Source: Streptosporangiales bacterium (GTDB taxonomy: Bacteria > Actinomycetota > Actinomycetes > Streptosporangiales > WHST01). Taken from it: a stretch of DNA of 64,000 bases. Under the pieces are notes generated by a model. It made no database searches and had not been told where the DNA came from. It saw only the letters and a list, made by a program, of their open reading frames with translations. Made by a program: the position numbers and the translations under genes. The DNA lies in assembly GCA_050698355.1 (NCBI GenBank), contig JBOHBN010000209.1, positions 663 to 64,662 on the forward strand, written 5' to 3'. Below are positions 1 to 64,000 of the stretch, piece by piece. Positions within the stretch are counted from its first letter, which is position 1, and every line of letters starts with the position of its first letter.

Positions 1-657
1 GTCGCGCAGCTGGGCGCAAAGCGCCGTGTCGTCGGCAGAGCCCCAGCGCAGGTGCCCGCCGAGCTGGTGGTTCTCCTCGGCCAGCAGCACCGAAGCGCCG
101 TCCTCCGCGGCGGCGATCGCTGCGGACAGACCGGCGGGACCGCCACCAGCGACCAGGACGTCGGGGTGCGCGTACCGCTTGTCGTAGTAGTCGTGCGGCG
201 TGTCCGGGCTGATCTCGCCTGCGTGTACGAACCGCTGCAGCACCCGCTCGTACGCCGGCCATAGGAACCGGGGCTTGATGAAGGTCTTGTAGTAGAAGCC
301 CGCGGACAGGAAGCGCTTCGCGAGCCCGTTGACCGACTTGGCGTCGAACCGCAGCGACGGCCAGGTGTTCTGCGAGCTGACCCGCATGCCCTCCCGTACG
401 AGGCGATGTCCGCCGCGTACGTTCGGCTCGTCGTCGACCTGCACCACGCAACCGGGGTCGATGTAGTCGGCGGTGAGCAGCCCGCGTGGCCGGTGGTACT
501 TGAAGCTGCGCGACATCATCCGCACACCGGACGCGGCCAGGGCGGACGCGATGGTGTCGCCCTCGTACGCGGGGTACGTGGTGCCGTTGAAGTCGAACCG
601 CAGCGGCCGCGCGCGGTCGATCACCTCACCGGGTCGGCGCTCCAACCGGTAACTCAT
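1..657 (-). CDS. soxA: Sarcosine-oxidase-type alpha subunit, N-terminal part (the gene runs off the window start). Probable N-methylglutamate dehydrogenase large subunit.
   Basis: I translated the minus strand by hand from the ATG at 657: MSYRLERRPGEVIDRARPLRFDFNGTTYPAYEGDTIASALAASGVRMMSRSFKYHRPRGLL...HPDVLVAGGGPAGLSAAIAAAEDG (dinucleotide-binding GGGPAG). The start overlaps the soxD stop (ATGA). The ORF track misses it because the window edge truncates it. Confidence 0.8.
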   Translation of the reverse strand, partial: MSYRLERRPGEVIDRARPLRFDFNGTTYPAYEGDTIASALAASGVRMMSRSFKYHRPRGLLTADYIDPGCVVQVDDEPNVRGGHRLVREGMRVSSQNTWPSLRFDAKSVNGLAKRFLSAGFYYKTFIKPRFLWPAYERVLQRFVHAGEISPDTPHDYYDKRYAHPDVLVAGGGPAGLSAAIAAAEDGASVLLAEENHQLGGHLRWGSADDTALCAQLRD

Positions 658-896
658 CGTGGCTCCTGTACACGGTTCTGCTCGGTGTGCCGCTCGACGG
701 CGAAGTACCGCCGGCAGCCCGCCTGGTGGTACCAGTTCTCTCGCGTCCAGCCGCGCACATTGCGCTTGTGGTAGAGGTACGACCGCCACGCGCCGGGCCC
801 GGCGGTGGCCGGGTCGGGGCGGTGTGTCGCCTCGCCCACATACTTGAACTCGGTGGCGTTGCGCGGCCCGCAGTGCGGGCAAGGCAGCAACATCAT
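654..896 (-). CDS. soxD: Sarcosine-oxidase-type delta subunit (small Zn/Cys subunit)
   Basis: 80-aa ORF MMLLPCPHCGPRNATEFKYVGEATHRPDP...YHQAGCRRYFAVERHT with the CxxC...C pattern typical of SoxD. It sits between the beta and alpha subunit genes. Confidence 0.85.
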   Translation of the reverse strand: MMLLPCPHCGPRNATEFKYVGEATHRPDPATAGPGAWRSYLYHKRNVRGWTRENWYHQAGCRRYFAVERHTEQNRVQEPR

Positions 897-916
897 CGCG
901 TGATCAGCTCCCTTTT

Positions 917-2179
917 CTAGTGGCCCACTGAGGCGGCGCCCTTTTCGCCGACCAGGTTGCCGCGCTCGAACCGGTCGAGCCCGAAGGCGGCGATGATCTC
1001 CGGCGTGCGTCGCTCGGCGATGCAGGCGGCCATCGCCTCACCGCTCACGGGACCCGCCTTGAACCCGTAGGTGCCCCACCCGACGTCGACGTAGAAACCG
1101 TCGACCGGAGTACGCCCCATGATCGGGCTGAAGTCGGGTGTCATGTCGCACAGACCGGCCCACTGCCGCAGCAGCCGCATCTTCGACAGCGCCGGCATCA
1201 GCTGGAGGACGTGGCCCGCAAGGCCCTCGATGAACTCCAGCGAACCGCGCATCGAGTACGAGGTGAACGGGTCGACGCTCGCCCCGAAGACCAGCTCCCC
1301 GCGGTCGGTCTGGCTGACGTACACGTGTAGGGACCCGGAGACGATCACGGTGTGCAGGAACGGCCGCACCGGTTCTGTGACCGCGGCCTGCAGCGGGAAG
1401 GTCTCGATGGGCAACGGCAGGTCGACCATGTCCGCGATCGTCGTGGCCCAGCCGGCGGTCGCGTTCAGCACCGTGCCCGCGGCGATGCGCCCCCTGTCGG
1501 TGACCACACCTGTGACCCGGCCGCCGGACACCTCGATGTCCTGCACGGTGGTGTGCTGGTGGATGTGCACCCCAGCGGCGTGCGCGCCACGTGCGTACCC
1601 CCACACGACCGCATCGTGCCTGATGATGCCGCCCGGAGGGTGGTACAGCGCACCCTGGATGGGGTGCCGTGCCTGCGGTGAGACGTCGAGGTACGGCACC
1701 CGCCGCTTGATCTCGTCGGGGCCGATCACCTTGGAGTCGACGCCCTGCACCTTGTTCACCTCGGCGCGCCACCGCATCGTGCGCAGCGACGAGTCGGTGT
1801 GCGCGAGGGTCATGTGCCCGCGCTGGGCGAACATGACGTTGAAGTTCAGGTCGGCGGCGAGTCCCTCGTACAGCTTGACCGACCGGTCGTAGAACGCGAC
1901 GCCCTCGGGCGTGAGGTAGTTGGACCGCACGATCGCGGTGTTACGGCCGGAGCCGCCGCTGCCGATGTAGCTCTTGTCGAGCACGGCGACGTTGGTGATG
2001 CCGTGGTTCTTCGCCAGGTAGTACGCGGCTGCCAGGCCATGCACGCCACCGCCGATGATGACCACATCGTAGCTGGAGCGGAGCTCGTCTTCCTGCCATG
2101 CGGCCGGCCACTCCTTCTTGGCAAGACCCTGTTTTAGCAGCTGAAACGCGGAGTACTTCGGCCCGCGTGCTCTGCTCAC
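917..2179 (-). CDS. soxB: Sarcosine-oxidase-type beta subunit (FAD-dependent oxidoreductase). Probable N-methylglutamate dehydrogenase catalytic subunit.
   Basis: 420-aa ORF with YDVVIIGGGVHGLAAAYYLAK (GxGxxG) and SoxB-like N-terminus SAFQLLKQGL..WPAAW. GTG start at 2179 is preceded by GGGAGA. Confidence 0.9.
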   Translation of the reverse strand: MSRARGPKYSAFQLLKQGLAKKEWPAAWQEDELRSSYDVVIIGGGVHGLAAAYYLAKNHGITNVAVLDKSYIGSGGSGRNTAIVRSNYLTPEGVAFYDRSVKLYEGLAADLNFNVMFAQRGHMTLAHTDSSLRTMRWRAEVNKVQGVDSKVIGPDEIKRRVPYLDVSPQARHPIQGALYHPPGGIIRHDAVVWGYARGAHAAGVHIHQHTTVQDIEVSGGRVTGVVTDRGRIAAGTVLNATAGWATTIADMVDLPLPIETFPLQAAVTEPVRPFLHTVIVSGSLHVYVSQTDRGELVFGASVDPFTSYSMRGSLEFIEGLAGHVLQLMPALSKMRLLRQWAGLCDMTPDFSPIMGRTPVDGFYVDVGWGTYGFKAGPVSGEAMAACIAERRTPEIIAAFGLDRFERGNLVGEKGAASVGH

Positions 2180-2313
2180 GATGTCTCCCTCGCGGTACCT
2201 GTGACCGCTGACCGTTGTCCTACAAGTCTAGGCGTCACAGGAAACACTGTCGCCTGCTGGTGAACACAATGCAACAACGAGCAACCCGCCGAACGCAATG
2301 CCTGCGCCCGAAT

Positions 2314-2913
2314 TCATCCGTTCGAAGGCAGCGCCTTGACGGTGAGGAACCTGACCGGCAGCTCGCCCATCTCCACCGGACCGTGCGGCACCTCGCCTGC
2401 GAACTGCAACGCGTCGCCCGGGTCGAGTTCGTACCTGTCGTCGCCGACCGAGTACGTCATCTTCCCTTCCAAGATGTACAGCAGCTCGGTGCCCTGGTGC
2501 TGGTACAGCGGGAAGATCTTGCTGCGTCTCGTGATCTCGACCAGCAACGGCTCCAGCAGGTCGTACGGGTACCGCATCCGGCCGAGCAGCTGGTACCGCG
2601 AGCCGGAGCGCGATCCGCGGTGCTCGATGTCGAGGCCGCGGCCCGCCTTGATGTGCAGGACGTCGTGCTCCTCGTCCAGGCCGCGGAAGAACGCGGTGAC
2701 CGGCACCGAGAGTGCCGCGCTGAGCCGGGCGAGCGTCCCGAGGCTGCTGGACGCCTTCGCATTCTCGATCTTCGACAGCATGCTCTTGGACAACCCGCTG
2801 CGCTCGGCGAGCTGGGTGACACTCCAGCCGAGCCCGGCACGAAACTCGCGTACCCGCTCCGCGATGAGCTGCTCGAGCGTGTCCTCGAGCTGTGTCTCGT
2901 CCTCCGCGGTCAC
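2314..2913 (-). CDS. XRE-family HTH transcriptional regulator with C-terminal cupin domain
   Basis: 199 aa. The HTH is LGWSVTQLAERSGLSKSMLSKIENAKASSSLGTLARLSAAL. The C-terminal cupin-like region is HQGTELLYILEGKMTYSVGDDRYELDPGDALQF. GGAGG lies before the GTG start. Confidence 0.85.
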   Translation of the reverse strand: MTAEDETQLEDTLEQLIAERVREFRAGLGWSVTQLAERSGLSKSMLSKIENAKASSSLGTLARLSAALSVPVTAFFRGLDEEHDVLHIKAGRGLDIEHRGSRSGSRYQLLGRMRYPYDLLEPLLVEITRRSKIFPLYQHQGTELLYILEGKMTYSVGDDRYELDPGDALQFAGEVPHGPVEMGELPVRFLTVKALPSNG

Positions 2914-3000
2914 GTGTCCTCCCCTCCATCCTGGCCTGGGACTTTACCGGTGCGAGGCACGGCAACTGCGGGGCCGTGGCGAAGGTTTACCCTGGCGGCC

Positions 3001-3717
3001 ATGGCAAGCCCGTTGACGTCGATGCGCCTGACGGAGGGGGTCGCGGAGCACATCCGCGGCATGATCCACCGCGGCGAGCTCGGCCCCGGCGACCGGCTGC
3101 CGTCCGAGCGCGAGCTCGCCGAGGAGCTCGGTGTGGCGCGCGCGAGCCTGCGAGAGGCCATCAAGTCGCTCGCGGCGCGCGGGTACGTGGAGGTACGGCG
3201 GGGCGCGAACGGCGGGACGTTCGTCACCGAGCTGTCCAGGCCGTTCAGCGAATGGCGCGAGCACGTGCGCGAGCAGCACGGTGAGATGGACGAGATCATC
3301 GACTTTCGCACGGCGTTGGAGCAACACGCTGCCGGCTTGGCCGCGCAGCGCCGGGACCGTGGCGATCTCACCCAGCTACGAAACGCGATCACGATGATGG
3401 AGTCCGCGGAGAGCCGGGCAAAGTTCCGGCTGTCCGACTCGCGGTTCCACAGTGCGGTGGCCCGAGCGTCGAAGAACACCCGCCTGCAGACGGGTATCGA
3501 CCAGGTGCGCGGGGAGCTGTTCAGTCCGCACGACCTGCTCGAATACGTCGAGCCCGTGGCGGAGTCGCTGACCGATCACCAAGAGATCTACGGGGCGATC
3601 CGGGACAAGGACGCCGCGCGTGCGTCGTCACTCATGGCGGAGCACATCGAGCGTACTCGCGAGCAGCTGCGGGTGATCGTCTTGCAGGATCATCGGCGCA
3701 AGCGCAAGCCCCGGTGA
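3001..3717 (+). CDS. GntR/FadR-family transcriptional regulator
   Basis: This is the internal ATG of the 500-aa track ORF; the upstream part of that ORF is antisense shadow of the XRE gene. The winged HTH is GDRLPSERELAEELGVARASLREAIKSLAARGYVEVRRG, followed by an FCD-like helical C-terminus. It is divergent from the XRE-cupin gene. Confidence 0.85.
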   Translation: MASPLTSMRLTEGVAEHIRGMIHRGELGPGDRLPSERELAEELGVARASLREAIKSLAARGYVEVRRGANGGTFVTELSRPFSEWREHVREQHGEMDEIIDFRTALEQHAAGLAAQRRDRGDLTQLRNAITMMESAESRAKFRLSDSRFHSAVARASKNTRLQTGIDQVRGELFSPHDLLEYVEPVAESLTDHQEIYGAIRDKDAARASSLMAEHIERTREQLRVIVLQDHRRKRKPR

Positions 3718-3766
3718 TCATGAAACATGTGCGTAGGCATAGCTACGACAAGTTTTCATGATCACC
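3713..3766. promoter_or_regulatory. 13-bp inverted repeat GGTGATCATGAAA-N28-TTTCATGATCACC between the GntR gene and mgsA
   Basis: The arms are at 3713-3725 and 3754-3766 and are perfectly complementary. The spacer is unusually AT-rich for this DNA. The left arm covers the GntR stop codon. Confidence 0.4.
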
Positions 3767-3891
3767 CAGGGGGCCGGAGGGGCAACTCTTGACAGGCGAC
3801 TGCGCCGCAGTGTTGCATCGCTTCGGGTGATTGGTCTGTGGTTTGGACCTTAGACCCATGATCGGTCATGTGTCTCGAGGAGCGATGGCGA

Positions 3892-4788
3892 ATGTGCGGA
3901 ATCGTTGGCCTTCATCTGAAGCAGCCGTCCCTGTGGCCGCAGCTGGGGGCAATGCTCACCCCCATGCTCGACTGCATGAGCACGCGCGGGCCGGACTCCG
4001 CCGGCATCGCGCTGTACGGGGACGTGGTTCCGGGCGATGGGCTCCGGTTCAGCGTGCGGCTGCCCGCAGGTACGGACCCTGCAACGGTCGCCGGCCGGGC
4101 GTCTGAGGTGCTGGGCGCCGAAGTCCGGCTCGAGTCGGTCTACTTCGGCGGTGCGTCCTATGTAGCGACGGGTACGGCGGAGGACATCCGCGATGCGCTT
4201 CTCGCGGCCGAGCCGGAGCTGGTGGTCGTGGGCTTCGGTACCGCGGTCGAGGTGTTCAAGGACGTCGGCTCGCCGCGGGAGATATGCGACCGGTTCGAGA
4301 TCGGGCGACGCACCGGGTACCAGGGAGTCGGCCATACCAGGTTGGCGACGGAGTCCGCGGTGACCACCGACCACTCGCACCCGTTCGTCACCGCTCCGGA
4401 CCTGGCGCTCGTACACAACGGTTCGTTTTCCAACTACGCGACCGTGCGCCGCAAGCTCGCGCGTGAGGGCATCGGATTCGTCACCGACAACGACACCGAG
4501 GTGTGTGCGCGTTACATCGCTTGGCAGATGCGCGGAGGCGCCAGCCTGGAGGATGCGCTGCGCATGGTGCTGAAGGACATGGACGGGTTCTACACCCTGC
4601 TCGTCGCCACGGCGACGGAGTTCGCTGTCCTGCGCGACTCGTTCGCTTGCAAGCCTGCGGTACTCGCCGAGACCGATGAGTACGTCGCGTTCGGCTCGGA
4701 GTACCACGCGCTCGCGTCGCTTCCCGGCGTGGAGAAGGCGGAGGTGTTCGAGCCGATGCCGGAGGAGATTCACGTATGGACGGTCTGA
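3892..4788 (+). CDS. mgsA: Class-II (Ntn) glutamine amidotransferase-like protein, N-methylglutamate synthase subunit A type (GlxB-like)
   Basis: The start was chosen at MCGIVGL, with the N-terminal nucleophile Cys directly after Met. The body resembles the GltB amidotransferase domain (THSHPF, LVHNGSFSNY). It is first of three translationally coupled genes. Confidence 0.8.
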   Translation: MCGIVGLHLKQPSLWPQLGAMLTPMLDCMSTRGPDSAGIALYGDVVPGDGLRFSVRLPAGTDPATVAGRASEVLGAEVRLESVYFGGASYVATGTAEDIRDALLAAEPELVVVGFGTAVEVFKDVGSPREICDRFEIGRRTGYQGVGHTRLATESAVTTDHSHPFVTAPDLALVHNGSFSNYATVRRKLAREGIGFVTDNDTEVCARYIAWQMRGGASLEDALRMVLKDMDGFYTLLVATATEFAVLRDSFACKPAVLAETDEYVAFGSEYHALASLPGVEKAEVFEPMPEEIHVWTV

Positions 4789-5471
4789 TGGGGCCCGCGG
4801 TGTTCGACTGCGCGGAGCAGTCCACCCGTGAGATCAACCGGGAGCTCGCGCAGTTGCCCGACGGCGCAGCGGCGCGGATCCTGCACCCCTCGGGTCGGCA
4901 CAACCTCGCGGTCGGACTGACGAACCGCATCGACGTACGCATCGAGGGCGCCGCCGGGTACTTCATCGGGGGCCTCGGCGACGGGCCGGATGTGACGGTG
5001 GACGGGTTCGTGGGCTGGTCGGTCGCGGAGAACCTGATGAGCGGGACGGTGTGGGTCAAGGGCAACGCGTCGGAGTGCGCCGGCGCGTCCAGCCACGGCG
5101 GTCTGCTCGTGATCGAGGGCGACGCGTCCTCGCGCGCGGGGATCTCGCTCAAGGGGGGCACCGTGCTGGTGGGCGGCGACGTCGGCCACATGAGCGGCTT
5201 CATGGCGCAGGCCGGCACGATCCTCGTCGGCGGCGATGCCGGGCACGCGCTCGGTGATTCGCTGTACGAGACGGTGATCTACGTGGCCGGCTCAATCGGG
5301 TCGTTGGGCTCCGATGCCCGCGTCGAGGACCTCACCGAGCGGGACGTCGAGACCGTCGAGACGCTCGTCAAGCAGGCGGCTTTCGACCACGTCGACCCGC
5401 AGAACGTCACCCGCATCGCCTCGGCCAAGCAGCTGTACAACTTCGACGCGCTGAAGGAGCAGAAGTACTGA
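4776..5471 (+). CDS. mgsB: GXGXG-motif protein (glutamate synthase C-terminal domain family), N-methylglutamate synthase subunit B type (GlxC-like)
   Basis: 231 aa with repeated beta-helix-type motifs VGWSVAENLMSGTVWVKGNAS..GGLLVIEGDAS..GGTVLVGGDVG..AGTILVGGDAG. It overlaps the stop of the previous gene and the start of the next. Confidence 0.8.
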   Translation: MDGLMGPAVFDCAEQSTREINRELAQLPDGAAARILHPSGRHNLAVGLTNRIDVRIEGAAGYFIGGLGDGPDVTVDGFVGWSVAENLMSGTVWVKGNASECAGASSHGGLLVIEGDASSRAGISLKGGTVLVGGDVGHMSGFMAQAGTILVGGDAGHALGDSLYETVIYVAGSIGSLGSDARVEDLTERDVETVETLVKQAAFDHVDPQNVTRIASAKQLYNFDALKEQKY

Positions 5472-6835
5472 TGAGCGAAGAAGTGGTGTCGGCCGACCAG
5501 CTGCGGGCGAGTCACACCTACCCGCCGCAGACCATCGCGCACATCCAGCAGATGGCCGAAGAGGGCAGGTACGAGATCCGTGGCTGGGGCGCCAAGCGGG
5601 CCCTGCCGACATTCGACGACCTGGTGTTCCTCACCGCGTCGGCGTCCCGCTATCCGCTTGAGGGATACCGGGAGAAGTGCGACACCGCGACCGTGCTCGG
5701 CAGCCGGTTCGCGAGCAAGCCGATCGAGCTCGCGATCCCGATAACCATCGCGGGCATGAGCTTTGGTGCGCTCTCCTCGCACGCCAAGGAGGCGCTCGGA
5801 CGGGCGGCGACGACGGTCGGCACCTCCACCACGACCGGTGACGGCGGCATGACCCAGGAGGAGCGCAAGGCGTCCAAGACGCTGGTCTACCAGTGCCTGC
5901 CATCGCGGTACGGGTTCAACCCGACCGATCTGCGCGCCGCGGACGCGATCGAGGTGGTGATCGGCCAGGGCGCGAAGCCGGGCGGTGGCGGCATGCTGCT
6001 CGGCCAGAAGGTGAGCGAACGTGTCGCGCAGATGCGCACGCTGCCACCCGGCATCGACCAGCGGTCGGCGAGCCGGCACCCGGACTGGGTCGGACCCGAC
6101 GACCTGCGCATCAAGCTGGAGGAGCTACGCGAGGCAACGTCCTGGGAGAAGCCGATCTACGTCAAAGTCGGTGCGACCAGGGTCACCAACGACGTCAAGC
6201 TCGCTGTCGCCTCGGGCGCGGACGTCGTTGTCGTCGACGGGATGCAGGGCGGCACGGCCGCGACCCAGGACGTTTTCCTCGAGAACGCGGGCATCCCGTC
6301 GCTTCCGGCCGTACGCCTGGCCGCCGAAGCACTGCGCGAGATCGGCATGGAAGACCAGGTGCAGCTCATCGTCTCCGGCGGCATCCGTACCGGAGCCGAC
6401 GTGGCCAAGGCGCTGGCGCTCGGCGCGGACGCGGTGTCGATCGGCGTCGCGTCGCTCATCGCGCTGGGCTGCAACAGCCGCACGTACGTCCAGGACGGCG
6501 AGGAGCACGACGCGACGGCGGACTACGCCGCGCTCGGTACGGCTCCGGGGTACTGCGACCGGATGCAGACAGGGCGCTGCCCGGTCGGCATCACCACCCA
6601 GGACCCCACGCTGGAAGCTCGCCTGGACCCGGAGTGGGGCGCCCGGCGGGTCACCGGCTACCTGAAGGCGCTGACGATGGAGCTGGCGACACTCGCGCGC
6701 GCCTGCGGCAAGTCGAACGTGCACAACCTGGAGCCGGAGGACCTTGCCGCCCTCACCATCGAGGCGGCGGCGATGGCGCAGGTGCCGCTGGTGGGGACCG
6801 ACTGGATACCGGGTCACCCGAAGGACGGCTGGTAG
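5471..6835 (+). CDS. mgsC: FMN-binding glutamate-synthase-family protein, N-methylglutamate synthase subunit C type (GlxD-like)
   Basis: 454 aa with GMSFGALS, GQGAKPGGGG, DVVVVDGMQGGTAA and SGGIRTGADVAKALALGADAV, typical of the GltB FMN domain. The start overlaps the mgsB stop (TGATG). Confidence 0.85.
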   Translation: MSEEVVSADQLRASHTYPPQTIAHIQQMAEEGRYEIRGWGAKRALPTFDDLVFLTASASRYPLEGYREKCDTATVLGSRFASKPIELAIPITIAGMSFGALSSHAKEALGRAATTVGTSTTTGDGGMTQEERKASKTLVYQCLPSRYGFNPTDLRAADAIEVVIGQGAKPGGGGMLLGQKVSERVAQMRTLPPGIDQRSASRHPDWVGPDDLRIKLEELREATSWEKPIYVKVGATRVTNDVKLAVASGADVVVVDGMQGGTAATQDVFLENAGIPSLPAVRLAAEALREIGMEDQVQLIVSGGIRTGADVAKALALGADAVSIGVASLIALGCNSRTYVQDGEEHDATADYAALGTAPGYCDRMQTGRCPVGITTQDPTLEARLDPEWGARRVTGYLKALTMELATLARACGKSNVHNLEPEDLAALTIEAAAMAQVPLVGTDWIPGHPKDGW

Positions 6836-6879
6836 GTGGTGGGCGTACCCGGACGAGTGGCGACGCGAGGAGGAGCACG

Positions 6880-8250
6880 GTGCATCCGGACCTGAACGAA
6901 GAGCGCGAACGCATGGTCAAGCAGGCCGAGGAGGACGGAATCGAGTTCTTCCTCGCCATGTTCGTGGACATGCACGGCAAGCCGTGCGCGAAGATGGTCC
7001 CCGCGCAGAGCGTGGAGGCCCTGCTCACCGACGGGGCCGGGTTCGCCGGGTTCGCCGCAGGCGCGTTGGGCCAGGACCCGTCCGACCCGGACCTGATGGC
7101 GATCCCGGACCCCTCCTCCTACACCAGGTTGCCGTGGCGTCCACAGGTGGCGGTGCTGCACTGCGATCCGCACGTCGAAGGCAAGCCCTGGCCGTACGCC
7201 CCGCGGGTGATCCTGCGCCGGCAGATGGACCGGCTGCGCGATGAGCGCGGCTGGTCGTTCAAGACGGGCATCGAGGCCGAGTACATGCTCGTACGGCGTA
7301 CCGGCGACGGTGGTATCGAGCTTGCCGACGAGCTCGACTACTCCGAGAAGCCCTGCTACGAGGTCAAGGGCCTGAGCCGGATGTGGGACCACCTCTCCGC
7401 GGTGTCGTCACACCTGAACGAGCTCGGTTGGTCGAACTACGCGAACGACCACGAGGACGGCAACGGCCAGTTCGAGCAGAACTTCGAGTACGCCGACGCG
7501 CTCACCACCGCCGACCGGGCGATCTTCTTCCGGTACATGGTGCACATGCTGGCGCACGAGGCCGGCATGGCGGCCACGTTCATGCCGAAGCCGTTCAGCC
7601 GGTTCACCGGCAACGGCTTGCACCTGCACGTCAGCCTGTGGGACGGCTCCGACTCCGCGCTGTTCGAGACCTCCTCCGACGCGCGGGGGCTCGGCCTCTC
7701 CGAGCTCGCGTACCAGTTCATGGGCGGCCTCATCGAACACGGCCGGGCGATCGCGGGCGTGATCTGCCCGACGGTGAACTCCTACAAGCGCATCGGCGTC
7801 GGCGCGCCGAACTCGGGATCGACCTGGGCGCCCGCGTACAACGCCTACGGCGGCAACAACCGTACGGTCATGCTGCGGGTGCCCGAAGGAGGACGGATCG
7901 AGCACCGCGGCGTGGACGGTTCGGCGAACCCGTACCTCGCCTCCACCGCGCTGCTCGCCGCGGGCATGGACGGCGTCGCCAGGAACCTCAGCCCGGGCGA
8001 GCCTGTGCACGACAACCTGTACGCCTGCTCGCTGGCCGAGACCGAGGCACGGGGCATCAGCAGGCTGCCGGCCATCCTGCCCGAGGCGATGGACGAGCTG
8101 ACCCGCGACGACGTCTTGCGCGCGGCGCTGGGCCAGGTCCGCGGCGGCGACTACGTCGACTACTTCGCCGAGGTGAAGCGCGCCGAGTTCGTCGACTACC
8201 ACAGTCGCGTCAGCGACTGGGAGATCAACAAGTACCTCACCATGTTCTGA
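6880..8250 (+). CDS. gmaS: Glutamine-synthetase-family enzyme, gamma-glutamylmethylamide synthetase type
   Basis: In-frame GTG at 6880 preceded by GAGGAGGAG. The 5' 330 codons of the 785-aa track ORF are shadow. GS-like motifs are present: GIEFFLAMFVDMHGK, FKTGIEAEYMLV, NGLHLHVSLW, NSYKRI, RVPEGGRIEHRGVDGSANPYL. Confidence 0.8.
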   Translation: MHPDLNEERERMVKQAEEDGIEFFLAMFVDMHGKPCAKMVPAQSVEALLTDGAGFAGFAAGALGQDPSDPDLMAIPDPSSYTRLPWRPQVAVLHCDPHVEGKPWPYAPRVILRRQMDRLRDERGWSFKTGIEAEYMLVRRTGDGGIELADELDYSEKPCYEVKGLSRMWDHLSAVSSHLNELGWSNYANDHEDGNGQFEQNFEYADALTTADRAIFFRYMVHMLAHEAGMAATFMPKPFSRFTGNGLHLHVSLWDGSDSALFETSSDARGLGLSELAYQFMGGLIEHGRAIAGVICPTVNSYKRIGVGAPNSGSTWAPAYNAYGGNNRTVMLRVPEGGRIEHRGVDGSANPYLASTALLAAGMDGVARNLSPGEPVHDNLYACSLAETEARGISRLPAILPEAMDELTRDDVLRAALGQVRGGDYVDYFAEVKRAEFVDYHSRVSDWEINKYLTMF

Positions 8251-8315
8251 CCTGTTCGCGCACGCCATCGCGTTGTGCGGCGCTGGCACTAAGGGGGCCG
8301 CAGGGAGGTAAGCGC

Positions 8316-9848
8316 ATGTCTGAAACTGGCCCTGGATCGACGGGGACCTCGGACGTCTCGTTCGGCAACGGCGAGAGCCTGGACAAGGGCACCAACTGGT
8401 GGGGTGCGTTCGTCATCGGCCTCGCCGGGACGATCCTCGTCACCGGCTCCGCGCCGGTCTTCGTGACGACGTTCGGTGCGTCCTACGTCCCCATCATCGT
8501 CTTCTTCACCCTGACCGGTTGGGTGCTGTGCCTGCTGCTCGCGGAGCTGTCCGGCATGATGCCCGACCGCACCGGCGGGTCGCCGACGTACGCGGCGCCC
8601 GCGTACCGCAAGTGGCCGCGGCTCGCCGGCCACGTCAACGGCGTGACCTCGTGGATGTACTGGCTCGGGTGGACGCCGGTGGCGCCGCTGAACATGATCC
8701 TCGCGTCGTTCTACATCGGCGAGCTGTTCGGCCTGGACATGACCAAGGGGTTCACGCCGATCAGTACGTTCGTGTCCTGGTGGACGATCGGCATTGCCCT
8801 CGTCGGGATCGCGCTGCTGGCCTCGGCGGCGTACATGGGCATCAAGTTCGGCACCGGTGTCGCGACCGTGCTGGCGATCCTGGCGATGCTGCCGCTCACT
8901 TTCCTGTCCATCGGCTGGGTCATCAGGCCGTCGGCGGCCGACTGGAGCGAGCTGATCGGTTTCCACCAGCTGGACGGGTCGTCCTTCGTGAGCCCGCTCA
9001 TGGGGCATCCGGCGTGGCTGGTCTACCTGGCGTTCGCGTTCCCGTTGACATGGACCGTGATCGCGATGGAGGCTGCGGCGTGCTACATCGGCGAGTGCCG
9101 GAAACCGGACCGGGACGCGAAGGTCGCGATGACGCTGGAAGGCGGCTACGGCGTCTTCGTCTACACGCTGCTGCCGATCTCGTTCATCGTCGTGCTCGGC
9201 GCGTCCGCGCTCACCGACCCTGATCTGGTCGACCCGAAGACCATCTTTGTGACGTTCGCGAGCCGCATCTTCCCCGGCGTGGCCGGCCACATCCTGGAGT
9301 GGGCGATCGCCCTCATGCTGATCGTCGCGCTCGCGCTGTCGGCGTTGAACGCGTTGATGGGGTGTTCACGCGCGCTGTACCAGATCTCGAGCGACGGCGA
9401 CCTGCCGCGGTGGTGGCAGCACAAGAACAAGCACGGCATCCCCGATCACGCGATGTTCACCAACGTCGGCCTGTCCGTTCTCGGCATCTTCATGGGCGGC
9501 GCCGCGGAGATCTACGCGTTCTCCAACGTCGGTTACCTGGGCTCGTTCGTGCCCGTCCTGGTGGGGTTCTACCTGCTGCGCAAGTACTACCCGGACGCGC
9601 GGCGACCGTTCAAGCTGCCGGAGTTCTCCAAGTACATCGCGCTGGGGATGGCGGTGCTGTACTTCGTCATCTGGTTGTTCGGCGGCATCATCTACTCGTT
9701 CATCGGCGGCAACGCCATCTACTACTTCCTCGGCTGGGTGATCGCCCTGTTGTACCTGCCGCTGTACTGGTACCGCACCCGGGTAGAGGACAAGAAGCAC
9801 GGGGCGGCCCTGGTTGCGACCGGGTCGCCGGGTGGGGAGGACCGATGA
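8316..9848 (+). CDS. APC-superfamily amino-acid/amine permease
   Basis: ATG at 8316 follows AGGGAGG. It is a polytopic hydrophobic protein of about 510 aa (WWGAFVIGLAGTILV.., 12 TM-like segments). The upstream part of the 821-aa track ORF is shadow of gmaS. Confidence 0.85.
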   Translation: MSETGPGSTGTSDVSFGNGESLDKGTNWWGAFVIGLAGTILVTGSAPVFVTTFGASYVPIIVFFTLTGWVLCLLLAELSGMMPDRTGGSPTYAAPAYRKWPRLAGHVNGVTSWMYWLGWTPVAPLNMILASFYIGELFGLDMTKGFTPISTFVSWWTIGIALVGIALLASAAYMGIKFGTGVATVLAILAMLPLTFLSIGWVIRPSAADWSELIGFHQLDGSSFVSPLMGHPAWLVYLAFAFPLTWTVIAMEAAACYIGECRKPDRDAKVAMTLEGGYGVFVYTLLPISFIVVLGASALTDPDLVDPKTIFVTFASRIFPGVAGHILEWAIALMLIVALALSALNALMGCSRALYQISSDGDLPRWWQHKNKHGIPDHAMFTNVGLSVLGIFMGGAAEIYAFSNVGYLGSFVPVLVGFYLLRKYYPDARRPFKLPEFSKYIALGMAVLYFVIWLFGGIIYSFIGGNAIYYFLGWVIALLYLPLYWYRTRVEDKKHGAALVATGSPGGEDR

Positions 9849-10366
9849 CGACCACACCTCGGCGCACCCTGGCGCCTCCCCGGCGCACGGCGGACGCGGG
9901 CGGCGACACCGGTCATGCGGATGATGCGGCGGCGCCCGCGGCACGGGTGCTGCTCGCGTCGGTCGACGGGTGGTTCAGCCGGCAGGCACTCCGCGAGGCG
10001 ATGCGGCTCGCCGGGCCACGCGGGGGTGTCTACGTCGTGAGCACCGCCCGCGTCTACGGTTCCGGGTTCGGCCTGCCGCACCCGGGCCTGTACCCCAACC
10101 GCAGCGAACGGGAGGCGCACAGGAAGGCGGTCGCGGACGCCGTACGGGCGGTCGAGCGGACCGGGCGTGCCGCGCGCGGTGAGGTACTCGCCACCCGGCA
10201 CGCGGCGAAGATGGTGGCGCGCAGCGCGCGCAAGCAGGGCTGTACCCGGATAGTGGTCGGCGCCGCGCCCCGACCCCGGTTCACCATGCTCAGCTGGGCC
10301 GGCGAGCCGTACCGGCTGGAGCGGCGAGCCAAGGTGCCGGTGCACCTGGTCGTCGACGACAGCTGA
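9845..10366 (+). CDS. Universal-stress-protein-like (adenine-nucleotide alpha-hydrolase fold) protein
   Basis: ATG at 9845 overlaps the permease stop (ATGA). The pattern RVLLASVDGW...AKMVARSARKQGCTRIVVGAA..VPVHLV fits the USP strand pattern. The family call is weak. Confidence 0.55.
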   Translation: MTTTPRRTLAPPRRTADAGGDTGHADDAAAPAARVLLASVDGWFSRQALREAMRLAGPRGGVYVVSTARVYGSGFGLPHPGLYPNRSEREAHRKAVADAVRAVERTGRAARGEVLATRHAAKMVARSARKQGCTRIVVGAAPRPRFTMLSWAGEPYRLERRAKVPVHLVVDDS

Positions 10367-10408
10367 GCTTGCCGCCTTTTGGGGGCCCTACCAAGATCCG
10401 TTCTTTCC

Positions 10409-10442
10409 GGCCGCGACGCGCAGGTTTCTACGCGTTGCGGCC
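10409..10442 (+). terminator. GC-rich hairpin downstream of the USP gene
   Basis: GGCCGCGACGCG-N10-CGCGTTGCGGCC (one G.U pair). It is nested inside an outer pairing CAAGATC (10392-10398) / GATCTTG (10453-10459). Confidence 0.5.
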
Positions 10443-10465
10443 AGGCGAAACAGATCTTGAACCCG

Positions 10466-10496
10466 GAGCTCGGTGCACTCGCCTCAGCGCGCTCGG
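10466..10496. repeat. Left copy of a perfect 31-bp direct repeat flanking the RelE/antitoxin cassette
   Basis: GAGCTCGGTGCACTCGCCTCAGCGCGCTCGG is identical to 11065-11095. It contains the last codons and stop of the toxin gene. Confidence 0.95.
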
Positions 10497-10762
10497 TACG
10501 CCGTCGATCGGTGGCGGATATCCAACACGACGACGGTGTGCGTGCGGTCGTCGACCTCGTACAGCACGCGCCAGTCGCGGCCGAGCCGAGCGCTGTAGAT
10601 GCCGACGAGTTCCTCGCCGAGCGGTTTGCCGACGCGGCGCGGGTTGTCGAGCAAGGGGCCGGTGATGAATTCTGCGGCCGCGGTGGCGACTTCAGGTGGT
10701 AGCCGTTCGCTAAGGGCACGACGAGCTGGCGGTGCCGTACCGAGTTCGTACGGCTCATTCAC
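10484..10762 (-). CDS. RelE/ParE-family type II toxin
   Basis: 92 aa ending ...GKPLGEELVGIYSARLGRDWRVLYEVDDRTHTVVVLDIRHRSTAYRAR, the typical RelE/ParE C-terminal beta-sheet. Its start overlaps the antitoxin stop by 4 nt. Confidence 0.8.
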   Translation of the reverse strand: MNEPYELGTAPPARRALSERLPPEVATAAAEFITGPLLDNPRRVGKPLGEELVGIYSARLGRDWRVLYEVDDRTHTVVVLDIRHRSTAYRAR

Positions 10763-11016
10763 GAGGCGCGGCGCCGCGCCACCAAGGCGTGCACCGCGTC
10801 GGCGCCGTAGGTCACGTCACCCGAGCGCACCGCTTCGCGTGCTTCTGCGAGCGCGCGTAACGTGTCGGGCTCGGACTTGATCTCGGCAGTTTCCCGCAAT
10901 GCAAGGTAGGTCTCGACTGCGTGCAGGACCGTTTGGTGCACGCTTCGGTGGTCTTCCTCGGCGGCCGCGCGCAACTCCGCCTCGAGATTGGTCGGAAGCC
11001 GTAACGTCATTGCCAT
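10759..11016 (-). CDS. Ribbon-helix-helix-type antitoxin
   Basis: 85 aa MAMTLRLPTNLEAELRAAAEEDHRSVHQTVLHAVETYL (RHH N-terminus). It is translationally coupled to the toxin. Confidence 0.7.
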   Translation of the reverse strand: MAMTLRLPTNLEAELRAAAEEDHRSVHQTVLHAVETYLALRETAEIKSEPDTLRALAEAREAVRSGDVTYGADAVHALVARRRAS

Positions 11017-11064
11017 ACTATTATGGTAGCAGAATGCACCATTAAGGTAAGCCCGGCCCGTGGC
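11017..11064 (-). promoter_or_regulatory. Putative promoter/operator of the TA cassette
   Basis: This is an AT-rich patch unusual for this DNA. Read on the minus strand it is TTAATG-N16-TAATAG, about 7 nt before the ATG, so the mRNA could be leaderless. It also carries short palindromes CCATA..TATGG and TGGT-N10-ACCA. Confidence 0.35.
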
Positions 11065-11095
11065 GAGCTCGGTGCACTCGCCTCAGCGCGCTCGG
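11065..11095. repeat. Right copy of the 31-bp direct repeat
   Basis: Identical to 10466-10496. It contains the last codons (..RAR) and stop of the AraC-family gene. Confidence 0.95.
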
Positions 11096-11865
11096 CCGGT
11101 GCGTCCCGGATCGTGCGGCGTCGAGAGGGCCGCGAGCGCGACGAGTACGGGCGGCTCCGTCGGATCGTGCGCGCGCAGCCGAACATCGCGGTGCAGGCAT
11201 TCGCCGCCGGTGCGCACCCGGCACGGTTCGAGCGCGGCGCCAACCAGCGTGCGGGCGTCTGGGAGCAGCCGCCAGAGCGCGTCGGTGCCGGCGGGGAAAC
11301 CAGCAGCGAGCAGCCGGTAGCTGCCGATGGGCATGCCCGTGATTTCGAACGGGCCCGGCCCCGGGAGGTACGCGCCCGCGACCGGACGCGCCTGCGCGAT
11401 CGCCTGTGGGAACAGCCCCACGTAGACCCCATCGCAGCCGGGGTCCTCGATCCGGCCGCGTACGACCGCACCCGGCGCTGGGCCGGGCACTGCGACACGG
11501 GCCGCGGGCTTGTCACCGGCGCTGTCCGGCAACCGCTGGAAGCCGACCGGGTTGACGCCGACCAGCTTGCTGAACCGGGACGAGAACGTGCCGAGGCTGT
11601 TGAACCCGACCTCGAAGCAGACGTCGGTCACCGACAGGTCGGTGCGAAGCAGCAGCTGTTTCGCGCGCTCGAAACGCAACGCCCGGCGGAACTCACCTGG
11701 GGGTACGCCGACGGTCGAGCGGAACAGCCGGGCCAGGTGGAACGGGCTGTAACCGACGGCGTCGCCCAGGTCCGTCAGCGTGAGCCGGGCATGGAGACCT
11801 GTCCGCAGTACCTCGACCGACCGGGCGATCACGCCCGGATGCTCGTCGGCGAGTGTGTCCGTCAT
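11083..11865 (-). CDS. AraC-family transcriptional regulator (N-terminal HTH, C-terminal effector domain)
   Basis: 260 aa with the double HTH LTLTDLGDAVGYSPFHLARLFRSTVGVPPGEFRRALRFERAKQLLLRTDLSVTDVCFEVGFNSLGTFSSRFSKLVG. Confidence 0.85.
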   Translation of the reverse strand: MTDTLADEHPGVIARSVEVLRTGLHARLTLTDLGDAVGYSPFHLARLFRSTVGVPPGEFRRALRFERAKQLLLRTDLSVTDVCFEVGFNSLGTFSSRFSKLVGVNPVGFQRLPDSAGDKPAARVAVPGPAPGAVVRGRIEDPGCDGVYVGLFPQAIAQARPVAGAYLPGPGPFEITGMPIGSYRLLAAGFPAGTDALWRLLPDARTLVGAALEPCRVRTGGECLHRDVRLRAHDPTEPPVLVALAALSTPHDPGRTGRAR

Positions 11866-11907
11866 CGGTGGCGACTGTACGGGCGAGTACGGGCGGCTCC
11901 ACCCGCG

Positions 11908-13278
11908 CTAGCCGGGCGAGGGCGCGGCCTCCTGCTTCTTGATGTCCGGCACCTCGGTGCCCCTGAGGGAGGCGCGCGCCGTCTCGGGTGCGCGCCACAC
12001 CGCGATGATGCCGACTACGCAGGCGCCCATCATGTAGTAAGCGGGCCACAGGGTGATGCCGTGCTCCGCAACGACGTACTTGTCGATGAGCGGCACCGTC
12101 CCACCGAACGCCGCTGTGGATATGTTGTACGCGAGCGCGAAGCCCGCGTACCTGACGTGGGTGGGAAAGAGCGCCGGGAAGGTCGCGGAGATGGTGCTCA
12201 GCTGCAACACGAGCAGCAGGCCCAGAACGAGGAAGCCGACCACGGCCCACCCGATGTTGATCCGCATCACAAGGAACGCCGGTATGGACAGTACGAGAAA
12301 GCCGACTCCGGAGATGTACCAGAGCGGTTTTCGGCCTATGTGGTCGGACCATCTCCCAGCGAGATTGATCACGCACATCATGCCCGCGTACACGCAGGCG
12401 GTGATGAGTAGCGCCGTGCTCGAGCTCAGGTGGATTGTGTCTCCGAGGTATGTCGGCATGTAGGTGAGCAGCGTGTAGTCGGTGACGTTCAGCATGATCA
12501 CCATGCCGCCGCAGACCAGCAACGGTCGCCACTGCCGGAAGATGTCCGCCCATTGGGTGGCGGTGCTGGTTTCCTTCTGCCCCGACTCCTCCAGCTCGCG
12601 GAACACCGGGGTGTCTTCGAGCTTTAGTCGCATGTAAAGACCGACGGCGCCGAGTGGGGCGGCGACCAGGAACGGGATGCGCCAACCCCATGCCTGCATC
12701 GCGTCCGGGCCGATGAGGAACGAGACGACCGTAGTGATGACGATGGCCAAGAGATAGCCGGACAGGGTGCCGAACTCCAGGAAGCTGCCGAGGAAGCCGC
12801 GGCGCCTGTTCGGCGCGTACTCGGCCATGAAGGTTGCAGCTCCCCCGTACTCGCCGCCCGTGGAGAAGCCCTGGACCATCCGGAGGAACACCAAGATGAT
12901 CGGCGCGGCGACACCGATGGTGTCGTAGCCGGGCACTACACCGAGCAGGAAGGTGCAGCTCGCCATCAGGATGATGGTGAGGGCGAGGATCTTCTGCCGG
13001 CCGAGCCGGTCGCCGAGTGGCCCGAAGACGATGCCGCCGAACGGCCGTACGGCGAAGGAGACGGCGAACACGCCGAACGCCGACAGGGTTTGCAGCGTCG
13101 GGTCGTCACCTGGAAAGAAGTTTGCGCCGATGGCCGACGCCACGTAGGCATACGAGCCGTAGTCGTACCACTCGGTGGCGTTCCCCATCGCCGAGCCGGC
13201 GATGGCCCGGCGAAGGGTGCTCTTGTCGGGCGCCGCGATGTCGTCGTCGCCCCGGGGTGCCGCGTACTCGTCTGCCAT
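11908..13278 (-). CDS. MFS transporter, metabolite:H+ symporter (ProP/KgtP-like) family
   Basis: Start chosen at ATG 13278 (MADEYAAP..), preceded by GGAGGC. MHS-type motifs include GNATEWYDYGSYAY, GPLGDRLGRQK and VQGFSTGGEYGGAATFMAEYAP. Confidence 0.85.
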   Translation of the reverse strand: MADEYAAPRGDDDIAAPDKSTLRRAIAGSAMGNATEWYDYGSYAYVASAIGANFFPGDDPTLQTLSAFGVFAVSFAVRPFGGIVFGPLGDRLGRQKILALTIILMASCTFLLGVVPGYDTIGVAAPIILVFLRMVQGFSTGGEYGGAATFMAEYAPNRRRGFLGSFLEFGTLSGYLLAIVITTVVSFLIGPDAMQAWGWRIPFLVAAPLGAVGLYMRLKLEDTPVFRELEESGQKETSTATQWADIFRQWRPLLVCGGMVIMLNVTDYTLLTYMPTYLGDTIHLSSSTALLITACVYAGMMCVINLAGRWSDHIGRKPLWYISGVGFLVLSIPAFLVMRINIGWAVVGFLVLGLLLVLQLSTISATFPALFPTHVRYAGFALAYNISTAAFGGTVPLIDKYVVAEHGITLWPAYYMMGACVVGIIAVWRAPETARASLRGTEVPDIKKQEAAPSPG

Positions 13279-13309
13279 CGGGTCGCCTCCTGTAGGTGAG
13301 CCCTTCGGC

Positions 13310-14566
13310 TCAGCCGTTGACCGCCAGGCCGACCGCCTTGGCCCAGATCTCGAGGGCCGCGTCGATCTGCTCGGCTCCCACGACAAGTGCGGGAATCATG
13401 CGTACGACGTTTCCGTGCGCACCGCAAGTTAGCAGCAACAGCCCGTTGTCCGCAGCGGCGCGCTGGGCCCGTTCCGCCGTGTCGGTGTCGGGGTTGCCGG
13501 CCTCGTCGGTGAACTCGTTGCCGAGCATCAGGCCCAGCCCGCGCACGTCGCCGATGACGGAGTGCTCCGCGGCTACGCTACGTAGCCCGTCGGCGAGGCG
13601 CTTGCCCATTCGGCCTGCGTTCTCGACCAGGCCCTCGTCCCTGATCACGTCGAGCGTGGCGCTCGCCGCCACGCACGCAACCGGGTTCGCTCCGTAGGTG
13701 CCGCCCTGCGAGCCGGGCCACGCCTTGGCCATCAGGGCTTCCGGAGCGGCGAGCGCGGAGAGTGGGAAACCGCTCGCGAGGCCCTTGGCGGTGACGAGCA
13801 CGTCGGCGCGGGTGCCGAAGTGGTCGTGCCCCCAGAACCGTCCGGTACGGCCGAAGCCGGTCTGCACCTCGTCCATGACGAGCAAGATGCCGAGCCTGTC
13901 GGCGCGCTCGCGCAGGCCGGCGAGGAAGCGCTCGTTGGCCGGTACGTACCCGCCCTCGCCGAGCTGCGGTTCGACGAAGAACGCCGCGGTGTCGGACGCG
14001 GGTGCGGTCGTCGCGAGCACGTAGTCCAACTCCCGCAACGCGAAGTCGGTGGCCGTGTCCTCATCCCAGCCGTACCTGTAGGCGTACGGGAAGGGCGAGA
14101 CCGCGACACCGGACGGCATCGGGCCGATGCCGGCGCGGAACTTGGTGCCGGAGGTGGTGAGCGCGGCGGCGCCGTACGTCCGGCCGTGGAAGGAGCCGTG
14201 GAACACCACGATGTTCTCCTTGCCGGTGGCCTGGCGTACGAGGCGCATCGCGGCCTCGATCGCCTCGCTGCCGGAGTTGACGAAGAACAGCGAGTCGATC
14301 CCGGGCGGCAGGACCTGGCCCAGCTTCTCGGTCAGGTCGCGCAGCGGCTTGCTGAGCACGGTCGTGTACTGGCCGTGGATCAGCGTCGCCACCTGCTCCT
14401 GCGCGGCGGCGACGACCGTCGGGTGGCAGTGCCCGGTGGAGGTGACGCCGATGCCCGCGGTGAAGTCGAGGTACTGGCGCCCGTCGTCGTCGTAGAGATA
14501 GACACCCTCCCCGCGGGACGCACGCACGGGCGTGGCTTGCTTGAGGTGCGGGGATAGCTGGGCCAT
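13310..14566 (-). CDS. gabT: Class-III PLP aminotransferase, 4-aminobutyrate aminotransferase type
   Basis: Start at ATG 14566 (MAQLSPHLKQ), preceded by GAGGAG. Motifs are GIGVTSTGHCHP, FFVNSGSEAIEAA, LVMDEVQTGFGRTG and TAKGLASG. It is divergent from gabD. Confidence 0.8.
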   Translation of the reverse strand: MAQLSPHLKQATPVRASRGEGVYLYDDDGRQYLDFTAGIGVTSTGHCHPTVVAAAQEQVATLIHGQYTTVLSKPLRDLTEKLGQVLPPGIDSLFFVNSGSEAIEAAMRLVRQATGKENIVVFHGSFHGRTYGAAALTTSGTKFRAGIGPMPSGVAVSPFPYAYRYGWDEDTATDFALRELDYVLATTAPASDTAAFFVEPQLGEGGYVPANERFLAGLRERADRLGILLVMDEVQTGFGRTGRFWGHDHFGTRADVLVTAKGLASGFPLSALAAPEALMAKAWPGSQGGTYGANPVACVAASATLDVIRDEGLVENAGRMGKRLADGLRSVAAEHSVIGDVRGLGLMLGNEFTDEAGNPDTDTAERAQRAAADNGLLLLTCGAHGNVVRMIPALVVGAEQIDAALEIWAKAVGLAVNG

Positions 14567-14581
14567 GGGTAACTCCTCGTA

Positions 14582-14597
14582 GGATTGTTGACAATCC
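14582..14597. promoter_or_regulatory. Palindromic operator-like 16-mer GGATTGTTGACAATCC in the gabT/gabD intergenic region
   Basis: 7-bp arms GGATTGT/ACAATCC with a 2-nt centre. The same core ATTGTTGACAATCC recurs at 23304-23317 and 24722-24735. Confidence 0.55.
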
Positions 14598-14691
14598 GCC
14601 ACGATACAGGCTGTGCTGCCGCCGGCAACAGTGACTCGCGGCGCTCGATACGCTGCGAAGTACGGCAACGTGAGCGAAGGAGTGGTGCGAG

Positions 14692-16161
14692 ATGTCGACC
14701 CTTGAACAGGAGACCTCGGTCGTCAAGGCGGTACCGAAGGACCTGTACATCGGGGGCTCGTGGCGCCCCGCGGAGGGTGGCGCGACGTTCGACGTCGAGG
14801 ACCCGGCGACCGGCAAGACGCTCTGTGCGGTCGCCGACGCGTCTCCCGCGGACGGCATGGCGGCAATGGATGCGGCCGTGGCCGCGCAGGGGGAGTGGGC
14901 GCAGTACCCGGCACGCGAGCGCGGCGAGATCCTGCGCCGTGGCTACGAGGCGTTGATGGACAGGCAGGACGAGCTCGGCCTGCTCATGACGCTGGAGATG
15001 GGCAAGCCGCTCGCGGAGGCGAAGGGCGAGATCGCGTACGCCGCGGAGTTCTTCCGCTGGTTCGCCGAGGAGGCGGTTCGCATCGACGGCGGCTACGCTC
15101 CGTCCGCGAACGGCCAGGACCGGGTCATCGTGATGCGTCAGCCCGTCGGCCCGACCATCCTCATCACGCCGTGGAACTTCCCGATGGCGATGGGCACGCG
15201 CAAGGTCGGCCCGGCGATCGCCGCCGGCTGCACCGTGGTGCTGAAGCCCGCCGACCTGACCCCGCTCTCGGCGCTCGCGATGACCGAGATGCTCGAGCAG
15301 GCCGGGCTGCCGGCCGGCGTGGTCAACGTGGTGACCACCAAGGACGCCGGCGGGGTGATGGAGCCGCTGATCCGCAGTGGCAAGGCGCGCAAGCTGTCGT
15401 TCACCGGCTCGACCGCGGTCGGCAAGAAGCTGCTGGAGCAGGCGTCGGAGAAGGTGCTGCGCACCTCGATGGAGCTGGGCGGCAACGCGCCGTTCCTCGT
15501 CTTCGACGACGCCGACCTCGACGCCGCCGTCGACGGCGCGATGCTCGCCAAGATGCGCAACGTCGGGGAGGCGTGCACGGCGGCCAACCGGTTCTACGTG
15601 CACGAGTCCGTCGCCGACGACTTCGCCCGCCGGCTCGCCGGGCGGATGTCGGCGTCCGTGGTCGGTCGCGGTACCGACGATGGCGTCACGGTGGGCCCGC
15701 TCGTCGAGGGGCGCGCGGTGGAGAAGGTCCAGGGCCTCCTCTCGGACGCTGTGGACAAGGGCGCGCGCGTCGTGACCGGAGGCGAGCCGACGAACGGCAC
15801 CGGGCACTTCTTCACCCCGACCGTGCTCACCGACATCCCCGAGTCGGCGCAGATGCGGCGAACCGAGATCTTCGGTCCGGTCGCCGCGATCTCCACGTTC
15901 ACGTCCGAGGACGAGGTGATCGCGGAGGCGAACGACACCGAGTACGGGCTGGTGTCGTACGTCTACACCCGTGACCTCGCCCGGGCGCTGCGGGTGTCCG
16001 AGCGGCTGGACTCCGGCATGGTCGGCCTGAACAAGGGCATGGTGTCGAACGCCGCGGCCCCGTTCGGCGGTGTCAAGCAGTCCGGCATCGGCCGCGAGGG
16101 CGGCCGGCTCGGCATCGAGGAGTTCCTCGAGGTCAAGTACGTCGCCGTACCCGCGCCGTAA
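14692..16161 (+). CDS. gabD: NAD(P)+-dependent succinate-semialdehyde dehydrogenase
   Basis: 489 aa of the aldehyde dehydrogenase family with ITPWNFP, FTGSTAVGKKL, ELGGNAP and EEIFGPV-like (TEIFGPV) motifs. GAAGGAG lies before the ATG. Confidence 0.85.
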   Translation: MSTLEQETSVVKAVPKDLYIGGSWRPAEGGATFDVEDPATGKTLCAVADASPADGMAAMDAAVAAQGEWAQYPARERGEILRRGYEALMDRQDELGLLMTLEMGKPLAEAKGEIAYAAEFFRWFAEEAVRIDGGYAPSANGQDRVIVMRQPVGPTILITPWNFPMAMGTRKVGPAIAAGCTVVLKPADLTPLSALAMTEMLEQAGLPAGVVNVVTTKDAGGVMEPLIRSGKARKLSFTGSTAVGKKLLEQASEKVLRTSMELGGNAPFLVFDDADLDAAVDGAMLAKMRNVGEACTAANRFYVHESVADDFARRLAGRMSASVVGRGTDDGVTVGPLVEGRAVEKVQGLLSDAVDKGARVVTGGEPTNGTGHFFTPTVLTDIPESAQMRRTEIFGPVAAISTFTSEDEVIAEANDTEYGLVSYVYTRDLARALRVSERLDSGMVGLNKGMVSNAAAPFGGVKQSGIGREGGRLGIEEFLEVKYVAVPAP

Positions 16162-16184
16162 CCGCGCGGGTGGTCCAGGCCTGT

Positions 16185-16240
16185 GGGCCGCAAAGTGCCC
16201 TTGGTGCCCCTATGAAGGCATCATGGGCACCTTGCGGCCC
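16185..16240. terminator. Bidirectional hairpin between convergent gabD and the gvp cluster
   Basis: GGGCCGCAAAGTGCCC (16185-16200) pairs with GGGCACCTTGCGGCCC (16225-16240). These are 16-nt arms with one mismatch. Confidence 0.55.
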
Positions 16241-16274
16241 CATGTGAGCGTGACGGGCACTATGCGCCCTGGCC

Positions 16275-16490
16275 CTAGGAGAGTGACTGGACGCGCTTGA
16301 GCATCGGGATGCTCGGGAAGCGATCGTCGCGGATCTTGGTGAGCAGTAGCTCGGCGTAAGCGGGCACCTCGTCGGGCTCGAGCAGCGACTCGATCATGTC
16401 GAGCATGGTGTACGAGGGGTAGATGTCCTCGTCGACCTTGCTGATGAGCATGTCCAGCAGCTGTTCGCGAACGGACTGGTCTTCTGCCAT
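16275..16490 (-). CDS. Small acidic hypothetical protein (71 aa), last gene of the gas-vesicle operon
   Basis: MAEDQSVREQLLDMLISKVDEDIYPSYTMLDMIESLLEPDEVPAYAELLL... It is preceded by a duplicated SD-like GGAAGGACAGGAAGGACAGG. I recognise no family. Confidence 0.5.
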   Translation of the reverse strand: MAEDQSVREQLLDMLISKVDEDIYPSYTMLDMIESLLEPDEVPAYAELLLTKIRDDRFPSIPMLKRVQSLS

Positions 16491-16529
16491 TGCCTGTCCT
16501 TCCTGTCCTTCCTGGCTCCTGCGCCGGCG

Positions 16530-16817
16530 TCACGCCAGCAGGGTTCCGAGCGGGCCGAGATCGATGTTCAGGTCCTCGGGGTTGATGCCGTACCGCTCCT
16601 CCAGCTGTGTCATGGCCTGCTCGAGCCGCATCAGCCCACGCCCGAGGTCCTCGACCTGCTCCTCGGTCAGGTCGCCCTGGTCGACGCGGCGCAGCGCCTG
16701 CCGTTCCATCAGCTGCCGCACCAGCTCCACGATGGTGAGCACCAGCCGCAGCAGGTCGCGCTCGACCGCGTCCGGGTCGGTCTCCAACCGGTGGGGAAGG
16801 GTGCGTACGTCACTCAT
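16530..16817 (-). CDS. gvpK: Gas vesicle protein K
   Basis: 95 aa with RDLLRLVLTIVELVRQLMERQALRRVDQGDLTEEQVEDLGRGLMRLEQAM, a classic GvpK core. Confidence 0.85.
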   Translation of the reverse strand: MSDVRTLPHRLETDPDAVERDLLRLVLTIVELVRQLMERQALRRVDQGDLTEEQVEDLGRGLMRLEQAMTQLEERYGINPEDLNIDLGPLGTLLA

Positions 16818-17005
16818 GTCTCTGCCTCCAGCTCGCTGCGTACGGACATCAGCAGCGCGTGCAGCTTGATCTGGACGAGGTCGACGCCGGACAACGAGAT
16901 GGTGATGTCGCCGGCGAGCACGACCCCCGTGCCCAGCAGCCGGTCGAGCAGGTCGACCAGCGCGACCTGCCGCCTCGGCTGCTCGGTGACGGTGTCAGCT
17001 GTCAT
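16814..17005 (-). CDS. gvpS: Gas vesicle protein S (small GvpA/J-family member)
   Basis: Internal ATG at 17005 of the 192-aa track ORF gives a 63-aa product MTADTVTEQPRRQVALVDLLDRLLGTGVVLAGDITISLSGVDLVQIKLHALLMSV. It overlaps both neighbours by 4 nt. Confidence 0.8.
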   Translation of the reverse strand: MTADTVTEQPRRQVALVDLLDRLLGTGVVLAGDITISLSGVDLVQIKLHALLMSVRSELEAET

Positions 17006-17763
17006 GCGTTCTCCAGCTCCGCGAACGAGTAGGGGGGCCACGGCCCGGTCAGCTCGAACCGTACGCTCGGCAGCCGCGACTCCAACCGGCTGACGGCTGC
17101 CTCGAGGTCCCCGGTTCGGTCCCGTTCCACCAGGTACGCACCGTTGAGGATCATCCGGCCCGCGTAACCGCCGAGCCGCTGGTCCTGCGCCGGATGGCGC
17201 CGGCTCGCCACGCCGACCGCGGCCAGCTCGGCGTGGATCTCCTCGCCCGTCGCGGCGGCCGCCCGCTCGTGCTCCTCGCGCTGCGTGGTCTCGGCCCGGC
17301 GCCGCTGCAGGTACGCGGTCCCGGACTCCGTGGCGGAGTCCTCCGGGACGCTGCGCGCGGCGGCGTCGTCCAAGTACGCCTTGATGCCGCACTCGGTGCG
17401 GCCGTCCAGCCGGGCGAGGGTGCTCTCGATGCTGTCGCGCCGCTCGTCCAGCGTGCGGCGCACCCCGTCGTCGTCCAGATAGACAGTGGCGAGGCGCAGC
17501 GGCGCGACCGAACCGCTCGCCGCCAGCGCCCCCACGACCTGGTTGTGTGCACGCGCGACCCGTTCGAGCCAGCCGAGATCCTCCAGGTTCGCGCGCAGCG
17601 CCTCCTCGCCGAACTCATCCAGGCTCACCGTGCTGACCGCCGCGGCGAGGCCGTCCTGGTCGAGGGTTCGCACCGGCGCGTCCGAAACCCCGCGTACGTC
17701 CTCGAGGGAAGCGGCGGCCTCGCCGCGCGTGATCGCGTAGAGGTAGGTGCCGGTCTCAGCCAT
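17002..17763 (-). CDS. gvpL: Gas vesicle protein L (GvpF/L family)
   Basis: YLYAITRG...VRTLDQDGLAAAVSTVSLDEFGEEAL..NLEDLGWLERVARAHNQVV matches the GvpL/F family. Start is ATG 17763, or GTG 17772 as an alternative. Confidence 0.8.
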   Translation of the reverse strand: MAETGTYLYAITRGEAAASLEDVRGVSDAPVRTLDQDGLAAAVSTVSLDEFGEEALRANLEDLGWLERVARAHNQVVGALAASGSVAPLRLATVYLDDDGVRRTLDERRDSIESTLARLDGRTECGIKAYLDDAAARSVPEDSATESGTAYLQRRRAETTQREEHERAAAATGEEIHAELAAVGVASRRHPAQDQRLGGYAGRMILNGAYLVERDRTGDLEAAVSRLESRLPSVRFELTGPWPPYSFAELENA

Positions 17764-18124
17764 CGCGGTCACCCCCTTCGTCTGTACCGGGTTCCAGCGC
17801 CGACACGCGCTGGCGCAGGCGCTCGTTCTCCTCCTCCAGCTCGCGGTTACGCGCGGCAGAGCTCAGCGAGGGGTCGTCTTTCCACCAGTCGATCCCCATC
17901 TCGGCCGCCTTGTCGACCGACGCGACCAGCAGGCGGATCTTCACTGTCAGCAGCTCGATGTCGAGCAGGTTGACCTTGATGTCGCCCGCGACGACGATGC
18001 CCTTGTCGAGGACACGTTCCAGCACGTCGGCGAGGTTCGCCGGCTGGGGAGCCGGCGTCGTCGACGCCCTGCTGGCCGGGGCCTGGTAGCCGTCGCGGCC
18101 ACGAGCGAGCTGGTCCACGGTCAC
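17756..18124 (-). CDS. gvpJ: Gas vesicle protein J
   Basis: 122 aa with NLADVLERVLDKGIVVAGDIKVNLLDIELLTVKIRLLVASVDKAAEMGIDWW (GvpA/J fold). Confidence 0.85.
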   Translation of the reverse strand: MTVDQLARGRDGYQAPASRASTTPAPQPANLADVLERVLDKGIVVAGDIKVNLLDIELLTVKIRLLVASVDKAAEMGIDWWKDDPSLSSAARNRELEEENERLRQRVSALEPGTDEGGDRDG

Positions 18125-18441
18125 TCCTCGTGTAGTTGGGCGCGGGTGTACCGCCTGAGCCGCCGGTACGAGAGCAGGTCACCGTTCTCGTCCAGGTCGG
18201 CCTGGTAGACGGCCATGACATCGGCGGTCTCCGGAACCCGGTGGATCTCCAGGACCTCCACCTCCAGCTGCCAGCCGTCGTCCGTACGCGACAGCGCCGT
18301 GACCGCCTCCGCGTTACGCTGCGTCAGCTCGGCCAGCTGCTGTGCGCCCGTCCGCGCCACGGCGGCGGCTCCCCGCTTGCGGCCCGCGGTTCGCGACTGC
18401 GTGCGCCCTTGCTTGTTGGTGTTCTCGTCGGCGGTCGTCAT
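18121..18441 (-). CDS. gvpO: Gas vesicle protein O
   Basis: 106 aa with AQQLAELTQRNAEAVTALSRTDDGWQLEVEVLEIHRVPETADVMAVYQADLDENGDLLSYRRLRRY, a typical GvpO. Confidence 0.8.
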   Translation of the reverse strand: MTTADENTNKQGRTQSRTAGRKRGAAAVARTGAQQLAELTQRNAEAVTALSRTDDGWQLEVEVLEIHRVPETADVMAVYQADLDENGDLLSYRRLRRYTRAQLHEE

Positions 18442-18463
18442 TGGCTCCCTCCGTCCGCCGGCC

Positions 18464-18688
18464 TCATGCCCGCAGCAAGCGGGCCATCAGCTGGTTCTCC
18501 AGCTCGTCGGCCTCTTCGTCGCTGAGCACGCCCGCCGCGCGGGCCTCGTCGACCTCCTCCAGCTGGCGTCGGATCGTCGCCGGGTCGTAGTACTCGGCCT
18601 CTGCCTGCTCGCGTACCCGCTCCGCGATCCACGCGGTCGCGCGTACCGGTGCAAGCGGCAACGTCAGCAGTCCGGTGAACAAGCCCAT
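18464..18688 (-). CDS. gvpG: Gas vesicle protein G
   Basis: 74 aa MGLFTGLLTLPLAPVRATAWIAERVREQAEAEYYDPATIRRQLEEVDEA..., a GvpG signature. Confidence 0.85.
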   Translation of the reverse strand: MGLFTGLLTLPLAPVRATAWIAERVREQAEAEYYDPATIRRQLEEVDEARAAGVLSDEEADELENQLMARLLRA

Positions 18689-18689
18689 G

Positions 18690-19442
18690 TCAGTCGCCCG
18701 GTACGAAGTCGTACGGTGCCTGTGGACCGATCAGGCGCAGCCTCATCCGTGCCGACTCTCGCTTGCCGAGGCTCTCCACCGCTTCCTCCAGGCCCGTGTG
18801 CCCGGTGCGGTCCACGAGCAAGGCGGCGTCCAGCACGTCCTCTGGCGTCCCCGGCTCGCGGCTCTCGACGGCGCGGATGTGAGGATCAAGCGCGTCGAGC
18901 ATCGCCGCCGCGTCGGCCGCGGCCTTGCGGCCCAGCACTCCGACGACGAGTTCGCCCAAGCGGACGCTCTGCCCGTACACCGGCTGTTCTCGCGTGGCGG
19001 TGCTGAGGTGCTCGATCTCCGGGTCCTCTGCGACGATCTCGCGCAGCAACGGCTCCTCGAGGTAGCGAGCCCGCAGCGTGTACTGCACCGCTCCCGCGAG
19101 CTCGGCGAGCAGCTCGGCATACCGGTCGAGCGCGGGCCCCAAGCCCGCCTCGAGGGTGCCCTCGTCCGCGACGGTGCCGAACCGCAGCGGCAGAACATCG
19201 CTTCGCGCCGCGACCGCGTCGAGCACCCGGCTGTGCGCGAGCAGGTCGTCGCGGGTCGTGATGTCCCGGCCGGCCTCGATCGGGCTGGCGAGCAGCGCCA
19301 GGTCAGCGGCATCCAGCAGCACGAGGTCGCGCGCGCCGCCGACACCCACCAGATCGCCCGGAAGGTCACCGCGTGCGGCCATGACGCCGTACAGGTAGTA
19401 CGCGGTCGCCTGGCTCGCCTGGCTCGCCTGCGCCGCGGTCAT
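18690..19442 (-). CDS. gvpF: Gas vesicle protein F (GvpF/L family)
   Basis: 250 aa with [49 protein letters not shown] overlap with gvpA. Confidence 0.8.
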
Positions 19443-19894
19443 CGCTCGCTCGAGGATCTACGGCGCGTCTGTTGTTGGCGCGGCTTCTCTGTTTGCTGGG
19501 ACCGTCGCCTGGGCTGGCGCTCGGATTCGCTCTCGTCCTTGTCCTCGTCGGAATCGCCGGTCAGCGTTTCCTTGATGCCCGACAGCGCGCCGGCGGTCTT
19601 GCCCTTCGCGCCGCCCTCGGTCATGCTCTCCATCATCTCGGGCAGGTCCTTGCCGCCCTGCTGCGTGAGGTCCAGCCTGCTCGTCGCCTCCGCGAAGCGC
19701 AGGTAGGTGTCGACGCTCGCGATGACGATGCGGGCGTCGATGGTGAGCAGCTCGATGCCCACCAGCGAGACGCGGACGTAGGCGTCGATCACCATGCCCT
19801 TGTCGAGGATGGTGTCGATGACGTCGGCGAGTGAGCTCGCCTGCGGGCGGTCGACGTACCCGCCTCTGGAACGCTGCGTCGTTGCGACAGTCAT
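19439..19894 (-). CDS. gvpA: Major gas vesicle structural protein GvpA with a long charged C-terminal extension
   Basis: 151 aa. The core [51 protein letters not shown] is near-canonical GvpA. About 75 further residues are rich in D/E/K/R/Q/S. Confidence 0.9.
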
Positions 19895-19897
19895 GGG

Positions 19898-21019
19898 TCA
19901 CCTGCTCCTTCCAGACGTCGCCGGGCGGCGAGTCCTGCGATTGCGGGGTGCTTCCTCGGCCGGTTCTTCCGGCGCTTCCTCTTCCTCGTCCTCCGGCGCT
20001 TCCTCTTCCTCGTCCTCCGGCTGTTCCTCGTCCTCGTCCTCCGGCTGTTCCTCGTCCTCGGCTGCCGGCTCCTCCTCGGGCGACTCCTCGTCGTCCTCGT
20101 CCTGTGGCTCATCTTCAGACCCGGGCGGCTCCTGATCGTCTCGGCCCTCGCCGCTCTCGTCCTGGTCTTCCTCTTCCTCGGCCAGCGCGTCCTCGTGGCT
20201 CTTGACGACCTCGCTGTCACGGATCTCGCCGCGCCAGCCCTCGACGTCGTCGGGGTCGAGGATCGTCTGGGTCATCACGTGCCGGCGGAAGTGCTTGAGC
20301 TCGAGCCGGGCACGGCGCCCCTGCGCGCGCCACAGGTTCCCCGTCTTCTCGAAGAAGCCCTGCGGGTGGTACTCGAGCACCACCAGGATCCGGGTCAGGC
20401 GCGGGCCGAGCTCGTGGAAGGTGACGGTTCCGTCGACGTGGCCCTTCTGTCCCGATGAGCGCCACACGATGCGGTCGTCGGGAACCTGCTCGGTGATGGT
20501 CGACTCCCAGGATCGGTGCGACCAGAAGACCTGAGCCTTCAGGTTGACCTTCCCGTCCTCCTCCTGCTCGGCGTGCTCCACCTTCTTCATGAAGCTGGTC
20601 CAGTCCTGGTACTGCGTCCACTGGTTGTACGCGACCCGCACCGGTACGCCGACGTCGATGTCCTCGACGATGTTGGTGACCTTCACGTCACCACCTCCTC
20701 CGCCGCTCGAGCCGCCGCCCAGCGCTTCCTTCACCTTGTCCCCGACGCCGGAGAAGACCCCCTTGAGCGCACCCTTCGCCGGGGACCCACCCTGAGCGCC
20801 TTCCTGTGCCCCCCGTATCGCGGCCATCAGGCCCGGGCCGCCCTTGTCGTTCGCGTACTCGGTGAGCCGCTCGGTGAGACCCTGTGCCTGATCTACCAGG
20901 GAGTTGGCGCCCCGCTCCGCGAATGCGAGTGCCACGTTCTTCAGCTCGTCCTTCAGCCGGTCGGTGGGAAGGTCGCGGGCAAGCTCGCCCAGGCCGGGTG
21001 TGCTCTTCGCGTCAGCCAT
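19898..21019 (-). CDS. SRPBCC (cyclase/dehydrase-like) domain protein with helical/Gly-rich N-terminus and a poly-acidic, then basic, C-terminal tail
   Basis: Start at ATG 21019 (MADAKSTPGL). The central part VKVTNIVEDIDVGVPVRVAYNQWTQYQDWTSFMKKVEH...IVWRSSGQKGHVDGTVTFHELGPRLTRILVVLEY looks SRPBCC-like. The tail is EEEDQDESGEGRDDQEPP..EDEEEEAPEDEEEEAPEE..RNRRTRRP. It lies directly upstream of gvpA. Confidence 0.65.
   Translation of the reverse strand: MADAKSTPGLGELARDLPTDRLKDELKNVALAFAERGANSLVDQAQGLTERLTEYANDKGGPGLMAAIRGAQEGAQGGSPAKGALKGVFSGVGDKVKEALGGGSSGGGGGDVKVTNIVEDIDVGVPVRVAYNQWTQYQDWTSFMKKVEHAEQEEDGKVNLKAQVFWSHRSWESTITEQVPDDRIVWRSSGQKGHVDGTVTFHELGPRLTRILVVLEYHPQGFFEKTGNLWRAQGRRARLELKHFRRHVMTQTILDPDDVEGWRGEIRDSEVVKSHEDALAEEEEDQDESGEGRDDQEPPGSEDEPQDEDDEESPEEEPAAEDEEQPEDEDEEQPEDEEEEAPEDEEEEAPEEPAEEAPRNRRTRRPATSGRSR
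19971..20060. repeat. Tandem 24-bp repeats (about 3.75 units) inside the acidic-tail coding region
   Basis: GGCGCTTCCTCTTCCTCGTCCTCC occurs twice (19971-20018). GGCTGTTCCTCGTCCTCGTCCTCC follows about 1.75 times (20019-20060). Together they encode the EEEAPEDE/EDEEQPED repeats. Confidence 0.9.
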
Positions 21020-21566
21020 TGGACTTGCTCCCTCGCTGCCGCGACGAGCTCTTGGTCGACCTGCTCGAGCTCGTCGACTTGCGGCGGGAACTCGTCGAAC
21101 CCCCGCGACTGGAGCTGCTGCGCTTGCGCGCCGGCTGCGGTTCGGGTTCGGGCTCGGGCTCTTCCTCGTCGTCGGCCGATTCCTCGTCGTCGTCGGCAGG
21201 TTGCTCATCGGACGGCGGTTCCTCGTCCGCGGGCGGCTCCTCCTCGCCGGTACCCTCCGATCCGGGGGACCGCAACTGCGTCGCGCGCTGCTGGAGCCGA
21301 TCGCTCAGCGCGTCCATGCCCTTGCCGGCAGCCGCTGCCGCGGCCTCGCGGCCCGCGTCGGCGAGGCGGCCGCGTGCGTCACCGCCAATGCGCTGCAGCG
21401 CCGGTGAGGACTCGAGCAGGTTCTTGCCCTGCTCGAGCAGCGCGGTTCTGTCCAGACGCTTGCCGGCGGCAACCGCGCCGAGCATCAAGGCGAGCTTCAT
21501 CTTCTTGGTCCGGCCGAGGGCGTAGCCGATGGCTATGCCGAGCGCGACCGTACCTTGCGATTTCAT
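21012..21566 (-). CDS. Hypothetical protein: N-terminal hydrophobic segment, Ala-rich helical region, poly-acidic stretch, Ser/Arg/Lys-rich tail. First gene of the gvp operon.
   Basis: Start at ATG 21566 (MKSQGTVALGIAIGYALGRTKKMKLALMLGAVAAGK), preceded by GGAGAG. The C-terminus is ..EEEPEPEPEPQPARKRSSSSRGGSTSSRRKSTSSSRSTKSSSRQRGSKSNG. It overlaps the next gene by 8 nt. Confidence 0.55.
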   Translation of the reverse strand: MKSQGTVALGIAIGYALGRTKKMKLALMLGAVAAGKRLDRTALLEQGKNLLESSPALQRIGGDARGRLADAGREAAAAAAGKGMDALSDRLQQRATQLRSPGSEGTGEEEPPADEEPPSDEQPADDDEESADDEEEPEPEPEPQPARKRSSSSRGGSTSSRRKSTSSSRSTKSSSRQRGSKSNG

Positions 21567-21858
21567 CGTCGGCTCTCCAACCTTTGTATGGCATTGGTAC
21601 AGCTGCCCCCCGGTTGGCGAGCGGCACGTCATGGTGACGCCGCCCTTCATCAAAACGCGGGCCTTTGGCTGGCGACCTCCCCAGAGCCGACGCTATGGGC
21701 CTGTCGTTCTCGGTACCCAAGGGCGCACGGGGCAATCACGCTGGTGCCCGCTTTTACCCGATATTGAGAAATGATCACGGTATGTACTCGTTACCGGCTT
21801 CCCACGACCTGCCGACCGTGAGGGGTAGGACCCGTGTACGGGCAGTAGCGCCCGCTCG

Positions 21859-22524
21859 TCAGGCCTGGTGTGGCGCCAAGCGGCCGATCGCGTCGTGCAT
21901 GTGGTCCTCGAGCAGCGCCAACGCGCGGTCGGTGTCCTGCTCCTTGATCGCTTCGACAATGCTCGCGTGCTCGGCGGCGAGGTCCGCGGGCGCGTGGTAC
22001 TTGCTCGGCAGCGCGGCCATGCACATGCGTGTCTCGACGAGCAGCGTACGCGCCATGCGTTCCAGTCGCGCGCTGCCCGACTCGGCGACGAGCACCTCGT
22101 GGAAATCGAGGTCGCTGCGGCTCAGCGCCGCGTGGTCGCGTTTCTTCGCGGCCCGCTCCATCCGGGCGGCGGCCTTGCCGAGGCGGTTCGCCGCACCCGG
22201 GTCCGCCTGCTGGACGATCATCGTCACCGCGGCGCCCTCGACCGCCATCCTGGCGGCGTAGATGTCGTCAATGTCCGCTGGGGTCAACTCCGTTACGAAA
22301 AGGCCGCGGTGCCGGACGCTGCGAAGCAGGCCCTCCTGCACCAGCCGCTGCATCGCCTCGCGCAACGGTCCGCGGCTCACGCCGAAGCGGGCGGCGAGGT
22401 CCGCCTCGCCGAGCTGGTCACCCTGGGCCAGCGCGCCGGACATGATCGCCTCGCGCAGTTGGTCGGCGATGAGGCCCGCGGTCGGTTCGCGGCTGATCGG
22501 CTTGAGCGAGTCGGCTGGCGCCAT
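21859..22524 (-). CDS. GntR/FadR-family transcriptional regulator
   Basis: 221 aa with GDQLGEADLAARFGVSRGPLREAMQRLVQEGLLRSVRHRGLFV (wHTH) plus an FCD-type C-terminus. It starts 3 nt after the stop of the upstream isomerase-like gene. Confidence 0.85.
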   Translation of the reverse strand: MAPADSLKPISREPTAGLIADQLREAIMSGALAQGDQLGEADLAARFGVSRGPLREAMQRLVQEGLLRSVRHRGLFVTELTPADIDDIYAARMAVEGAAVTMIVQQADPGAANRLGKAAARMERAAKKRDHAALSRSDLDFHEVLVAESGSARLERMARTLLVETRMCMAALPSKYHAPADLAAEHASIVEAIKEQDTDRALALLEDHMHDAIGRLAPHQA

Positions 22525-22527
22525 CGC

Positions 22528-23286
22528 CTATGCCCTTGCGCGATCCGGCGACAGGCGGAACAGCGCGCCGAGCCCGGCGGCCCGCTCGTGGTGGCCGGCG
22601 AGCCGCAGCCCCTCCCAGGCGGTGACCTGGTTCGCGGTGAGCACGGGCTTGCCCGCCGCGGCCTCCATCGCGTCGAGCCATGCGACGGTGTGCAGGGCTG
22701 TGTCGGGCAGGAGCACGGCCTCGGCGTCAGCGGCACCGCTCTCGGCGGTCGACGCCGCGAGCTCCAGCACCGCCTCCCGGCCGAGGTCACCGACGTCGGC
22801 GGCCTGCAGGATGTCCTTGCTGGTGAACGACACCACCTCGATGCCGCCGGCCGCGAGGAACTCCACGAACCTGGCGGCGATGCCCTCGGGGTACGTAGCC
22901 GCGACCGCGACCCGGCGCACGCCGAGCGCGTGCGCAGCCTCGACGAACGCGATGGACGTGCTGGACGCGGGTACGTCGGCGGTCGAGGCCAGGGTGTCGG
23001 CCTGGTCACGCGCGCCGTCCCAGCCGAACACGAAGCTGCCGCTCGTACACGCCCACATCACGGCGTCCGGGCGGTGCGGTGCCAGCTGACGCCACCCTGC
23101 GGCCAGCTCGTCCGGCTGACCGACGGCGAGCAGGTTGTCCTCGGTGTGGGCGACGTCGTCCGGCGTGGTGTGCACGAGCGGGAGCGCGACGCTGGAGCCG
23201 AGCAGCCGCTCGACGCCTGCGTAGTCGTCCTCGGCCGCGTAGCCGGGGTAGAGCATGCCGACGGTCGTGTTCTCGGCCACGAACAC
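22528..23286 (-). CDS. Asp/Glu/hydantoin-racemase-superfamily protein (maleate cis-trans isomerase / arylmalonate decarboxylase-like)
   Basis: 252 aa with VGMLYPGY..., MWACTSGSFV (first Cys motif), RRVAVAATYP and GKPVLTANQVTAWEGLRL, typical of the maleate isomerase family. Confidence 0.7.
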   Translation of the reverse strand: MFVAENTTVGMLYPGYAAEDDYAGVERLLGSSVALPLVHTTPDDVAHTEDNLLAVGQPDELAAGWRQLAPHRPDAVMWACTSGSFVFGWDGARDQADTLASTADVPASSTSIAFVEAAHALGVRRVAVAATYPEGIAARFVEFLAAGGIEVVSFTSKDILQAADVGDLGREAVLELAASTAESGAADAEAVLLPDTALHTVAWLDAMEAAAGKPVLTANQVTAWEGLRLAGHHERAAGLGALFRLSPDRARA

Positions 23287-23302
23287 CTCCAGGGCAGTCG
23301 CT

Positions 23303-23336
23303 GATTGTTGACAATCCTACTGGCCCTTCCTAGCGT
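23303..23336 (+). promoter_or_regulatory. Sigma-70-type promoter (TTGACA-N17-TAGCGT) embedded in an ATTGT-N2-ACAAT operator, upstream of the DUF3830 gene
   Basis: GATTGTTGACAATCCTAC-N9-CTAGCGTCA. The -35 is at 23308-23313 and the -10 at 23331-23336. The 18-mer and the CTAGCGTCA are identical to the copy at 24721-24754. Confidence 0.6.
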
Positions 23337-23383
23337 CAACACCTACCATCGTCGGCACGTCGAAACGAAGGTGGAGGCCCAGA

Positions 23384-23884
23384 TTGGCCAGATACATCGA
23401 GATCTCCTTGGACAAGCGGGGCGTGACCTGTGTCGCGCAGCTGCTCGACGACCTCGCTCCGCGTACGTGTGAGGCGATCTGGAAGGCGCTGCCGGTGGGG
23501 TCCGACGCGTACCACGGCAAGTACGCGCGCAACGAGATCTACACCCTCGTCCAGGCGTTCGCCGACCCCGAACCGGGTGCGGAGAACACCACCATCACCC
23601 CCATCCCCGGCGACCTGTGTTACTTCTCGTTCCCGAAGGCGGAGATAGCGACGCCCTCGCACGGGTACGGCACGTCCGAGGAACCGTACAAGGCGGATCG
23701 GATCGTCGACCTCGCGCTGTTCTACGAGCGGAACAACCTGCTGTTGAACCCGGACTCCGGCTTCGTTCCCGGCAACGTGTTCGCCACCATCACACAGGGC
23801 CTGGCCGACATGCGGGAGGCGAGCGAGGACCTGTGGAAGCGCGGCGTCGAGGGGGAGACGCTGACGCTCCGCCGCAAGGAGTAG
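23384..23884 (+). CDS. DUF3830-family (cyclophilin-like fold) protein
   Basis: 166 aa MARYIEISLDKRGVTCVAQLLDDLAPRTCEAIWKALPVGSDAYHGKYARNEIY..PGDLCYF. TTG start after GAAGGTGGAGG. The family call is from memory of DUF3830 sequences. Confidence 0.6.
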   Translation: MARYIEISLDKRGVTCVAQLLDDLAPRTCEAIWKALPVGSDAYHGKYARNEIYTLVQAFADPEPGAENTTITPIPGDLCYFSFPKAEIATPSHGYGTSEEPYKADRIVDLALFYERNNLLLNPDSGFVPGNVFATITQGLADMREASEDLWKRGVEGETLTLRRKE

Positions 23885-23894
23885 GCCGGGCAAC

Positions 23895-23938
23895 GTGTCA
23901 GTAGCTCAGCCCGCTACAGCGAGCTGAGCTACTGACAC
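23895..23938. terminator. Perfect 16-bp-stem hairpin between convergent genes. Member of the ACTGACA palindromic repeat family.
   Basis: GTGTCAGTAGCTCAGC (23895-23910) / GCTGAGCTACTGACAC (23923-23938). Confidence 0.6.
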
Positions 23939-23942
23939 CCGG

Positions 23943-24686
23943 TCAATCGAACAGGCGCTGGCCGTTCGGCGCCGCTGTGCCGCCGCAGCTGCGCAGCGCC
24001 GACCAGATGCTCACCTGGTTGGCGGTGAGGACCGGCTTGCCCAACGCGCGCTCGAGCGGCGTGATCGCGTCGAAGGTCGGCAGGTTCGTGCAGCTGACGA
24101 ACACCGCCTCCGCGTCCGGCCGGTCGGCGGCGAGCACGAGCTGTACGAGCTCCGCGTACGGCACGAGCCAGATGTGCTCGAGCAGCCCGAGGTGCGCGCT
24201 GGACACGACGGTGACGCCCGCCTCGGCGAGGAAGTCGTGCAGGCGAGTCGTCATGCTCTCCACGTACGGTGTCGCGACCGCGAGCCGGCTGATGCCGAGG
24301 TAGTTCACGGCGTCGAGCAGCGCGCCGGAGGTCGTAACCGCAGCGGGCGCGCCCACCGACCCGATGGCCTCCCGCAAGTCGCGCTCGCCGGCCATGCCGT
24401 GCACGAAGCTGCCCGAGGTGCACAGGTAGACGACCACCTCGGGCTCTGCAGTCAGCACCTCGGCGGTACCTGCCTGGACGGTCGCGTAGTCGCTCACGAG
24501 CTCGGCCATCTCGACGGTGACGGGGACGGCGAGACGCGGCGTGCGCGTGATGTGCAGCGATGTGGTGTCCGGCACCCATCGCCAGACCTCCCGGTCCAGC
24601 GCGAAGTCGTACGGGGTCACGATGCCGATCCCGTGTTGAGGCAGGACTTCTGCCACCTCGACGGGAACGCGCACGGTCTGCTCCAA
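23943..24686 (-). CDS. Second Asp/Glu-racemase-superfamily (maleate-isomerase-like) protein
   Basis: 247 aa with IGIVTPYDF, VVYLCTSGSFV, SRLAVATPY, FVSCTNLPT and GKPVLTANQVSIWSALR. It is a paralogue of 22528-23286. Confidence 0.7.
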   Translation of the reverse strand: MEQTVRVPVEVAEVLPQHGIGIVTPYDFALDREVWRWVPDTTSLHITRTPRLAVPVTVEMAELVSDYATVQAGTAEVLTAEPEVVVYLCTSGSFVHGMAGERDLREAIGSVGAPAAVTTSGALLDAVNYLGISRLAVATPYVESMTTRLHDFLAEAGVTVVSSAHLGLLEHIWLVPYAELVQLVLAADRPDAEAVFVSCTNLPTFDAITPLERALGKPVLTANQVSIWSALRSCGGTAAPNGQRLFD

Positions 24687-24720
24687 CCAGCCACCTCCGC
24701 TTCCGACGACGCCGCCGCGA

Positions 24721-24754
24721 GATTGTTGACAATCCTACGGTCGCTGTCTAGCGT
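24721..24754 (+). promoter_or_regulatory. Second copy of the promoter/operator module (TTGACA-N17-TAGCGT)
   Basis: GATTGTTGACAATCCTAC-N9-CTAGCGTCA. The -35 is at 24726-24731 and the -10 at 24749-24754. A GTG at 24762 lies 7 nt after the -10. Confidence 0.6.
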
Positions 24755-24761
24755 CACGGCG

Positions 24762-25733
24762 GTGGCCAACCCTCCAGAACTCGTCGTGCTGTGCGATGAC
24801 TCCCGCCCGTCCGGCATGGAGGAGGTCGAGCGGCTCGCGCGTGTCCGGTACGTACAGCCCGCCGAGCTGCCCGACGCGATCGGTGACGCCGACGCGCTGT
24901 TCATGTGGGCGTTCCAGTCGACCGCGCTGGCCGATGCGTGGCCGCGCGCCCACCGGCTGCAGTGGGTGCACACGGCGAGCGCCGGCGTCGACCGGGTCCT
25001 GATCCCGGAGGTCGCGAAGAGCGACGTGGTGGTAACCAACTCCCGTGGCGTGTTCGACGACGCGATCGCCGAGTACGTGCTCGGCCTCGTCCTGCTGTTC
25101 GCCAAGGGCATGCACGACACGCTCGCCCGGCAACGCACCCGTACCTGGGAGCACCGGGATACCGAGATGGTGGCCGGCCGGTCGGCCCTCGTCGTCGGTG
25201 TCGGGCCGATCGGCCGGGCGGTGGGGCGGCTGCTGGCCGCCGCCGGCATGCACGTGAGCGGGGTCGGGCGTACGGCGCGTAGCGAAGACCCGGACTTCGG
25301 TACGGTGCTGGGGTCGGCGGACCTCGCCGACGCGTTGCCGGCGGCCGATTACGTGGTGGCCGTGGCGCCGCTCACCGAGGAGACGAGGGGGATGTTCGAT
25401 GCGGCCGCGTTCGCCCGGATGCGGTCCACCGCACGATTCATCAACGTCGGGCGCGGTCCGCTCGTGGTGGAGCGCGACCTGATCGCGGCGTTGCGCGAGG
25501 AACGGATCGCCGGCGCGGGACTCGACGTGTTCGAGGAGGAGCCCTTGTCGTACGATTCCCCGCTGTGGTCGATGTCCAACGTCGTCGTGTCCCCGCACAT
25601 GTCCGCCGATTACGTCGGTTGGCTGGATACGCTCGCCCGCGTGTTCGTCGATAACTTCCATCGCTGGCATGGTGGAGAAGAGTTGCGAAACGTCGTCGAC
25701 AAGTGGCTCGGTTACGTGCCGTCAGCCCCATAG
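24762..25733 (+). CDS. D-isomer-specific 2-hydroxyacid dehydrogenase family protein
   Basis: NAD-binding motif VVGVGPIGRAVGRLLAAAGMHV, plus INVGRGPLV and AGLDVFEEEPL. The start was set at in-frame GTG 24762 (MANPPELVVLCDD) and the mRNA is probably leaderless. The track ORF start at 24174 is antisense shadow. Confidence 0.8.
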   Translation: MANPPELVVLCDDSRPSGMEEVERLARVRYVQPAELPDAIGDADALFMWAFQSTALADAWPRAHRLQWVHTASAGVDRVLIPEVAKSDVVVTNSRGVFDDAIAEYVLGLVLLFAKGMHDTLARQRTRTWEHRDTEMVAGRSALVVGVGPIGRAVGRLLAAAGMHVSGVGRTARSEDPDFGTVLGSADLADALPAADYVVAVAPLTEETRGMFDAAAFARMRSTARFINVGRGPLVVERDLIAALREERIAGAGLDVFEEEPLSYDSPLWSMSNVVVSPHMSADYVGWLDTLARVFVDNFHRWHGGEELRNVVDKWLGYVPSAP

Positions 25734-25746
25734 GAGGTAGCCGAGC

Positions 25747-27153
25747 ATGGCAGACACTGAGGGTGCGCTGCGCACCGCGGCGCAGCTCGTCGCCGCGTAC
25801 AAGCAGGGCGACCTCTCCCCGGTCGAGGCCACCCAGGCGACCCTAGACCGCATCGACCAGCTGAACGACACGGTCAACGCGTACTGCCTCGTCGACCGCG
25901 ACGCCGCCCTCGCCTCCGCGCGCGCGTCCGAGGCGCGCTGGCGACGCGGCGAGCCGAGCGGCCCGGTGGACGGCGTCCCGACCTCGATCAAGGACATGTT
26001 CCTCACCGCGGGCTGGCCGACGCTACGCGGTTCACACACGGTGAGCGAGGACCAGAACTGGGACGAGGACGCGCCGTGCGTCGCCCGGCTTCGCGAGACC
26101 GGCGCGGTGCTCGTCGGCAAGACCACGACGCCCGAGATGGGCTGGAAGGGCGTCACGGACAGCCCGCGTACCGGGGTCACCCGCAACCCGTGGGACCTGT
26201 CGAAGACCCCCGGCGGGTCGAGTGGGGGGAGCGCGGCGTCGGTCGCCCTCGGCATGGCACCACTCAGCGTCGGCACCGACGGGGGTGGCTCGGTACGCAT
26301 ACCAGGCGCGTTCAGCGGCGTCTTCGCGCTGAAGCCGACGTACGGCCGGATCCCGATCTACCCGCCGAGCGCGTTCGGCACGCTGTCGCATGCGGGTCCC
26401 ATGACGTGGACCGTTGAGGACGCGGCGCTGCTGCTCGACGTGGTTACCGGGCCCGACGGCCGGGACTGGTCCGCGCTCCCCGAGCCCGTGGGCTCGTACA
26501 CCGGCGGGCTCGGCAGCGGCGTTCTCGGCCGGCGCGTCGCGTTCAGCCCGGCACTCGGCTACGTCGACGTCGACCCGGAGGTCGCCGCCGTGGTCGCGTC
26601 CGCGGTCGACGTCCTCTCCGGGCTCGGCGCGCAGGTGGAGGAACGCGATCCGGGCTTCACCGACCCCATCGATGCCTTCAACGTGCTCTGGTACTCCGCC
26701 ACCGCGAAGATCGTGGAGCCGCTGTCCGACGAGGATCGTGCGCGCCTGGATCCGGGGTTCGCGGAGGTCGCCGAACTGGGTGCCGGCTACTCCGCGGTGG
26801 ACTATCTCGGTGCCAACGCCGAGCGGATGAGCCTGGGCTCGATGATGGGCAGGTTCCACGAGACGTACGACCTGCTCATCACACCGACCGTCCCGATCCC
26901 GGCGTTCGACGCCGGGCAGGAGGTACCGACCGGCTGGCCGCACAAGAGGTGGACGAGCTGGACGCCGTTCAGCTACCCGTTCAACATGACCCAGCAGCCG
27001 GCAGCGACGGTTCCTTGCGGGTTCACCTCGGGTGGGCTTCCGGTCGGGTTGCAGATCGTGGGCCCGCGGCACGCGGACGGACTCGTGCTCTCGGCTGCCA
27101 AGGCCTTCGAGGACGCCCGGCCCTGGACGGATCACCGGCCGCAGCCCGCGTAG
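25747..27153 (+). CDS. Amidase-signature (AS) family amidase
   Basis: 468 aa with GVPTSIKD, GGSSGGSAASVA and GTDGGGSVRIPGAFSGVFALKPTYGRIP (the Ser-cisSer-Lys signature region). Confidence 0.9.
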   Translation: MADTEGALRTAAQLVAAYKQGDLSPVEATQATLDRIDQLNDTVNAYCLVDRDAALASARASEARWRRGEPSGPVDGVPTSIKDMFLTAGWPTLRGSHTVSEDQNWDEDAPCVARLRETGAVLVGKTTTPEMGWKGVTDSPRTGVTRNPWDLSKTPGGSSGGSAASVALGMAPLSVGTDGGGSVRIPGAFSGVFALKPTYGRIPIYPPSAFGTLSHAGPMTWTVEDAALLLDVVTGPDGRDWSALPEPVGSYTGGLGSGVLGRRVAFSPALGYVDVDPEVAAVVASAVDVLSGLGAQVEERDPGFTDPIDAFNVLWYSATAKIVEPLSDEDRARLDPGFAEVAELGAGYSAVDYLGANAERMSLGSMMGRFHETYDLLITPTVPIPAFDAGQEVPTGWPHKRWTSWTPFSYPFNMTQQPAATVPCGFTSGGLPVGLQIVGPRHADGLVLSAAKAFEDARPWTDHRPQPA

Positions 27154-27191
27154 CTGTACGGGACTGCTGTCGTGCGAGGACGGGTGACGGG

Positions 27192-27592
27192 TTACGGGCC
27201 AGCGGACCGCATTGTGTGCTCCGCGATGGAACGCCGGAAGGCCTCGAGATCACCGAGCCTGGTGTGCAACAGCTCGACGACGCCCTCGTCGTCCACCCGT
27301 GCGTAGCCGTGCACGAGCAGGTCTCGGAACCCTGCCATGCGTTCCAGCAGGAAACGCAGCCGGGCCGCGTCCACCATCAGCGGCGGCCTGCGGCGATCTC
27401 GGCAAGCAGCTCTTTTTCGAAGCCGCGGAAGGCGATGTTGAAGTCCTCGAACTCCCGGAAGACGCGGCTCTCGAGTTCGACCCGGCCCGGCTCGTCGACC
27501 GAGTAGATCGTCTCGTGGCGCTGCACGATGCGACCGCGCAGCGGCAACGGTGCGTCGTTGAGGACGACCATGCTAGTACCGACGCGTCGCAC
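27192..27592 (-). pseudogene. HepT/DUF86-type toxin apparently split into 71-aa and 61-aa ORFs by a frame change. No MntA-like partner is visible.
   Basis: The 61-aa ORF carries the RX4HXY motif (FRDLLVHGY). The upstream 71-aa ORF ends ..FRGFEKELLAEIAAGRR, which continues the HepT-like helix across a 1-nt TGATG junction. The combined length of about 132 aa equals a typical HepT. Confidence 0.45.
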
Positions 27593-27694
27593 AGATGACT
27601 TACCACGACGTACAGGGATCTACCAGGAGCTGTGGACCGAGGTAAGTCCCGGTTGATCACGGTACCGTGACCAACCGGGACGGGTTGTGTTCCT

Positions 27695-29008
27695 CTACCA
27701 GTTGTGCTCGTCGCTCACGTTCGGCGGCAGCGGGACGTTCGCCGGGTGGATGACGTACGCGATGCCGCCGGAGTGCGGCACCCACGCGTTCTCGACCTGG
27801 TCGCGCCTGTAGACGCGGGTGACGCTCGCGTCGTGCGCGGTCGCCGGGTCGTTGATGATGACGTCGCCGTCGGCGGTGAACCCGGTGATGACGAACAGGT
27901 GCCCGTTGGTGGAGTACCCGGCGCCGTCCATGTCCTCCGCGTCGAACGACACCGAGATCACCAGCGGGATGCCCGCCTTGATGAACTGCTCGGCCTCGGC
28001 CAGTGACCGCAACCGCGTGACGAACGACTCCATGTGCGGGAACTCCGCGGCGTACGCGGCGTTGAACGGCCAGTTGCCCGCACCGTCGTAGTTGTAGTCG
28101 AAGGTGTACCGGGCGGCGTAGTCGACCTGCGGGTCGACGTGCGGCTTCGGCTCCACCCACCGCAGCTTGGCCTGCGGCACCCGACGGTTCCAGGAGTACA
28201 CGTCCATCGTGGTGGAGGTCGGTGAGCACCAGGCCTCGCCGCCGTTGTCGTACTGCGGGTAGTGGCCGACGTGCTCGTCCTGGGAGAACTCCGGCACGTC
28301 GAGCGCGACCCGCTTGCCCAACGTGAATTTGCTCGTCGGTACGGTCTCGGTGCCCGGCAGCCGGGACGCCATCAGGCCGATCTTGGACAGCCGCGGCGTC
28401 GCGTTCGTGCCCTTCGGGCGCAGCAGCGTCACCTTGAGCTGGTACGCGTCGATGCTCGTGCCGTCGCTCGCCTTGTAGGTGTCGATCGCGATGTAGCCGT
28501 CGTCATCGCCCTGGCTGGGTACGGACGTGCGGTGGATGTCCCCGTGCGCGTAGTCGTCGCCGGACGCCCAGCGCCCCATGATGTACCACTTCGTCCAGCC
28601 CGGGTGGTTCGCGCGGCGGCCACGCATCTGGATCTGCACCCAGGTGCCGGTGGGCGTCCGCGCGTTCCAGGAGGCCACCGCCTCGGTCGCGCCGAAGCCG
28701 AGCTGATGCACCGGCGAGGTCCAGGTGCCGGAGTCGTACGTGCGCGCGCCGGCGTCGCCGAACGGGTCGGTGTAGGAGAACGGTTCGGCGTGCTTGCCGA
28801 GCCGCAGGCGGTTGCCGAGCACGCGGGTGCCGTCGGTCTCACCGTGCTGCAGGCCGCGCGTCCCCTTCCACTGGTGGTAGGAGACGTGCCTGTCCGGCAC
28901 GCTCTGCTGGCTGGGGGCGGCCGCGGCCGCCCCGGGAAGGACGAGCGCGGTGGTCGCCGCGGCAGCCGTGGCTGCCAGCAGCAGTTTGGTATGAAGCCTT
29001 CGTGCCAT
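27695..29008 (-). CDS. Secreted papain-like cysteine peptidase (peptidase C39-like domain) with an N-terminal beta-rich domain
   Basis: Signal peptide MARRLHTKLLLAATAAAATTALVLPGAAAAAP. Candidate catalytic residues are GEAWCSPTS (Cys), STNGHLFVITG (His) and IINDPA (Asp). Confidence 0.6.
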   Translation of the reverse strand: MARRLHTKLLLAATAAAATTALVLPGAAAAAPSQQSVPDRHVSYHQWKGTRGLQHGETDGTRVLGNRLRLGKHAEPFSYTDPFGDAGARTYDSGTWTSPVHQLGFGATEAVASWNARTPTGTWVQIQMRGRRANHPGWTKWYIMGRWASGDDYAHGDIHRTSVPSQGDDDGYIAIDTYKASDGTSIDAYQLKVTLLRPKGTNATPRLSKIGLMASRLPGTETVPTSKFTLGKRVALDVPEFSQDEHVGHYPQYDNGGEAWCSPTSTTMDVYSWNRRVPQAKLRWVEPKPHVDPQVDYAARYTFDYNYDGAGNWPFNAAYAAEFPHMESFVTRLRSLAEAEQFIKAGIPLVISVSFDAEDMDGAGYSTNGHLFVITGFTADGDVIINDPATAHDASVTRVYRRDQVENAWVPHSGGIAYVIHPANVPLPPNVSDEHNW

Positions 29009-29115
29009 CTCGGGCCTCCCGAGAGCAAGCCGGGGTCGGACAGTGGCTCAGCGTAGACCCTCGGCCACGCCTGTCGCACCTATCTGACCCGATTACGGCG
29101 GAGCGTGAAGGTTTC

Positions 29116-29601
29116 CTACGCGTCCGCGCGCTCCCCCTTGCCGCCATCGAGCATCTCGCGGGTCGCCTCGCGCAACGCCGTGGTGCTGAGTCGCAGGTAC
29201 CGGACGACCACCTCGACGTCGGCGTCGCTGAACTCGGGCGCCAGCGCCAGTAGCCGCTGCCGTACCGGTTCGAACACGGCCTCCGCGTGCCGCGTGCGTT
29301 CCGGATCGATCTTCACGATGACGCGCCGCCGGTCGCCTGGGTCGCTGGCGCGGTGCACGTAGCCGGCAGCTTCCAGGCGGTCGATCATCCGGGTGGTCGC
29401 GCCCGTGCTGATCCGCGTGCGGGCGGCGAGCTCGCCGGCGGTAAGCGGGCCAGTCGCGATCAGGATGTTGAGCCCGTCGACGTCGGTGAGGTTGAGTCCG
29501 AGCAGCTCTGCGCCGACCTGGCTGTTGAGCGAGACGGCCGCGATGAACTCGCGATACAGCGGCTCGACGTCGGCGTGAGGAATCTCGCGGTCCGTTGACA
29601 T
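29116..29601 (-). CDS. MarR-family transcriptional regulator
   Basis: 161 aa with LTAGELAARTRISTGATTRMIDRLEAAGYVHRASDPGDRRRVIV. It is divergent from an efflux pump gene. Confidence 0.9.
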   Translation of the reverse strand: MSTDREIPHADVEPLYREFIAAVSLNSQVGAELLGLNLTDVDGLNILIATGPLTAGELAARTRISTGATTRMIDRLEAAGYVHRASDPGDRRRVIVKIDPERTRHAEAVFEPVRQRLLALAPEFSDADVEVVVRYLRLSTTALREATREMLDGGKGERADA

Positions 29602-29686
29602 CCTGTCCTTTCACTGCACAGTATCTGCGCAGTGCAGATAATTCCTGTGCGCAATGGTACCGGTACGAGCAGCGAGGAAGGACCAC

Positions 29687-31369
29687 GTGGCCTCACCCGT
29701 GGCAGGTCCGCCGAGTCCGCAAGCAACGCAGGACGCCGATCCGCGGCGGTGGTGGGCGCTGGCCGTGATGCTGCTTGCGGCCCTGATGGACCTGCTCGAC
29801 ACGACGATCGTAAATGTCGCGATCCCCTCCATCCAGCGTGAGCTGGAGACGACGTACGCGACGGTCCAGTGGCTGGTGGTTGGTTACGTGCTGGCCTTCG
29901 CCCTGCTGCTGGTGACCGGTGGGCGGCTCGGTGACGTGTTCGGGCGCAAGCGGGTGTTCCTCGCCGGCGTGGGTTGCTTCACCCTCGCCTCGCTCGGCTG
30001 CGGGCTCGCGCCGTCCTCGGGCATGCTCGTCGGCGGCAGGATCGTGCAGGGCGCGGCCGCCGCGGTCATGGTGCCACAGGTTCTCGCCATGGTGCAGGCG
30101 AGCTTCCCACCGGCCGAGCGCAGGCGGGCCATCGGCATGTACGCAGGCGTGGGCGGGCTCGCTACGGTGCTCGGCCCGCTCGTCGGTGGCCTCTTGATCC
30201 GCGCCGACCTGTTCGGGTGGGGCTGGCGGCCGATCTTCCTGGTGAACGTGCCGGTCGGCGTGGTCACCCTCGTACTCGCCAGCGCGCTCGTGCGCGAGTC
30301 GCGCTCACCCGATCCGCTCCGCCTCGATCCCGGCGGCGTGCTGGTCCTGACGGCGGGCCTGTTCGCGCTCGTCTACCCGCTGGTGCAGGGGCGAGAACAG
30401 GGCTGGCCGTGGTGGTCGTACGCGATGCTCGGCGCGTGCGTGCCGGTGCTCGCCGGGTTCGCCTGGTACGAGCGGTGGAAGACCAGGCGCGACAACTCCC
30501 CGCTGGTGCGGCTCGGGCTGTTCGGCAACCGCGGGTTCGCCGCCGGGCTGCCCGTGGTGCTCGTCTACTTCGCCGGCGTGGGAGCGTTCTTCCTCGTCTT
30601 CGTCCTGTACCTGCAGGTGGGCCTCGGCTTCAGCGCGTTGCACGCGGGGGTCACGACGATCCCGTTCTCGGTCGGCACGGCCTGCGCCGCGGCGCTGGCG
30701 ACCAGGCTGTCCGGCGCCCACTCCCGCCGCGCCCTGGTGTCCGGAGCGCTGCTCAGCGCCGCCGGCATGATGGCTGTCTGGGGCACGGTGCGGTGGCTCG
30801 GCGACGACATCACGTCCTGGTGGCTCGTGCCAGGGCTGCTGGTCGCCGGCCTGGGTATGGGGTTCGCGCTCGTACCGGTCGCGGACGTGGTGCTCGGCGA
30901 TGTGTCCCGCGGCGACGAGGGTACGGCGTCCGGAGTGTTGTCGACGATGCAGCAGGTTGGCAACGCGATCGGCGTGGCGGTCGTCGGTGTGATCTTCTTC
31001 GGTGCGCTGTCCAACGGCGCGGCGAACGCGGTCGACGACAGCGTCCCGGCATTGCGCGCGGATCTCTCCGCGGCGCACGTACCGTCGCCCGCCGCCGACA
31101 GGATCGTCGCGACGTACCGCCACTGCGGTCGCGTGTCCGCCCGGTCCAACGACCCCGCCGAGGTCCCGGCACGGTGCAAGCATGCCGGCGACGGCAACGG
31201 GCGCGTCGCGGCCGCGATCTCCGATGCCAGCGCGAGCGCCCGCGCGGACCTGTTCGACACCGCGTTCCGCGAGGCGCTGTGGTGGGTTGCGGCGGCGTTC
31301 GCGGCCACACTCTTGCCCATGCCGCTCCTCCCGCGGACCGTACGTAGGAGCGACGCACCGCTCGTCTGA
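29687..31369 (+). CDS. MFS efflux transporter, DHA2 (EmrB/QacA, 14-TM) family
   Basis: LLAALMDLLDTTIVNVAIPSIQ, GGRLGDVFGRKRVF and VQGAAAAVMVPQ. GTG 29687 after GAGGAAGGA is preferred over the track ATG at 29654. Confidence 0.85.
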   Translation: MASPVAGPPSPQATQDADPRRWWALAVMLLAALMDLLDTTIVNVAIPSIQRELETTYATVQWLVVGYVLAFALLLVTGGRLGDVFGRKRVFLAGVGCFTLASLGCGLAPSSGMLVGGRIVQGAAAAVMVPQVLAMVQASFPPAERRRAIGMYAGVGGLATVLGPLVGGLLIRADLFGWGWRPIFLVNVPVGVVTLVLASALVRESRSPDPLRLDPGGVLVLTAGLFALVYPLVQGREQGWPWWSYAMLGACVPVLAGFAWYERWKTRRDNSPLVRLGLFGNRGFAAGLPVVLVYFAGVGAFFLVFVLYLQVGLGFSALHAGVTTIPFSVGTACAAALATRLSGAHSRRALVSGALLSAAGMMAVWGTVRWLGDDITSWWLVPGLLVAGLGMGFALVPVADVVLGDVSRGDEGTASGVLSTMQQVGNAIGVAVVGVIFFGALSNGAANAVDDSVPALRADLSAAHVPSPAADRIVATYRHCGRVSARSNDPAEVPARCKHAGDGNGRVAAAISDASASARADLFDTAFREALWWVAAAFAATLLPMPLLPRTVRRSDAPLV

Positions 31370-31512
31370 CCGGCAACGTGTCGGCTCGACCCCGGTTGGT
31401 TACCGCGCGGTAGCTGACCGGGCCCGCGGGAAGGCGCGCGGAAACCGACCGGGGTCCAGGCAGCCAGCTGAGATACTGACACTTCGGGTAGGGCAAAGGC
31501 TCGGGAGCGACC

Positions 31513-31758
31513 ATGGACGACACGACGATTCTCGGGCAGGTACGCGGCCTGGTCGCCGAGGAGCGCGGGCTGCGCGACCAGATGCGGCGCGGCCAGATCG
31601 ACGGCGCGGCGGAGCGGGAGCGGCTGCAGCACCTGGAGGAGCAGCTCGACCAGTGCTGGGACCTGCTGCGCCGCAGACGCGCGGCGGTCGACGCTGGGCA
31701 GGACCCCGACGCCGCGACCGTACGCAACGTCGGCGAGGTCGAGGGCTACCTGCAATAG
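31513..31758 (+). CDS. DUF2630-like small helical protein
   Basis: 81 aa MDDTTILGQVRGLVAEERGLRDQ...LEEQLDQCWDLLRRRRA. The family call is from memory. Confidence 0.55.
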   Translation: MDDTTILGQVRGLVAEERGLRDQMRRGQIDGAAERERLQHLEEQLDQCWDLLRRRRAAVDAGQDPDAATVRNVGEVEGYLQ

Positions 31759-31761
31759 CGC

Positions 31762-31813
31762 CACGTTGTCAGTGTCTGGTCGAGCTATGGCTCGACCAGA
31801 CACTGACAACGTG
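31762..31813. terminator. Perfect 24-bp-stem, 4-nt-loop hairpin between convergent genes (ACTGACA repeat family)
   Basis: CACGTTGTCAGTGTCTGGTCGAGC-TATG-GCTCGACCAGACACTGACAACGTG. Confidence 0.7.
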
Positions 31814-31824
31814 CGGCGCCCCGG

Positions 31825-32748
31825 CTAACTCGCGAGGCCGTTCTGGTCGAGGAACTGCTTGGCGACTACCGCGGGCGCGGTCTTGTCGACCGTGATCTGC
31901 TTGTTCATCTTCTTCAGCTTGCCGGTGGTGAGCTTGGCAGATATGGCGTTCAGCGTGCTCCGCACCTTGGGGGTTGTCACCTTCTTGGAGATCCACGGCA
32001 CGACGTTCTGGGCCAGGAACAGGTGCTTGGGGTCCTGCAGTGCGACGAAGTTGTTCTGTGCGATCGCGCTCTGCGTGGTGAAAAGGTCGGCGGCGTCCAC
32101 CGAGCCGTCCTTCAGTGACTTCACGGTGATCGGGCCGGCGGTGTCGAGCGCCTTGAACTGCTTCCAGTCGAGGCCGTACACCCGCTTCTGGCCCTTCGGG
32201 CCGTCGGGACGCTTCGGCCACTCGGGCGGACCGCCGAGGACCATCTTCGGCGCGTACGGCTTGAGGTCGCCGATCGCCTTCAGGTTGTACTTGTTCGCGG
32301 TTTCCTGGGTGACGGCGATGGCATCCTTGTCCTCGGCGCTCGACATCTTGAGTACCGTCTGCCCCTTGGGCATCGACTTCTTCAGCTTTGCGTACACCTG
32401 TTCGGGGCTGAGGCTCCGACCGCTCTTGCTCTTGCTCAGGTAGAGCCACAGGTTTCCGGTGTATTCCGGGATCAGGTTGATCGAGCCGTCCTGCATTGCG
32501 TGCGCGTACGCCTCACGGGCGCCGATGTTGAACTTTCGCTTCACCTGCAGCCCCTTGCCCTCGAGCGCCTGTGCGTAGATCTCGGCGATCAGGGCGTCCT
32601 CAGGGAAGTTGGCCGAGCCCACGATCATCTTCTTGCTTGAGCCGCCGCCGTTACCGCCGCCACCGGACAGCGGGTTGCCACCGCCACCGCAGCCGGCCAG
32701 CGTCAGCGCAAGCACCGCCGCGGCGAGGACCGCAAACAGACGTCGCAT
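31825..32748 (-). CDS. Glycine betaine/choline-type ABC transporter substrate-binding lipoprotein (OpuAC/OpuCC family)
   Basis: Lipobox LTLAGCGGG. Also IVGSANFPEDALIAEIYAQAL..IPEYTGN. Confidence 0.8.
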   Translation of the reverse strand: MRRLFAVLAAAVLALTLAGCGGGGNPLSGGGGNGGGSSKKMIVGSANFPEDALIAEIYAQALEGKGLQVKRKFNIGAREAYAHAMQDGSINLIPEYTGNLWLYLSKSKSGRSLSPEQVYAKLKKSMPKGQTVLKMSSAEDKDAIAVTQETANKYNLKAIGDLKPYAPKMVLGGPPEWPKRPDGPKGQKRVYGLDWKQFKALDTAGPITVKSLKDGSVDAADLFTTQSAIAQNNFVALQDPKHLFLAQNVVPWISKKVTTPKVRSTLNAISAKLTTGKLKKMNKQITVDKTAPAVVAKQFLDQNGLAS

Positions 32749-32765
32749 TCATTGCTCCTTCTCGG

Positions 32766-33488
32766 TCACGCTGCGGCAGTCGCCTGCCGCGCGGTTGTCA
32801 ACGTGTTGCGGCGTGCCGCGAGCCCACCTGGGGCCGTGACATACCTGAGCCCGACGATCGAGACGTCGAGCAGGATCGCTAGGACCGCGACGAGCACGGC
32901 GCCGCCAAGCATCTGCGCGTAGTCGTGCTGGGCGAGCCCGTCGATAAGGAACCGGCCGAGCCCGCCGAGTCCGACGTACGCGGCGACGGTCGCGGTGGAG
33001 ACGACCTGGAGGGTCGCGCTCCGCAGCCCACCGAAGATGACCGGTAGCGCGGCCGGCAGCTCGGCGGAGAACAGCACCTGCCGCTCGGTCATGCCCATGC
33101 CGCGTGCGGCGTCGACGATGTCCGGCTCGACACTACGGATCCCGGCGTACGTCGCGGTGAGGATCGGCGGGATTGCGAGTACGACAAGCGCGATGAGCAC
33201 TGGTAGCAGGCCGATCGACAGCAGTAGCACGAGAAGCACCAGCAACCCGAGCGTGGGCAGCGCCCGGGCCGCGTTACCGATGTTGATGGCGAGGAACGCG
33301 GCCCTGCCGGTGTGCCCGATGTATAGGCCGACGGGAAAAGCGATCGCCCACGCGACGAGCAGGCTGAGGAACGTGTACCAGAGGTGCTGGACGACTCGGT
33401 GCGGGATACCGTCAGGTCCCGCCCAGTGGGTGGGATCGGAGAAGAACGCGGTGAGGAAGTGCATCACCGGCTCGCCAGTCTCGTCCAT
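32766..33488 (-). CDS. ABC transporter permease (osmoprotectant OpuCB/CD type)
   Basis: BPD-type permease with TATYAGIRSVEPDIVDAARGMGMTERQVLFSAELPAALP. An alternative start at 33464 would overlap the upstream stop by 1 nt. Confidence 0.8.
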   Translation of the reverse strand: MDETGEPVMHFLTAFFSDPTHWAGPDGIPHRVVQHLWYTFLSLLVAWAIAFPVGLYIGHTGRAAFLAINIGNAARALPTLGLLVLLVLLLSIGLLPVLIALVVLAIPPILTATYAGIRSVEPDIVDAARGMGMTERQVLFSAELPAALPVIFGGLRSATLQVVSTATVAAYVGLGGLGRFLIDGLAQHDYAQMLGGAVLVAVLAILLDVSIVGLRYVTAPGGLAARRNTLTTARQATAAA

Positions 33489-34111
33489 GGCGTGGTCGCT
33501 CGCTGCACCAGCACGATGGCGACGTCGGTGAGCAGCGCGAGCAGCACCGAGAGCACGATTCCGGTGACGATCAGCACGTAGGAGCTGATCTGGAAGCCGG
33601 TGGTGAACAGGCCTCCGAGCCCGCCTATCCCGATCAGCGCTCCAACACTGACCATCGAGATGGTGGTCACCGCCACGACCCGTAGGCCGGCCGCAATCAC
33701 TGGGATGGCGATCGGGAACTCGACGGTGAACAGCTGTCGTGCACGCTTCATGCCCATCGCCGTGGAGGCCTGCCGCACCGGCTCCGGTACTGACTGCAGC
33801 CCGTCCTTGACGCTTCGGAACAGCAGTGCCACCGCGTAAAGGGTCAACGCGACGATCACGTTCGTGGGGCTGAGGATCTTGGTGCCCAAGATGCTCGGCA
33901 GCACGATGAACAGTGCAAGCGATGGGATTGCGTACGCCACGCTGGACGCACCGAGCAGCGGCGCGTTCGCCCAGCGGGTGCGGGCGGCGAGCATGCCGAG
34001 CGGTATAGCGATCACCAGCCCGAGGACGATCGGGACGAATGCCAGGTAGAGGTGCTGCAGCAGGTCACTGATGATCTGCGGTTGGTACGCCTGTAGAACC
34101 TTGATGATCAC
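33464..34111 (-). CDS. ABC transporter permease (osmoprotectant type)
   Basis: 215 aa with FRSVKDGLQSVPEPVRQASTAMGMKRARQLFTVEFPIAIP. Confidence 0.8.
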   Translation of the reverse strand: MIIKVLQAYQPQIISDLLQHLYLAFVPIVLGLVIAIPLGMLAARTRWANAPLLGASSVAYAIPSLALFIVLPSILGTKILSPTNVIVALTLYAVALLFRSVKDGLQSVPEPVRQASTAMGMKRARQLFTVEFPIAIPVIAAGLRVVAVTTISMVSVGALIGIGGLGGLFTTGFQISSYVLIVTGIVLSVLLALLTDVAIVLVQRATTPWTRLASR

Positions 34112-34154
34112 CGGTAGCTCGTCTCCCCAGCGGTGACGTGGGCCGCGCTACGGG

Positions 34155-35267
34155 TCATGGCGTGTACTCCACCTCCGCGGACCGTTGGGCGGTCACGTAC
34201 TTCGCGATCTCGTCGTGCCCGACACCGCCGAGCACCGCACCATCCTGGTCGACGCGTACGGCGAGGCCGGCGGGAGACGCCAGCGCACCGTCGAGGGCGG
34301 CGCGGCAGGAGTCGCTCGCGGTGAACGTGGTGCCGACGGGGATGCTCGTCGGTTCCTCGCTGACGGGGCCCCGGCCGTCCACCCAGGCGACCGGCCGCCT
34401 CGCCTCGTCGAGCGACAGGATCCAGTGCTTGCCGGACTCTGTCGACACCTGACGGGGAGCCTCGGCGCCCGCGTCCGCCGCGACCGTGACGAGCTCCTGC
34501 AGCGGCAGGTCGTGGGCCGCCACGAACGACAGCCAGCGGTAGCCACGGTCGCGCCCGATGAGGCTCTCGACGAACGCGCTGTTCGGCGTGGCGAGCAGCT
34601 GGTCGGGCGGGTCGACCTGGACGAGCTTGCCGCCGGGACCGAAGACCGCGACGAGGTCGCCGAGCTTGACCGCCTCGTCCACGTCGTGGGTCACGAACAC
34701 GATCGTCTTCGACAGCTCGCCTTGCAGCCGGAGGAACTCCTCTTGCAGGCTTTCGCGGACGATCGGGTCGACGGCGCTGAACGGCTCGTCCATCAGCATG
34801 ACCGGTGGGTCGGCCGCGAGCGCCCTGGCCACGCCCACTCGCTGCTGCTGGCCACCGGACAGCTGCGCAGGGTAGCGCTTGGCCATCTGCGGATCGAGTC
34901 CGACGCGCTCGAGCAGCTCCATCGACCGCTCGCGCGCGGCGGACTTCGACCAGCGGAGCAGCAACGGGACCGTGCAGACGTTGTCGACCACGGTGCGGTG
35001 CGGCAGCAGGCCGACCTGCTGGATGACGTAGCCCATACCGCGTCGCAGGCGGGCAAGGTTCATGGTCGCGGTGTCGTCGCCGTCGTGCAGGATACGGCCG
35101 GACGTCGGCTCGACCATTCGGTTGATCATCCGCAGCGACGTGGTCTTGCCGCACCCGGACGGCCCGACGAACACCGTGATCTTGCCGGTCGGCATGGTCA
35201 GGTCGACCCCGTCGACTCCGACCACGCCTCCAGGGAAGCGTTTAGTGACGGACTGGAACTCGATCAT
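34155..35267 (-). CDS. ABC transporter ATP-binding protein with C-terminal tandem CBS region (OpuCA/ProV type)
   Basis: Start at ATG 35267 (MIEFQSVTKRF). Walker A is GPSGCGKTT, the signature is LSGGQQQRV and Walker B is LMDEPFSAVD. The upstream part of the 886-aa track ORF is shadow across the MFS gene. Confidence 0.9.
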   Translation of the reverse strand: MIEFQSVTKRFPGGVVGVDGVDLTMPTGKITVFVGPSGCGKTTSLRMINRMVEPTSGRILHDGDDTATMNLARLRRGMGYVIQQVGLLPHRTVVDNVCTVPLLLRWSKSAARERSMELLERVGLDPQMAKRYPAQLSGGQQQRVGVARALAADPPVMLMDEPFSAVDPIVRESLQEEFLRLQGELSKTIVFVTHDVDEAVKLGDLVAVFGPGGKLVQVDPPDQLLATPNSAFVESLIGRDRGYRWLSFVAAHDLPLQELVTVAADAGAEAPRQVSTESGKHWILSLDEARRPVAWVDGRGPVSEEPTSIPVGTTFTASDSCRAALDGALASPAGLAVRVDQDGAVLGGVGHDEIAKYVTAQRSAEVEYTP

Positions 35268-35386
35268 GCCGACCCTCTCGCCACCTGGAGCAGTCACGTA
35301 ACCCTTACGATCACCGGCGGCCGTGTCAAGTAACGACCCGGTCGCGGCCACGTGGCGTCGACCGCGACGAGCTAGACGTGGCGGTG

Positions 35387-36877
35387 TCAGGGACTTATCG
35401 GCGGCGGCTCGTACGAGCCGGTGGCTCTGGCGCGGCCGGTGGAGGAGAGCGGGTCGGCGATGTCCTCCAGCGACTTGCGCGCGGCGTCGACGCCGAAGAT
35501 CAGGGCGATGACGCCTCCGGCCGCCATGACCGCCGCCCCGACGAAGTAGCCGATGGTCAGCGGGAACCGGCTGCTTGCGTCGCCGATGAGAGCGGCGAAG
35601 ATCCGCGGTGCCGCCACGCCGCCGACGAGCTGTGCGATCGCGAAGAAGAACGAGATCGCCTGACCGCGTAGCTCCAGGGGGAAGATCTCGCTGACCGTCA
35701 GGTAGGCCGAGGAAGCCCCTGCGGACGCGAAGAAGAAGCAGACGCACCAGAAGATGGTCTGCGTCGTCGCGCTGAGCATGCCGGCGTCGAACAGGACGGC
35801 ACTGGCCGCCAGGACGATCGCCGAGATGATGTAGGTGCCGAAGATCATCTGTCGCCGTCCCCAGGTATCGAACAGCGGCCCGAGGACGAGCGGTCCCAGC
35901 AGGTTGCCAGCGGCAAAGGGGAAGAAGAACAGGCCGAGCGACGCGCTTTTGATGTCGTAGAAGTCCGCGAGTACCAGCGCCTGGGTGAAGAAGATGGCGT
36001 TGTACAAGAACGCCTGGGTCACCATCATCGAGAACCCGAGGAACGAGCGGGACGGGTACTCCTTCAGCATCACCTTGGCGATTTGGGTGTAGCTCACCGG
36101 TGGGCGGTGGGTGACCTCGAGCGCCTTGCTGTCGTCGACGCGCTCGAGCTGGATGCCCTGGCGCTCTACGCGCGCCTCGATGTCCGCGACGGTCGCTTCC
36201 GCCTCGTCTTCCCTGCCGTGTGTCATCAGCCAGCGCGGGCTCTCCGGGATGTGCCGGCGCAGGAAGATGATGAACAGGCCGATGACGGGTCCGATGAAGA
36301 AGCCGATCCGCCAGCCCCAGCCGATCGGTATCAGGTTCTCGTTGAATAGCAGGAGCGACGCGGCGGCGCCGATACCGGCGCCACCCCAGTAGGTGCCGTT
36401 CACCGCGATGTCGACCCGGCCGCGGTACCGGGACGGGATGAGCTCGTCGATGGCGGAGTTGATGGCGGTGTACTCGCCGCCGATGCCCATACCGGCGATG
36501 AACCGGAACACGAGGAGGAACCAGAGGTTGAACGACAGGCCGGCGATGCCGCTGGCGAGCAGGTAGATGGCGAGCGTGACGATGAACAACTTCTTGCGCC
36601 CGAGCCGGTCGGTGATGCGCCCGAAGACAAGCGCGCCGACGACCTCGCCGCCGAGGTACACCGAGGCCATCAGCCCGACCTGGCCCGTGGTGAGGGCGAG
36701 CGTCTGCGGCTCTTGGAGGACGGGGCCGACGAGAGAGACGATCTGGATTTCCAGCCCGTCCAGGATCCAGGAGACCCCGAGCCCAACCACGACGAGCCAG
36801 TGGAACCGCGCCCACGGTAGGCGGTCCATCCTGGCCGGTACCAGACTGCGGACCGCTCCTGAAGCCGCGGTCGTCAT
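35387..36877 (-). CDS. MFS transporter (sugar-porter/metabolite symporter-like)
   Basis: GRITDRLGRKKLF, ESPRWL, AGMGIGGEY and PLELRGQA. ATG 36877 after GGTGAGG is preferred over the GTG at 36892. Confidence 0.85.
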   Translation of the reverse strand: MTTAASGAVRSLVPARMDRLPWARFHWLVVVGLGVSWILDGLEIQIVSLVGPVLQEPQTLALTTGQVGLMASVYLGGEVVGALVFGRITDRLGRKKLFIVTLAIYLLASGIAGLSFNLWFLLVFRFIAGMGIGGEYTAINSAIDELIPSRYRGRVDIAVNGTYWGGAGIGAAASLLLFNENLIPIGWGWRIGFFIGPVIGLFIIFLRRHIPESPRWLMTHGREDEAEATVADIEARVERQGIQLERVDDSKALEVTHRPPVSYTQIAKVMLKEYPSRSFLGFSMMVTQAFLYNAIFFTQALVLADFYDIKSASLGLFFFPFAAGNLLGPLVLGPLFDTWGRRQMIFGTYIISAIVLAASAVLFDAGMLSATTQTIFWCVCFFFASAGASSAYLTVSEIFPLELRGQAISFFFAIAQLVGGVAAPRIFAALIGDASSRFPLTIGYFVGAAVMAAGGVIALIFGVDAARKSLEDIADPLSSTGRARATGSYEPPPISP

Positions 36878-37067
36878 AACCTCACCCCACACTCCGTCGC
36901 CGGACGGCGTGGCGCGCGGCGCCCTCTGCGGGCTCCGTGGTCACGGTTTTACCGCTGATCATGGTGCACCCGAAGTGCCCGCACGGTCCAGGATCTGAGT
37001 GACCTTCCTACGATCCGCATCCGACGGGGGAGCCCCGGACGGGCGTGCACCCGCTGGGGGATCCCCC

Positions 37068-38441
37068 TCAGCGGCCCGCCGCGCAGGCGCTGAGGAGGTT
37101 GTCCGCGACTCGCTGCCAGCACCAGCGATCATGTGCCAGCTTGACCAGCGCCGTTTCGATTCCCGCGCGCTTCGCGCCGGTCAACGCGAACAGTGCGTCG
37201 ATGCGGTCCGCGATTCCGCGCACCGAGTCGTCGGGGTCGTACGTGAGTAGTCCCGGCATGTCGATGGCCTCCTCGCACGCCACGCCGATCTCGCCGATGC
37301 CGGAGTGGCGCGGCACCACGGGGATGACCCCGGCCGCGGCGGCTTCGGCGGCGACCATGCCGAATGCCTCGGGGACCTCCGACGGCACGACCAGGAGGTC
37401 GAAGCTGGGCAGCACGTCGACCAACCGGTCGTGGTCGAGCCGTCCGGTCCAGCGCACCGGTACGGCTGCCACCCTTGCGAGGTAGTCAGGCGTCACGTCC
37501 TTCGATTCGAGGAACGCTCGGCACCGTACGGCGTGGGGGTCGTCGGCGAGCAGCGACTCGGCCGCGTCCACGTCGCCCGTAACCAGGGCGTCGTGCAGGC
37601 GGTGCAGCATGTCCTCGGACTCGCCGTAGCCGACCACCACGGCGCCCAGGTCCGGTGCGCCGGTGCGGCCCAGTGCGGCAAGCAGGTTCTGCGGGCCCTT
37701 CGCCGTGATCAGCTTGCCGACGAAGCCGACCGTCGGCGGTGCGGCGGGCTCACGCTCCCGCGGCGAGAACGTCTCGACGTCGCAGCCCGGGTTGACCACC
37801 GTGGAGCGGTCCACCCAGTCGCCGGGTACGACCGCGGCCGCCGTGTCGCGCAGGTAGCGGCTCGTGCCGACGATGGTGTCGGCGGCCGCGAACCCGTCCC
37901 TTGCGTACCCGACGTAGCGCTCCTGCACCTTGACCGCGTACTCCAGGGCGCTGCCGTGCAACTTGACCGAGTACGGCACGCCCGTCCGCTCCCGCGCAAG
38001 GCGGCCGATGTACGGGCCCATCACCTCGTGGCCGATGACGACCGCCTCAGGCCGGTGGACGCGCACCGCCGCCTCCAGCGCATCCACGTTGGTGGCCACG
38101 TAGTGCTCGAGCTGCTCGTCGGTCAGGTCGACGAACCGCCTGGCGGTGAACCCCTCGTACGGGTCCCACACGTAGACGGGCAGCAGCTCGCCGATGGCCG
38201 GACGCACCACCCGGAGCCGTCCTGGTGCCTGGTCGGCGTCGGTGGGGTGGCAGGCGAACCTGTCGTTCTCGGGTGCGAACTCGCCGTACTCGTCGACGAA
38301 CGGCAGCTCGTCGGCGTGCCGGTCCTGGCACAGCAGCAGCACATCGTGGCCCTGCTCGCGCCACACCCGGGCGACGTTCGCGGTGTACACGTTCGAGCCG
38401 GACCCGGAGAGCAGGTAGCCGTGCCACAGCAGGATGTTCAA
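37068..38441 (-). CDS. GT4-family (GT-B) glycosyltransferase
   Basis: (M)NILLWHGYLLSGSGSNVYTANVARVWREQGHDVLLL at the N-terminus and PSEVPEAFGMVAAEAAAAGVIPVV (the E-x7-E region) at the C-terminus. The start is uncertain: TTG 38441 after GGAAGGA, or 38504. Confidence 0.75.
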   Translation of the reverse strand: MNILLWHGYLLSGSGSNVYTANVARVWREQGHDVLLLCQDRHADELPFVDEYGEFAPENDRFACHPTDADQAPGRLRVVRPAIGELLPVYVWDPYEGFTARRFVDLTDEQLEHYVATNVDALEAAVRVHRPEAVVIGHEVMGPYIGRLARERTGVPYSVKLHGSALEYAVKVQERYVGYARDGFAAADTIVGTSRYLRDTAAAVVPGDWVDRSTVVNPGCDVETFSPREREPAAPPTVGFVGKLITAKGPQNLLAALGRTGAPDLGAVVVGYGESEDMLHRLHDALVTGDVDAAESLLADDPHAVRCRAFLESKDVTPDYLARVAAVPVRWTGRLDHDRLVDVLPSFDLLVVPSEVPEAFGMVAAEAAAAGVIPVVPRHSGIGEIGVACEEAIDMPGLLTYDPDDSVRGIADRIDALFALTGAKRAGIETALVKLAHDRWCWQRVADNLLSACAAGR

Positions 38442-38544
38442 CGAGTGTCGTCCTTCCACAGATTGGCCGCGCGGAATCCCCGGCGTGCTGAGCGGTGGTA
38501 TCAATCAGTAGGGAAGTGATACCACACCGAGCTACCATCGGAGG

Positions 38545-38742
38545 ATGGCCATGACGCTGCGGCTCAGTGACGAACAGACCGAGGCACTGCGCGAGACCGC
38601 CGAGCGCGAGGGACGTTCCATGCAGGACGTCGCCCGTGCGGCTATCGAGGAGTACGTCGGCCGCCGGTCCAGGTTGCGCGACGAGATTCTCGACCGTGTG
38701 ATGGAGCGCGACGCGGGCCTGCTCGCGCGCTTGGCCGAGTGA
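38545..38742 (+). CDS. RHH/Phd-type antitoxin
   Basis: 65 aa MAMTLRLSDEQTEALRETAEREGRSMQDVARAAIEEYV. 4-nt overlap with the doc-like gene. Confidence 0.75.
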   Translation: MAMTLRLSDEQTEALRETAEREGRSMQDVARAAIEEYVGRRSRLRDEILDRVMERDAGLLARLAE

Positions 38743-39125
38743 TGCCGGAGTATTTGACCGTCGAGGACCTGATGGTGGCGGCTCGTCGTTACCTCGGCGC
38801 CGAGCCAGAGATCCGCGATGCCGGCCTCCTGGACTCGGCCGTCGCGCGGCCACTAACGACCGTGTTCGGGCAAGAGGCGTACCCAGACCTCGACTCGAAG
38901 GGGGCGGCGCTGTTGCACTCGATTGTGGGCAACCATGCCCTCGTCGACGGCAACAAAAGGCTCGGCTGGACGGCGACGCAGCTCTTCTACGGGCTCAACG
39001 GGTACGAGCTGGTCGCCGATGAGGACGCCGAGTACGAGTGCGTCATCGGGGTGGCGGCCGGGCGCATCGACGACGTCACCGAGATCGCGAGCAGGCTCGC
39101 TGGTTGGAGGCGGCCGTGGCGATGA
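38739..39125 (+). CDS. doc: Fic/Doc-family toxin (death-on-curing type)
   Basis: 128 aa with the Fic-motif variant HALVDGNKRLG and the Doc-like context AALLHSIVGNHALVDGNKRLGWTA. Confidence 0.85.
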   Translation: MMPEYLTVEDLMVAARRYLGAEPEIRDAGLLDSAVARPLTTVFGQEAYPDLDSKGAALLHSIVGNHALVDGNKRLGWTATQLFYGLNGYELVADEDAEYECVIGVAAGRIDDVTEIASRLAGWRRPWR

Positions 39126-39222
39126 GACCCGAACGGTGGAGCTCTGTGCGGCACGACCTTGGGGGCTGTGGGTAGGTTGTGCCGTAGCTGCCGCACACCA
39201 CGAGAAGACGGGCGCGCCACGC

Positions 39223-39585
39223 ATGTCCAAGGCAAGTCTCGACGAGGCCGACGAGGTTCTCGCGCGCGTCCTGCGCCAGCGGGAGCGCCACCGCGCGCGA
39301 CCGATGCCCGTACGGATCGCCCTCGCCGTCGCGGGCGTCTGCACCTCGATCGTCGGCGCGATCCTCCTCATCGAGCCCGAGCTCGGCCTCCCTGTCCTGC
39401 TCGTCGGCCTCCGGCTGCTCGCTTACGAGTTCGACTGGGCGGCGCGCCTCTACGCGCGTGTCGCGCGTTCCTGGCAGCGCCTGCGCGAGCGCTACCGGCG
39501 CCTTTCACCGGCGACGAAGTACGCGACCTGGATCATCACCGCGTTGGTCGTCGCCGCGTTCATCGCCTGGCTCGTACTCCGTTAG
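39223..39585 (+). CDS. Small two-TM membrane protein (PGPGW/TIGR02611-like)
   Basis: ATG 39223 lies within the 220-aa track ORF. Sequence: MSKASLDEADEVLARV...VAGVCTSIVGAILLIEPELGLPVLLVGLRLLAYEFDWAARL...ATWIITALVVAAFIAWLVL. Confidence 0.45.
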   Translation: MSKASLDEADEVLARVLRQRERHRARPMPVRIALAVAGVCTSIVGAILLIEPELGLPVLLVGLRLLAYEFDWAARLYARVARSWQRLRERYRRLSPATKYATWIITALVVAAFIAWLVLR

Positions 39586-39590
39586 GGCTG

Positions 39591-39640
39591 GTTGTGTCCG
39601 AGGAACCGGCCGCAATCGCGACCGGTTCCTCGGACACAAC
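39591..39640. terminator. Perfect 19-bp-stem hairpin between convergent genes
   Basis: GTTGTGTCCGAGGAACCGG-N12-CCGGTTCCTCGGACACAAC. Confidence 0.7.
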
Positions 39641-39661
39641 AATGAGGGAGGTACGGCAAGC

Positions 39662-40525
39662 TCACGTGTCCGCGGACGGGCGACGCCGGCGAACGAGCCG
39701 GTAGCCGCGCCAGCTCCCGTACGCGACGGCGCCGAGGATGAGCACGAACGGCGCGACGGCGCCGAGGGCGGTGAGTAGCCACACCACCGTTGTCTTGAAC
39801 GCGGCCCAGCCGGCGGAGAGGCCGGAGAGGAAGCCCGCTTCCTTGACGTGGGTCGCCGCCGGAGCCTTGAGCCGCAAGGTGATCGTGGCGTAGCTCGTCT
39901 TGGTGTCGAGGGCCTTCTGCCGCGCCTCCAGGGCTTCGAGGTCGGCTTCTCGCTTGCTGAGCCGCTTCTCGACCTTGAGGACCTCACCGACGGTGTCGGC
40001 CTTGCCGAGCAGGGTGCGCAGCTGGTCGATCGTCGCGCGGGCCGATCGTACCCGGCTGTCGACGTCCGCGACCTTCTCGGTCACGTCACGCGCCCGCCGC
40101 TTGAGCGACAGCTGGTTGCCCAGCTGGGTGGACAGCCGGTGGAGCACGACGGGGTAGCGGTCGACGGGAACCTTGAGAGTGAGCCTGGACGTCGCGCCGT
40201 CGCCGTCCGGGTCCTTGCTGGTGCGCTCGCGGGCGGTGTAGCCGTGCGCCTTGGTGACGATCGACGTGGCCCCGTGCCTGGCCTTGGTGGCGTCGCCGAC
40301 GCGGACGGTGAGCCTGGCGGTGTAGATGACCGAACGATCCTGCGGGGCGAGCGTCACCTTCGCACCGCCGCCCCCGCCCTTGCTCAACAGGCGGTCGGCG
40401 GCGCTGCCGCCGCCCCCTCTCTCGGCGGACATGGACTGCCCTCCGCTGCCGCCGGTCGAACAGCCGCCGACCAGGAGACCTCCGGCGAGCAGGGCCGCCG
40501 CTGTGACCACGATGCGAGAGCTCAT
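39662..40525 (-). CDS. DUF4349-like lipoprotein with coiled-coil region and C-terminal TM helices
   Basis: Start at MSSRIVVTAAALLAGGLLVGGCS (lipobox). Also YTARLTVRV..RLTLKVP..ATITLRL, and a C-terminal hydrophobic pair. Confidence 0.5.
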   Translation of the reverse strand: MSSRIVVTAAALLAGGLLVGGCSTGGSGGQSMSAERGGGGSAADRLLSKGGGGGAKVTLAPQDRSVIYTARLTVRVGDATKARHGATSIVTKAHGYTARERTSKDPDGDGATSRLTLKVPVDRYPVVLHRLSTQLGNQLSLKRRARDVTEKVADVDSRVRSARATIDQLRTLLGKADTVGEVLKVEKRLSKREADLEALEARQKALDTKTSYATITLRLKAPAATHVKEAGFLSGLSAGWAAFKTTVVWLLTALGAVAPFVLILGAVAYGSWRGYRLVRRRRPSADT

Positions 40526-40622
40526 GCCCCAGGGATGCCGGGCGAGGGTGCATTGGTTGCCCCGCGGGCGGGTCACGATTTGACCAACGCCGGCCGCGCC
40601 GGCGTACGCGCGCCTCCCGCCC

Positions 40623-42041
40623 TCAGGTCTCCAGGCGGTGGATCGCGCGCATCTTGTTGGTGGCGTCGAGTGCTGCGACCTTGTACGACTCCGCGAGCGT
40701 CGGGTAGTTGAACACCGTGTCGACCAAATAGTCGACGGTACCGCCGCAGCCCATCACCGCCTGCCCGATGTGCACCAGCTCGGTCGCGCCGCTGCCGAAG
40801 ACGTGCACGCCGAGCAGCTCGCCGGTGTCGGTGTGCACGAGTAGCTTCAGCATGCCGTACGAGTCGCCGATGATCTGGCCGCGGGCGAGCTCGCGGTACC
40901 GCGCGATGCCCACCTCGAACGGCACGCTCGCCTCGGTCAGCTCGTCCTCGGTGCGCCCGACATAGGAGATCTCCGGGATGGTGTAGATGCCGATCGGCTG
41001 CAGCGGCGTCAGGTCGTCCGCGGGCTCGCCGCAGGCGTGGTACGCGGCGAGCCGTCCCTGCTCCATCGACGTCGATGCGAGCGCGGGGAAGCCGATCACG
41101 TCGCCCACCGCGTAGATGTGCGGCACCTCGGTGCGGTAGTGCTCGTCCACCTTGACCCGACCGCGATCGTCGACGTCGAGTCCCGCGTTCTGCGGGTCGA
41201 GGGCGCCGAGCACCCCCTGCCGGCCGGCGGAGTACATCACCGTGTCGGCGGGGATCTTCTTGCCGCTCTCCAGGATCGTGAGCGTGCCGTTCTCGAACTT
41301 CTCCACCGCCGAGACGGTCTCGCGGAACCGGAACGTCACGGCGAGGTCGCGCAGCTGGTACTTCAGCGCCTCCACGACCTCCAGGTCGCAGAACGGCAGC
41401 ATTCGCTGGTGGCGTTCGACGACGGTGACCTTGGTGCCGAGCGCGGCGAACATCGATGCGTACTCGATGCCGATGACGCCCGCACCCACGACGACGATGG
41501 AGCTGGGCATCTCCTCCAGCGCGAGTACCTGGTCGGAGTCGACGATCGTCCTGCCGTCGAACGCGACGCTGTCGGGACGGGCGGGCCGCGTGCCGACGGC
41601 GACGATCACCTTGTCCGCGCTGAGGTGCCGCTCGGTGCCGTCGTCGGTGTCGACGACGACCGTGTGCGGGTCATTGAACCGCGCCGTGCCGACGTAGACG
41701 TGTACGCGGTTGCGCGTCAGTTGGCTGCGTACGACGTCGATCTCCCGGCCGATGACGTAGTGCGTGCGGGCGTGCAGGTCGCCCATGCCGATCTCGTCCT
41801 TCAGCCGGTAGCTCTGCCCGTACACCTCGCGCTGGTTGAGCCCGGTCAGGTAGAGGACGGCCTCGCGCAGCGACTTGGACGGGATCGTGCCGGTGTTGAT
41901 GCACACCCCGCCGACCATGTCCTTGCGCTCCACGATCGCGACGCGCCGGCCGAGCTTCGCCGCGGCGATCGCGGCCTTCTGCCCGCTCGGTCCGGAGCCG
42001 AGCACGACAAGGTCGTAGTCCTGCCCATCGTGGTCGGTCAT
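40623..42041 (-). CDS. sthA: Soluble pyridine nucleotide transhydrogenase / FAD-dependent disulfide-oxidoreductase family
   Basis: 472 aa starting at ATG 42041: [36 protein letters not shown] (no CxxxxC, as in SthA), [13 protein letters not shown] and [13 protein letters not shown]. Confidence 0.8.
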
Positions 42042-42058
42042 CGGCTCAGTCTCCCAGG

Positions 42059-43261
<1,203 letters not shown>

Positions 43262-43262
43262 G

Positions 43263-44297
43263 TCAGCTCCTACTCGCCCATTCCAGGATCACCTTGCCGC
43301 AGGCGCCGGAACGGCAGATATCGAACGCCTTCTCGTACTCCTCGTACGGCAACCGGTGGCTGATGACCGGCGAGATGTCGAGGCCGCACTGGAGCAGCAC
43401 GGACATCTCGTACCAGGTCTCGAACATCTCCCGACCGTAGATGCCGCTCACCGTGAGCATGTTGAGTACGACCTGGCCCCAGTCGATCGCGAAGTCCTCC
43501 GCGGGGATGCCGAGCAATGCGACCCTGCCGCCATGCGCCATGTTCGCGAGCATGTCGCGCAGCGCGACCGGCATGCCGGACATCTCCATGCCGATGTCGA
43601 AGCCCTCACGCATGCCGAGCTGCCGCTGCGCGTCGGCGGCTGCCCGTACGCGGGCGTCCAACGCGAGCGTCACGCCCATCCGCTCAGCCAGCTGCAGCCG
43701 GTAGTCGCTCACATCGCTCACGACGACGTACCGGGCCCCCGCGTGCATGACGACGGCCGCCGCCATCAGCCCGATCGGTCCGGCCCCGGTGATGAGCACG
43801 TCCTCACCGAGCACGGGGAACTTCAGCGCCGTGTGCACGGCGTTGCCGAACGGGTCGAAGATCGACGCGACGTCCAGGTCGGTGTTGGGCTCGTGGCGCC
43901 ACACGTTGCCGGCGGGCAGCGCGACGTACTCGGCGAAGCACCCGGCGCGGCTCACGCCCAGGCCTTCGGTGTTCGCGCACATCACCCGCCGCCCGGCCAT
44001 GCAGTTGCGGCAGCGGCCACAGACGATGTGGCCCTCTCCGCCTACCAGCTCACCCGGCTCCAAGTGGACGATCCGGTCGCCCGTCGCGACGATCTCGCCG
44101 ACGAACTCGTGCCCGATGACCAGCGGTGCGGACACGTTCTCGGCGGCCCAGTCGTCCCACGCCTGGATATGCAGGTCGGTGCCGCAGATGCCCGTACGCA
44201 GCACCCGGATCAGCACGTCGTCGGGGCCGACGTCCGGCTCCGGGACGTCGGCGAGCGTCAAGCCCGGCGCTGCCTTCTCCTTGACCAGAGCCCTCAT
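43263..44297 (-). CDS. tdh: L-threonine 3-dehydrogenase (Zn-dependent MDR family)
   Basis: 344 aa with [30 protein letters not shown] and [14 protein letters not shown]. It ends 1 nt before the kbl start. Confidence 0.9.
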
Positions 44298-44342
44298 GCC
44301 GTCGAGCTTCTCACGCGGCCCGATACCGGTCCTGCCTGGTTC

Positions 44343-44393
44343 GTCACGGGGCGTCCCCGTGACGGTAGGTTTGTCACGGGGCGTCCCCGTGAC
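44343..44393. promoter_or_regulatory. Two tandem copies of the 21-nt palindrome GTCACGGGGCGTCCCCGTGAC, 30-nt period, upstream of tdh-kbl
   Basis: The copies are at 44343-44363 and 44373-44393. Each is 9-bp arms plus a 3-nt centre. They lie 46-96 nt upstream of the tdh start, in the divergent region shared with the LolA-like gene. Confidence 0.5.
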
Positions 44394-44515
44394 GAGCGGA
44401 ATCCCGAGACCCCACGGTGCGCAGCGGCGAGAAATACCCCTTGAGGAGTACGCACGGTCGGCGGGACGCGGTTACCGTTGAAGCACGCCGACCACGAGGA
44501 ACCACCGAGGTGATC

Positions 44516-45586
44516 ATGGCTAGCCGCAAGACAAGGTCCCGCCTGCGCTGGCTCTTGCCCGCGGGCATCACCGCCCTCGCCGTGGGCGGGGCCGTCGGGT
44601 GGCCGGCACTCTCCGCCAGCGCGGAGCCGGCGCTGCCGAACGTGACCGCCCAGACGTTGGTGTCGCGGGCGCTCAGCTCGGGCGTCGACACGTTCTCGGG
44701 GACCGTACGCAACACCTCCAACCTGGGCCTGCCGCCGCTGCCGGAGCAGGCGCGCGGCACCGAGTTCGCGTCGCTGCTCAGCGGCTCCACAACGCTGCGC
44801 GTCGCCGAATCGGGCGACCACAAGCAGCGCCTTGCCGTGCTCGGTTCGAGCGGCGAGAAGAACATCGTGCGCAATGGCAGGGACGTCTGGACGTACGACA
44901 GCGGCGAGCGGGAGGCCGTGCACCGTACGCTCCCGGCCAAGGTCGACGATCACCGTACGGATGCGGCAAACCAGATCACCCCGGACAAGCTCGCCAAGCA
45001 GGCGCTCCGCTCGCTGCGCGACGACACCGCCATCACGGTCGGCCGCGCCGCCGAGGTCGCCGGGCGGCCGGCGTACCAGCTCGTCCTGCACCCGAACTCC
45101 GACAAGTCGCTGGTCGGGTCGGTCTCCACCTACATCGACGCGAAGACCTGGATGCCGCTCGGCGTGCAGGTGCTGCCGCGGGGTTCGTCCGACCCGGCGA
45201 TCGACTCGAGGTTCACCAAGCTGTCGTACGCGAAGCCGGACGCGTCCACCTTCGAGTTCACACCGCCGGCTGGTACGGACGTCAAGCAGGAGCCGGTCCA
45301 CGCCTGGAAGCACCCGGACCACGCGAGGCACCAGCAGGCTACCGGCGCCGACCACGAGTTCTCCTGGACGAAGGTCGTCCGGGTGGGCGACGTGTCGGAC
45401 GCCAAGGGCAAGCACGCCGGGTTCGTGCGCCAGCTGCGCGCCATGGGCACCAAGGTCAGCGGCGACTTCGGCAGCGGCACGCTGATCAGGTCCCGCCTCG
45501 TGACCGTGCTCGTGCTCGACGACGGCCCCGTGTACGCGGGCGCGGTCACGCCGCGGGCGGTCGAGGCAGCGGCGGCGGACAACTGA
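44516..45586 (+). CDS. Secreted LolA/RseB-like (DUF2092-type) protein
   Basis: ATG 44516 after GAGGTGA. Signal-like MASRKTRSRLRWLLPAGITALAVGGAVGWPALSASA. The body resembles the LolA-fold proteins that precede ABC-2 transporters in actinobacteria. Call from memory. Confidence 0.5.
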   Translation: MASRKTRSRLRWLLPAGITALAVGGAVGWPALSASAEPALPNVTAQTLVSRALSSGVDTFSGTVRNTSNLGLPPLPEQARGTEFASLLSGSTTLRVAESGDHKQRLAVLGSSGEKNIVRNGRDVWTYDSGEREAVHRTLPAKVDDHRTDAANQITPDKLAKQALRSLRDDTAITVGRAAEVAGRPAYQLVLHPNSDKSLVGSVSTYIDAKTWMPLGVQVLPRGSSDPAIDSRFTKLSYAKPDASTFEFTPPAGTDVKQEPVHAWKHPDHARHQQATGADHEFSWTKVVRVGDVSDAKGKHAGFVRQLRAMGTKVSGDFGSGTLIRSRLVTVLVLDDGPVYAGAVTPRAVEAAAADN

Positions 45587-45633
45587 CCGAGACAAGCCGC
45601 CGCCCCGCCGCCCCGTTCGAGAGATCGGCCGCC

Positions 45634-46596
45634 ATGGCGGCCGGACCGTCGGACGCGACGGAGCAGCCGTACGCGGTTGCGACCCGCGGGCTGTCGAAGC
45701 GGTTCCGCGGCGGGCAGTACGCCGTGCGCGACCTGGCGCTGCTCGTGCCCGAGGGCAGCGTGTTCGGTTTCCTCGGCCCGAACGGGTCGGGCAAGACCAC
45801 GACCATACGGATGCTGCTCGGCCTGGCGGCACCGACCGCGGGCGAGATCGCCGTATTCGGCCGGTCGGTGCCCGAACGCGCGGAGCAGGTGCTGCCGGAC
45901 GTCGGGGCGCTGATCGAGGGGCCGGCCGGCTACCCGCACCTGCCGGGCCGCGAGGTGCTCGTACGGATGGACGCCGCGGACCCGACCGCCGACCCGCGCA
46001 CCCGCAGGGAGCGGATCGCGCGGGCGCTCGAGCGGGTGGGCCTGGCCGCGTCGGCGGGTAAGAAGTACCGCGCGTACTCGCTCGGCATGCGGCAGCGGCT
46101 CGGCCTCGCCGCCGCGCTGCTGCGCCCGCGCCGCCTGCTCGTGCTGGACGAGCCCACCAACGGCCTCGACCCGCAGGGCACCCGCGAGATCAGGGCACTG
46201 ATCCGCGACCTCGCCGGTGACGGGACGACCGTGCTGCTGTCGTCCCACCTGCTCGCCGAGGTGGAGCAGGTCTGCACGCACGTCGCCGTGCTGAGCCACG
46301 GCGAGCTCGTCCGTCAGGGCACCGTCGACGACCTGCGCGAGCGGAGCGCGGCGCGGCTCTCCGTGTGTACGCCCGACGTCGAGCTGGCCGCCGCAACCAT
46401 GCGCGACCTGGGCCTCGCGGACGTCTCTCCCGCGCAGGAACGTGTCGAGGTCGATCCGGGGGAGGTCGCCGCCGAGGACGTGTGCGCGGCGCTCGTGCGT
46501 GCCGGGGTACGGGTCCGCGAGCTCACCTCGGTGGTGCCGTCGCTGGAGGACTCGTTCGTTCGGTTGACCGGGGAGGGCTTCGATGTCGTCCCCTGA
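45634..46596 (+). CDS. ABC transporter ATP-binding protein (ABC-2/DrrA-like)
   Basis: GPNGSGKTT, LGMRQRLGLAAAL and LVLDEPTNGLD. Confidence 0.9.
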   Translation: MAAGPSDATEQPYAVATRGLSKRFRGGQYAVRDLALLVPEGSVFGFLGPNGSGKTTTIRMLLGLAAPTAGEIAVFGRSVPERAEQVLPDVGALIEGPAGYPHLPGREVLVRMDAADPTADPRTRRERIARALERVGLAASAGKKYRAYSLGMRQRLGLAAALLRPRRLLVLDEPTNGLDPQGTREIRALIRDLAGDGTTVLLSSHLLAEVEQVCTHVAVLSHGELVRQGTVDDLRERSAARLSVCTPDVELAAATMRDLGLADVSPAQERVEVDPGEVAAEDVCAALVRAGVRVRELTSVVPSLEDSFVRLTGEGFDVVP

Positions 46597-47458
46597 CACG
46601 CTCGCGCGCGACCAGACCCCCACTGCCGCGGCCGCCCGGCCGAACCGGCTGGGCCTTTTCACCAACGAGCTCGCGGTAGTGTTCCGGCGCTTGCGGACGA
46701 TCGTCCTGCTTGCCTGCTACGCCGCCGTCCCCGTCCTGTTCGGCTTCGTGCTGCGGTTCGCCGCCGACCCGGGCGCGAGCGGCGGCGACGCGCCGGGGTT
46801 CATCGCGAGCGTCACGCAGAACGGCCTGTTCCTGCCGTTCCTCGCCATGTTCTTCCTGCTGCCGCTGTTCCTTCCGGTCGGCGTGGCGGTCGTCGCGGGG
46901 GACAGCGTCGCCGGCGAGGCGCACCTCGGCACGCTGCGCTACCTGCTCGTCGCCCCGGCAGGGCGGGTGCGCCTGCTCGCCGCGAAGCTCGTGTCGGTGT
47001 TCGCGTTCTGCCTGGTGGCACCGGTCGTCGTGGCGGTCTTCGGGCTGCTCGTCGGCCTGGCACTGTTCCCGCACACCGGCATGCCATTGCTGACCGGCAC
47101 CACCATCTCGTACGGCCAGGGCCTGTGGCGGGTGTTCCTCGTGACCTGCTACGTGGCCGCCAGCCTCACCGGCATCGGCATGATCGGTCTGTTCGCGTCC
47201 ACGCTCACCGAGGCGCCGCTCGGGGCGATGGCCGCGACGGTGGCGACGCCACTCGTCAGCCAGATACTGGGCGCCGTGCCGCAGCTCGCGGTGATCCAGC
47301 CGTACCTGCCGACGCACCAGTGGCTCACCTTCGTCGACCTGCTCCGCGACCCCATCTACACGCCCAACCTGCTGAACGGGCTGCTGATCCAGCTGGTCTA
47401 CGTCCTCGTCTTCACCTCCGCCGCGTACGCGCGCATCACCACCCGCGACGTCGCCTGA
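46583..47458 (+). CDS. ABC-2-type transporter permease
   Basis: 291 aa with six hydrophobic segments. It overlaps the ATPase gene by 14 nt. Confidence 0.75.
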   Translation: MSSPDTLARDQTPTAAAARPNRLGLFTNELAVVFRRLRTIVLLACYAAVPVLFGFVLRFAADPGASGGDAPGFIASVTQNGLFLPFLAMFFLLPLFLPVGVAVVAGDSVAGEAHLGTLRYLLVAPAGRVRLLAAKLVSVFAFCLVAPVVVAVFGLLVGLALFPHTGMPLLTGTTISYGQGLWRVFLVTCYVAASLTGIGMIGLFASTLTEAPLGAMAATVATPLVSQILGAVPQLAVIQPYLPTHQWLTFVDLLRDPIYTPNLLNGLLIQLVYVLVFTSAAYARITTRDVA

Positions 47459-47488
47459 GCCGTCTGCGGCCAGGGCGCCGCGACACTG

Positions 47489-49600
47489 CTAGTCCAGGTG
47501 CCTGGGCAACTGCTTGCCGAGCCAGTGGTCGAGCGTTCGCACGTACGTCGCGGTGAGGTGGCCGGCGTTGCGGTAGACGAGAACGTTGCCGATGACGGCG
47601 GGACACTCGCCGTTCTGGCAGAGCTTGGGCGTCGGGTCGATGACCTTGACGCCGTCGGTCTTCTTCGCCGCCTCCGCGCCGACCGGCGCGAAGTCGAACC
47701 CGGTCTTCTTCGAGAACGCGCAGGTGCGCAGATCCTTCAGGTGTTGGGAGACGCAGTCGGGCATCTCCTGCGGCGGATGCGGCACCTCGTGCACCACGAA
47801 CACCCGGGCGCCGGTCGAGCGCAACCGCTCCAGCGTCCTGGCGTACCCGGCCTCGAACGCGTTGTCGCTCGCGTCGGAGGGGAGCTTGCGGTCGCCTTCC
47901 ATGACCGTGTAGTCGGTCAAGCTGCTGGTCAGGACCATGTCCGGCGCGATCCCGTCGATCTGTTGCAGCGCGTCCTTCCGCCAGTCGCCGCACTCGGTGT
48001 ACGCGCGCCGGAGGTCGGCCTTGTATCTGGCGATGTCCGCCGGCGGGCAGCCGGCCTTGGCGAAGACGACGAGCCGCCAGTGCCTGTCCTTGGCCACCTT
48101 GTTCAGCGCGGTGGACCACTGCATGGCATGCGAGTCACCGAACAGCACGACCGTGTGCTTGCTCGACTTGTCGCCGTACACGCACTTCTTCGCCGACGTG
48201 TCCTTGGTGCCGGCCAGGCACCCGGAGTTCTGGATCGGTCCACGGTCGTCGGCGGCCTCCTGCGGGGCGGGGCGCACCGCGGCGGCCCTCGGCTGCGGCG
48301 GCTTCGTCTGCTCCAGCGCCCGCGCGCCCTTCGCGTCCTCCTTCGAGGCGGTCGGCATGGTCGGCGTGGCAGCGTGCAGCCCCGCGCCGAGCAGCACGAC
48401 GAAGCAGGTCGAGGCCATCCCGAAGCGCAGCGCCCTGGCCGGAACCCGGCTGAAACCACGGAACCGCCGGAACGGCTCCTCCACGAGGCGGTGCGTCAGC
48501 AGGGCCGGCACGTACGACGCGGCGACCACAAGCACCGCCTGCAGCGCGGACAGGTGCCCCCAGTGGGCCTGGGCGAAGACGATGAACGGCCAGTGCCACA
48601 TGTACCAGACGTACGAGACCCGGCCGACGTGTCGAAGCGGCGGGAGGGACAGGAGGCGGTGCGGCCAGGCGGTCGTCGTCGTGGAGCCGGCCACGATGAG
48701 CGCGCCGGCGCCGAGCGTCGGGACGAGCGCCAGGGCGCCGGGGAAGCTCGTGTCGTCGCCGAACGCGACGGCCGACCAGCCGATCGCCGCGAACCCGCAG
48801 GCGGACAGCAGGGCTGCGAGCCACCGCGGCAGCGTGCGGGGCGAGGCGAGCACGAGCGCGAGCACCCCGCCCAGAGCCAGCTCCCAGCCCCGGGTGAGCG
48901 TCGAGAAGTACGCCCGACCGGCCTCCGCGTACGTCAGGTAGACGCACCAACCGAAGGACGCGGCCGCGACGGTTGCCAGGGCACCGGCGAGCACCGGCCG
49001 GATGTTGCGGCCGGAGCGCCGCCACCACCAGGTGACGAGCAGCAGCAGTGCGGGCCACGCCAGGTAGAACTGCTCCTCGACGGCCAGCGACCAGAAGTGC
49101 TGGACGGGGCTTTCCTGCGTGCCCGCCGCGAGGTAGTCGATGGCGCGGGAGACCAGCCGCCAGTTGATGACGTACACGCCGGACGCGATCACGTCGCCGG
49201 CCACGATGAGCCGCCGTACCGGGGAGAACAGCGCCCAGGAGAGCGCCGCGACCGCGACCAGGACGACGGTGAAGGACGGCAGCAACCGTTTCGCGCGGCG
49301 CGCGTAGAACCCCCGGATCGAGATCGTTCCGGTGCCCTCGATCTCGCGCAGCAGCAGCCCGGTGATCAGGAACCCGGAGATGACGAAGAAGATGTCGACG
49401 CCCACGTAGCCGCCGGTGACGAACGGCAGGCTCGCGTGGTACAGCAGCACCGCCACCACGGCGATGCCGCGCAGCCCCTCCACGTCCGGGCGGAAGGCCT
49501 TCCTGGCGGGCTCCCTGCGCTGCGACCCGGCTCGGTGCCGGCCGGCTGGCCGTCGACCAGTTGCGTGCGCGTGCGGGACGCGCTCACGAGAGGGTGCCAT
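47489..49600 (-). CDS. Acyltransferase-3 family membrane protein fused to a C-terminal SGNH hydrolase domain (OafA/YrhL-like)
   Basis: 703 aa. N-terminus LRGIAVVAVLLYHASLPFVTGGYVGVDIFFVISGFLIT, about 10 TM segments, then C-terminal VVLFGDSHAMQW...NAGHLT. Confidence 0.85.
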   Translation of the reverse strand: MAPSRERVPHAHATGRRPAGRHRAGSQRREPARKAFRPDVEGLRGIAVVAVLLYHASLPFVTGGYVGVDIFFVISGFLITGLLLREIEGTGTISIRGFYARRAKRLLPSFTVVLVAVAALSWALFSPVRRLIVAGDVIASGVYVINWRLVSRAIDYLAAGTQESPVQHFWSLAVEEQFYLAWPALLLLVTWWWRRSGRNIRPVLAGALATVAAASFGWCVYLTYAEAGRAYFSTLTRGWELALGGVLALVLASPRTLPRWLAALLSACGFAAIGWSAVAFGDDTSFPGALALVPTLGAGALIVAGSTTTTAWPHRLLSLPPLRHVGRVSYVWYMWHWPFIVFAQAHWGHLSALQAVLVVAASYVPALLTHRLVEEPFRRFRGFSRVPARALRFGMASTCFVVLLGAGLHAATPTMPTASKEDAKGARALEQTKPPQPRAAAVRPAPQEAADDRGPIQNSGCLAGTKDTSAKKCVYGDKSSKHTVVLFGDSHAMQWSTALNKVAKDRHWRLVVFAKAGCPPADIARYKADLRRAYTECGDWRKDALQQIDGIAPDMVLTSSLTDYTVMEGDRKLPSDASDNAFEAGYARTLERLRSTGARVFVVHEVPHPPQEMPDCVSQHLKDLRTCAFSKKTGFDFAPVGAEAAKKTDGVKVIDPTPKLCQNGECPAVIGNVLVYRNAGHLTATYVRTLDHWLGKQLPRHLD

Positions 49601-49654
49601 CTTTACGGAATCGTAACAGAAGCGTGCCCTGCTCGAGACGTGCGGTTTCCTTGT

Positions 49655-50143
49655 CTACGGGCTTCGCTCCATCGTCACCACGACCTGTGCCGGGCGGAAG
49701 ACGCGCGACCCGTGCGCGAAGCCGCGCCGCCGCAGCTCGACCACGCGGCCGGCGGGTGCGCCGCCCGTAGCCGCGGAGGCGACCGCCTCGTGCCGGTCGG
49801 GGTCGAACACGTCGGCCTCGACCTGGGTCACCCCGTGTCGCGCGAGCACGTCGAGCAGCTCGTCGCGCACCGAGCGGACGAACTGCGGGTCCGCGCCGTC
49901 GTAGCGATCGAGCCGGTCGATGACCAGGGCGAGGCCGTGAATGAGCGGTTCGAGGAACTCCCGGAACGGGCCGTCCTTGGCCTGCCGTAGCTCTTCGCGC
50001 AGCGTCTCGATCGCCTCGCGCTTGCCCCGGTCGTCGAGCAGGCGCCGCTGGAACAGGTCGCGGAGCTCATCCAGCCGATTGACGACATCGACGTGGCCGG
50101 CATCCTCGACATAGTCGACCTGCTCTTGATCAGACGAGCTCAC
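49655..50143 (-). CDS. Short GrpE-like nucleotide-exchange factor
   Basis: GTG at 50143 overlaps the Hsp70 stop (GTGA). The 162-aa product has a coiled-coil (NRLDELRDLFQRRLLDDRGKREAIETLREEL), then GVTQVEADVFDPDRHEAVASA...VVELRRRGFAHGSRVFRPAQVVV, which matches the GrpE C-terminal beta-domain pattern. Confidence 0.7.
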   Translation of the reverse strand: MSSSDQEQVDYVEDAGHVDVVNRLDELRDLFQRRLLDDRGKREAIETLREELRQAKDGPFREFLEPLIHGLALVIDRLDRYDGADPQFVRSVRDELLDVLARHGVTQVEADVFDPDRHEAVASAATGGAPAGRVVELRRRGFAHGSRVFRPAQVVVTMERSP

Positions 50144-51684
50144 TCGACCTCCACGCTGCCCATCGCGACCCGCATCTGGTCGACCTCGGAACGGTCCAGG
50201 TTGAGCGGGCGGTCCAGCTCGATCTCGCCGAGCGACTTGTTGTTGGTGAGGTCGACGATCTCGACGTGCACCACGCCGTCGATGTCGTAGGACATGATGA
50301 CCTTCATGTTCGACCCCCTCCGCAAGCCGGTCGGCAGGTCGATCGGTCGCTCCAGCAGGATCGTGACGTACTCCGGCTCCGGGTCGTCGCCCTCGGTCAC
50401 CTGGAACAGCCATTGCCGCTGATCGTCCGACAGCGTGTGGAAGGTGTTCTCGTGCTTGCACGGGATCTTGCTGTTCTTCGGGATGACCGGGAAGTTGCGC
50501 AGCGGGTCACCCTCGTTCCCCCCGCCGGCGACGGCGAGCACGCCGAGGCTCTGCGAGGTGACGTCCTTGATGGAGATAGCCGCCGCTTGAGCGCCCTCGC
50601 CGCGACTCCTCTCGGTGGGGCCGCTTCCCTCGGCCGCTGCCATGTCGGCGACGGTCGCGGCGCCGAGCGCCACCGCCTCGTCGGGATTGATCCGCGACTC
50701 CGGCACCAACCCCCCGACCCGCTCGATCATCTGCGCGATCATCGGCATCCGGGTCGAGCCACCGACGAGCAGGATGCGGTCGATCTGTGACCACTGGAGT
50801 CCCGCGTCGTCCATGACGCCTTCGAGCGTCACCTCCGTACGGTCGAGCAGGGGCTTGGTCATCGCCTCGAACTGCTCGCGGGTCACCTGGATGCGGTGGC
50901 TGCTGCCGCCTGCGGTGATGAACACCGACGCCTGACCCACGCCCGTGAGCGTGCGCTTGGCGAGCTCGCACTTCTCCCGCAGGTCGGTCTCCATCGCGCC
51001 ACTGTCGAGCAGGTCGGGCCCGCCGGCCCGCCGCACCTGGTTCGCCACGTGCTTCATCAGCTCGTTGTCGAAGTCGAAGCCGCCGAGGTTGCGGTCGCCG
51101 TCGGTGGCGATGACCTCGAACTCGCCCTTGTCGACCTTCATCGCGGTCACGTCGAACGTGCCGCCGCCGAGGTCGTAGACAAGGATCGTGCCGCTGTCGA
51201 GGCCCTGCAGCCCGTACGCGACGGCGGCGGCGGTCGGTTCGTTGATGAGGCGCAGGACGTTCAGGCCGGCGATCTCGCCCGCGTCCTGGGTCGCCTTGCG
51301 CCGCGCGTCGTCGAAGTACGCCGGGACGGTGATGACGACGTCCTCGATGCGTTCGCCCTGCAGCAGCTCGGCGTCGTCGACGAGGTGCTTGAGGATGAAC
51401 GCCGAGACCTGTTCCGCGCGGTACTCGTTGCCCTGGGTGTCGACGAACCGCCAGTGCGGGTCGCCCATGAAGCGCTTCACGAACGCGGCGGAGTCGTCGG
51501 GCATGGCCGCCGCGCTGCGCTTCGCGGTGGACCCGACCAGCACTTGGCCGCCCTGCGACAGCACCACGGAGGCCGTGATGTTCTCGCCTTCCCGGTTGCG
51601 CAGGATCTGCGGCGTGCCGTCGCTGTCGACGGCCGCAACGGCCGAGAAAGTCGTACCCAGGTCGATTCCCAGGGCTCGCGTCAC
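50140..51684 (-). CDS. Atypical Hsp70-family ATPase lacking the alpha-helical lid (HscC-like)
   Basis: NBD motifs GIDLGTTFSAVA, VITVPAYFDDARRKATQDAG, DLGGGTFDVT and LVGGSTRMP. A beta-sandwich SBD follows (IKDVTSQSLGV...) and the protein ends about 130 aa later. The start was set at GTG 51684 (VTRALGIDLG) because the 45 upstream codons of the track ORF translate a repeat element. Confidence 0.85.
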   Translation of the reverse strand: MTRALGIDLGTTFSAVAAVDSDGTPQILRNREGENITASVVLSQGGQVLVGSTAKRSAAAMPDDSAAFVKRFMGDPHWRFVDTQGNEYRAEQVSAFILKHLVDDAELLQGERIEDVVITVPAYFDDARRKATQDAGEIAGLNVLRLINEPTAAAVAYGLQGLDSGTILVYDLGGGTFDVTAMKVDKGEFEVIATDGDRNLGGFDFDNELMKHVANQVRRAGGPDLLDSGAMETDLREKCELAKRTLTGVGQASVFITAGGSSHRIQVTREQFEAMTKPLLDRTEVTLEGVMDDAGLQWSQIDRILLVGGSTRMPMIAQMIERVGGLVPESRINPDEAVALGAATVADMAAAEGSGPTERSRGEGAQAAAISIKDVTSQSLGVLAVAGGGNEGDPLRNFPVIPKNSKIPCKHENTFHTLSDDQRQWLFQVTEGDDPEPEYVTILLERPIDLPTGLRRGSNMKVIMSYDIDGVVHVEIVDLTNNKSLGEIELDRPLNLDRSEVDQMRVAMGSVEVE

Positions 51685-51698
51685 TGTCCCACCGTCCT

Positions 51699-51791
51699 TA
51701 CCGAGGAGATCATCACTAGCTGGACCGCCGAGACGCCATTGTTGCAGTTCAGCGAGCCTCGACAGTCGGGCAACTAATGATCTCCTCGGTA
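51699..51791 (-). ncRNA. Copy 1 of a ~90-nt conserved rod-like hairpin element (candidate cis-regulatory RNA or palindromic DNA element), sense to the downstream Hsp70 gene
   Basis: 15-bp terminal arms TACCGAGGAGATCAT/ATGATCTCCTCGGTA. By hand alignment its reverse complement matches 57850-57938 without gaps at 69 of 89 positions, and the stem differences are compensatory. The 5' arm covers the stop codon of the J-like gene. Confidence 0.5.
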
Positions 51792-52970
51792 CCGAAGCCT
51801 CTTCCGGTTGCGCTTCCAACCCGGAACTCGCGTGTTGAAGTACAGCAGCACAAGGATGCCAGCCGCCAGGACGAATGCGGTGACACCGGTGCCCAGCTCA
51901 TCTCCCAGCCAAGTCACGCCTGCGATGACGAGCGCGACGGCCAGGCCGAGCACGACGAGCAGGAACCTACGCATCAGCCCGGTCGCGACGTGCCACTGCC
52001 GCCGCTCGCACCACCGCAGGTACCCGCGTACGTCGCCCGCTCGATCGCGTACGTCCGGATCGTCGGTTACCCGCTCGGCCTCCTGCACGAGGCCGCGCAT
52101 CCGGGCGATCTCGGCCTTGCTGGTCACGAAGTAGTTGCTGCCGTCGCGATACCTGGGTACGAGCTCGGCCAACGTGATCAGGCAGTTCCCGAGGGCCACG
52201 CCCGCGGCCTGCTTGTCGTGGCCGCGCTCCACGATGTCCTCGAGAACCGGACGCGCCTGCGCCGGCTTCCCGGCTTGCATCCAGGCGTTCGCGGCGGCGA
52301 GGCGCGGCCTCTCGTCGCTACGGTCGAGGTCCGCGGCCGAGGAGTAGACGCCGGCCGCGTCGTCCCACTGTCCCAGCGCCTCGTGGATGCCGCCGAGGTC
52401 CAGGTGGAACTGCAGGTAGTTCGGCGCGAGCTCGATCGCCCGCTGCATCTCGAACAGCGCGTCGTCGGCGTTGCCCAGCCCCAGGTTCGCGCGCGCCAGG
52501 ACGCTCCACGCCGCCGCGGACCGCGGGTCGCGCTCGCGCGCCTCGCGCGCGGCGTACACGGCCGACCGGTGATCGCGCTTGGCCAGGTAGTCGAACGCCT
52601 GTCCGACCCAGTCGATGCCGTCCTGCGGCGGCTGGGGTGCGGGCCGCTGCCGCGGCGCGGGGGCCGGCTGCCCTCCCGGCTGCGGCGCCGGTTCGGGTCG
52701 GGGCTCGGGTTCCGGCTCGCTCGGCCCCCTCTCCAGCCTGCGCAGGTACGCGGCGCGGCGCGCGTCGTCGAGCAGGACCTCCTTGGCCTCGCTTAGGAGC
52801 TGGACCTTCTTCTCGGCCTCCTGGCGGCGGGCGAGGTCGGGGTTGCTCGTGCGCTTCTGCCAGGTGCGCAGCTCCTGCTTGACCCGCCGGGAGATCTCCT
52901 CGGCCGCTGCACCGCGTGGTATTCCGAGGGCCTCGAAGTAGTCGAGGGCGGGGCCCCCGTGGTCGTTCAC
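51774..52970 (-). CDS. J-domain-like / TPR-repeat protein with two C-terminal TM helices. The HPD motif is replaced by NPD.
   Basis: 398 aa. The N-terminus is LDYFEALGIPRGAAAEEISRRVKQELRTWQKRTSNPDLARRQEAEKKVQLLSEAKEVLLDDARRAAYLRRL. A Pro-rich linker follows, then TPR-like AWSVLARANLGLGNADDALFEMQRAIELAPNY.. and C-terminal FLLVVLGLAVALVIAGV / AFVLAAGILVLLYF. GTG start after GGGAGG. Confidence 0.7.
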   Translation of the reverse strand: MNDHGGPALDYFEALGIPRGAAAEEISRRVKQELRTWQKRTSNPDLARRQEAEKKVQLLSEAKEVLLDDARRAAYLRRLERGPSEPEPEPRPEPAPQPGGQPAPAPRQRPAPQPPQDGIDWVGQAFDYLAKRDHRSAVYAAREARERDPRSAAAWSVLARANLGLGNADDALFEMQRAIELAPNYLQFHLDLGGIHEALGQWDDAAGVYSSAADLDRSDERPRLAAANAWMQAGKPAQARPVLEDIVERGHDKQAAGVALGNCLITLAELVPRYRDGSNYFVTSKAEIARMRGLVQEAERVTDDPDVRDRAGDVRGYLRWCERRQWHVATGLMRRFLLVVLGLAVALVIAGVTWLGDELGTGVTAFVLAAGILVLLYFNTRVPGWKRNRKRLRYRGDH

Positions 52971-53059
52971 CGCTGGACCTCCCAGTCCCGTTCTCGGATC
53001 AGTATCTCAGCCCATCTACAGCGGGGTTCGCGATACTGGCACGTTGGCAGGCTCAGCCA

Positions 53060-54190
53060 TCAGGGGGCGCGGTGGCCGACCCACTGGCCGCAGGCGAGCA
53101 CCGCGCGTACGGACAGGTCGGCGTCGAGCACGACCGCGTCGGCGCGCTTGCCCGCCTCGAGGCTGCCCACCCGGTCCGCGAGCCCGAGCGCGGTCGCGGG
53201 CGTGAGGGACGCAGCGCGTACGACCTCCGGCCACGACGCACCGACCTCGCGCACTCCGCGGCGCACTGCCTGGTCCATGGTCAGGGTGCTGCCCGCTATC
53301 GAGTCGCCGTCGGCCAGCCTGGCGACGCCATCCTCGACCCGCACCGCCACCCCACCGAGCATGTACGTGCCCTCGCCGACGCCGGCGGCGCTCATGGCGT
53401 CGGTGACGAGCGCGGCGTTGCTGCTGGCCAGCCCGAAGCCCACGACCCGGTCGTGCAGGTGTACGCCGTCGTTGATCAGCTCGCAGGTGACCTCCGGGGC
53501 CGTGAGGCATGCGAGCACGGGTCCCGGCTCGCGATGGTGCAGACCCCGCATGCCGTTGAACAGGTGCGTGGCGACGGTCGCACCGGCGTCGATGGCCGAC
53601 GCGGTTTGGTCGTACGTCGCGTCGGTGTGCCCGACTGCGGCGATGAGCCCCGCGGCGACGGCGCGGCGTACGAGGTCGACCCCGCCGGGGCGCTCGGGCG
53701 CGATCGTCACCATGCGCGCGTGCCCGCCTGCCGCCTGCACCATCGCGTCCAGGGCGGCCGGGTCCGGTTCGCGCAGGTGCGCGGGGTCCTGGGCGCCGCA
53801 CCGGGCCGCGCTCAGGAACGGGCCCTCGAAGTGGACGCCGGCGACCACCCCTTCCGCGGCGAGCCGGCCGAGCATCGCCCCGTGCGCGGCCAGGTCGGCT
53901 ACGGGTGCGGTGACCAGGCTGGCGAGCAGTGTGGTCGTCCCGTGCCGCAGGTGGAAGCCGGCGACGGACCGCGCCTCCGCCTCGTCACCGGAGGTGAACG
54001 CCGCGCCGCCGCCGCCGTGGCAGTGCATGTCCACCAGGCCCGGGAGCAGGTAGCCGGCCCCGACGTCCACGCGGTGCGGGTCGTCCGGCGGCTCGCCCTC
54101 GCCGACTGCCGCGATGCGGTCGCCGTCGACGCGTACCCAGCCGGCGACCACCCGATCGGGCAGCACGACGTGGGAGCAGATGAGCAGCAT
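53060..54190 (-). CDS. nagA: N-acetylglucosamine-6-phosphate deacetylase
   Basis: GLVDMHCHGGGG, GVHFEGPF, GHTDATY and THLFNGM. ATG 54190 after GGAGGAGAGGA is preferred over 54253. Confidence 0.85.
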   Translation of the reverse strand: MLLICSHVVLPDRVVAGWVRVDGDRIAAVGEGEPPDDPHRVDVGAGYLLPGLVDMHCHGGGGAAFTSGDEAEARSVAGFHLRHGTTTLLASLVTAPVADLAAHGAMLGRLAAEGVVAGVHFEGPFLSAARCGAQDPAHLREPDPAALDAMVQAAGGHARMVTIAPERPGGVDLVRRAVAAGLIAAVGHTDATYDQTASAIDAGATVATHLFNGMRGLHHREPGPVLACLTAPEVTCELINDGVHLHDRVVGFGLASSNAALVTDAMSAAGVGEGTYMLGGVAVRVEDGVARLADGDSIAGSTLTMDQAVRRGVREVGASWPEVVRAASLTPATALGLADRVGSLEAGKRADAVVLDADLSVRAVLACGQWVGHRAP

Positions 54191-54486
54191 GGGCGCATCC
54201 TCTCCTCCCGGGTCGGCGGGACGACGCCCGGGCACGTCGTCGATGGAGTTCACATGGGGTTCCCATGATCACTTGGCAGGGGGCAAACTGGCGAGGCGAC
54301 CGCTCGCGTCGAACACTGATCGCCGACCGCACCGCCGTTCGTCCGCGGGCGGTACAGTTACCGCAACAATCAGTGAGTACGTGGGCGCCGGCGGGCGGTC
54401 GGTCTCGGTGAAGCATTGACCGAAAACGTCGCATCAGCGACCATTACGCTCACGCACGTGCACAGGGTCCGCGAAGGAGCAGGTCT

Positions 54487-55578
<1,092 letters not shown>

Positions 55579-55717
55579 GCCGGTTCATCCGGGTGGGTAG
55601 CTAGGTCCACCCGGATGTGCCGGTCACGACGTCGCCTGCAGGCCGTGAGAAGCAGGAAATGGTCGTGGGAAGTACGCCCGATTCTGGTTGCCGCGGAGGC
55701 TGTTCACCGCCGCTTGG

Positions 55718-56149
55718 TCACAACGGCCGGGCGAAGTGATGCGCGGTGATCCCGTAGCCCGCGTTCAGGTACAGCCGGTGGGCCGGGTGTCGGCCCGGGC
55801 CGACACCGGAGTCCAGGTGCACCTGTGCGCAACCCAGGCGTACGGCCTCGTCGCGGACCCATGCGAGCAGCTGGCGGGCGAGGCCCCGGCCGCGGGCGGA
55901 CGGCATCGTCGAGAGGTCGTCCACGTACACGTGCCGACCCCAGCTCAGGCAGGTTGCCACCCGGAAGCCGGCGACCGCCACGGCGTCGGCGCCCGACCCG
56001 GGAAACGCCCCGACCAGGCGATAACCCTCGGCCCGCTGGACGGTGTCGACCTGCTCGACGAACGCCTCCAGGCTGGCCAGGTGGGGTCGTAGCTCGCGCA
56101 TGGCTGCGTACGCCGCACCCGTATCGGGCGGCACGATCTCCCTCGGCAC
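55718..56149 (-). CDS. GNAT-family N-acetyltransferase
   Basis: 143 aa with VDDLSTMPSARGRGLARQLLAWVRDEAVRLGC (acetyl-CoA binding motif A). Confidence 0.85.
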   Translation of the reverse strand: MPREIVPPDTGAAYAAMRELRPHLASLEAFVEQVDTVQRAEGYRLVGAFPGSGADAVAVAGFRVATCLSWGRHVYVDDLSTMPSARGRGLARQLLAWVRDEAVRLGCAQVHLDSGVGPGRHPAHRLYLNAGYGITAHHFARPL

Positions 56150-56156
56150 TGGGCCA

Positions 56157-56633
56157 TCATCGCACTGGCTCGCGCGCCGGGGTGCGCAAGAGGTTCACGG
56201 CCAGCAGGATGAACGCGGCGGTGAACAGGGCGAAGCCGACGGCGTGCCCCAGCTCCCACCGATCCCGCAGCGCGGCCCACCCCGCCGGTACGGCGCCGGA
56301 CCCGTGCACGGGGAATTGGAGGTTCACCGGGTACACGATGGTGAGGAACGTGATCAGCGCGATTACTTCCAGCGCGGCGGCGGCTGTTACCAGCCCGCGC
56401 GACGACCGTTCCTTGCGTAGTGCGACGGCCAACGCGACGCTCGCGACGATGGCGAGCACGTAGATCACGCTGCCGACGTTGCCGAACCAGATGTACAGCG
56501 ACTCCTGCAGCCGTACGTACAGCGCTGCAGGGTAGTGCGTCTTCGGCTGCCATTCCAGGACGTGCGCGAACTCGAGGCCCATCGTACACGCCGACAGGAG
56601 CATTGCGCCGAAGTAGATACCGCGACGCAGCAT
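56157..56633 (-). CDS. DUF1772-like four-TM membrane protein
   Basis: 158 aa with four hydrophobic helices. The family call is from memory. Confidence 0.5.
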   Translation of the reverse strand: MLRRGIYFGAMLLSACTMGLEFAHVLEWQPKTHYPAALYVRLQESLYIWFGNVGSVIYVLAIVASVALAVALRKERSSRGLVTAAAALEVIALITFLTIVYPVNLQFPVHGSGAVPAGWAALRDRWELGHAVGFALFTAAFILLAVNLLRTPAREPVR

Positions 56634-56773
56634 GGTCCCCGCCCTTCGATCCGATCAGCTGTTGTACGAATGGTGCAGCTGCACGAGGCCGTGCGCATCG
56701 GGGAGATCCCGGTTTCTGACCCGGAAACCGCGCCCGCGGCCGGCCGACCCCGGCTGTGGGATCATCGTCTCCT

Positions 56774-57736
56774 ATGGGAGAACGCGTCGTCCCGTCTGTC
56801 GAAGAGATCGAGTACGCCGCCGACGAGCTGGACCCGGTGTTCGCCGACTCGCCGCTGCTGACCGGCACCACCCTGGATGATCTGGGGACGCGTATCGCGG
56901 TCAAGGTCGAAACGCTGAACCCGATCAGGTCGTTCAAGGGTCGCGGGGCGATGACCTGGATGCGGCAGGTCGGCGCCGGCGCACCCGGAGTGGTGTGCGC
57001 CTCGGCGGGCAACTTCGGCCAGGGCCTCGCGTACGCGGCCCGCCGCGCCGGGGCCCGCTGCGACGTCTTCGTCGGCGAGTCCGCGAACCCGGCCAAGGTG
57101 GACGCCATTCGCCGGCTCGGTGCGCAGGTCGAGGTCGGTGGTGCGGACTACGACGCGGCGATCGACACCGCACGGAGTTTCGCCGCGGACAACGACCTCC
57201 GCTTCGTCCAGGACGGCCGCGACCCGTGGATCTCCGCCGGAGCCGCGACGATGGCCGTGGAGACGACCCGGGCAGGTGTCGTACCGGACGTCGCGGTCGT
57301 GCCGGTCGGCAACAGCGCGCTGATCCTGGGGATCGCGCGATGGTTGCGCCACCAGTCTCCCGGTGTGCGCATCGTCGGCGTGTGCGCCGAAGCTGCCCCG
57401 GCACCGGCCCTGTCCTGGCGGCGGGGCGCGCCCGTAGCGGCACAGGCGAACACCGTGGCGGACGGCATCGGCATCGGCGCGCCGTTTCCCGAATCGGTGG
57501 CCGCGATGGGTGATCTGGTCGACGCCATGGTGCTGGTCAGCGAGCCCGAGCTCACGGCGGCGAGCCGCCAGGTCGCAGCCGACCTCGGCCTGCTGGTCGA
57601 GGCGGCCGGCGTCGCCGGCGTGGCGGCGCTGCGGGCGGACCCCGAGGCGTATGAGGGCCGCACCGTGTTCACCCCGCTGTGCGGCGCGCACCTGCCACCC
57701 GACGCCATCCAGTGGGGGCCGGGCTGGCGTCTGTGA
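56774..57736 (+). CDS. PLP-dependent threonine/serine dehydratase family protein
   Basis: KVETLNPIRSFKGRGA (PLP Lys), SAGNFGQGLAYAA and VPVGNSALILG. Confidence 0.8.
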   Translation: MGERVVPSVEEIEYAADELDPVFADSPLLTGTTLDDLGTRIAVKVETLNPIRSFKGRGAMTWMRQVGAGAPGVVCASAGNFGQGLAYAARRAGARCDVFVGESANPAKVDAIRRLGAQVEVGGADYDAAIDTARSFAADNDLRFVQDGRDPWISAGAATMAVETTRAGVVPDVAVVPVGNSALILGIARWLRHQSPGVRIVGVCAEAAPAPALSWRRGAPVAAQANTVADGIGIGAPFPESVAAMGDLVDAMVLVSEPELTAASRQVAADLGLLVEAAGVAGVAALRADPEAYEGRTVFTPLCGAHLPPDAIQWGPGWRL

Positions 57737-57849
57737 ACCCGGTGGTCCGCTCCCGGTCGAGCGCTGTCGGCGCCGCCCCATAAGGTACTAACGTCTTAGG
57801 CGCGACCGCAGCGGCTGAATGACAGCGCTGTGGTTCACGCTGTACGATG

Positions 57850-57938
57850 CTAGGGAGATCATTAGTTGTCCGACAATCGAGGCCTACTGGTCTGCAGCAA
57901 TATCGTCTCGACGGTCCAGCCAGTAATGATCTCCCTAG
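57850..57938 (+). ncRNA. Copy 2 of the ~90-nt rod-like hairpin element, sense to the downstream DUF3263 gene
   Basis: 15-bp terminal arms CTAGGGAGATCATTA/TAATGATCTCCCTAG. It ends 40 nt before the ATG at 57979. Confidence 0.5.
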
Positions 57939-57978
57939 TAGGGCCGAACCCCGACCCGCAGTCGCCGGAGGATCGCAG

Positions 57979-58272
57979 ATGGACGCGACCGCACGAACGC
58001 ACGAGGACGCCCCGATGACCGGCGAGCTGTCGGATCGCGACGTCGAGATGCTCGCGTTCGAGCGGCGGTGGTGGAAGTACGCCGGCGCCAAGGAGCAGGC
58101 GGTGCGTGACCTGTTCGGCATGTCGGGCACCCGCTACTACCAGGTCCTCAATGCCCTCATCGACCACCCGGAGGCCCTCGCCCACGACCCGATGCTGGTC
58201 AAGCGGCTGCGCCGGATGCGGTCGGCCCGGCAGCGCGCCAGGTCGGAGCGCCGCCTCGGCACCGGCAGCTAG
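57979..58272 (+). CDS. DUF3263-like small protein
   Basis: 97 aa MDATARTHEDAPMTGELSDRDVEMLAFERRWWKYAGAKEQAVRDLFGMSGTRYYQVLNALIDHPEAL. ATG after GGAGGAT. The upstream 44 codons of the track ORF are the repeat element. Confidence 0.65.
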   Translation: MDATARTHEDAPMTGELSDRDVEMLAFERRWWKYAGAKEQAVRDLFGMSGTRYYQVLNALIDHPEALAHDPMLVKRLRRMRSARQRARSERRLGTGS

Positions 58273-58435
58273 GACTGTCTGGCAATGACTGTCCGGCTCG
58301 CGACTCCCCGCATCGCCGCTGGCTGCGTTGTCCTCGTCCCAAGTGCTCCAGTACGAGGTCGTCGTCCGCCTTGCCAGCAGCGCGCGGATGAGCCGCTCGC
58401 TTCTCGAACGCCATTACCAGACATGCCCTAGCAGG

Positions 58436-58825
58436 TCAGGCGCTGTACTCCTGCTGGCAGCCCGGGCAGAACCGGGCATGCGGGATGACCTCCAACCGCT
58501 CCACAGTGATCGGCTCGCCGCAGCGCGTGCACGTACCGTAGCTGCCCTGGTCGATCCGGTGCAGGGCGTCCCTCGTCTCGTCCAGCGTCCATTGCGCAGC
58601 TCGCTCCAGCTCCGCGTCGACCTGGCGTCGGGCCGCGGAGCCCTCACTGCCGTTGATCGCGTACAGCTCGCGCAGCTGCTCGCTACGGAACGCGACCTGA
58701 GCCTCGAGTTGCTCGCGCAAGCTGGGCAGCAGCGCAGCGAGGCGCTCGCGCCGCGGCAAGGTCGCGGTCGCCTCGTCATCCATGTCATAGCCGGTCGAAC
58801 CCGGCTGGTCGGTCTTCGTTGCCAT
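58436..58825 (-). CDS. DksA/TraR-family C4 zinc-finger protein
   Basis: Start at ATG 58825 after GGAGCGGGA. Coiled coil plus CTRCGEPITVERLEVIPHARFCPGCQ. Confidence 0.8.
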   Translation of the reverse strand: MATKTDQPGSTGYDMDDEATATLPRRERLAALLPSLREQLEAQVAFRSEQLRELYAINGSEGSAARRQVDAELERAAQWTLDETRDALHRIDQGSYGTCTRCGEPITVERLEVIPHARFCPGCQQEYSA

Positions 58826-58881
58826 TCCCGCTCCGATCGGTTTCCGACCACGCGCTACCAACGGGGTAGCGCTCGCACACG

Positions 58882-59217
58882 TCAAGCGGTGCGGGGCGGT
58901 GCACGAGACGGTGCCGCGGCGAGACACACCCGGCGACGGCCGCGAACGGTCACCGCCCCAGTGGCAATGGCCACGAGGACGGCTCCGAGCACGATCGCGG
59001 TCGGCAGCGGTCCCGCTGGCGCGGGTGTCTTATCCACAGCGACGCGGACCGGGACGATCGTCGTGGCCTTGACCAGCTTGCCCCCGCCGTGCATCGCCGT
59101 GCTGGCGGGACCGGCCGGTCCCGCGTCCGCCAGGGCGTGGACGGGAAGGAGCACGCCGGCCACCGCGAACAGCAGTACCGCGGCCGCTGTGCGGACCGGG
59201 CTGCTCACCTGGGCCAT
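58882..59217 (-). CDS. Hypothetical secreted / C-terminally anchored small protein
   Basis: MAQVSSPVRTAAAVLLFAVAGVLLPVHALA (signal). C-terminal LPTAIVLGAVLVAIATGAVTVRGRRR (TM plus basic tail). I recognise no family. Confidence 0.4.
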   Translation of the reverse strand: MAQVSSPVRTAAAVLLFAVAGVLLPVHALADAGPAGPASTAMHGGGKLVKATTIVPVRVAVDKTPAPAGPLPTAIVLGAVLVAIATGAVTVRGRRRVCLAAAPSRAPPRTA

Positions 59218-59405
59218 GCCCAACACCGTACGCGGACGATCCGACAAGTGGATAGAGCTCGTGCTGTGAGTTCCCTGGGAGTTCACCTCCGCTCGCCGGG
59301 TACGGTGGCGAGGTGTCTGCAGGTGATGCGTGCGTAGGAACGTGCTGGGAATCTGCTGGTCACTGCTGGGTTAACCTTGGGCAGACGACAGGCAGGGGCA
59401 AGTGA

Positions 59406-60260
59406 GTGGCGGGGCCACAAGGGTTTGAGGCTGAGTCGAGTTTCCCAGCATGTTCCAAGGCGGGCCGGGAGGGGCTGAGCACGATCCGGGCCGCTCCCGA
59501 GCACGCGCTGGTCGCCCTGGACTTCGACGGCACCCTCGCCCCGATCGTCTCCGACCCCACCCAGGCGCGCCCGGTCGAGGGCACGCTGGAGACCCTCGCG
59601 CGGCTCGCCGCAACCGTCGGCACCGTCGCTGTGCTGACCGGCAGGCCCGCCCGCACCGCCGTGGAGTACACGGGACTTGCCGAGCTCACCGGCGCGGCCG
59701 GGTTGCTCGTGCTCGGCCACTACGGGCTGGACCGCTGGGAGGCGGCGACGGGCTCGTACCATGCCGCGCCCGCACCCGCGGGGCTCGCCGCCGCGCATGC
59801 CGAGCTACCCGGCGTGCTGGACGCTGCCGACCTCCCGCCGGGCGTCACGGTCGAGGACAAGGGGGTCTCGGTGGCCGTGCACACCCGCAGGTCCGCCGAC
59901 CCCGCCGCGGCGATGACCGCCCTGCAGGGACCGCTCGCCGCGCTCGCCGAGCGCCACGACCTCACCGTGCAGCCCGGCCGGATGGTCGTGGAGCTGCGGG
60001 GCCACGGGTCGGACAAGGGCGCCGCGCTCGCGGCGCTCGTCGCCGAACGGGAGGCACGGTCGGTGCTGTTCGCCGGCGACGACCTCGGCGACGTGCCCGC
60101 GTTCGACACGGTGGAGAGGCTGCGCGCGGCAGGGACGCCCGGCGTCACCGTCGCGAGCGCCGGCCCGGAACCCGTACCAGCCCTGTCCGACCGCGCCGAC
60201 CTCGTCCTCGACGGGCCGTCCGCCGTCGTCGCCTACCTGCGCACACTTGTCAGTGCCTGA
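59406..60260 (+). CDS. otsB: Trehalose-6-phosphate phosphatase (HAD family)
   Basis: LDFDGTLAPIV (HAD motif I), VLTGRP, GSDKGAAL and FAGDDLGD. The GTG start is uncertain. Confidence 0.8.
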   Translation: MAGPQGFEAESSFPACSKAGREGLSTIRAAPEHALVALDFDGTLAPIVSDPTQARPVEGTLETLARLAATVGTVAVLTGRPARTAVEYTGLAELTGAAGLLVLGHYGLDRWEAATGSYHAAPAPAGLAAAHAELPGVLDAADLPPGVTVEDKGVSVAVHTRRSADPAAAMTALQGPLAALAERHDLTVQPGRMVVELRGHGSDKGAALAALVAEREARSVLFAGDDLGDVPAFDTVERLRAAGTPGVTVASAGPEPVPALSDRADLVLDGPSAVVAYLRTLVSA

Positions 60261-60292
60261 TCGAGTCATAGGTCGATGAGACACTGACAACC

Positions 60293-61336
60293 TCAGTGAC
60301 CGCGGAGGACCTCGGGGTTGACGCAGTGCTGCAGGGGCTCGCCGCGTACGTACCGGCCGACCTCCGCGGCGACGCTGCTCGCGGCCTTCTGCGCGGTCTG
60401 CTTGCTCGCGCCCGCCAGGTGCGGGGTCAGCACCGTACGCGGTGCCTTGCGCAGCCGCGCGCCTGCCGGTAGCGGCTCCTCGGGGTAGACGTCGAGCGCG
60501 GCGGCGAACAGCTTGCCGACCTCGAGGGCGTCGCAGAGCGCGTCGTAGTCGAGCAGCGCGCCGCGCGCGGCGTTCACCAGGATCGCCCCGTCGGGCAGGT
60601 GTGCGATCTGGTCCGCGCCGATGAGTCCCCTCGTCTCCGGGGTGAGGCGCGCGTGCAGCGTGATGATCCGCGACCGGGAGAGCAGTTCGTCGAGCGAGCC
60701 GACCGCCTCGGCCGCGTCCGGCAGCGTTACCCGGTCCACGTACGGGTCGTGCACCAGGACGTTGGCGCCGAAGCCGGCGAGCATCCGCGCGACGCGGCTG
60801 CCGATCGCGCCGTAACCGACGAGCCCGACGATGCTGTTTTCCAGTTCCGGGCCGACCTGGTCGTAGCGGTAGTAGTCGCTGCGCCAGTCACCGGCGAGCA
60901 GCTCCGCCTGCCGCTGCGGAACCTGGCGTACGGCGGCGAGGATCAGCGCCAAGGTGTGCTCCGCGGTCGCGGTGGCGTTGCGCCCCGGCGCGTTGCACAC
61001 CGCCACCCCGCGTGCCGTGGCCGCATCCAGGTTGGCGTTGACCGGGCCGCCCCTCCCGATGCAGGCCAGCCGCAGTGTCCGGCACGATGCGAGTACACGC
61101 TCGGTCAGCGGTGCCTGGTGCATCACGCACACCTCCGCGTCGCCGAGCGCGTCGATGACCTGCTGCTCGGTGCCGGTCGCCTCGTCCACCTCGGCGACCG
61201 GGCCGAACGGCTCGGTCGGCCACGGGAAGGCCAGCTCGCGTACGTCGATGTCGTCGCCGAGCTCGCGGGTGAGCGCGTCGCGCAGCAGCGAGGGGAGGAC
61301 GAACTCGTCGCCCGCGGCGAGTACGCGCAGTGTCAT
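60293..61336 (-). CDS. D-isomer-specific 2-hydroxyacid (phosphoglycerate-type) dehydrogenase
   Basis: 347 aa with VGLVGYGAIGSRVARMLAGFGANV, VNAARGALLD and PHLAGAS. Confidence 0.85.
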   Translation of the reverse strand: MTLRVLAAGDEFVLPSLLRDALTRELGDDIDVRELAFPWPTEPFGPVAEVDEATGTEQQVIDALGDAEVCVMHQAPLTERVLASCRTLRLACIGRGGPVNANLDAATARGVAVCNAPGRNATATAEHTLALILAAVRQVPQRQAELLAGDWRSDYYRYDQVGPELENSIVGLVGYGAIGSRVARMLAGFGANVLVHDPYVDRVTLPDAAEAVGSLDELLSRSRIITLHARLTPETRGLIGADQIAHLPDGAILVNAARGALLDYDALCDALEVGKLFAAALDVYPEEPLPAGARLRKAPRTVLTPHLAGASKQTAQKAASSVAAEVGRYVRGEPLQHCVNPEVLRGH

Positions 61337-61355
61337 GCCTTGTGCAGCCCTTCGT

Positions 61356-62000
61356 TCAGCGGCGGTCGCCGGCCGGCCCGCCGTACCTGTCGTTGAGGTC
61401 GGTCGGGGTGTTGTACTCCAGCAGAGACACCCGGTCGCCGCGGACGAGCACCTCGGTGAGCCCGCAGTTGCGGATGAACGGGAACACGCGGCGGTACTCG
61501 CTGAGCGGAAGGCCGAGCAGCCGGCACAGCATGAGCCGGATCAGCGTGGTGTGCGCGACGACGAGCACCCGGCCGGTGCACTGGGCGCCGCAGATGTCGT
61601 GCAGCGCCGCCATCCCGCGCTCGACCGCCTTCTTGGGCTCTTCGCCGCCGGGCAGCGGGCTGTTCGCCGGATCCTCGACGAACGCCGCGTACGCCTCCGG
61701 GAACCGATCCCGCATCTGGGCGGTGGTGAGGCCCTCGGCGTCGCCGAAGTCCAGTTCGCGCAGCCGCGGGTCGATGCGCAGCTCGAGATCGGCGACGTCG
61801 ACGCACGGTTGCGCGGTGTCCCGCGCGCGACCCAGGTCGGACGACACCACACCGTCGAGCCCCGCGCGTGCGGCCCACTGCGCGAGCAGCCAGGCCTGCG
61901 CCTGACCGCGGTCGGTGAGCGGCACGTCGGTGCGGCCGGTGTACCGGTTCTCCGCATGTGTGGTGGTTTCGCCGTGCCGGACGAGGATGAGGTTGGTCAC
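61356..62000 (-). CDS. Histidine phosphatase (phosphoglycerate-mutase-like) family protein
   Basis: GTG 62000 after AAGAGGTGGG. LILVRHGET (RHG motif) and VVAHTTLIR. Confidence 0.8.
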   Translation of the reverse strand: MTNLILVRHGETTTHAENRYTGRTDVPLTDRGQAQAWLLAQWAARAGLDGVVSSDLGRARDTAQPCVDVADLELRIDPRLRELDFGDAEGLTTAQMRDRFPEAYAAFVEDPANSPLPGGEEPKKAVERGMAALHDICGAQCTGRVLVVAHTTLIRLMLCRLLGLPLSEYRRVFPFIRNCGLTEVLVRGDRVSLLEYNTPTDLNDRYGGPAGDRR

Positions 62001-62178
62001 GAGGCGTCCCACCTCTTTCCGAATGAGGCTCTCCGAATCACCCACACAAGTGACCGGAGAACCCCAATTGACCACGTTATGGATGCGTAGCCGGCCCTCT
62101 CGATGCCTGCAGCCATCGAGAAGGCGGAGTAAGCCCACATAACGTGGTCATTTGGATAAGGGCTGTGCTGGTGCGCGG

Positions 62179-63675
62179 TCATGTATGCCCCATTCTTCCC
62201 CGAGCGTGCGCGGCGACATGCTCGGCCAGCCACCCGCGCGCGGCCAGCTCGTCGACAAGGCGTAGGTACGGCCCGTGGAATGCGGCGGCCTTGCCCGTGC
62301 GCGGTTCGACGGTCCCCGCCGGGCGGACCATGCCGGCGGCGTACGTGGCGAGCGGTGACTGGTTGCCCGCGTCGGCTCCCGCGCCGTACGCGGCGAGCAC
62401 GGCCATGCCGAGCGCCGGTTCGGCGTTCTCCACCAGCGTCAACGGCCGTTCGAGCACGTCCGCGCGGACCTGGCGGACGTACGGGCTCCGGGTGCTGCCG
62501 CCGGTCAGGACCACCCGGCCGCCGGTCGGCGCGCCGAGCAGGTCGAGGTAGTCGAAGCAGAGGCGTTCCACGTACGCGATGCCTTGCACAAGCGCGGCGT
62601 ACAGCTCGGCGTCGCTCTCGGGCCGGCCTAGGACGAACCCGGTTGCGTCGGGTGCGACGAACGGGAACCGCTCGCCGCGAGCGGACGCCAACGGGTACGC
62701 GAGCGCGCTGCTGGGCTCGTACTCGGGTGCCGCCTGTGCGAGGGCGTCCAGGTCGCGACCCGGAAGCTGGGCGGTGATGGCGCCCGCCCCGCTGCTCGAC
62801 GCGCCGCCGGGCAGCCAGGCGCCGTCCGGCGACCGGTGCGAGTAGACGGCGCCGTACGGGTCGCGTACGAGCTCCGGCACGACCCCCTTGAGCACAAGCG
62901 TGGTGCCGAGGACGGAGTTCCAGGAACCGGGCTCCAGCGCGCCGGAGCCGAGCTGGGCAGCGCACCCGTCGGTCATGCCCGCCACGATGAGCGCTTGTTG
63001 CGGCAACCCGGTCGCGTCGCTCGCGGCAGGGGAGACCCGGCCGACGGGCGTGCCGGGCAGCACCAGGCCGGGCAGCATCCGCGTGGGCACGGCTAGCTGG
63101 TCGAGCAGGTCGCCCGGCCAGGTCAGGTCCCTCGCGTCGCAGCCGGTCTTGAGTGCGGTGCTGGTGTCGACAGGGACGACCCGCCCGGCGAGCAGGCCCG
63201 TGATGTAGTCGCCCTGGTGCGCGACCCGTGCCGCGTCAGGAGGGGGCTGGTGGCGCAGCAACCAGGCGAGCTTCGGCAGCGCCCACGCCGGTTGCATGCG
63301 CCCGTAGCCGAGAGCGGTCCAGAGCTCGCGGCCGGCCTCGCTGATCTCCGCGGCTTCATCGACCGCGCGGATGTCGTCGTACATCAACCCGGGCGTGACG
63401 GCGTCACCGTTCGCGTCGGTCAGGAGCACGGTGCCGGAGGTCGCGTCGACCGCGACCGCCCGCACCGCATCGGCGGGCACGCCCGCCAGCGCCTTCGTGC
63501 AGGCGGTTGTCACCGCGTCCCCCCACTGGCCGGGGTCCTGCTCGTGCCGCGGCCCGTCGCGGCGGCTCGTGAGCGGCGCGCTCCCGGCACCGTGCACCTC
63601 ACCGTCGGCGTCGACGACGAGAGCGCGAACGCTCTGCGTACCCACGTCGATGCCGGCGTACAGGTCGGTCGCCAT
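62179..63675 (-). CDS. FGGY-family carbohydrate kinase
   Basis: 498 aa MATDLYAGIDVGTQSVRALVVD..., with C-terminal LTGGSTRSP. Confidence 0.85.
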   Translation of the reverse strand: MATDLYAGIDVGTQSVRALVVDADGEVHGAGSAPLTSRRDGPRHEQDPGQWGDAVTTACTKALAGVPADAVRAVAVDATSGTVLLTDANGDAVTPGLMYDDIRAVDEAAEISEAGRELWTALGYGRMQPAWALPKLAWLLRHQPPPDAARVAHQGDYITGLLAGRVVPVDTSTALKTGCDARDLTWPGDLLDQLAVPTRMLPGLVLPGTPVGRVSPAASDATGLPQQALIVAGMTDGCAAQLGSGALEPGSWNSVLGTTLVLKGVVPELVRDPYGAVYSHRSPDGAWLPGGASSSGAGAITAQLPGRDLDALAQAAPEYEPSSALAYPLASARGERFPFVAPDATGFVLGRPESDAELYAALVQGIAYVERLCFDYLDLLGAPTGGRVVLTGGSTRSPYVRQVRADVLERPLTLVENAEPALGMAVLAAYGAGADAGNQSPLATYAAGMVRPAGTVEPRTGKAAAFHGPYLRLVDELAARGWLAEHVAAHARGRMGHT

Positions 63676-64000
63676 CAGGCTCCGGCCTCCTCGAGCCGTG
63701 CACGTACCTGTCGCAGCCGTGACCAGCCGCGACTGGCATCCGCGCGGGTGGCGAGGAAGGACGAGAACAGCTCGGCGTACCGGTCGGACCAGTCGGCGTC
63801 GGGCTCGAAGGTGTCGGCGGCGTTCACGCAGCGGGCGACGGCGGCCTCGTGGTCGCGCTCGCGGCCGGTGGCGACGAGCGCGGTGAGGTACGCGCCCCGT
63901 GCGCCCGCCTCCGTACCGGACGTACGCCTGGTAGGAACGCCTGTGACGTCGGCGATAAGTTCACACCACTCCGCGCTGTTCGCGCCGCCACCGCTGAGGC
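63675..64000 (-). CDS. C-terminal part of a second FGGY-family carbohydrate kinase (the gene runs off the window end)
   Basis: I translated the minus strand by hand: LSGGGANSAEWCELIADVTGVPTRRTSGTEAGARGAYLTALVATG... The stop TGA overlaps the next ATG (TGATG). Confidence 0.7.
   Translation of the reverse strand, partial: LSGGGANSAEWCELIADVTGVPTRRTSGTEAGARGAYLTALVATGRERDHEAAVARCVNAADTFEPDADWSDRYAELFSSFLATRADASRGWSRLRQVRARLEEAGA

Follow-up and report, generated by a model that had tools for sequence, protein, structure and literature searches.

The locus described here is best read as an ordinary RelBE-type toxin-antitoxin (TA) module accompanied by a secondary, cassette-derived duplication scar of a local rearrangement, a reading to which we assign a probability of roughly 55%. 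The module is bracketed by a perfect 31-bp direct repeat and, judging from comparisons with related loci, this repeat most likely derives from the cassette, having been copied from the toxin 3′ end to the end of a neighboring AraC gene and not in the reverse direction. The repeat structure is known from one contig of a Streptosporangiales metagenome-assembled genome (MAG). How minimal type II TA operons move without a recombinase of their own is poorly understood, and a clean insertion footprint would be informative in this respect. The present locus does not offer one: the repeat copies the cassette's own end, it is seen on a single MAG contig, and 52 of 53 sister loci are without it. The locus does provide a well-documented case of a TA cassette in a variable intergenic slot between convergent genes, which is occupied in relatives by a TA module, a glyoxalase gene or nothing.

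Organization of the cassette and its surroundings

The features of the locus are given below by their coordinates in the window, that is, the whole 64-kb stretch of DNA analyzed.

9848..10366, + strand: Usp-like gene, convergent, with a weak Usp match; bounds the variable slot on the far side
10378..10465, no strand assigned: Usp-to-toxin spacer, lineage-specific, containing a 68-nt hairpin (10393-10460)
10466..10496, no strand assigned: left repeat copy, comprising the third base of Tyr89, R90-A91-R92, the stop (10486-10484) and 18 nt of 3′ flank
10484..10762, - strand: toxin of the RelE/ParE superfamily, RelE-like, 92 aa, identified through PF05016 and solved RelE structures
10759..11016, - strand: antitoxin, 85 aa, probably ribbon-helix-helix (RHH); overlaps the toxin start by 4 nt
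11017..11041, - strand: compact promoter/operator TGGTGCATTCTGCTACCATAATAGT, directly abutting the ATG, with nested palindromes
11042..11064, - strand: 23-nt spacer between the right repeat copy and the promoter, locus-specific
11065..11095, no strand assigned: right repeat copy, comprising the last three AraC codons (RAR), the stop (11085-11083) and the identical 18 nt
11083..11865, - strand: AraC-family regulator, 260 aa (HTH_18, 1.6e-22), its last 3 codons and stop lying inside the repeat

The toxin scores 34.6 bits against PF05016 (cutoff 23), and its residues 3-91 align with the solved structures of RelE (9g12, 1.2e-20) and Rv2866 (3g5o, 5.8e-17), which bears out the RelE-type identity originally proposed for it. 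A homologous antitoxin partner is encoded upstream of the toxin in most of 80 family loci. Profile matches of the antitoxin itself fall below cutoff, with 18.0 bits for Arc (cutoff 20.4) and 18.1 bits for an NCBIfam RelB-like profile (cutoff 50). Of the RHH antitoxin described in the original prediction, the small, overlapping, RHH-like partner of the toxin stands, while the RHH assignment as such is drawn from these below-cutoff matches.

A CATAAT-like -10 box is located about 5-7 nt before the antitoxin ATG. The operator motif, GGTGCA..TGATACCATAAnGGT followed by the ATG, is conserved across more than 50 family loci, and the palindromic operator overlaps the promoter, an arrangement consistent with the predicted autoregulation. 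GC content drops to 0.55 in the promoter patch (10950-11049), compared with ~0.7-0.77 around it. Only the toxin, the antitoxin and this lower-GC patch are found between the two repeat copies, giving an insert of 568 bp, and the earlier description of the interval as a two-gene TA operon with an AT-rich promoter patch and no other genes is accurate. Equally, the reported lack of an adjacent recombinase holds across the genes annotated at 3.9-17.8 kb, none of which encodes a recombinase and among which the neighbors are metabolic genes.

The module closely resembles RelBE-type type II TA systems of Actinobacteria, represented by M. tuberculosis RelBE2 (Rv2865-Rv2866, 3g5o), and RelE (9g12). Shared traits are the 92-aa RelE-fold toxin with a conserved C-terminal ...R-S-x-x-Y-R, the small upstream antitoxin gene with its 4-nt overlap, the palindromic operator overlapping the promoter, and a chromosomal intergenic location with plasmid-borne relatives. 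Nothing essential differs from these systems. Based on the promoter abutting the ATG, we infer that the TA transcript is probably leaderless.

Origin of the 31-bp repeat

The 31-mer GAGCTCGGTGCACTCGCCTCAGCGCGCTCGG is present in two exact copies on the + strand (10466-10496 and 11065-11095), 599 bp apart and with 0 mismatches, as the original prediction had it. The 64-kb window contains no third copy at up to 3 mismatches, and 100 shuffles yielded 0 matches. Further, no second copy of the cassette, the 31-mer or the 68-nt hairpin was found in the window or the fetched loci, and 1.27 Mb of related loci contained no approximate 31-mer. The bases adjoining the two copies differ on both the left and the right. 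Since no similarity is left between the flanking 60-80 nt (12/60 and 17/60 positions identical in register, with local alignment at shuffle level), the repeat is exactly 31 bp long with sharp ends.

Read on the minus strand, either copy gives C CGA GCG CGC TGA followed by 18 nt, and both copies end an open reading frame with R-A-R-stop, namely those of the 92-aa toxin and the 260-aa AraC regulator. R-x-R ends are rare in the window, being found in 2 of 52 coding-like ORFs, one of which is this AraC. They are the norm among toxin relatives: the best 120 of 1123 relatives are 77-87% identical to the toxin and nearly all 92 aa long, and nearly all of these 120 end in AYR-x-R-stop (RPR in 33/120, RSR in 19/120 and RAR in 15/120). 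Tyr89 and Arg90 also align with solved RelE toxins, the RelE/Rv2866 alignment running through ...SYR. On the DNA level, a blastn comparison of the cassette with >60 family loci whose surroundings are unrelated revealed homology extending from ~11031-11048 (operator) to 10478-10494 (toxin stop) and no further, and no conservation 3′ of the toxin was detected across family loci. Because the relatives share this length and ending almost without exception and the DNA homology reaches the toxin stop, the coding part of the repeat, 13 bases long, is, by homology, native toxin sequence.

The AraC protein has a conserved end, ...EPPVLVALAALSTP, which is followed by a variable tail. Tails of AraC relatives differ from one another and are unrelated to RAR (...DRRSAGQ-stop, ...GHTTAL-stop and others of 2-10 aa). 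Given the variable AraC tails, the conserved toxin end and a related locus, L082, that carries the cassette without an AraC-side copy, copying would have run from the cassette to the AraC end. The left repeat copy is probably the original, its coding part being homologous to toxin-family 3′ ends, and the right copy, which is absent from L082, is probably the derived one. The original prediction had taken the 31-mer for a duplicated AraC target. Both the family-wide conservation of its coding part at the toxin 3′ end and the arrangement in L082 speak against this. The related statement that each copy supplies RAR, the stop and 18 nt to its gene is borne out for AraC and unsupported for the toxin, whose codons are most likely its own. 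It should be noted that a repeat spanning two stop codons is readily misread in its direction unless the conserved C-terminus of the protein family is examined.

The non-coding tail of the repeat has a structural peculiarity. At the right copy, the 18-nt tail and the next 3 nt (GCC) fold into a hairpin of 7 bp directly behind the AraC stop, and this hairpin is incomplete at the toxin-side copy. Its completeness at the AraC side alone hints that the tail could be native there or to a donor unit, and not to its present surroundings next to the toxin.

The AraC/Usp slot in relatives and exchange of the cassette

L082 is ~85-86% identical to the window in the MFS and AraC genes and carries AraC followed by the TA module in matching order and orientation. 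In place of the 56 nt found in the window (GG, the 31-mer and the 23-nt spacer), L082 has 17 unrelated nt; the comparison reaches toxin codon 73, where the L082 contig stops. The 23-nt spacer (11042-11064) has no match in L082 or any family locus. The AraC gene of L082 is decayed through a ~208-bp 5′ deletion and, given this decay, the missing right copy could be a secondary loss. In deeper syntenic relatives, the slot contains a glyoxalase gene (L164 and L081) or nothing (L165-L167). This distribution agrees with the originally proposed insertion of the cassette at the AraC 3′ end and suggests that it entered a variable slot between convergent genes.

An empty site with a single 31-mer, for which a search in relatives had been recommended, is found in none of the syntenic cassette-free relatives: the 31-mer is absent from L164/L081 and L165-L167 at up to 7 mismatches, the nearest relative compared being at ~85% identity. 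A corresponding search of species-representative genomes with the AraC protein returned a best match that is just 41% identical.

On the far side of the slot, Usp-like orthologs are encoded in L163 and L164 (82-83%), and homology to the window stops at ~10369-10377, the spacer at 10378-10465 having no homology to the equivalent spacers of these two loci. L163 is likely the adjoining contig of L082 and terminates, ~100 nt beyond the Usp stop, in a palindrome of 20 nt. The last 20 nt of L163 and a 13-nt stretch of L164 were considered as possible remnants of a toxin 3′ end and rejected, both being too short to be told from chance.

The TA genes have a GC3 of 0.75-0.78, compared with 0.85-0.94 in their neighbors. 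Identity to L082 at third codon positions amounts to 96% for the toxin (Fisher p = 2e-6), 83% for the antitoxin and 73% for MFS and AraC, and the mismatch density against L082 changes along the cassette from 20% to 5% and then 2%. The toxin side is 96-97% identical between the window and L082, the flanks ~85%. As the cassette combines low GC3 with a toxin side far less diverged than the flanks, it is, on compositional and comparative grounds, a horizontally acquired, recently exchanged mosaic. Such mosaic divergence points to recent cassette exchange independent of the flanking chromosome. An argument from age, according to which the repeat would be younger than the cassette given flanks that are ~15% diverged, was withdrawn, the cassette itself being just 3-7% diverged and mosaic. 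Because of this mosaicism and recent exchange, the ages of the insertion and the duplication are not confidently ordered.

Routes of copying and competing readings

We hypothesize that a horizontally gained TA operon, encoding a RelE-like mRNA-interferase toxin and an RHH antitoxin behind an autoregulated promoter/operator, settled in the AraC/Usp gap, and that a copy of the last three toxin codons, the stop and 18 nt was placed between the AraC body and the TA promoter. Through this second copy, the AraC ORF would now end in a substitute tail of three residues and a stop. The copy could have arisen if the 599-bp unit was duplicated in tandem and nearly all of the AraC-proximal copy was then lost, if a tandem or circular donor inserted slightly more than one unit length, or if a ~36-nt templated patch was copied in during break repair. 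The choice among these three routes is conjectural, and the 31-bp repeat presumably serves no purpose of its own, other than permitting the cassette to be lost by recombination. One point against a secondary duplication is that same-strand tandem cassette arrays are absent from 80 family loci, short tblastn matches to C-terminal fragments at high E-values having been disregarded as noise. In favor of a scar particular to this locus, bracketing repeats are not characteristic of the family, 52 of 53 other loci being at chance level.

Recombinase-free insertion with long target duplication has been described for restriction-modification addiction modules (Nobusato 2000; Furuta 2010, PMC2853133), and the duplications often span a stop codon (Furuta et al. 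2010, PMC2853133). The criteria of Furuta et al. (PMC2853133) are a module insert of less than 20 kb without other mobile-element genes, a direct repeat of more than 30 bp and an empty site with a single repeat. Transferred to the present locus, the 568-bp cassette would have been inserted where a staggered break had opened the AraC stop, doubling a 31-bp target. In form the locus matches this class, as the short, recombinase-free insert encodes the toxin and antitoxin alone, no mobile-element genes are located near it, and its unique direct repeat spans the neighbor's stop codon and is, at 31 bp, just over the 30-bp threshold; the foreign composition of the cassette, its absence from deeper relatives and the complete tail hairpin at the AraC-side copy would also fit. 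We nevertheless regard target duplication as unlikely. It requires an insert ending within toxin codon 89 and a target that happened to supply, in frame, a family-typical R-x-R-stop at residue 92, an ending shared by about 2% of local ORFs, while the tails of AraC relatives are unrelated to RAR, no relative compared carries a single-copy 31-mer, and L082 has the cassette in the corresponding slot without the right copy. The repeat thus differs from a long target duplication in consisting of the inserted toxin's own 3′ codons, that is, of donor and not target sequence. Terminal inverted repeats, the hallmark of transposons, IS elements and MITEs, are missing from the insert: the two cassette ends do not form an inverted-repeat pair, and the sole internal pair lies within the antitoxin gene. 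A 31-bp repeat also far exceeds typical transposon target duplications. Inspection of the cassette boundaries by eye revealed no GTTRRRY core (integron attC), and the neighbors are housekeeping genes. The repeat might also stem from assembly or strain mixture, through a mis-traversed loop or the joining of variants present side by side, for example a collapsed tandem array or alleles that do and do not carry the cassette. The sequence comes from a 65,533-bp NCBI MAG contig, k-mers of 31 are in common use, and the repeat is perfect, sharp-ended and found in no other record searched. Such an artefact is improbable, however, as both junctions give sensible ORFs, with a toxin of family length and an AraC protein no more than 2 residues off the lengths of its relatives, and NCBI protein numbering agrees with two genes between Usp and AraC. 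Moreover, an assembler path passing twice through a repeat node needs reads for the AraC-to-repeat and repeat-to-spacer junctions, and the metagenome assemblers in common use end with k values >31, at which a repeat of 31 bp is resolved.

The cassette could alternatively be an active mobile form independent of a recombinase, in which the 599-bp unit circularizes or amplifies via its 31-bp redundancy and entered as ~1.05 unit lengths. Such a form would account for a cassette-derived repeat and for a post-stop hairpin that is complete just when a circle or tandem array is read as toxin, tail, spacer, promoter, and the cassette has been mobile over evolutionary time, as seen from its variable slot, its low GC3 and a toxin side at 96-97% identity versus ~85% in the flanks. 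At one other family locus, L123, the cassette likewise lies between direct repeats that are ≥30 bp long. The L123 repeat, however, is a 58-nt, 86%-identical, tRNA-3′-end-like sequence 93 nt beyond the toxin stop, that is, an att scar outside the toxin ORF indicative of a different mechanism; an assignment of this repeat to an intact tRNA or tmRNA gene was rejected, ARAGORN and Rfam having found none. While L123 resembles att repeats at tRNA genes, the 31-bp repeat has no tRNA similarity, the whole window contains no tRNA or tmRNA gene, and no integrase is located nearby. The missing tandem arrays and the missing bracketing repeat at 52 of 53 other family loci weigh against a mobile form as well, the cassette and the 31-mer have no further copy in the window, and nothing points to an enzyme for such a process, making this a slim prospect. 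Slimmer still is the more specific proposal that the redundancy is a footprint of recombinase-independent TA movement, in which a ~600-bp promoter-to-terminator circle or concatemer re-entered at slightly more than one unit. If true, such movement would parallel, at the donor end, the long target duplication known from restriction-modification modules, the cassette doubling its own end instead of the target. We give least credence to a functional element kept identical by selection, either as a terminator shared by AraC and the toxin or as an extra antitoxin-binding site. The tail does form its 7-bp hairpin directly behind the AraC stop, and GGTGCAC in the repeat resembles the conserved family-operator GGTGCA; yet the folding of the 31-mer by itself is at shuffle level (z = -0.01), the toxin-side copy lacks the complete hairpin, a terminator scan and a generic sigma-70 scan found no site, and the 7-mer resemblance is within chance. 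In addition, sequence downstream of the toxin is unconserved across the family, and neither the relatives nor a metagenome collection contain the tail, a search of the latter with the stop and 18-nt tail giving 0 matches. Having weighed these readings, we retain the ordinary RelBE-type module with a secondary, cassette-derived scar.

The 68-nt hairpin in the Usp-to-toxin spacer, situated between the convergent Usp-like and toxin genes, has a fold of -51 kcal/mol (z = -4.4) and is, according to this folding model, probably a bidirectional terminator.

The repeat and its gene pair

As originally predicted, the window contains two exact copies of a 31-mer (GAGCTCGGTGCACTCGCCTCAGCGCGCTCGG), spaced 599 bp apart, which end the toxin and AraC-family ORFs:

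10466-10496: left copy of the 31-mer, at the toxin end
10484-10762, minus strand: toxin ORF, 92 aa
11065-11095: right copy of the 31-mer, at the AraC end
11083-11865, minus strand: AraC-family ORF, 260 aa

Read on the minus strand, each copy gives C CGA GCG CGC TGA followed by an 18-nt tail, and both ORFs end via the 31-mer in R-A-R-stop. The bases adjoining the two copies differ on both sides and no residual similarity was found in the 60-80 nt flanking either side; the 31-mer is therefore a sharp-edged duplication and not the core of an older, longer one. At the AraC-side copy only, the tail and the next GCC complete a 7-bp hairpin. Further copies, for which a search had been proposed with the original prediction, were found neither in the window (up to 3 mismatches) nor in 100 shuffles, nor, with as many as 7 mismatches allowed, in 1.27 Mb of fetched loci; the stop plus tail had no match in the metagenome collection.

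The gene pair is an ordinary member of the RelBE-like type II toxin-antitoxin (TA) modules. The assignment of the toxin to RelE is borne out by a match to Pfam ParE_toxin (RelE/ParE superfamily) above threshold and by alignment of nearly the whole protein with a solved RelE (9g12, 1.2e-20) and with M. tuberculosis Rv2866 (3g5o, 5.8e-17). The 85-aa antitoxin ORF lies upstream and overlaps the toxin by 4 nt; its RHH matches (Arc, RelB-like) are weak and below cutoff, but it accompanies the toxin as a conserved partner in the family. Matches to the toxin number 1123, and the best 120 are 77-87% identical to it. When the upstream regions of more than 50 family loci were aligned, they showed conservation of a compact motif, GGTGCA..TGATACCATAAnGGT, immediately before the antitoxin ATG; this motif represents a putative promoter and operator of a leaderless transcript. 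In two family loci, an additional toxin from this superfamily lies on the opposite strand no more than about 1 kb away (L115 3519-3776 and L116 1046-1303, both minus strand); it is divergent, at 48-50% identity, and these loci are small TA clusters. A second, unrelated TA pair is found in the window at 38545-39125 (plus strand), consisting of a 65-aa RHH antitoxin (FitA-like_RHH, 2.3e-7, and RHH_1 matches), whose N-terminus is 41% identical to the cassette's antitoxin, and a 128-aa Fic/Doc-family protein, with a 4-nt overlap.

Direction of copying

The original prediction held that a duplicated AraC target supplied the last codons of the toxin. Arguing against this are the ends of the toxin family, DNA homology, the tails of AraC relatives and the rarity of R-x-R ends. 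Among the best 120 toxin relatives, 112 are exactly 92 aa long and nearly all end in ...AYR-x-R (RPR 33, RSR 19, RAR 15). The 31-mer begins inside the toxin Tyr89 codon, and since the alignment of solved homologues runs through ...S-Y-R, Tyr89 and Arg90 are conserved toxin residues. At the DNA level, over 60 family loci whose contexts are unrelated show homology to the cassette from the operator (~11031-11048) up to the toxin stop (10478-10494), where it ends, so that the 13 coding bases of the 31-mer are homologous toxin sequence; the 18-nt tail is specific to the window locus. AraC relatives have ...EPPVLVALAALS.P in common, beyond which their tails are unrelated and just 2-10 residues long. 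An R-x-R end is found in only 2 of the window's 52 coding-like ORFs, one being the AraC itself. Given this rarity and the family-typical toxin ending, chance restoration of that ending by the target, with frame and length both correct, would be roughly a 2% event or rarer. Gain of a copy of the toxin's end by AraC needs no coincidence, and the evidence points to copying from toxin to AraC. The repeat is genuine and the TA module ordinary, with the direction of copying corrected.

The AraC-Usp slot in relatives

At 100% identity, the AraC protein has a single NCBI record, on a 65.5-kb contig of a Streptosporangiales MAG, and the window is thus a metagenome assembly. The closest available relative, L082, shares about 85% identity with the window in MFS and AraC and has the same gene order (MFS, AraC, antitoxin, toxin); its contig ends at toxin codon 73, and the comparison reaches the cassette only to there. 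From where the AraC body ends (GGAC[GA]CACC) to the -35-like TGGTGCA, L082 has 17 nt versus 56 nt in the window, the latter being GG, the 31-mer and 23 nt; L082 lacks the right copy. The AraC of L082, called as a 188-aa ORF beside an intact TA cassette, is probably a pseudogene: it is short by about 208 bp, including the start and first helix-turn-helix (L082 2494-2540 versus window 11659-11907).

Window versus L082: third-codon-position identity and mismatches
MFS: 73%
AraC: 73%
antitoxin: 83%
toxin: 96% (Fisher p = 2e-6 against flanks)
11041-10978: 13/64 nt
10977-10800: 9/178 nt
10799-10544: 6/256 nt

The cassette is foreign and recently exchanged. GC3 of the TA genes is 0.75-0.78 versus 0.85-0.94 in their neighbours, and mismatch between window 10544-11041 and L082 3115-3609 falls from about 20% to 5% to 2% from promoter to toxin, with flanks at about 15%. 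By this mosaic, the AraC-proximal edge matches the flanks in age and the shared ancestor of the toxin side is much more recent, which indicates that the toxin-side part was recently recombined or re-acquired.

In two syntenic relatives (L164 1521-1916 and L081 1258-1650, about 80% identity), the slot between the convergent AraC and Usp-like genes holds a gene for a 130-131-aa glyoxalase-family protein and no TA cassette, which identifies it as a recurrent insertion or replacement site. In three deeper relatives (L165-L167), AraC directly abuts convergent genes. Homology of the window to relatives stops at ~10369-10377 on the Usp side and at ~11098 (L082) or ~11109 (L164) on the AraC side.

Origin of the repeat and its surroundings

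We consider the 31-bp repeat to be a cassette-derived secondary duplication, with a probability of roughly 0.55. A 599-bp unit may have been duplicated in tandem, with the AraC-proximal copy later deleted almost entirely; about 1.05 unit lengths may have been inserted from a tandem or circular donor; or break repair may have used sequence 599 bp away as the template for a patch of about 36 nt (GG, 31-mer, GCC). All three routes give exactly the observed structure. The CACC|ACGG alignment common to the window and L082 suits the break-repair patch, and the AraC-side hairpin mildly favours donor insertion, though its three bases carry little weight. In any scenario in which the structure is real, the two copies could recombine and precisely delete the cassette, in which case AraC would retain an intact RAR-stop tail.

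Target duplication at the AraC 3' end, as originally proposed, would be the counterpart of 'insertion with long target duplication' as known from restriction-modification modules, which occurs without a recombinase and leaves unique bracketing repeats of more than 30 bp, often spanning a stop codon (PMC3874152, PMC2853133). Insert size and repeat length in the window formally agree with it. However, on the decisive points, the repeat is insert and not target sequence, and the empty states found among relatives include none with a single-copy 31-mer, making this explanation unlikely. An assembly or strain-mixture artefact, to be considered for a metagenome-derived contig, is somewhat less probable still.

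An active circular or concatemeric mobile form is assigned the same low likelihood; no tandem same-strand cassette arrays were found in 80 family loci. When the 250 nt upstream of the antitoxin were compared with the toxin 3' end (-40 to +120 nt around the stop) in 54 loci, the longest word in common had a length of 31 in the window and 30 in L123, with a median of 8 in the rest, equal to two controls. This makes the window repeat an isolated case and no hallmark of mobility in the family. Selection of the repeat as a functional element, for which the AraC-side hairpin might be invoked, appears least probable of all. A same-family cassette in L123 is bracketed by direct repeats of 58 nt (1726-1783 and 2480-2537), which are 86% identical, share an exact core of 30 nt and resemble a tRNA T-arm and acceptor 3' end (GGGGTTCGAATCCCC...GGCTCCA). 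ARAGORN and Rfam detected no intact tRNA at this locus, and the repeats have the appearance of two decayed att sites with nothing but the TA genes between them. Unlike the 31-mer, this scar lies outside the toxin ORF and is a different thing.

The cassette is surrounded by housekeeping genes (amino-acid permease, Usp-like, MFS transporter, aminotransferase, aldehyde dehydrogenase and glutamate-synthase-like). The predicted absence of an adjacent recombinase holds for every annotated gene from 3.9 to 17.8 kb, and no tRNA gene is present anywhere in the window. The spacer separating the Usp-like gene from the convergent toxin gene contains a strong imperfect hairpin of 68 nt (10393-10460, CAAGATC...GATCTTG, -51 kcal/mol, z = -4.4), which may act as a bidirectional terminator or represent a small inserted element; it is not present in the equivalent spacer of L163 and L164 and has no other copy in the window or fetched loci. 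About 6 kb from the cassette lies a gas-vesicle cluster (16530-18700, minus strand) encoding GvpK and GvpL/GvpF with small adjoining ORFs. The amino-acid permease region (7400-9450) has a lower GC content of 0.59-0.67, and antisense shadow ORFs with a GC3 of 0.95-1.00 mislead simple GC3-based gene calling there; the true permease gene is located on the plus strand at 8331-9845.

Follow-up and report, generated by a model that had tools for sequence, protein, structure and literature searches.

The operator of GntR from Bacillus subtilis is an A/T-rich palindrome overlapping the promoter or the transcription start. Two other regulators of the superfamily are connected with genes for an aminotransferase and a semialdehyde dehydrogenase, namely CsiR from Escherichia coli, the FCD-type GntR repressor of csiD-lhgO-gabDTP, and GabR from B. 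subtilis, the MocR-type regulator of gabTD. GabR acts as activator and repressor on ATACCA direct repeats, and GntR-family operators in general follow the consensus NyGTNxACNy (PMC4494728). For the FadR subfamily this has been specified as NyGTM-N0-1-KACNy with TKGT/ACMA boxes (PMC4494728, Suvorova et al. 2015). Sites have been predicted for PhnR from Burkholderia, e.g. GTAGATTGTC-AACAAT and ATTGTTGACAAT, for PrpR from Chromohalobacter (Csal_2422; site ATTGTCGACAAT, recognition helix ISRGPLREAMRRL) and likewise for the Bxe_A4089 group, where they were tabulated by comparative genomics (PMC4494728, S2 file). Aminotransferase and dehydrogenase genes are also found in ectoine and hydroxyectoine clusters, in which Ssd/DoeC and Atf/DoeD convert diaminobutyrate to aspartate at the end of the known ectoine catabolism (PMC5924519).

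In the window, by which we mean the whole 64-kb stretch of DNA that was analysed and which originates from a metagenome-assembled genome of the Streptosporangiales, a palindrome is located between divergent genes for an aminotransferase and an aldehyde dehydrogenase, and it is very probably a real binding site of the neighbouring GntR-type repressor. This site A is the 16-bp sequence GGATTGTTGACAATCC (14582–14597, not assigned to a strand) with the arms GGATTGT and ACAATCC, the centre TG and a conserved core at 14583–14596. The gene starts (ATG at 14566 on the minus strand for the aminotransferase, ATG at 14692 for the dehydrogenase) give the 125-bp divergent region and the 16 nt to the aminotransferase start that the initial annotation had described, with 16 nt counted from the end of the core and 15 nt from the end of the 16-mer. 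Within this region site A is off-centre, 23 nt from the aminotransferase start and about 95–102 nt from the dehydrogenase start. Its 14-nt core GATTGTTGACAATC is present in three exact copies at 14583, 23303 and 24721, just as had been claimed for 14.6, 23.3 and 24.7 kb, with a mean of 0.09 matches expected from dinucleotide-preserving shuffles and none of 100 shuffles reaching the observed three. Searching the window for ATTGTNNACAAT with up to two mismatches led to extra matches at chance level only. Site A had also been regarded as the better palindrome with 7-bp arms; these arms are indeed there, but the outer G:C pair is not conserved among related sites, in which the flanking position outside the 14-bp core carries only 0.22 bits and conservation drops to background level at once. 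We therefore take the 14-bp core as the functional unit and rejected the 16-bp palindrome as a special feature. The orientation of the central dinucleotide was rejected as a functional signal as well, as CA, TG and CG all occur and flip between lineages; in the position weight matrix of the related sites the half-sites are invariant across genera and only the centre varies between these three.

The gene at 13310–14566 (minus strand) encodes a class-III aminotransferase (Pfam PF00202) of the GabT/PuuE-like type with an unvalidated substrate. Its closest solved relatives are GabT and PuuE from E. coli (~285 bits) and its best model is the PRK08117 subfamily (446.3 bits, cut-off 574), while the GabT equivalog models (TIGR00700 and related) give 355.8 bits against a cut-off of 506.65. 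The SSADH-like aldehyde dehydrogenase (14692–16161, plus strand) is close to its family and still below the cut-offs of TIGR01780 (582.9 bits, cut-off 646.35) and NF008415 (581.9 bits, cut-off 828). Reading the names gabT and gabD as GABA-shunt genes is thus not validated, as both proteins stay below the curated NCBIfam cut-offs. A ProP-like MFS metabolite/H+ symporter with its own RBS is encoded at 11908–13278 (minus strand), and its start is only 31 nt past the aminotransferase stop, so both genes probably form one operon. The other genes of the cluster encode the GntR-family regulator of the FadR subfamily with an FCD domain (21859–22524, minus strand), the presumed binder of the operator, and in an operon with it a first EutA/arylmalonate-decarboxylase-like protein (22528–23286, minus strand), followed by a DUF3830 protein (23384–23884, plus strand) whose solved homologue 3KOP is uncharacterised. 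A second EutA/arylmalonate-decarboxylase-like protein (23943–24686, minus strand), a D-2-hydroxyacid dehydrogenase (24762–25733, plus strand) and an amidase-signature amidase (PRK06169; 25747–27153, plus strand) were identified by profile matches. Against the EutA equivalog TIGR02990 the two EutA-like proteins score 98.3 and 110.5 bits, far from the cut-off of 318.

The two other copies of the core are located among these genes, again without strand assignment. Site B (23303–23316) overlaps the -35 box of the DUF3830 promoter (TTGACA at 23308–23313, -10 box TAGCGT at 23331–23336) and at the same time precedes the start of the EutA-like/regulator operon by 16 nt, a position that implies a putative autoregulation of the regulator. 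Site C (24721–24734) overlaps a TTGACA at 24726–24731, with the -10 box TAGCGT at 24749–24754 and the GTG start codon of the hydroxyacid dehydrogenase 7 nt later. This short distance suggests a leaderless hydroxyacid dehydrogenase transcript (24749–24764). At both sites TTGACA is located inside the palindrome and TAGCGT follows after exactly 17 nt. The observation that this -10 block is not shared at 14.6 kb turned out to be right, as CTGTGC is found there in place of TAGCGT.

To these data we added a collection of 80 loci from species-representative genomes (52–66% identity), retrieved with an alignment of 25 regulator orthologues. The loci comprise 1.50 Mb in total and span more than 15 actinobacterial genera, with Amycolatopsis, Nocardiopsis, Actinomadura, Actinoallomurus, Streptomyces, Haloechinothrix, Prauserella, Saccharomonospora, Glycomyces, Marinactinospora, Aeromicrobium and Marmoricola among them. 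Allowing one mismatch, we found 195 matches to GATTGTNNACAATC where first-order Markov simulations predict 0.55, and 190 of the 195 are located upstream of orthologues of the cluster genes from the window. Aminotransferase genes are preceded by 61 of the sites, 53 of these in the divergent region common with the dehydrogenase, and 77 sites are found ahead of the hydroxyacid dehydrogenase in a region common with the second EutA-like gene or DUF3830. In about 47 loci a site is also present ahead of the EutA-like/regulator operon, which points to autoregulation. The initial annotation had proposed that both genes belong to the same regulon and had suggested looking for the motif upstream of gabT orthologues, where its absence would speak against the link. 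It is present upstream of 62 of the 63 aminotransferase orthologues (23 exact matches, 38 with one mismatch and one with two) and, with at most two mismatches, of 54 of the 57 dehydrogenase orthologues, co-occurrence counts that are biased by the regulator-based choice of the genome loci and support the proposed regulon. Counting 8-mers in 36 non-redundant aminotransferase upstream regions with no pattern imposed also led to the motif: the top seven words all belong to it and four of them occur in 29 of the 36 regions. Sequence, position and conservation of the palindrome and its co-occurrence with the regulator are direct observations. In one locus (L004, position 15119) a Glu/Leu/Phe/Val-dehydrogenase-like gene has its own copy of the operator and the aminotransferase is without one; such a gene belongs to the cluster as an extra member in loci of the Propionibacteriales type (L001, L002, L004, L081).

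Against the selection bias a second sample of 80 metagenome loci was fetched with the aminotransferase as query. Among its near-full-length aminotransferase homologues with at least 60% identity the site is present in 27 of 53, and nine more show a variant with two to three mismatches, eight of them 17–26 nt before the ATG, which is the range of the consensus sites. Examples for such variant operators are GTTGTTAACAGTC and GGTTGTCAACAGTC, each followed by CTACCAAGGAG. They belong to a sub-clade (L083–L086, L089, L099 and L107) carrying GTTGTTAACAGTC, GGTTGTCAACAGTC or TGTTGTCGACACTC, and the regulators found on four contigs of this sub-clade (L083, L084, L086 and L107) are only 44–48% identical and altered in the N-terminal arm and the wing. 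Operator and regulator may have co-evolved. From the 16 homologues of at least 60% identity without the site, 12 group closely together in a single sub-clade that branches within the motif-bearing clade (12 metagenome loci, L091–L110) with a ~70% identical aminotransferase and a different gene arrangement. Operator and divergent layout are lost there and another conserved upstream element, TTGACACAACGTCCG ... GGACAGATCAC, is found, which suggests that a different regulator might have taken over. The consensus site is present in none of the 18 aminotransferase homologues with less than 60% identity; every one of the 12 contigs encoding a regulator of at least 49% identity as well has it. Since the site-less sub-clade is nested and the operator varies with the regulator, the motif is ancestral to the aminotransferase clade and tracks the regulator.

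As a mode of regulation this is ordinary, conventional local regulation. We consider it likely that site A is the operator of the FCD-type GntR encoded at 21859–22524 and that this protein acts as a repressor; binding, the sign of the regulation, the inducer and the assignment of the promoters are what we infer from the sequence in the model described here. A dimer of the regulator would bind the 14-bp palindrome G-ATTGT-(C/T)(A/G)-ACAAT-C. At site A the palindrome would be located directly after a predicted -10 box (TATCGT, 14601–14606, minus strand, 3 nt upstream of the operator) and before the RBS of the aminotransferase (GAGGAG, 14573–14578, minus strand, 6 nt before the ATG at 14566), so that it would cover the expected transcription start, the classic position for a repressor. 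A possible -35 box is TTGCCG (14623–14628, minus strand) with a 16-nt spacer, and on the minus strand the order is TTGCCG, 16 nt, TATCGT, ggc, GGATTGTCAACAATCC, tac, GAGGAG, ttaccc and ATG. An E. coli-type consensus promoter scan of 14450–14760 did not result in any promoter, TATCGT being below the threshold, and therefore these boxes, which agree with the promoter consensus at 8 of 12 positions, are only actinobacterial TAnnnT-type matches read by eye. In many relatives, the operator is preceded at a distance of 0–7 nt by a hexamer of this type (TATGGT, TAGGGT, TAGCGT, TAGATT or TATCAT). With the regulator bound, transcription of the aminotransferase and MFS transporter operon would be blocked. 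At sites B and C, where the palindrome lies over the -35 box, the same regulator would repress the DUF3830 gene, the hydroxyacid dehydrogenase/amidase operon, both EutA-like genes and its own gene, until a metabolite of the pathway in the FCD domain presumably frees the repressor.

Through site A the divergent dehydrogenase is probably co-regulated in the window, because one site between divergent operons usually controls both of them (PMC4494728). The -10 box on the dehydrogenase side is TACAAT or TAGCAT in relatives and the degenerate TACAGG in the window, so control of the dehydrogenase is less certain here. In Pseudonocardiaceae the operator fills the 17-nt spacer of the promoter facing the dehydrogenase (TTGTCG...TAGCAT). 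Loci from this family (L005–L079) have a conserved extra half-site, GACAAC or TACAAC, directly beside the aminotransferase/dehydrogenase operator, which doubles as the -35-like TTGTCG of the dehydrogenase promoter with the -10 box TAGCAT and fits the pattern of an additional half-site as described for GntR regulators (PMC4494728).

The position of the sites is also what bears on the sign of the regulation. We regard it as improbable that the local GntR binds the aminotransferase/dehydrogenase pair as an activator or a dual regulator, although some proteins of the FadR subfamily do activate certain promoters, as FadR from E. coli does at fabA, and site A is located ~65–80 nt upstream of a candidate dehydrogenase promoter (TACGCT, 14649–14654), a distance typical for activators. 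On the aminotransferase side, however, the site between -10 box and RBS is in a repressor position, and the same is true for sites B and C overlapping the -35 box and for the Pseudonocardiaceae site within the spacer between TTGTCG and TAGCAT.

The assignment of the repressor to the gene at 21859–22524 is based on its co-localisation with the sites, on the putative autoregulatory site, on the joint variation of operator and regulator and on the published motif class. Both domains score well above their cut-offs, the GntR wHTH (PF00392, residues 19–77) with 67.2 bits against 27 and the FCD domain (PF07729, residues 87–210) with 81.4 bits against 24.3. The recognition helix is VSRGPLREAMQRL, and in the alignment of 25 regulator orthologues the metal-ligand-type residues D138, H142, H186 and H208 of the FCD domain are invariant. 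The best NCBIfam match is phnR_burk (TIGR03338), reaching 143.1 bits with a cut-off of 271.5, and the CsiR equivalog NF008576 gives 57.9 bits with a cut-off of 218. With GATTGT-C/T,G/A-ACAATC the operator fits the FadR-subfamily consensus including its boxes, and the predicted sites of PhnR, PrpR and the Bxe_A4089 group represent the same palindrome. As the motif class is known for homologous regulators, the assignment of the regulator becomes stronger and the novelty lower; our literature search found no paper connecting the motif with a GntR regulator in actinobacteria.

That the motif class is common to several FadR-subfamily groups means in turn that a paralogue could in principle recognise the site, and further regulators are encoded nearby. 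The site could then be genuine and be bound by the AraC-type protein encoded at 11083–11865, by the second GntR (3001–3717) or by a global regulator encoded elsewhere, which we think is quite improbable. The set of window genes that was mapped onto the related loci includes one regulator, the FCD-type GntR, which occurs together with the sites in more than 15 genera. Moreover, it is with the most diverged local regulators that variant operators are found, and AraC proteins usually bind direct repeats. The GntR at 3001–3717 is not supported as the binder, as it adjoins a different cluster, of the methylamine/N-methylglutamate type.

Two further explanations do without a bound protein, and their probability is very low. 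The three copies might simply reflect a short dispersed repeat or a promoter sequence that they share, namely TTGACA with its flanks, and indeed TTGACA is contained in the palindrome and followed at sites B and C by a well-spaced -10 box. At site A, however, no -10 box follows TTGACA, and some sites are located in 5' leaders, in which a -35 box would serve no purpose. Across genera the symmetric half-sites stay the same and only the centre flips, and the 195 sites of the related loci far exceed the expectation. Least credible of all is a role of the palindrome as a hairpin in the aminotransferase mRNA (5' leader), for which a 6-bp stem with a 4-nt loop is possible (-10.3 kcal/mol for a 40-nt stretch) and which we rejected, since this stability is not significant (z = -1.35, with 21 of 200 shuffles folding at least as well), the sequence is invariant and not covarying, the same element lies upstream of the transcription starts at sites B and C, and an Rfam search of 14300–14900 gave no match.

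Repression by the local FCD-type GntR would thus extend over two groups of genes that are separated in the window. The 5.7-kb gap between the dehydrogenase and the regulator is occupied by a gas-vesicle cluster (16275–21653) with two GvpA/J-type proteins, two GvpF/L, GvpO and a protein with an SRPBCC/polyketide-cyclase domain. In most of the related loci the genes for dehydrogenase and regulator are immediate neighbours, and DUF3830 often comes after the aminotransferase; the only gene annotated between dehydrogenase and regulator in these loci is one DUF4262 ORF (L033). As the dehydrogenase abuts the regulator in relatives, the gap of '9 kb' in the window is best read as an insertion into one cluster. 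The initial annotation had linked GABA-shunt genes to a DUF3830/amidase cluster 9 kb away; the linkage as such stands, but not the idea of a separate unit, as the aminotransferase/dehydrogenase pair is a core part of one ancestral cluster that is split here by the gas-vesicle genes. The latter look like a lineage-specific insertion, and convincing flanking repeats, as expected for a mobile element, were searched for and not found. A 24-nt inverted repeat (16185–16240, 88% complementary, 8-nt loop) is located just past the dehydrogenase stop and is likely a terminator hairpin at the edge of the insertion. Periodic repeats of 24 nt at 19944–20183 and 21148–21231 correspond to an acidic, Glu/Asp-rich low-complexity stretch of the 436-aa SRPBCC-domain protein. 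On the other side, the AraC-family regulator gene (11083–11865) immediately follows the MFS transporter gene in the same orientation. The region 917–9848 contains genes for an FAD oxidoreductase (DAO), an XRE-cupin regulator and the second GntR/FCD regulator (3001–3717), for GATase, GXGXG, glutamate-synthase-like and glutamine-synthetase-like proteins and for an amino-acid permease. This arrangement resembles N-methylglutamate/methylamine utilisation clusters, and it is here that the GntR at 3001–3717 probably has its true target.

The pathway behind the operator has a core gene set without described function, consisting of the genes for the aminotransferase, the SSADH-like dehydrogenase, the DUF3830 protein, the two EutA-like proteins, the hydroxyacid dehydrogenase and the amidase. 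Because both enzymes are below the GabT and GabD cut-offs, a dedicated step from an omega-amine via the aldehyde to the acid is more likely than GABA itself, and the genes annotated as gabT and gabD here would encode dedicated pathway enzymes and not a housekeeping GABA shunt. In some relatives accessory genes are found behind the same operator, encoding an EhuB-type ABC transporter, an M24 hydrolase, an enolase-superfamily enzyme, a Glu/Leu dehydrogenase-like enzyme or a peptide-type ABC transporter. The binding protein of one such locus (L019) is an EhuB equivalog (233.1 bits, cut-off 190.9), in place of which the window has the ProP-like MFS transporter, and DoeA-like M24 hydrolase genes, matched best by models for the ectoine hydrolase DoeA, are restricted to a minority of the related loci, all below the cut-off. 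In L019 (7480 and 9913; also in L038, L138 and L140) the operator lies ahead of genes for the EhuB-type transporter, the DoeA-like M24 protein and the enolase-superfamily protein; these carriers are Nocardioidaceae genomes and some metagenome contigs, and they hint at an ectoine-like substrate. Such a substrate is a reasonable lead.

A more far-reaching and rather doubtful possibility is that the regulon represents an undescribed actinobacterial route for an ectoine-like or another diamino/N-acyl compound of the compatible-solute type. Aminotransferase and dehydrogenase would then take the role of DoeD and DoeC (omega-amine to semialdehyde to acid), the amidase, the DUF3830 protein, the two EutA-like proteins and the D-2-hydroxyacid dehydrogenase would replace EutD, EutE, EutB and EutC, and the FCD-type GntR would replace the MocR-type EnuR. 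If true, this would be the first functional context for DUF3830, which no paper covered by our literature search mentions, and the first defined regulator/operator pair of a Gram-positive ectoine-type catabolism. A survey of ectoine catabolism from 2026 refers to putative clusters in actinobacteria, and searches of its text gave no match to GntR, amidase, Streptomyces, Nocardi or Pseudonocardi. The cluster is not assigned as an ectoine cluster, as the window contains no ectoine hydrolase (no EutD/DoeA homologue was found in it by tblastn) and the EutA scores are far below 318; EutB, EutC and EutE were not seen among the annotated cluster genes. In any case the regulator and its operator represent a well-defined candidate pair that is directly testable, and DUF3830 is placed in a defined predicted regulon. 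The conserved gene set for this substrate-unassigned catabolic pathway is widespread in soil and halophilic actinobacteria, its carriers including Amycolatopsis, Nocardiopsis, Actinomadura, Streptomyces, Haloechinothrix and Nocardioidaceae. With this knowledge, the repressor and the 14-bp operator could serve in a screen for the inducer that leads to the identity of the substrate.

Compared to known systems, the cluster has in common with the ectoine and hydroxyectoine clusters (ehu/ueh-eutABCDE-ssd-atf with EnuR) the combination of an SSADH-like dehydrogenase, a class-III aminotransferase and EutA-like proteins. Its regulator is of the FCD type and not of the MocR type as EnuR, and amidase, DUF3830 and D-2-hydroxyacid dehydrogenase are outside the known ectoine pathway. 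CsiR from E. coli and GabR from B. subtilis likewise combine a GntR-superfamily regulator with an aminotransferase/semialdehyde dehydrogenase pair, and CsiR has even the same domain type as the regulator from the window; the low score of the latter with the CsiR model and those of the enzymes below the GabT and GabD cut-offs set it apart from the GABA systems. With GntR from B. subtilis it shares an A/T-rich palindrome with TKGT/ACMA boxes over the promoter or the transcription start and, as proposed here, a repression relieved by a small-molecule effector, whereas half-site sequence and pathway differ; the spacing from GT to AC is 2 nt in the window and 3 nt in many FadR-type sites. The PhnR, PrpR and Bxe_A4089-group regulators also consist of GntR wHTH and FCD domain with a helix SRGP(L/V)REA, have a predicted 12–14-bp palindrome ATTGT(C/T)(G/A)ACAAT, sometimes with a CTAC flank, and show divergent gene arrangements and autoregulation. 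The regulator from the window is not an orthologue of PhnR (143 bits, cut-off 271.5), its hosts are actinobacteria, and in contrast to these groups the genes under its predicted control encode an aminotransferase, an aldehyde dehydrogenase, a DUF3830 protein, two EutA-like proteins, a hydroxyacid dehydrogenase and an amidase.

Follow-up and report, generated by a model that had tools for sequence, protein, structure and literature searches.

Eleven open reading frames, all called on the minus strand, form a single operon (21566-16275) within the 64-kb stretch of DNA analysed here (hereafter the window), which derives from a Streptosporangiales metagenome-assembled genome (Table 1). Their order on this strand is X1-Q-gvpA-F-G-O-J-L-S-K-X3, read below as gvpY-gvpZ-gvpA-F-G-O-J-L-S-K followed by a small trailing gene. 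An earlier reading made from the nucleotide sequence alone (the sequence-only reading) had described a minus-strand gas vesicle operon with these genes, and this description stands, as all eleven ORFs are present and the gvp families score above the curated cut-offs. Its statement that most of the gene junctions overlap is roughly correct: overlaps occur at six of the ten junctions (X1/Q, 8 nt; A/F, 4 nt; O/J, 4 nt; J/L, 8 or 17 nt; L/S, 4 nt; S/K, 4 nt), with gaps at the remaining four (Q/A, 3 nt; F/G, 1 nt; G/O, 22 nt; K/X3, 39 nt).

Table 1. Genes and sequence features of the gas vesicle operon and its downstream flank (positions are those of the window)
Feature	Coordinates	Strand	Evidence or remarks
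X1, gvpY-type, 184 aa	21012..21566	-	ORF and ribosome-binding site
Q, gvpZ-type SRPBCC/START protein, 373 aa	19898..21019	-	PF03364, 60.6 bits (cut-off 23.4)
24-nt tandem repeat, 5.4 copies	19950..20078	.	Encodes the 8-residue acidic repeats of the Q tail
gvpA, long form, 151 aa	19439..19894	-	PF00741; NF006872, 171 bits (cut-off 151)
gvpF	18690..19442	-	PF06386, E 7e-48
gvpG	18464..18688	-	PF05120, E 2e-24
gvpO	18121..18441	-	PF05800, E 2e-31
gvpJ, GvpA-like minor protein	17756..18124	-	PF00741, E 3e-15
gvpL	17002..17772	-	PF06386, E 2e-62; start GTG 17772 or ATG 17763
gvpS, GvpA-like, 63 aa	16814..17005	-	PF00741, E 2e-14
gvpK	16530..16817	-	PF05121, E 2e-35
X3, acidic mini-protein, 71 aa	16275..16490	-	Unnamed family
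Strong hairpin	16181..16245	.	Between X3 and a convergent aldehyde dehydrogenase gene

GvpA polymerises into the ribbed shell of the gas vesicle, the GvpA-like proteins GvpJ and GvpS contribute to the formation of its cones and tips, and GvpF/L, GvpG, GvpK and GvpO are assembly factors. Every one of these core families is present and intact in the operon, with GvpF, G, O, J, L, S and K each exceeding the Pfam gathering score. The GvpA core extends to approximately residue 76 of 151 and aligns with the cryo-EM chains 7R1C (E 2e-21) and 8GBS (E 1e-20). It is followed by an acidic and then basic extension of approximately 75 amino acids, so that the charged extension noted previously is real. Since the model for the long-GvpA subfamily, NF006872, covers this extension (the model spans residues 12-147), it is a known feature of the subfamily. 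Profile scanning of the three P-loop ORFs in the window identified an amidase, an ABC ATPase and one protein without any match, none of which is an AAA+ GvpN, and the search for gvpC found no repeat array with a 99-nt (33-aa) period within the window. No second set of gvp genes occurs within these 64 kb.

X3 is located inside the operon, upstream of the hairpin, which is probably a bidirectional terminator that ends the operon. The 115-nt stretch bearing this hairpin (16162-16276) folds with -65.1 kcal/mol (z -3.97 against shuffled sequences). As the hairpin has no T-run, it is not listed by the consensus terminator scan, and the consensus promoter and terminator scan and the Rfam search returned matches at chance level only. 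The hairpin also surfaces in Rfam as a spurious miRNA-like match. A GntR/FCD regulator encoded upstream was considered as a regulator of the gvp genes, but this role lacks support and was rejected; the regulator gene stands at the head of an Amdase/DUF3830/amidase group.

The profile searches proposed for the three proteins left unassigned by the sequence-only reading placed Q, which matches PF03364 (Polyketide_cyc/SRPBCC) over residues 123-243, and gave no Pfam or NCBIfam match for X1 and X3. The N-terminus of X1 is hydrophobic and carries the motif G-Y-x-L-G-R, which is invariant (G14, Y15, L17, G18 and R19); a helical segment and an acidic block follow, and the protein ends in a Ser/Arg/Lys tail. 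Residues 1-105 searched separately had no Pfam match at E<=10, and the 35 database homologues of X1 are all labelled 'hypothetical protein'. A YtxH/GvpP-like identity (PF12732) was rejected for X1, which has no Pfam match; a scan of 31 of its homologues at E<=1 gave matches to 30 families, of which the 25 listed are of low-complexity type and do not include YtxH.

Q begins with a helical N-terminal region (QN, residues 1-112), followed by a START domain (approximately residues 115-254) and a conserved WRGEIRD..VV.SHEDA extension; a poly-acidic tail comes next, and the protein closes with a short basic end. Its first methionine is nearly invariant across the alignment, which supports a start at position 21019. 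The AF2 model shows the START (helix-grip) fold, with a beta-sheet and a long C-terminal helix, and Foldseek retrieved 320 PDB matches at E<=1e-3, of which the 50 best listed are all of START/Bet v1 type; the matches are generic Bet v1/START proteins. The core of Q shares the helix-grip fold and hydrophobic cavity of the SRPBCC/START superfamily (PF03364), which includes Coq10/RatA, aromatase-cyclases, Bet v 1 and PYR/PYL. Q differs from these in its helical N-terminal region of approximately 110 amino acids, the WRGEIRD..SHEDA extension and the long acidic tail, and shares only 10-24 % sequence identity with solved START proteins. The acidic-then-basic tail that was earlier seen to be common to X1 and Q proved to be a conserved architecture in both families, being kept in 62 X1 homologues and in most Q homologues.

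According to PMC5839063 and PMC9501494, the former with a table based on van Keulen et al. 2005, clusters I and II of Streptomyces coelicolor have the order gvpO-A-F-G-Y-Z-J-L-S-K. The same order is found in the S. collinus cluster (L086), where GvpO-A-F-G is followed by a 239 aa protein, an SRPBCC protein and J-L-S-K, and Amycolatopsis samaneae (L080) has the same layout as S. collinus. The S. collinus protein in the Y slot matches the X1 profile (E 3e-28) and shares 41 % amino acid identity with X1 (BLASTP, E 5e-16), and the protein in the Z slot matches both the QN and QS profiles and shares 46 % identity with Q (BLASTP, E 2e-74). As the Y and Z slots of S. collinus are occupied by homologues of X1 and Q, respectively, these two would be gvpY/gvpZ-type genes, an assignment based on the positional match and homology in S. 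collinus. A homologue search with the Z protein of A. samaneae retrieved none named S. coelicolor among the best 120 of more than 6217 matches. The gvpY and gvpZ genes are already-named, hitherto uncharacterised genes.

Gene order was surveyed in the 80 species genomes whose GvpA is nearest to that of the window, from a total of at least 571 GvpA relatives in GTDB. The order A-F-(G)-O-J was observed in 72/74 loci in which order could be tested, spread over many orders and including the deep-branching Thermoleophilia. A SRPBCC gene directly precedes gvpA in 60/66 loci with enough upstream DNA, and 49 of these 60 also carry X1. The window order recurs in Nocardia and Pseudonocardia, and both order and gene families are identical to those of the window in Nocardia bhagyanarayanae, Pseudonocardia, Amycolatopsis, Kribbella, Nocardioides, Kitasatospora, some Streptomyces and a Mycobacterium sp. 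(L001, L005, L010-L085). Unlike the window, most of the same-order clusters of Nocardia, Pseudonocardia, Kribbella and others lack X3 or have it sited elsewhere. In this sample, the synteny comparison that had been proposed across the actinobacteria shows Q and X1 kept beside gvpA in most loci; X3 also recurs, in only 17/80 loci.

Y-Z-A-F-G-O-J-L-S-K is the prevailing layout among the GvpA relatives closest to the window. The sequence-only reading was correct in placing gvpO between G and J, unlike in the published S. coelicolor order, and O-A-F-G-Y-Z-J-L-S-K is not the order of the window. Its description of the order as non-standard, with gvpO relocated here, is not supported, given that this layout prevails among the 80 closest genomes and occurs in the Thermoleophilia too; nor can the leading genes be called unassigned or lineage-specific, with homologues in the S. 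collinus Y and Z slots and Q and X1 occurring in 60/66 and 49/66 loci, respectively. Compared via S. collinus, the S. coelicolor clusters incorporate the same ten gene families as the window, among them a GvpA of the long form, a Y-type protein (hydrophobic N-terminus and disordered tail) and an SRPBCC protein of Z type. The S. coelicolor clusters lack gvpC and gvpN, neither of which was detected in the window among the three P-loop ORFs and in the repeat-array search. They differ from the window in that the Y-Z pair and gvpO have exchanged positions, Y-Z leading in the window with gvpO between G and J, and in that the window has X3 as an extra trailing gene. As the window-type order prevails and occurs in the Thermoleophilia, the S. 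coelicolor order looks, by parsimony, like a derived (rearranged) variant, and Y-Z-A-F-G-O-J-L-S-K is probably the ancestral layout. Gene order is an unsound defining feature of the actinomycete-type gvp family, because the alternative order is found in 72 of the 74 sampled loci.

X3 is a real, conserved and unnamed family and the only mildly new part of the operon. The protein is composed of two helix-YPS-helix repeats of approximately 33 amino acids, and hence has two YPS motifs; the internal duplication is recognised by hhalign (probability 98.5 %, E 4e-15), and the AF2 model comprises four helices (pLDDT 83). No match was found to X3 among PDB sequences or plasmids, or to its model among PDB folds, and the X3 profile has no similarity to the other Gvp families of the operon. 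At 50 % identity the family divides into at least 440 clusters, its members being approximately 70-75 amino acids long. The sequence-only reading had named the small trailing gene as a candidate assembly or scaffold factor. X3 recurs beside gvp clusters, its position and orientation varying between three arrangements: downstream of gvpK in the same direction, downstream of gvpK but convergent, and either ahead of X1 or divergent from it. For example, X3 follows gvpK as in the window in the soil contigs L088-L090, with a convergent aldehyde dehydrogenase gene also found in L090, and in Kribbella it is located upstream of X1, behind a DUF6458 gene. Nocardioides astragali is another culturable organism that carries X3.

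X3 may nevertheless be a bystander without any function in gas vesicles, a conserved small gene whose position near gvp genes in certain lineages is a coincidence. The gene for a protein sharing 68 % identity with X3 (P0038; L107-L109) is flanked by an ATPase fragment on one side and a convergent TauE/rhodanese pair on the other; the 2.9 kb upstream and the 5.2 kb downstream contain no gvp gene. The L094 locus shares this context. X3 occurs outside a gvp setting in at least two lineages. The low frequency of X3 among the surveyed gvp loci, and its location on the opposite strand in L020, L026 and L031, point in the same direction. Against this, gvp genes adjoin X3 in 4/5 database clusters and 9/15 metagenome contigs retrieved through X3, most of the other contigs being too short to judge, and the linkage is kept in three different positions and across two classes of Actinomycetota. 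Considering also that X3 sits within the operon in the window, ahead of the terminator hairpin, a bystander role is possible but rather doubtful.

The region incorporates the features of the actinomycete-type gvp clusters, namely a long GvpA with extension, GvpF, G, O, J, L, S and K, and gvpY/gvpZ (via S. collinus L086). It can be considered, with a probability of roughly 0.85, a complete and conventional actinomycete-type gvp operon with the layout Y-Z-A-F-G-O-J-L-S-K and a small trailing gene. It is unlikely that the operon, although derived from gvp genes, forms no buoyancy organelles in this soil organism, being cryptic or serving in protection against osmotic or other stress or in the storage of Arg/Glu-rich protein. 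Such stress and storage roles have been proposed for the gvp genes of S. coelicolor, where no vesicles have been observed, gvp expression responds to salt and ArgR, and gvpN, a gene required in other systems, is missing from the clusters (PMC5839063, PMC4982088). The same papers, citing van Keulen 2005, describe these clusters as cryptic, with buoyancy unchanged upon their deletion. GvpN and GvpC were not found in the window either (on the basis of the three P-loop ORFs and the repeat-array check), and remnant clusters occur in S. albidoflavus (L003) and on a Rhodococcus plasmid (L113). However, none of the ten genes is disrupted and they are coupled in translation. The core of GvpA shows high conservation with respect to shell proteins from solved vesicles, and the maintenance of the gene set in many genera speaks for selection on an assembled structure. 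Furthermore, vesicles have been reported in Streptomyces sp. CB03234-S, as cited in PMC7376271. An unusual cluster, with gvpO relocated and three lineage-specific, unassigned scaffold genes recruited, would accord with a gene order unlike that published for S. coelicolor (PMC5839063, PMC9501494) and the absence of a Pfam or NCBIfam model for X1 and X3, but is highly improbable in view of the same order in nearly all testable loci across many orders and the Thermoleophilia, the presence of X1 and Q in most clusters, matching the gvpY/gvpZ slots, and the spread of X3 over two classes.

In a conventional operon of this type, the shell would be formed from GvpA, with GvpJ and GvpS providing for cones and tips and GvpF/L, G, K and O assisting assembly, and assembly would proceed without the GvpN ATPase or the GvpC stiffener, as in S. 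coelicolor. With less certainty, GvpY may anchor via its hydrophobic N-terminus, GvpZ may supply a START-type hydrophobic pocket or surface, and X3, rather than belonging to the shell, may be a small partner with an accessory or regulatory role. The block-charged, disordered tails of GvpY, GvpZ and GvpA could, judging by composition and by analogy with GvpU, function in electrostatic co-assembly or vesicle spacing. The GvpU of Bacillus megaterium is a phase-separating protein, in which an acidic disordered region can organise vesicles (bioRxiv 10.1101/2023.06.01.543273). The B. megaterium cluster (gvpA-P-Q-B-R-N-F-G-L-S-K-J-T-U) shares the core genes F, G, L, S, K and J with the window, and its gvpR is O-like according to the GvpOR grouping in a figure legend of PMC10903477. 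As in the window, two uncharacterised genes are located directly upstream of the functional gvpA/B copy, and the P-Q pair might conceivably correspond to Y-Z; unlike the window, B. megaterium also has gvpN, T and U. It is tentatively suggested that X3 is an unrecognised gas vesicle accessory or regulatory factor of the Actinomycetota and that the GvpA, GvpY and GvpZ tails form an electrostatic scaffold replacing the stabilising or organising roles of GvpC, GvpN or GvpU.

As a further actinomycete gvp operon, the cluster contributes little in itself. Its comparison with related clusters corrects the textbook impression of gene order, in that the S. coelicolor arrangement, with gvpO first and Y-Z between G and J, represents a minority among the clusters closest to the window. 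It also fixes the nature of gvpY and gvpZ, which would encode, respectively, a protein whose N-terminus is hydrophobic and whose tail is disordered, and a SRPBCC/START protein, and flags the X3 family as a candidate additional gvp partner. The resulting gene list may be used for reconstituting actinomycete vesicles free of GvpN and GvpC as acoustic reporters.

In the window, part of a Streptosporangiales MAG, the minus strand from 21566 to 16275 carries eleven co-directional genes according to the ORF list and the sequence, and constitutes an ordinary actinomycete gvp operon. Using profile searches, nine of these could be assigned above curated cut-offs, with no match found even at permissive thresholds for the first (X1) and last (X3) genes. 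Six of the ten junctions overlap (4 to 17 nt), the remainder being gaps of 1 to 39 nt, and the description given by the sequence-only reading is accurate. The GvpA core is near the shell proteins of both cryo-EM vesicle structures, 7R1C and 8GBS. A strong hairpin 3' of X3 faces a convergent aldehyde dehydrogenase gene (z −3.97 for the stretch containing the hairpin), which places X3 within the transcription unit. The genes flanking the operon are ordinary metabolic genes, and the group directly upstream seems to form a catabolic unit of its own; a JGI soil contig likewise has a GntR/FCD gene ahead of its DUF6458-X3-gvp cluster. Two short repeat arrays, in gvpF and in the tail of Q (the SRPBCC protein of the second gene), could differ in length between strains.

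Features of the gvp operon and its surroundings (window positions)
Feature	Position	Strand	Length	Assignment or content
Upstream group	21859-27150			GntR/FCD regulator, then two arylmalonate-decarboxylase-like genes, DUF3830 gene, amidase
X1	21012-21566	−	184 aa	
Q (SRPBCC)	19898-21019	−	373 aa	PF03364, residues 123-243
24-nt tandem repeat	19950-20078		5.4 copies	Encodes part of Q acidic tail
GvpA		−		PF00741; long-GvpA subfamily NF006872, 171 bits (cut-off 151)
GvpF, GvpL		−		PF06386
9-nt repeat	19406-19430		2.8 copies	Encodes QASQASQAT at gvpF start
GvpG		−		PF05120
GvpO		−		PF05800, E 2e-31
GvpJ, GvpS		−		PF00741
GvpK		−		PF05121
X3	16275-16490	−	71 aa	
Hairpin	16181-16245			3' of X3

Eleven families were placed by tblastn and iterated profiles on the 80 species-level genomes with the closest GvpA, out of at least 571 relatives, a sample that by its choice favours relatives of the GvpA in the window. 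All GvpA relatives returned belong to the Actinomycetota. The arrangement A-F-(G)-O followed by J was found in 72 of the 74 loci with a readable order, the only exceptions being Amycolatopsis samaneae (L080; O-A-F-G-X1-Q-J-L-S-K) and an Actinoplanes MAG (L069). An SRPBCC gene lies immediately upstream of gvpA in 60/66 loci with at least 2.5 kb of upstream DNA, preceded by X1 in 49 of those 60. The clusters of X1 homologues in Nocardia bhagyanarayanae and Pseudonocardia share the identical order X1-SRPBCC-A-F-G-O-J-L-S-K, and the window's layout recurs in Brevibacterium, Kribbella, Nocardioides, Amycolatopsis, Pseudonocardia, Kitasatospora, several Streptomyces, a Mycobacterium and Nocardia. 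The order, initially regarded as non-standard, is thus the rule within this sample of closest GvpA relatives. Since the same layout, with the SRPBCC gene and without X1, is found in Solirubrobacterales and Thermoleophilaceae, and so reaches into the Thermoleophilia, it is likelier to be ancestral than derived.

In S. coelicolor the published order runs gvpO-A-F-G-Y-Z-J-L-S-K, and the annotation of gvpY and gvpZ goes no further than (conserved) hypothetical protein (PMC5839063; PMC9501494); compared with this order, the Y-Z pair and gvpO have swapped places in the window. Using the SRPBCC protein of A. samaneae as query, more than 6217 relatives were retrieved, mostly "SRPBCC family protein" of Amycolatopsis and Streptomyces. 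Among these contexts, that of Streptomyces collinus (L086) encodes GvpO, A, F, G, a 239-aa protein without Pfam match, an SRPBCC protein, and GvpJ, L, S and K, an arrangement identical in every gene to that of S. coelicolor. The 239-aa protein in the Y slot matches the X1 profile over its full length (E 3e-28) and X1 itself at 41% identity (E 5e-16), while the protein in the Z slot matches the N-terminal profile of Q as well as its START profile and shares 46% identity with Q over 292 residues (E 2e-74). On this homology X1 and Q can be classed as gvpY-type and gvpZ-type, the tie to the S. coelicolor proteins themselves being positional, by way of S. collinus, and the view of the two leading genes as lineage-specific and unassigned is not supported.

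The hydrophobic N-terminus of X1 carries an invariant G-Y-x-L-G-R motif and is followed by a predicted helix of ~60 residues and an acidic block, and the protein ends in a basic Ser/Arg/Lys stretch. The tails of 62 homologues have a median length of 124 aa, with 35% acidic residues before the last 30 residues and 30% basic residues within them. Q comprises a helical N-terminal region (low-confidence prediction), a START helix-grip domain (residues 115-254), a conserved extension, WRGEIRD..VV.SHEDA, invariant in 25 sequences, and a poly-acidic tail ending in a few arginines. Foldseek returned only generic START/Bet v 1 relatives of Q (10-24% identity). The GvpA extension follows the same acidic-then-basic pattern, and the block-charged tails noticed earlier in X1 and Q are a family-wide trait. 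An acidic disordered region of GvpU drives vesicle clustering in B. megaterium (bioRxiv 10.1101/2023.06.01.543273), and by analogy electrostatic co-assembly through the block-charged tails is a reasonable hypothesis. A relationship of X1 to YtxH/GvpP was unsupported by Pfam searches of X1 residues 1-105 and, among the families listed, of 31 homologues. X1 and Q possibly share a helical module, with residues ~54-99 of X1 (21270-21400) aligning to ~20-64 of Q (20830-20960), a similarity too weak to claim (hhalign probability 58%, P 1e-4). The Q N-terminal region also occurs as a separate gene beside the cluster, given a small stand-alone ORF in Pseudonocardia that matches its profile (124 aa without Pfam match in L005, 7430-7804; ~600 nt upstream of X1 in L048, L060, L070 and L082).

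Several loci depart from this composition. In eleven Solirubrobacterales/Thermoleophilaceae loci (L017, L026, L027, L033, L036, L045, L058, L059, L065, L066, L078) the START-domain gene lacks the Q N-terminal region, X1 is absent, gvpS and gvpK are separated by an additional GvpL/F-like gene, and in many cases X3 comes after gvpK. The variant Y-Z-A-F-G-O-A'-K-L is found in Brevibacterium, Georgenia, Isoptericola, Sinomonas and Enteractinococcus (L006-L008, L012, L015, L019, L022, L028), genera mostly of the order Micrococcales, with a second GvpA-like gene ~1.3 kb before gvpK in place of the J-L-S arrangement. A second X1-Q pair in a Streptosporangiaceae MAG (L034, 16269-17839), ~2.5 kb downstream of the first cluster's gvpK, is possibly the beginning of a second gvp cluster. 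Decayed clusters retain only X1-SRPBCC-63-aa GvpA-like gene-GvpF in S. albidoflavus (L003, 8001-10701), and SRPBCC-A-F-O-J with a truncated L on the 52-kb Rhodococcus opacus plasmid pRop44186_b (L113), so that plasmids, too, can carry gvp clusters.

X3 is conserved (11 word-index matches), its profile collecting 440 clusters at 50% identity, of which 218 fall below E 1e-10 and are mostly 70-80 aa. It is an internally duplicated ~33-aa unit, consensus LL.K(V/I)..D.YPS..ML..I (halves aligned by hhalign: probability 98.5%, E 4e-15), predicted as four helices (pLDDT 83). Neither its fold nor its sequence has a match in the PDB, Pfam gives none either, and it bears no likeness to other Gvp families. 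The window's exact X3 was absent from the results in a 5.8-billion-protein collection (best match 80% identical), in which X1 of the same contig was present; one possibility is that the ORF was left uncalled in the MAG annotation. X3 occurs in 17/80 GvpA-anchored loci in three positions. It follows gvpK in the same orientation in Nocardioides astragali, several uncultured Actinomycetota, Solirubrobacterales and Thermoleophilaceae, follows gvpK in the opposite orientation in L020, L026 and L031, and lies upstream of X1 in Kribbella. In Kribbella-type loci (L112, 8771-8986; L010, L091, L099-L102, L105) a DUF6458 membrane-protein gene (~70 aa) immediately precedes X3, giving DUF6458-X3-X1-Q-gvpA; no DUF6458 homologue is found in the window. 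Retrieval with X3 itself placed four of five database clusters examined in gvp clusters, and gvp genes adjoin X3 in 9/15 metagenome contigs, the rest being mostly too short to judge. In the well-sampled lineage of homologue P0038 (L107-L109) and in L094, X3 lies beside a convergent TauE (sulfite exporter) gene, and the 3-5 kb of available sequence contain no gvp gene. The L107 homologue (2882-3100) is 68% identical; a rhodanese gene follows TauE in L107-L108, and in L107 and L109 X3 has a P-loop ATPase fragment close upstream. The linkage is thus recurrent and position-tolerant, and not obligatory. X3 is probably tied functionally to gas vesicles, and because strand and position vary, a separately acting partner or regulator is favoured over a stoichiometric shell component.

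GvpA builds the gas vesicle shell, a part in forming its conical ends is ascribed to GvpJ and GvpS, and GvpF/L, G, K and O serve as assembly factors. A check of the window's three P-loop ORFs and a scan for a repeat array detected neither GvpN nor GvpC; S. coelicolor lacks them (PMC4982088). The S. coelicolor gvp clusters are regarded as cryptic (PMC5839063; PMC4982088); vesicles have been reported for Streptomyces sp. CB03234-S, as cited in PMC7376271. The ten-gene set is intact, tightly coupled and widely conserved, which argues for selection on an assembled structure. The useful outcome is a common layout, Y-Z-A-F-G-O-J-L-S-K, in which gvpY would be the protein with a hydrophobic N-terminus and disordered tail and gvpZ the SRPBCC protein, with X3 as a candidate extra gas-vesicle partner.
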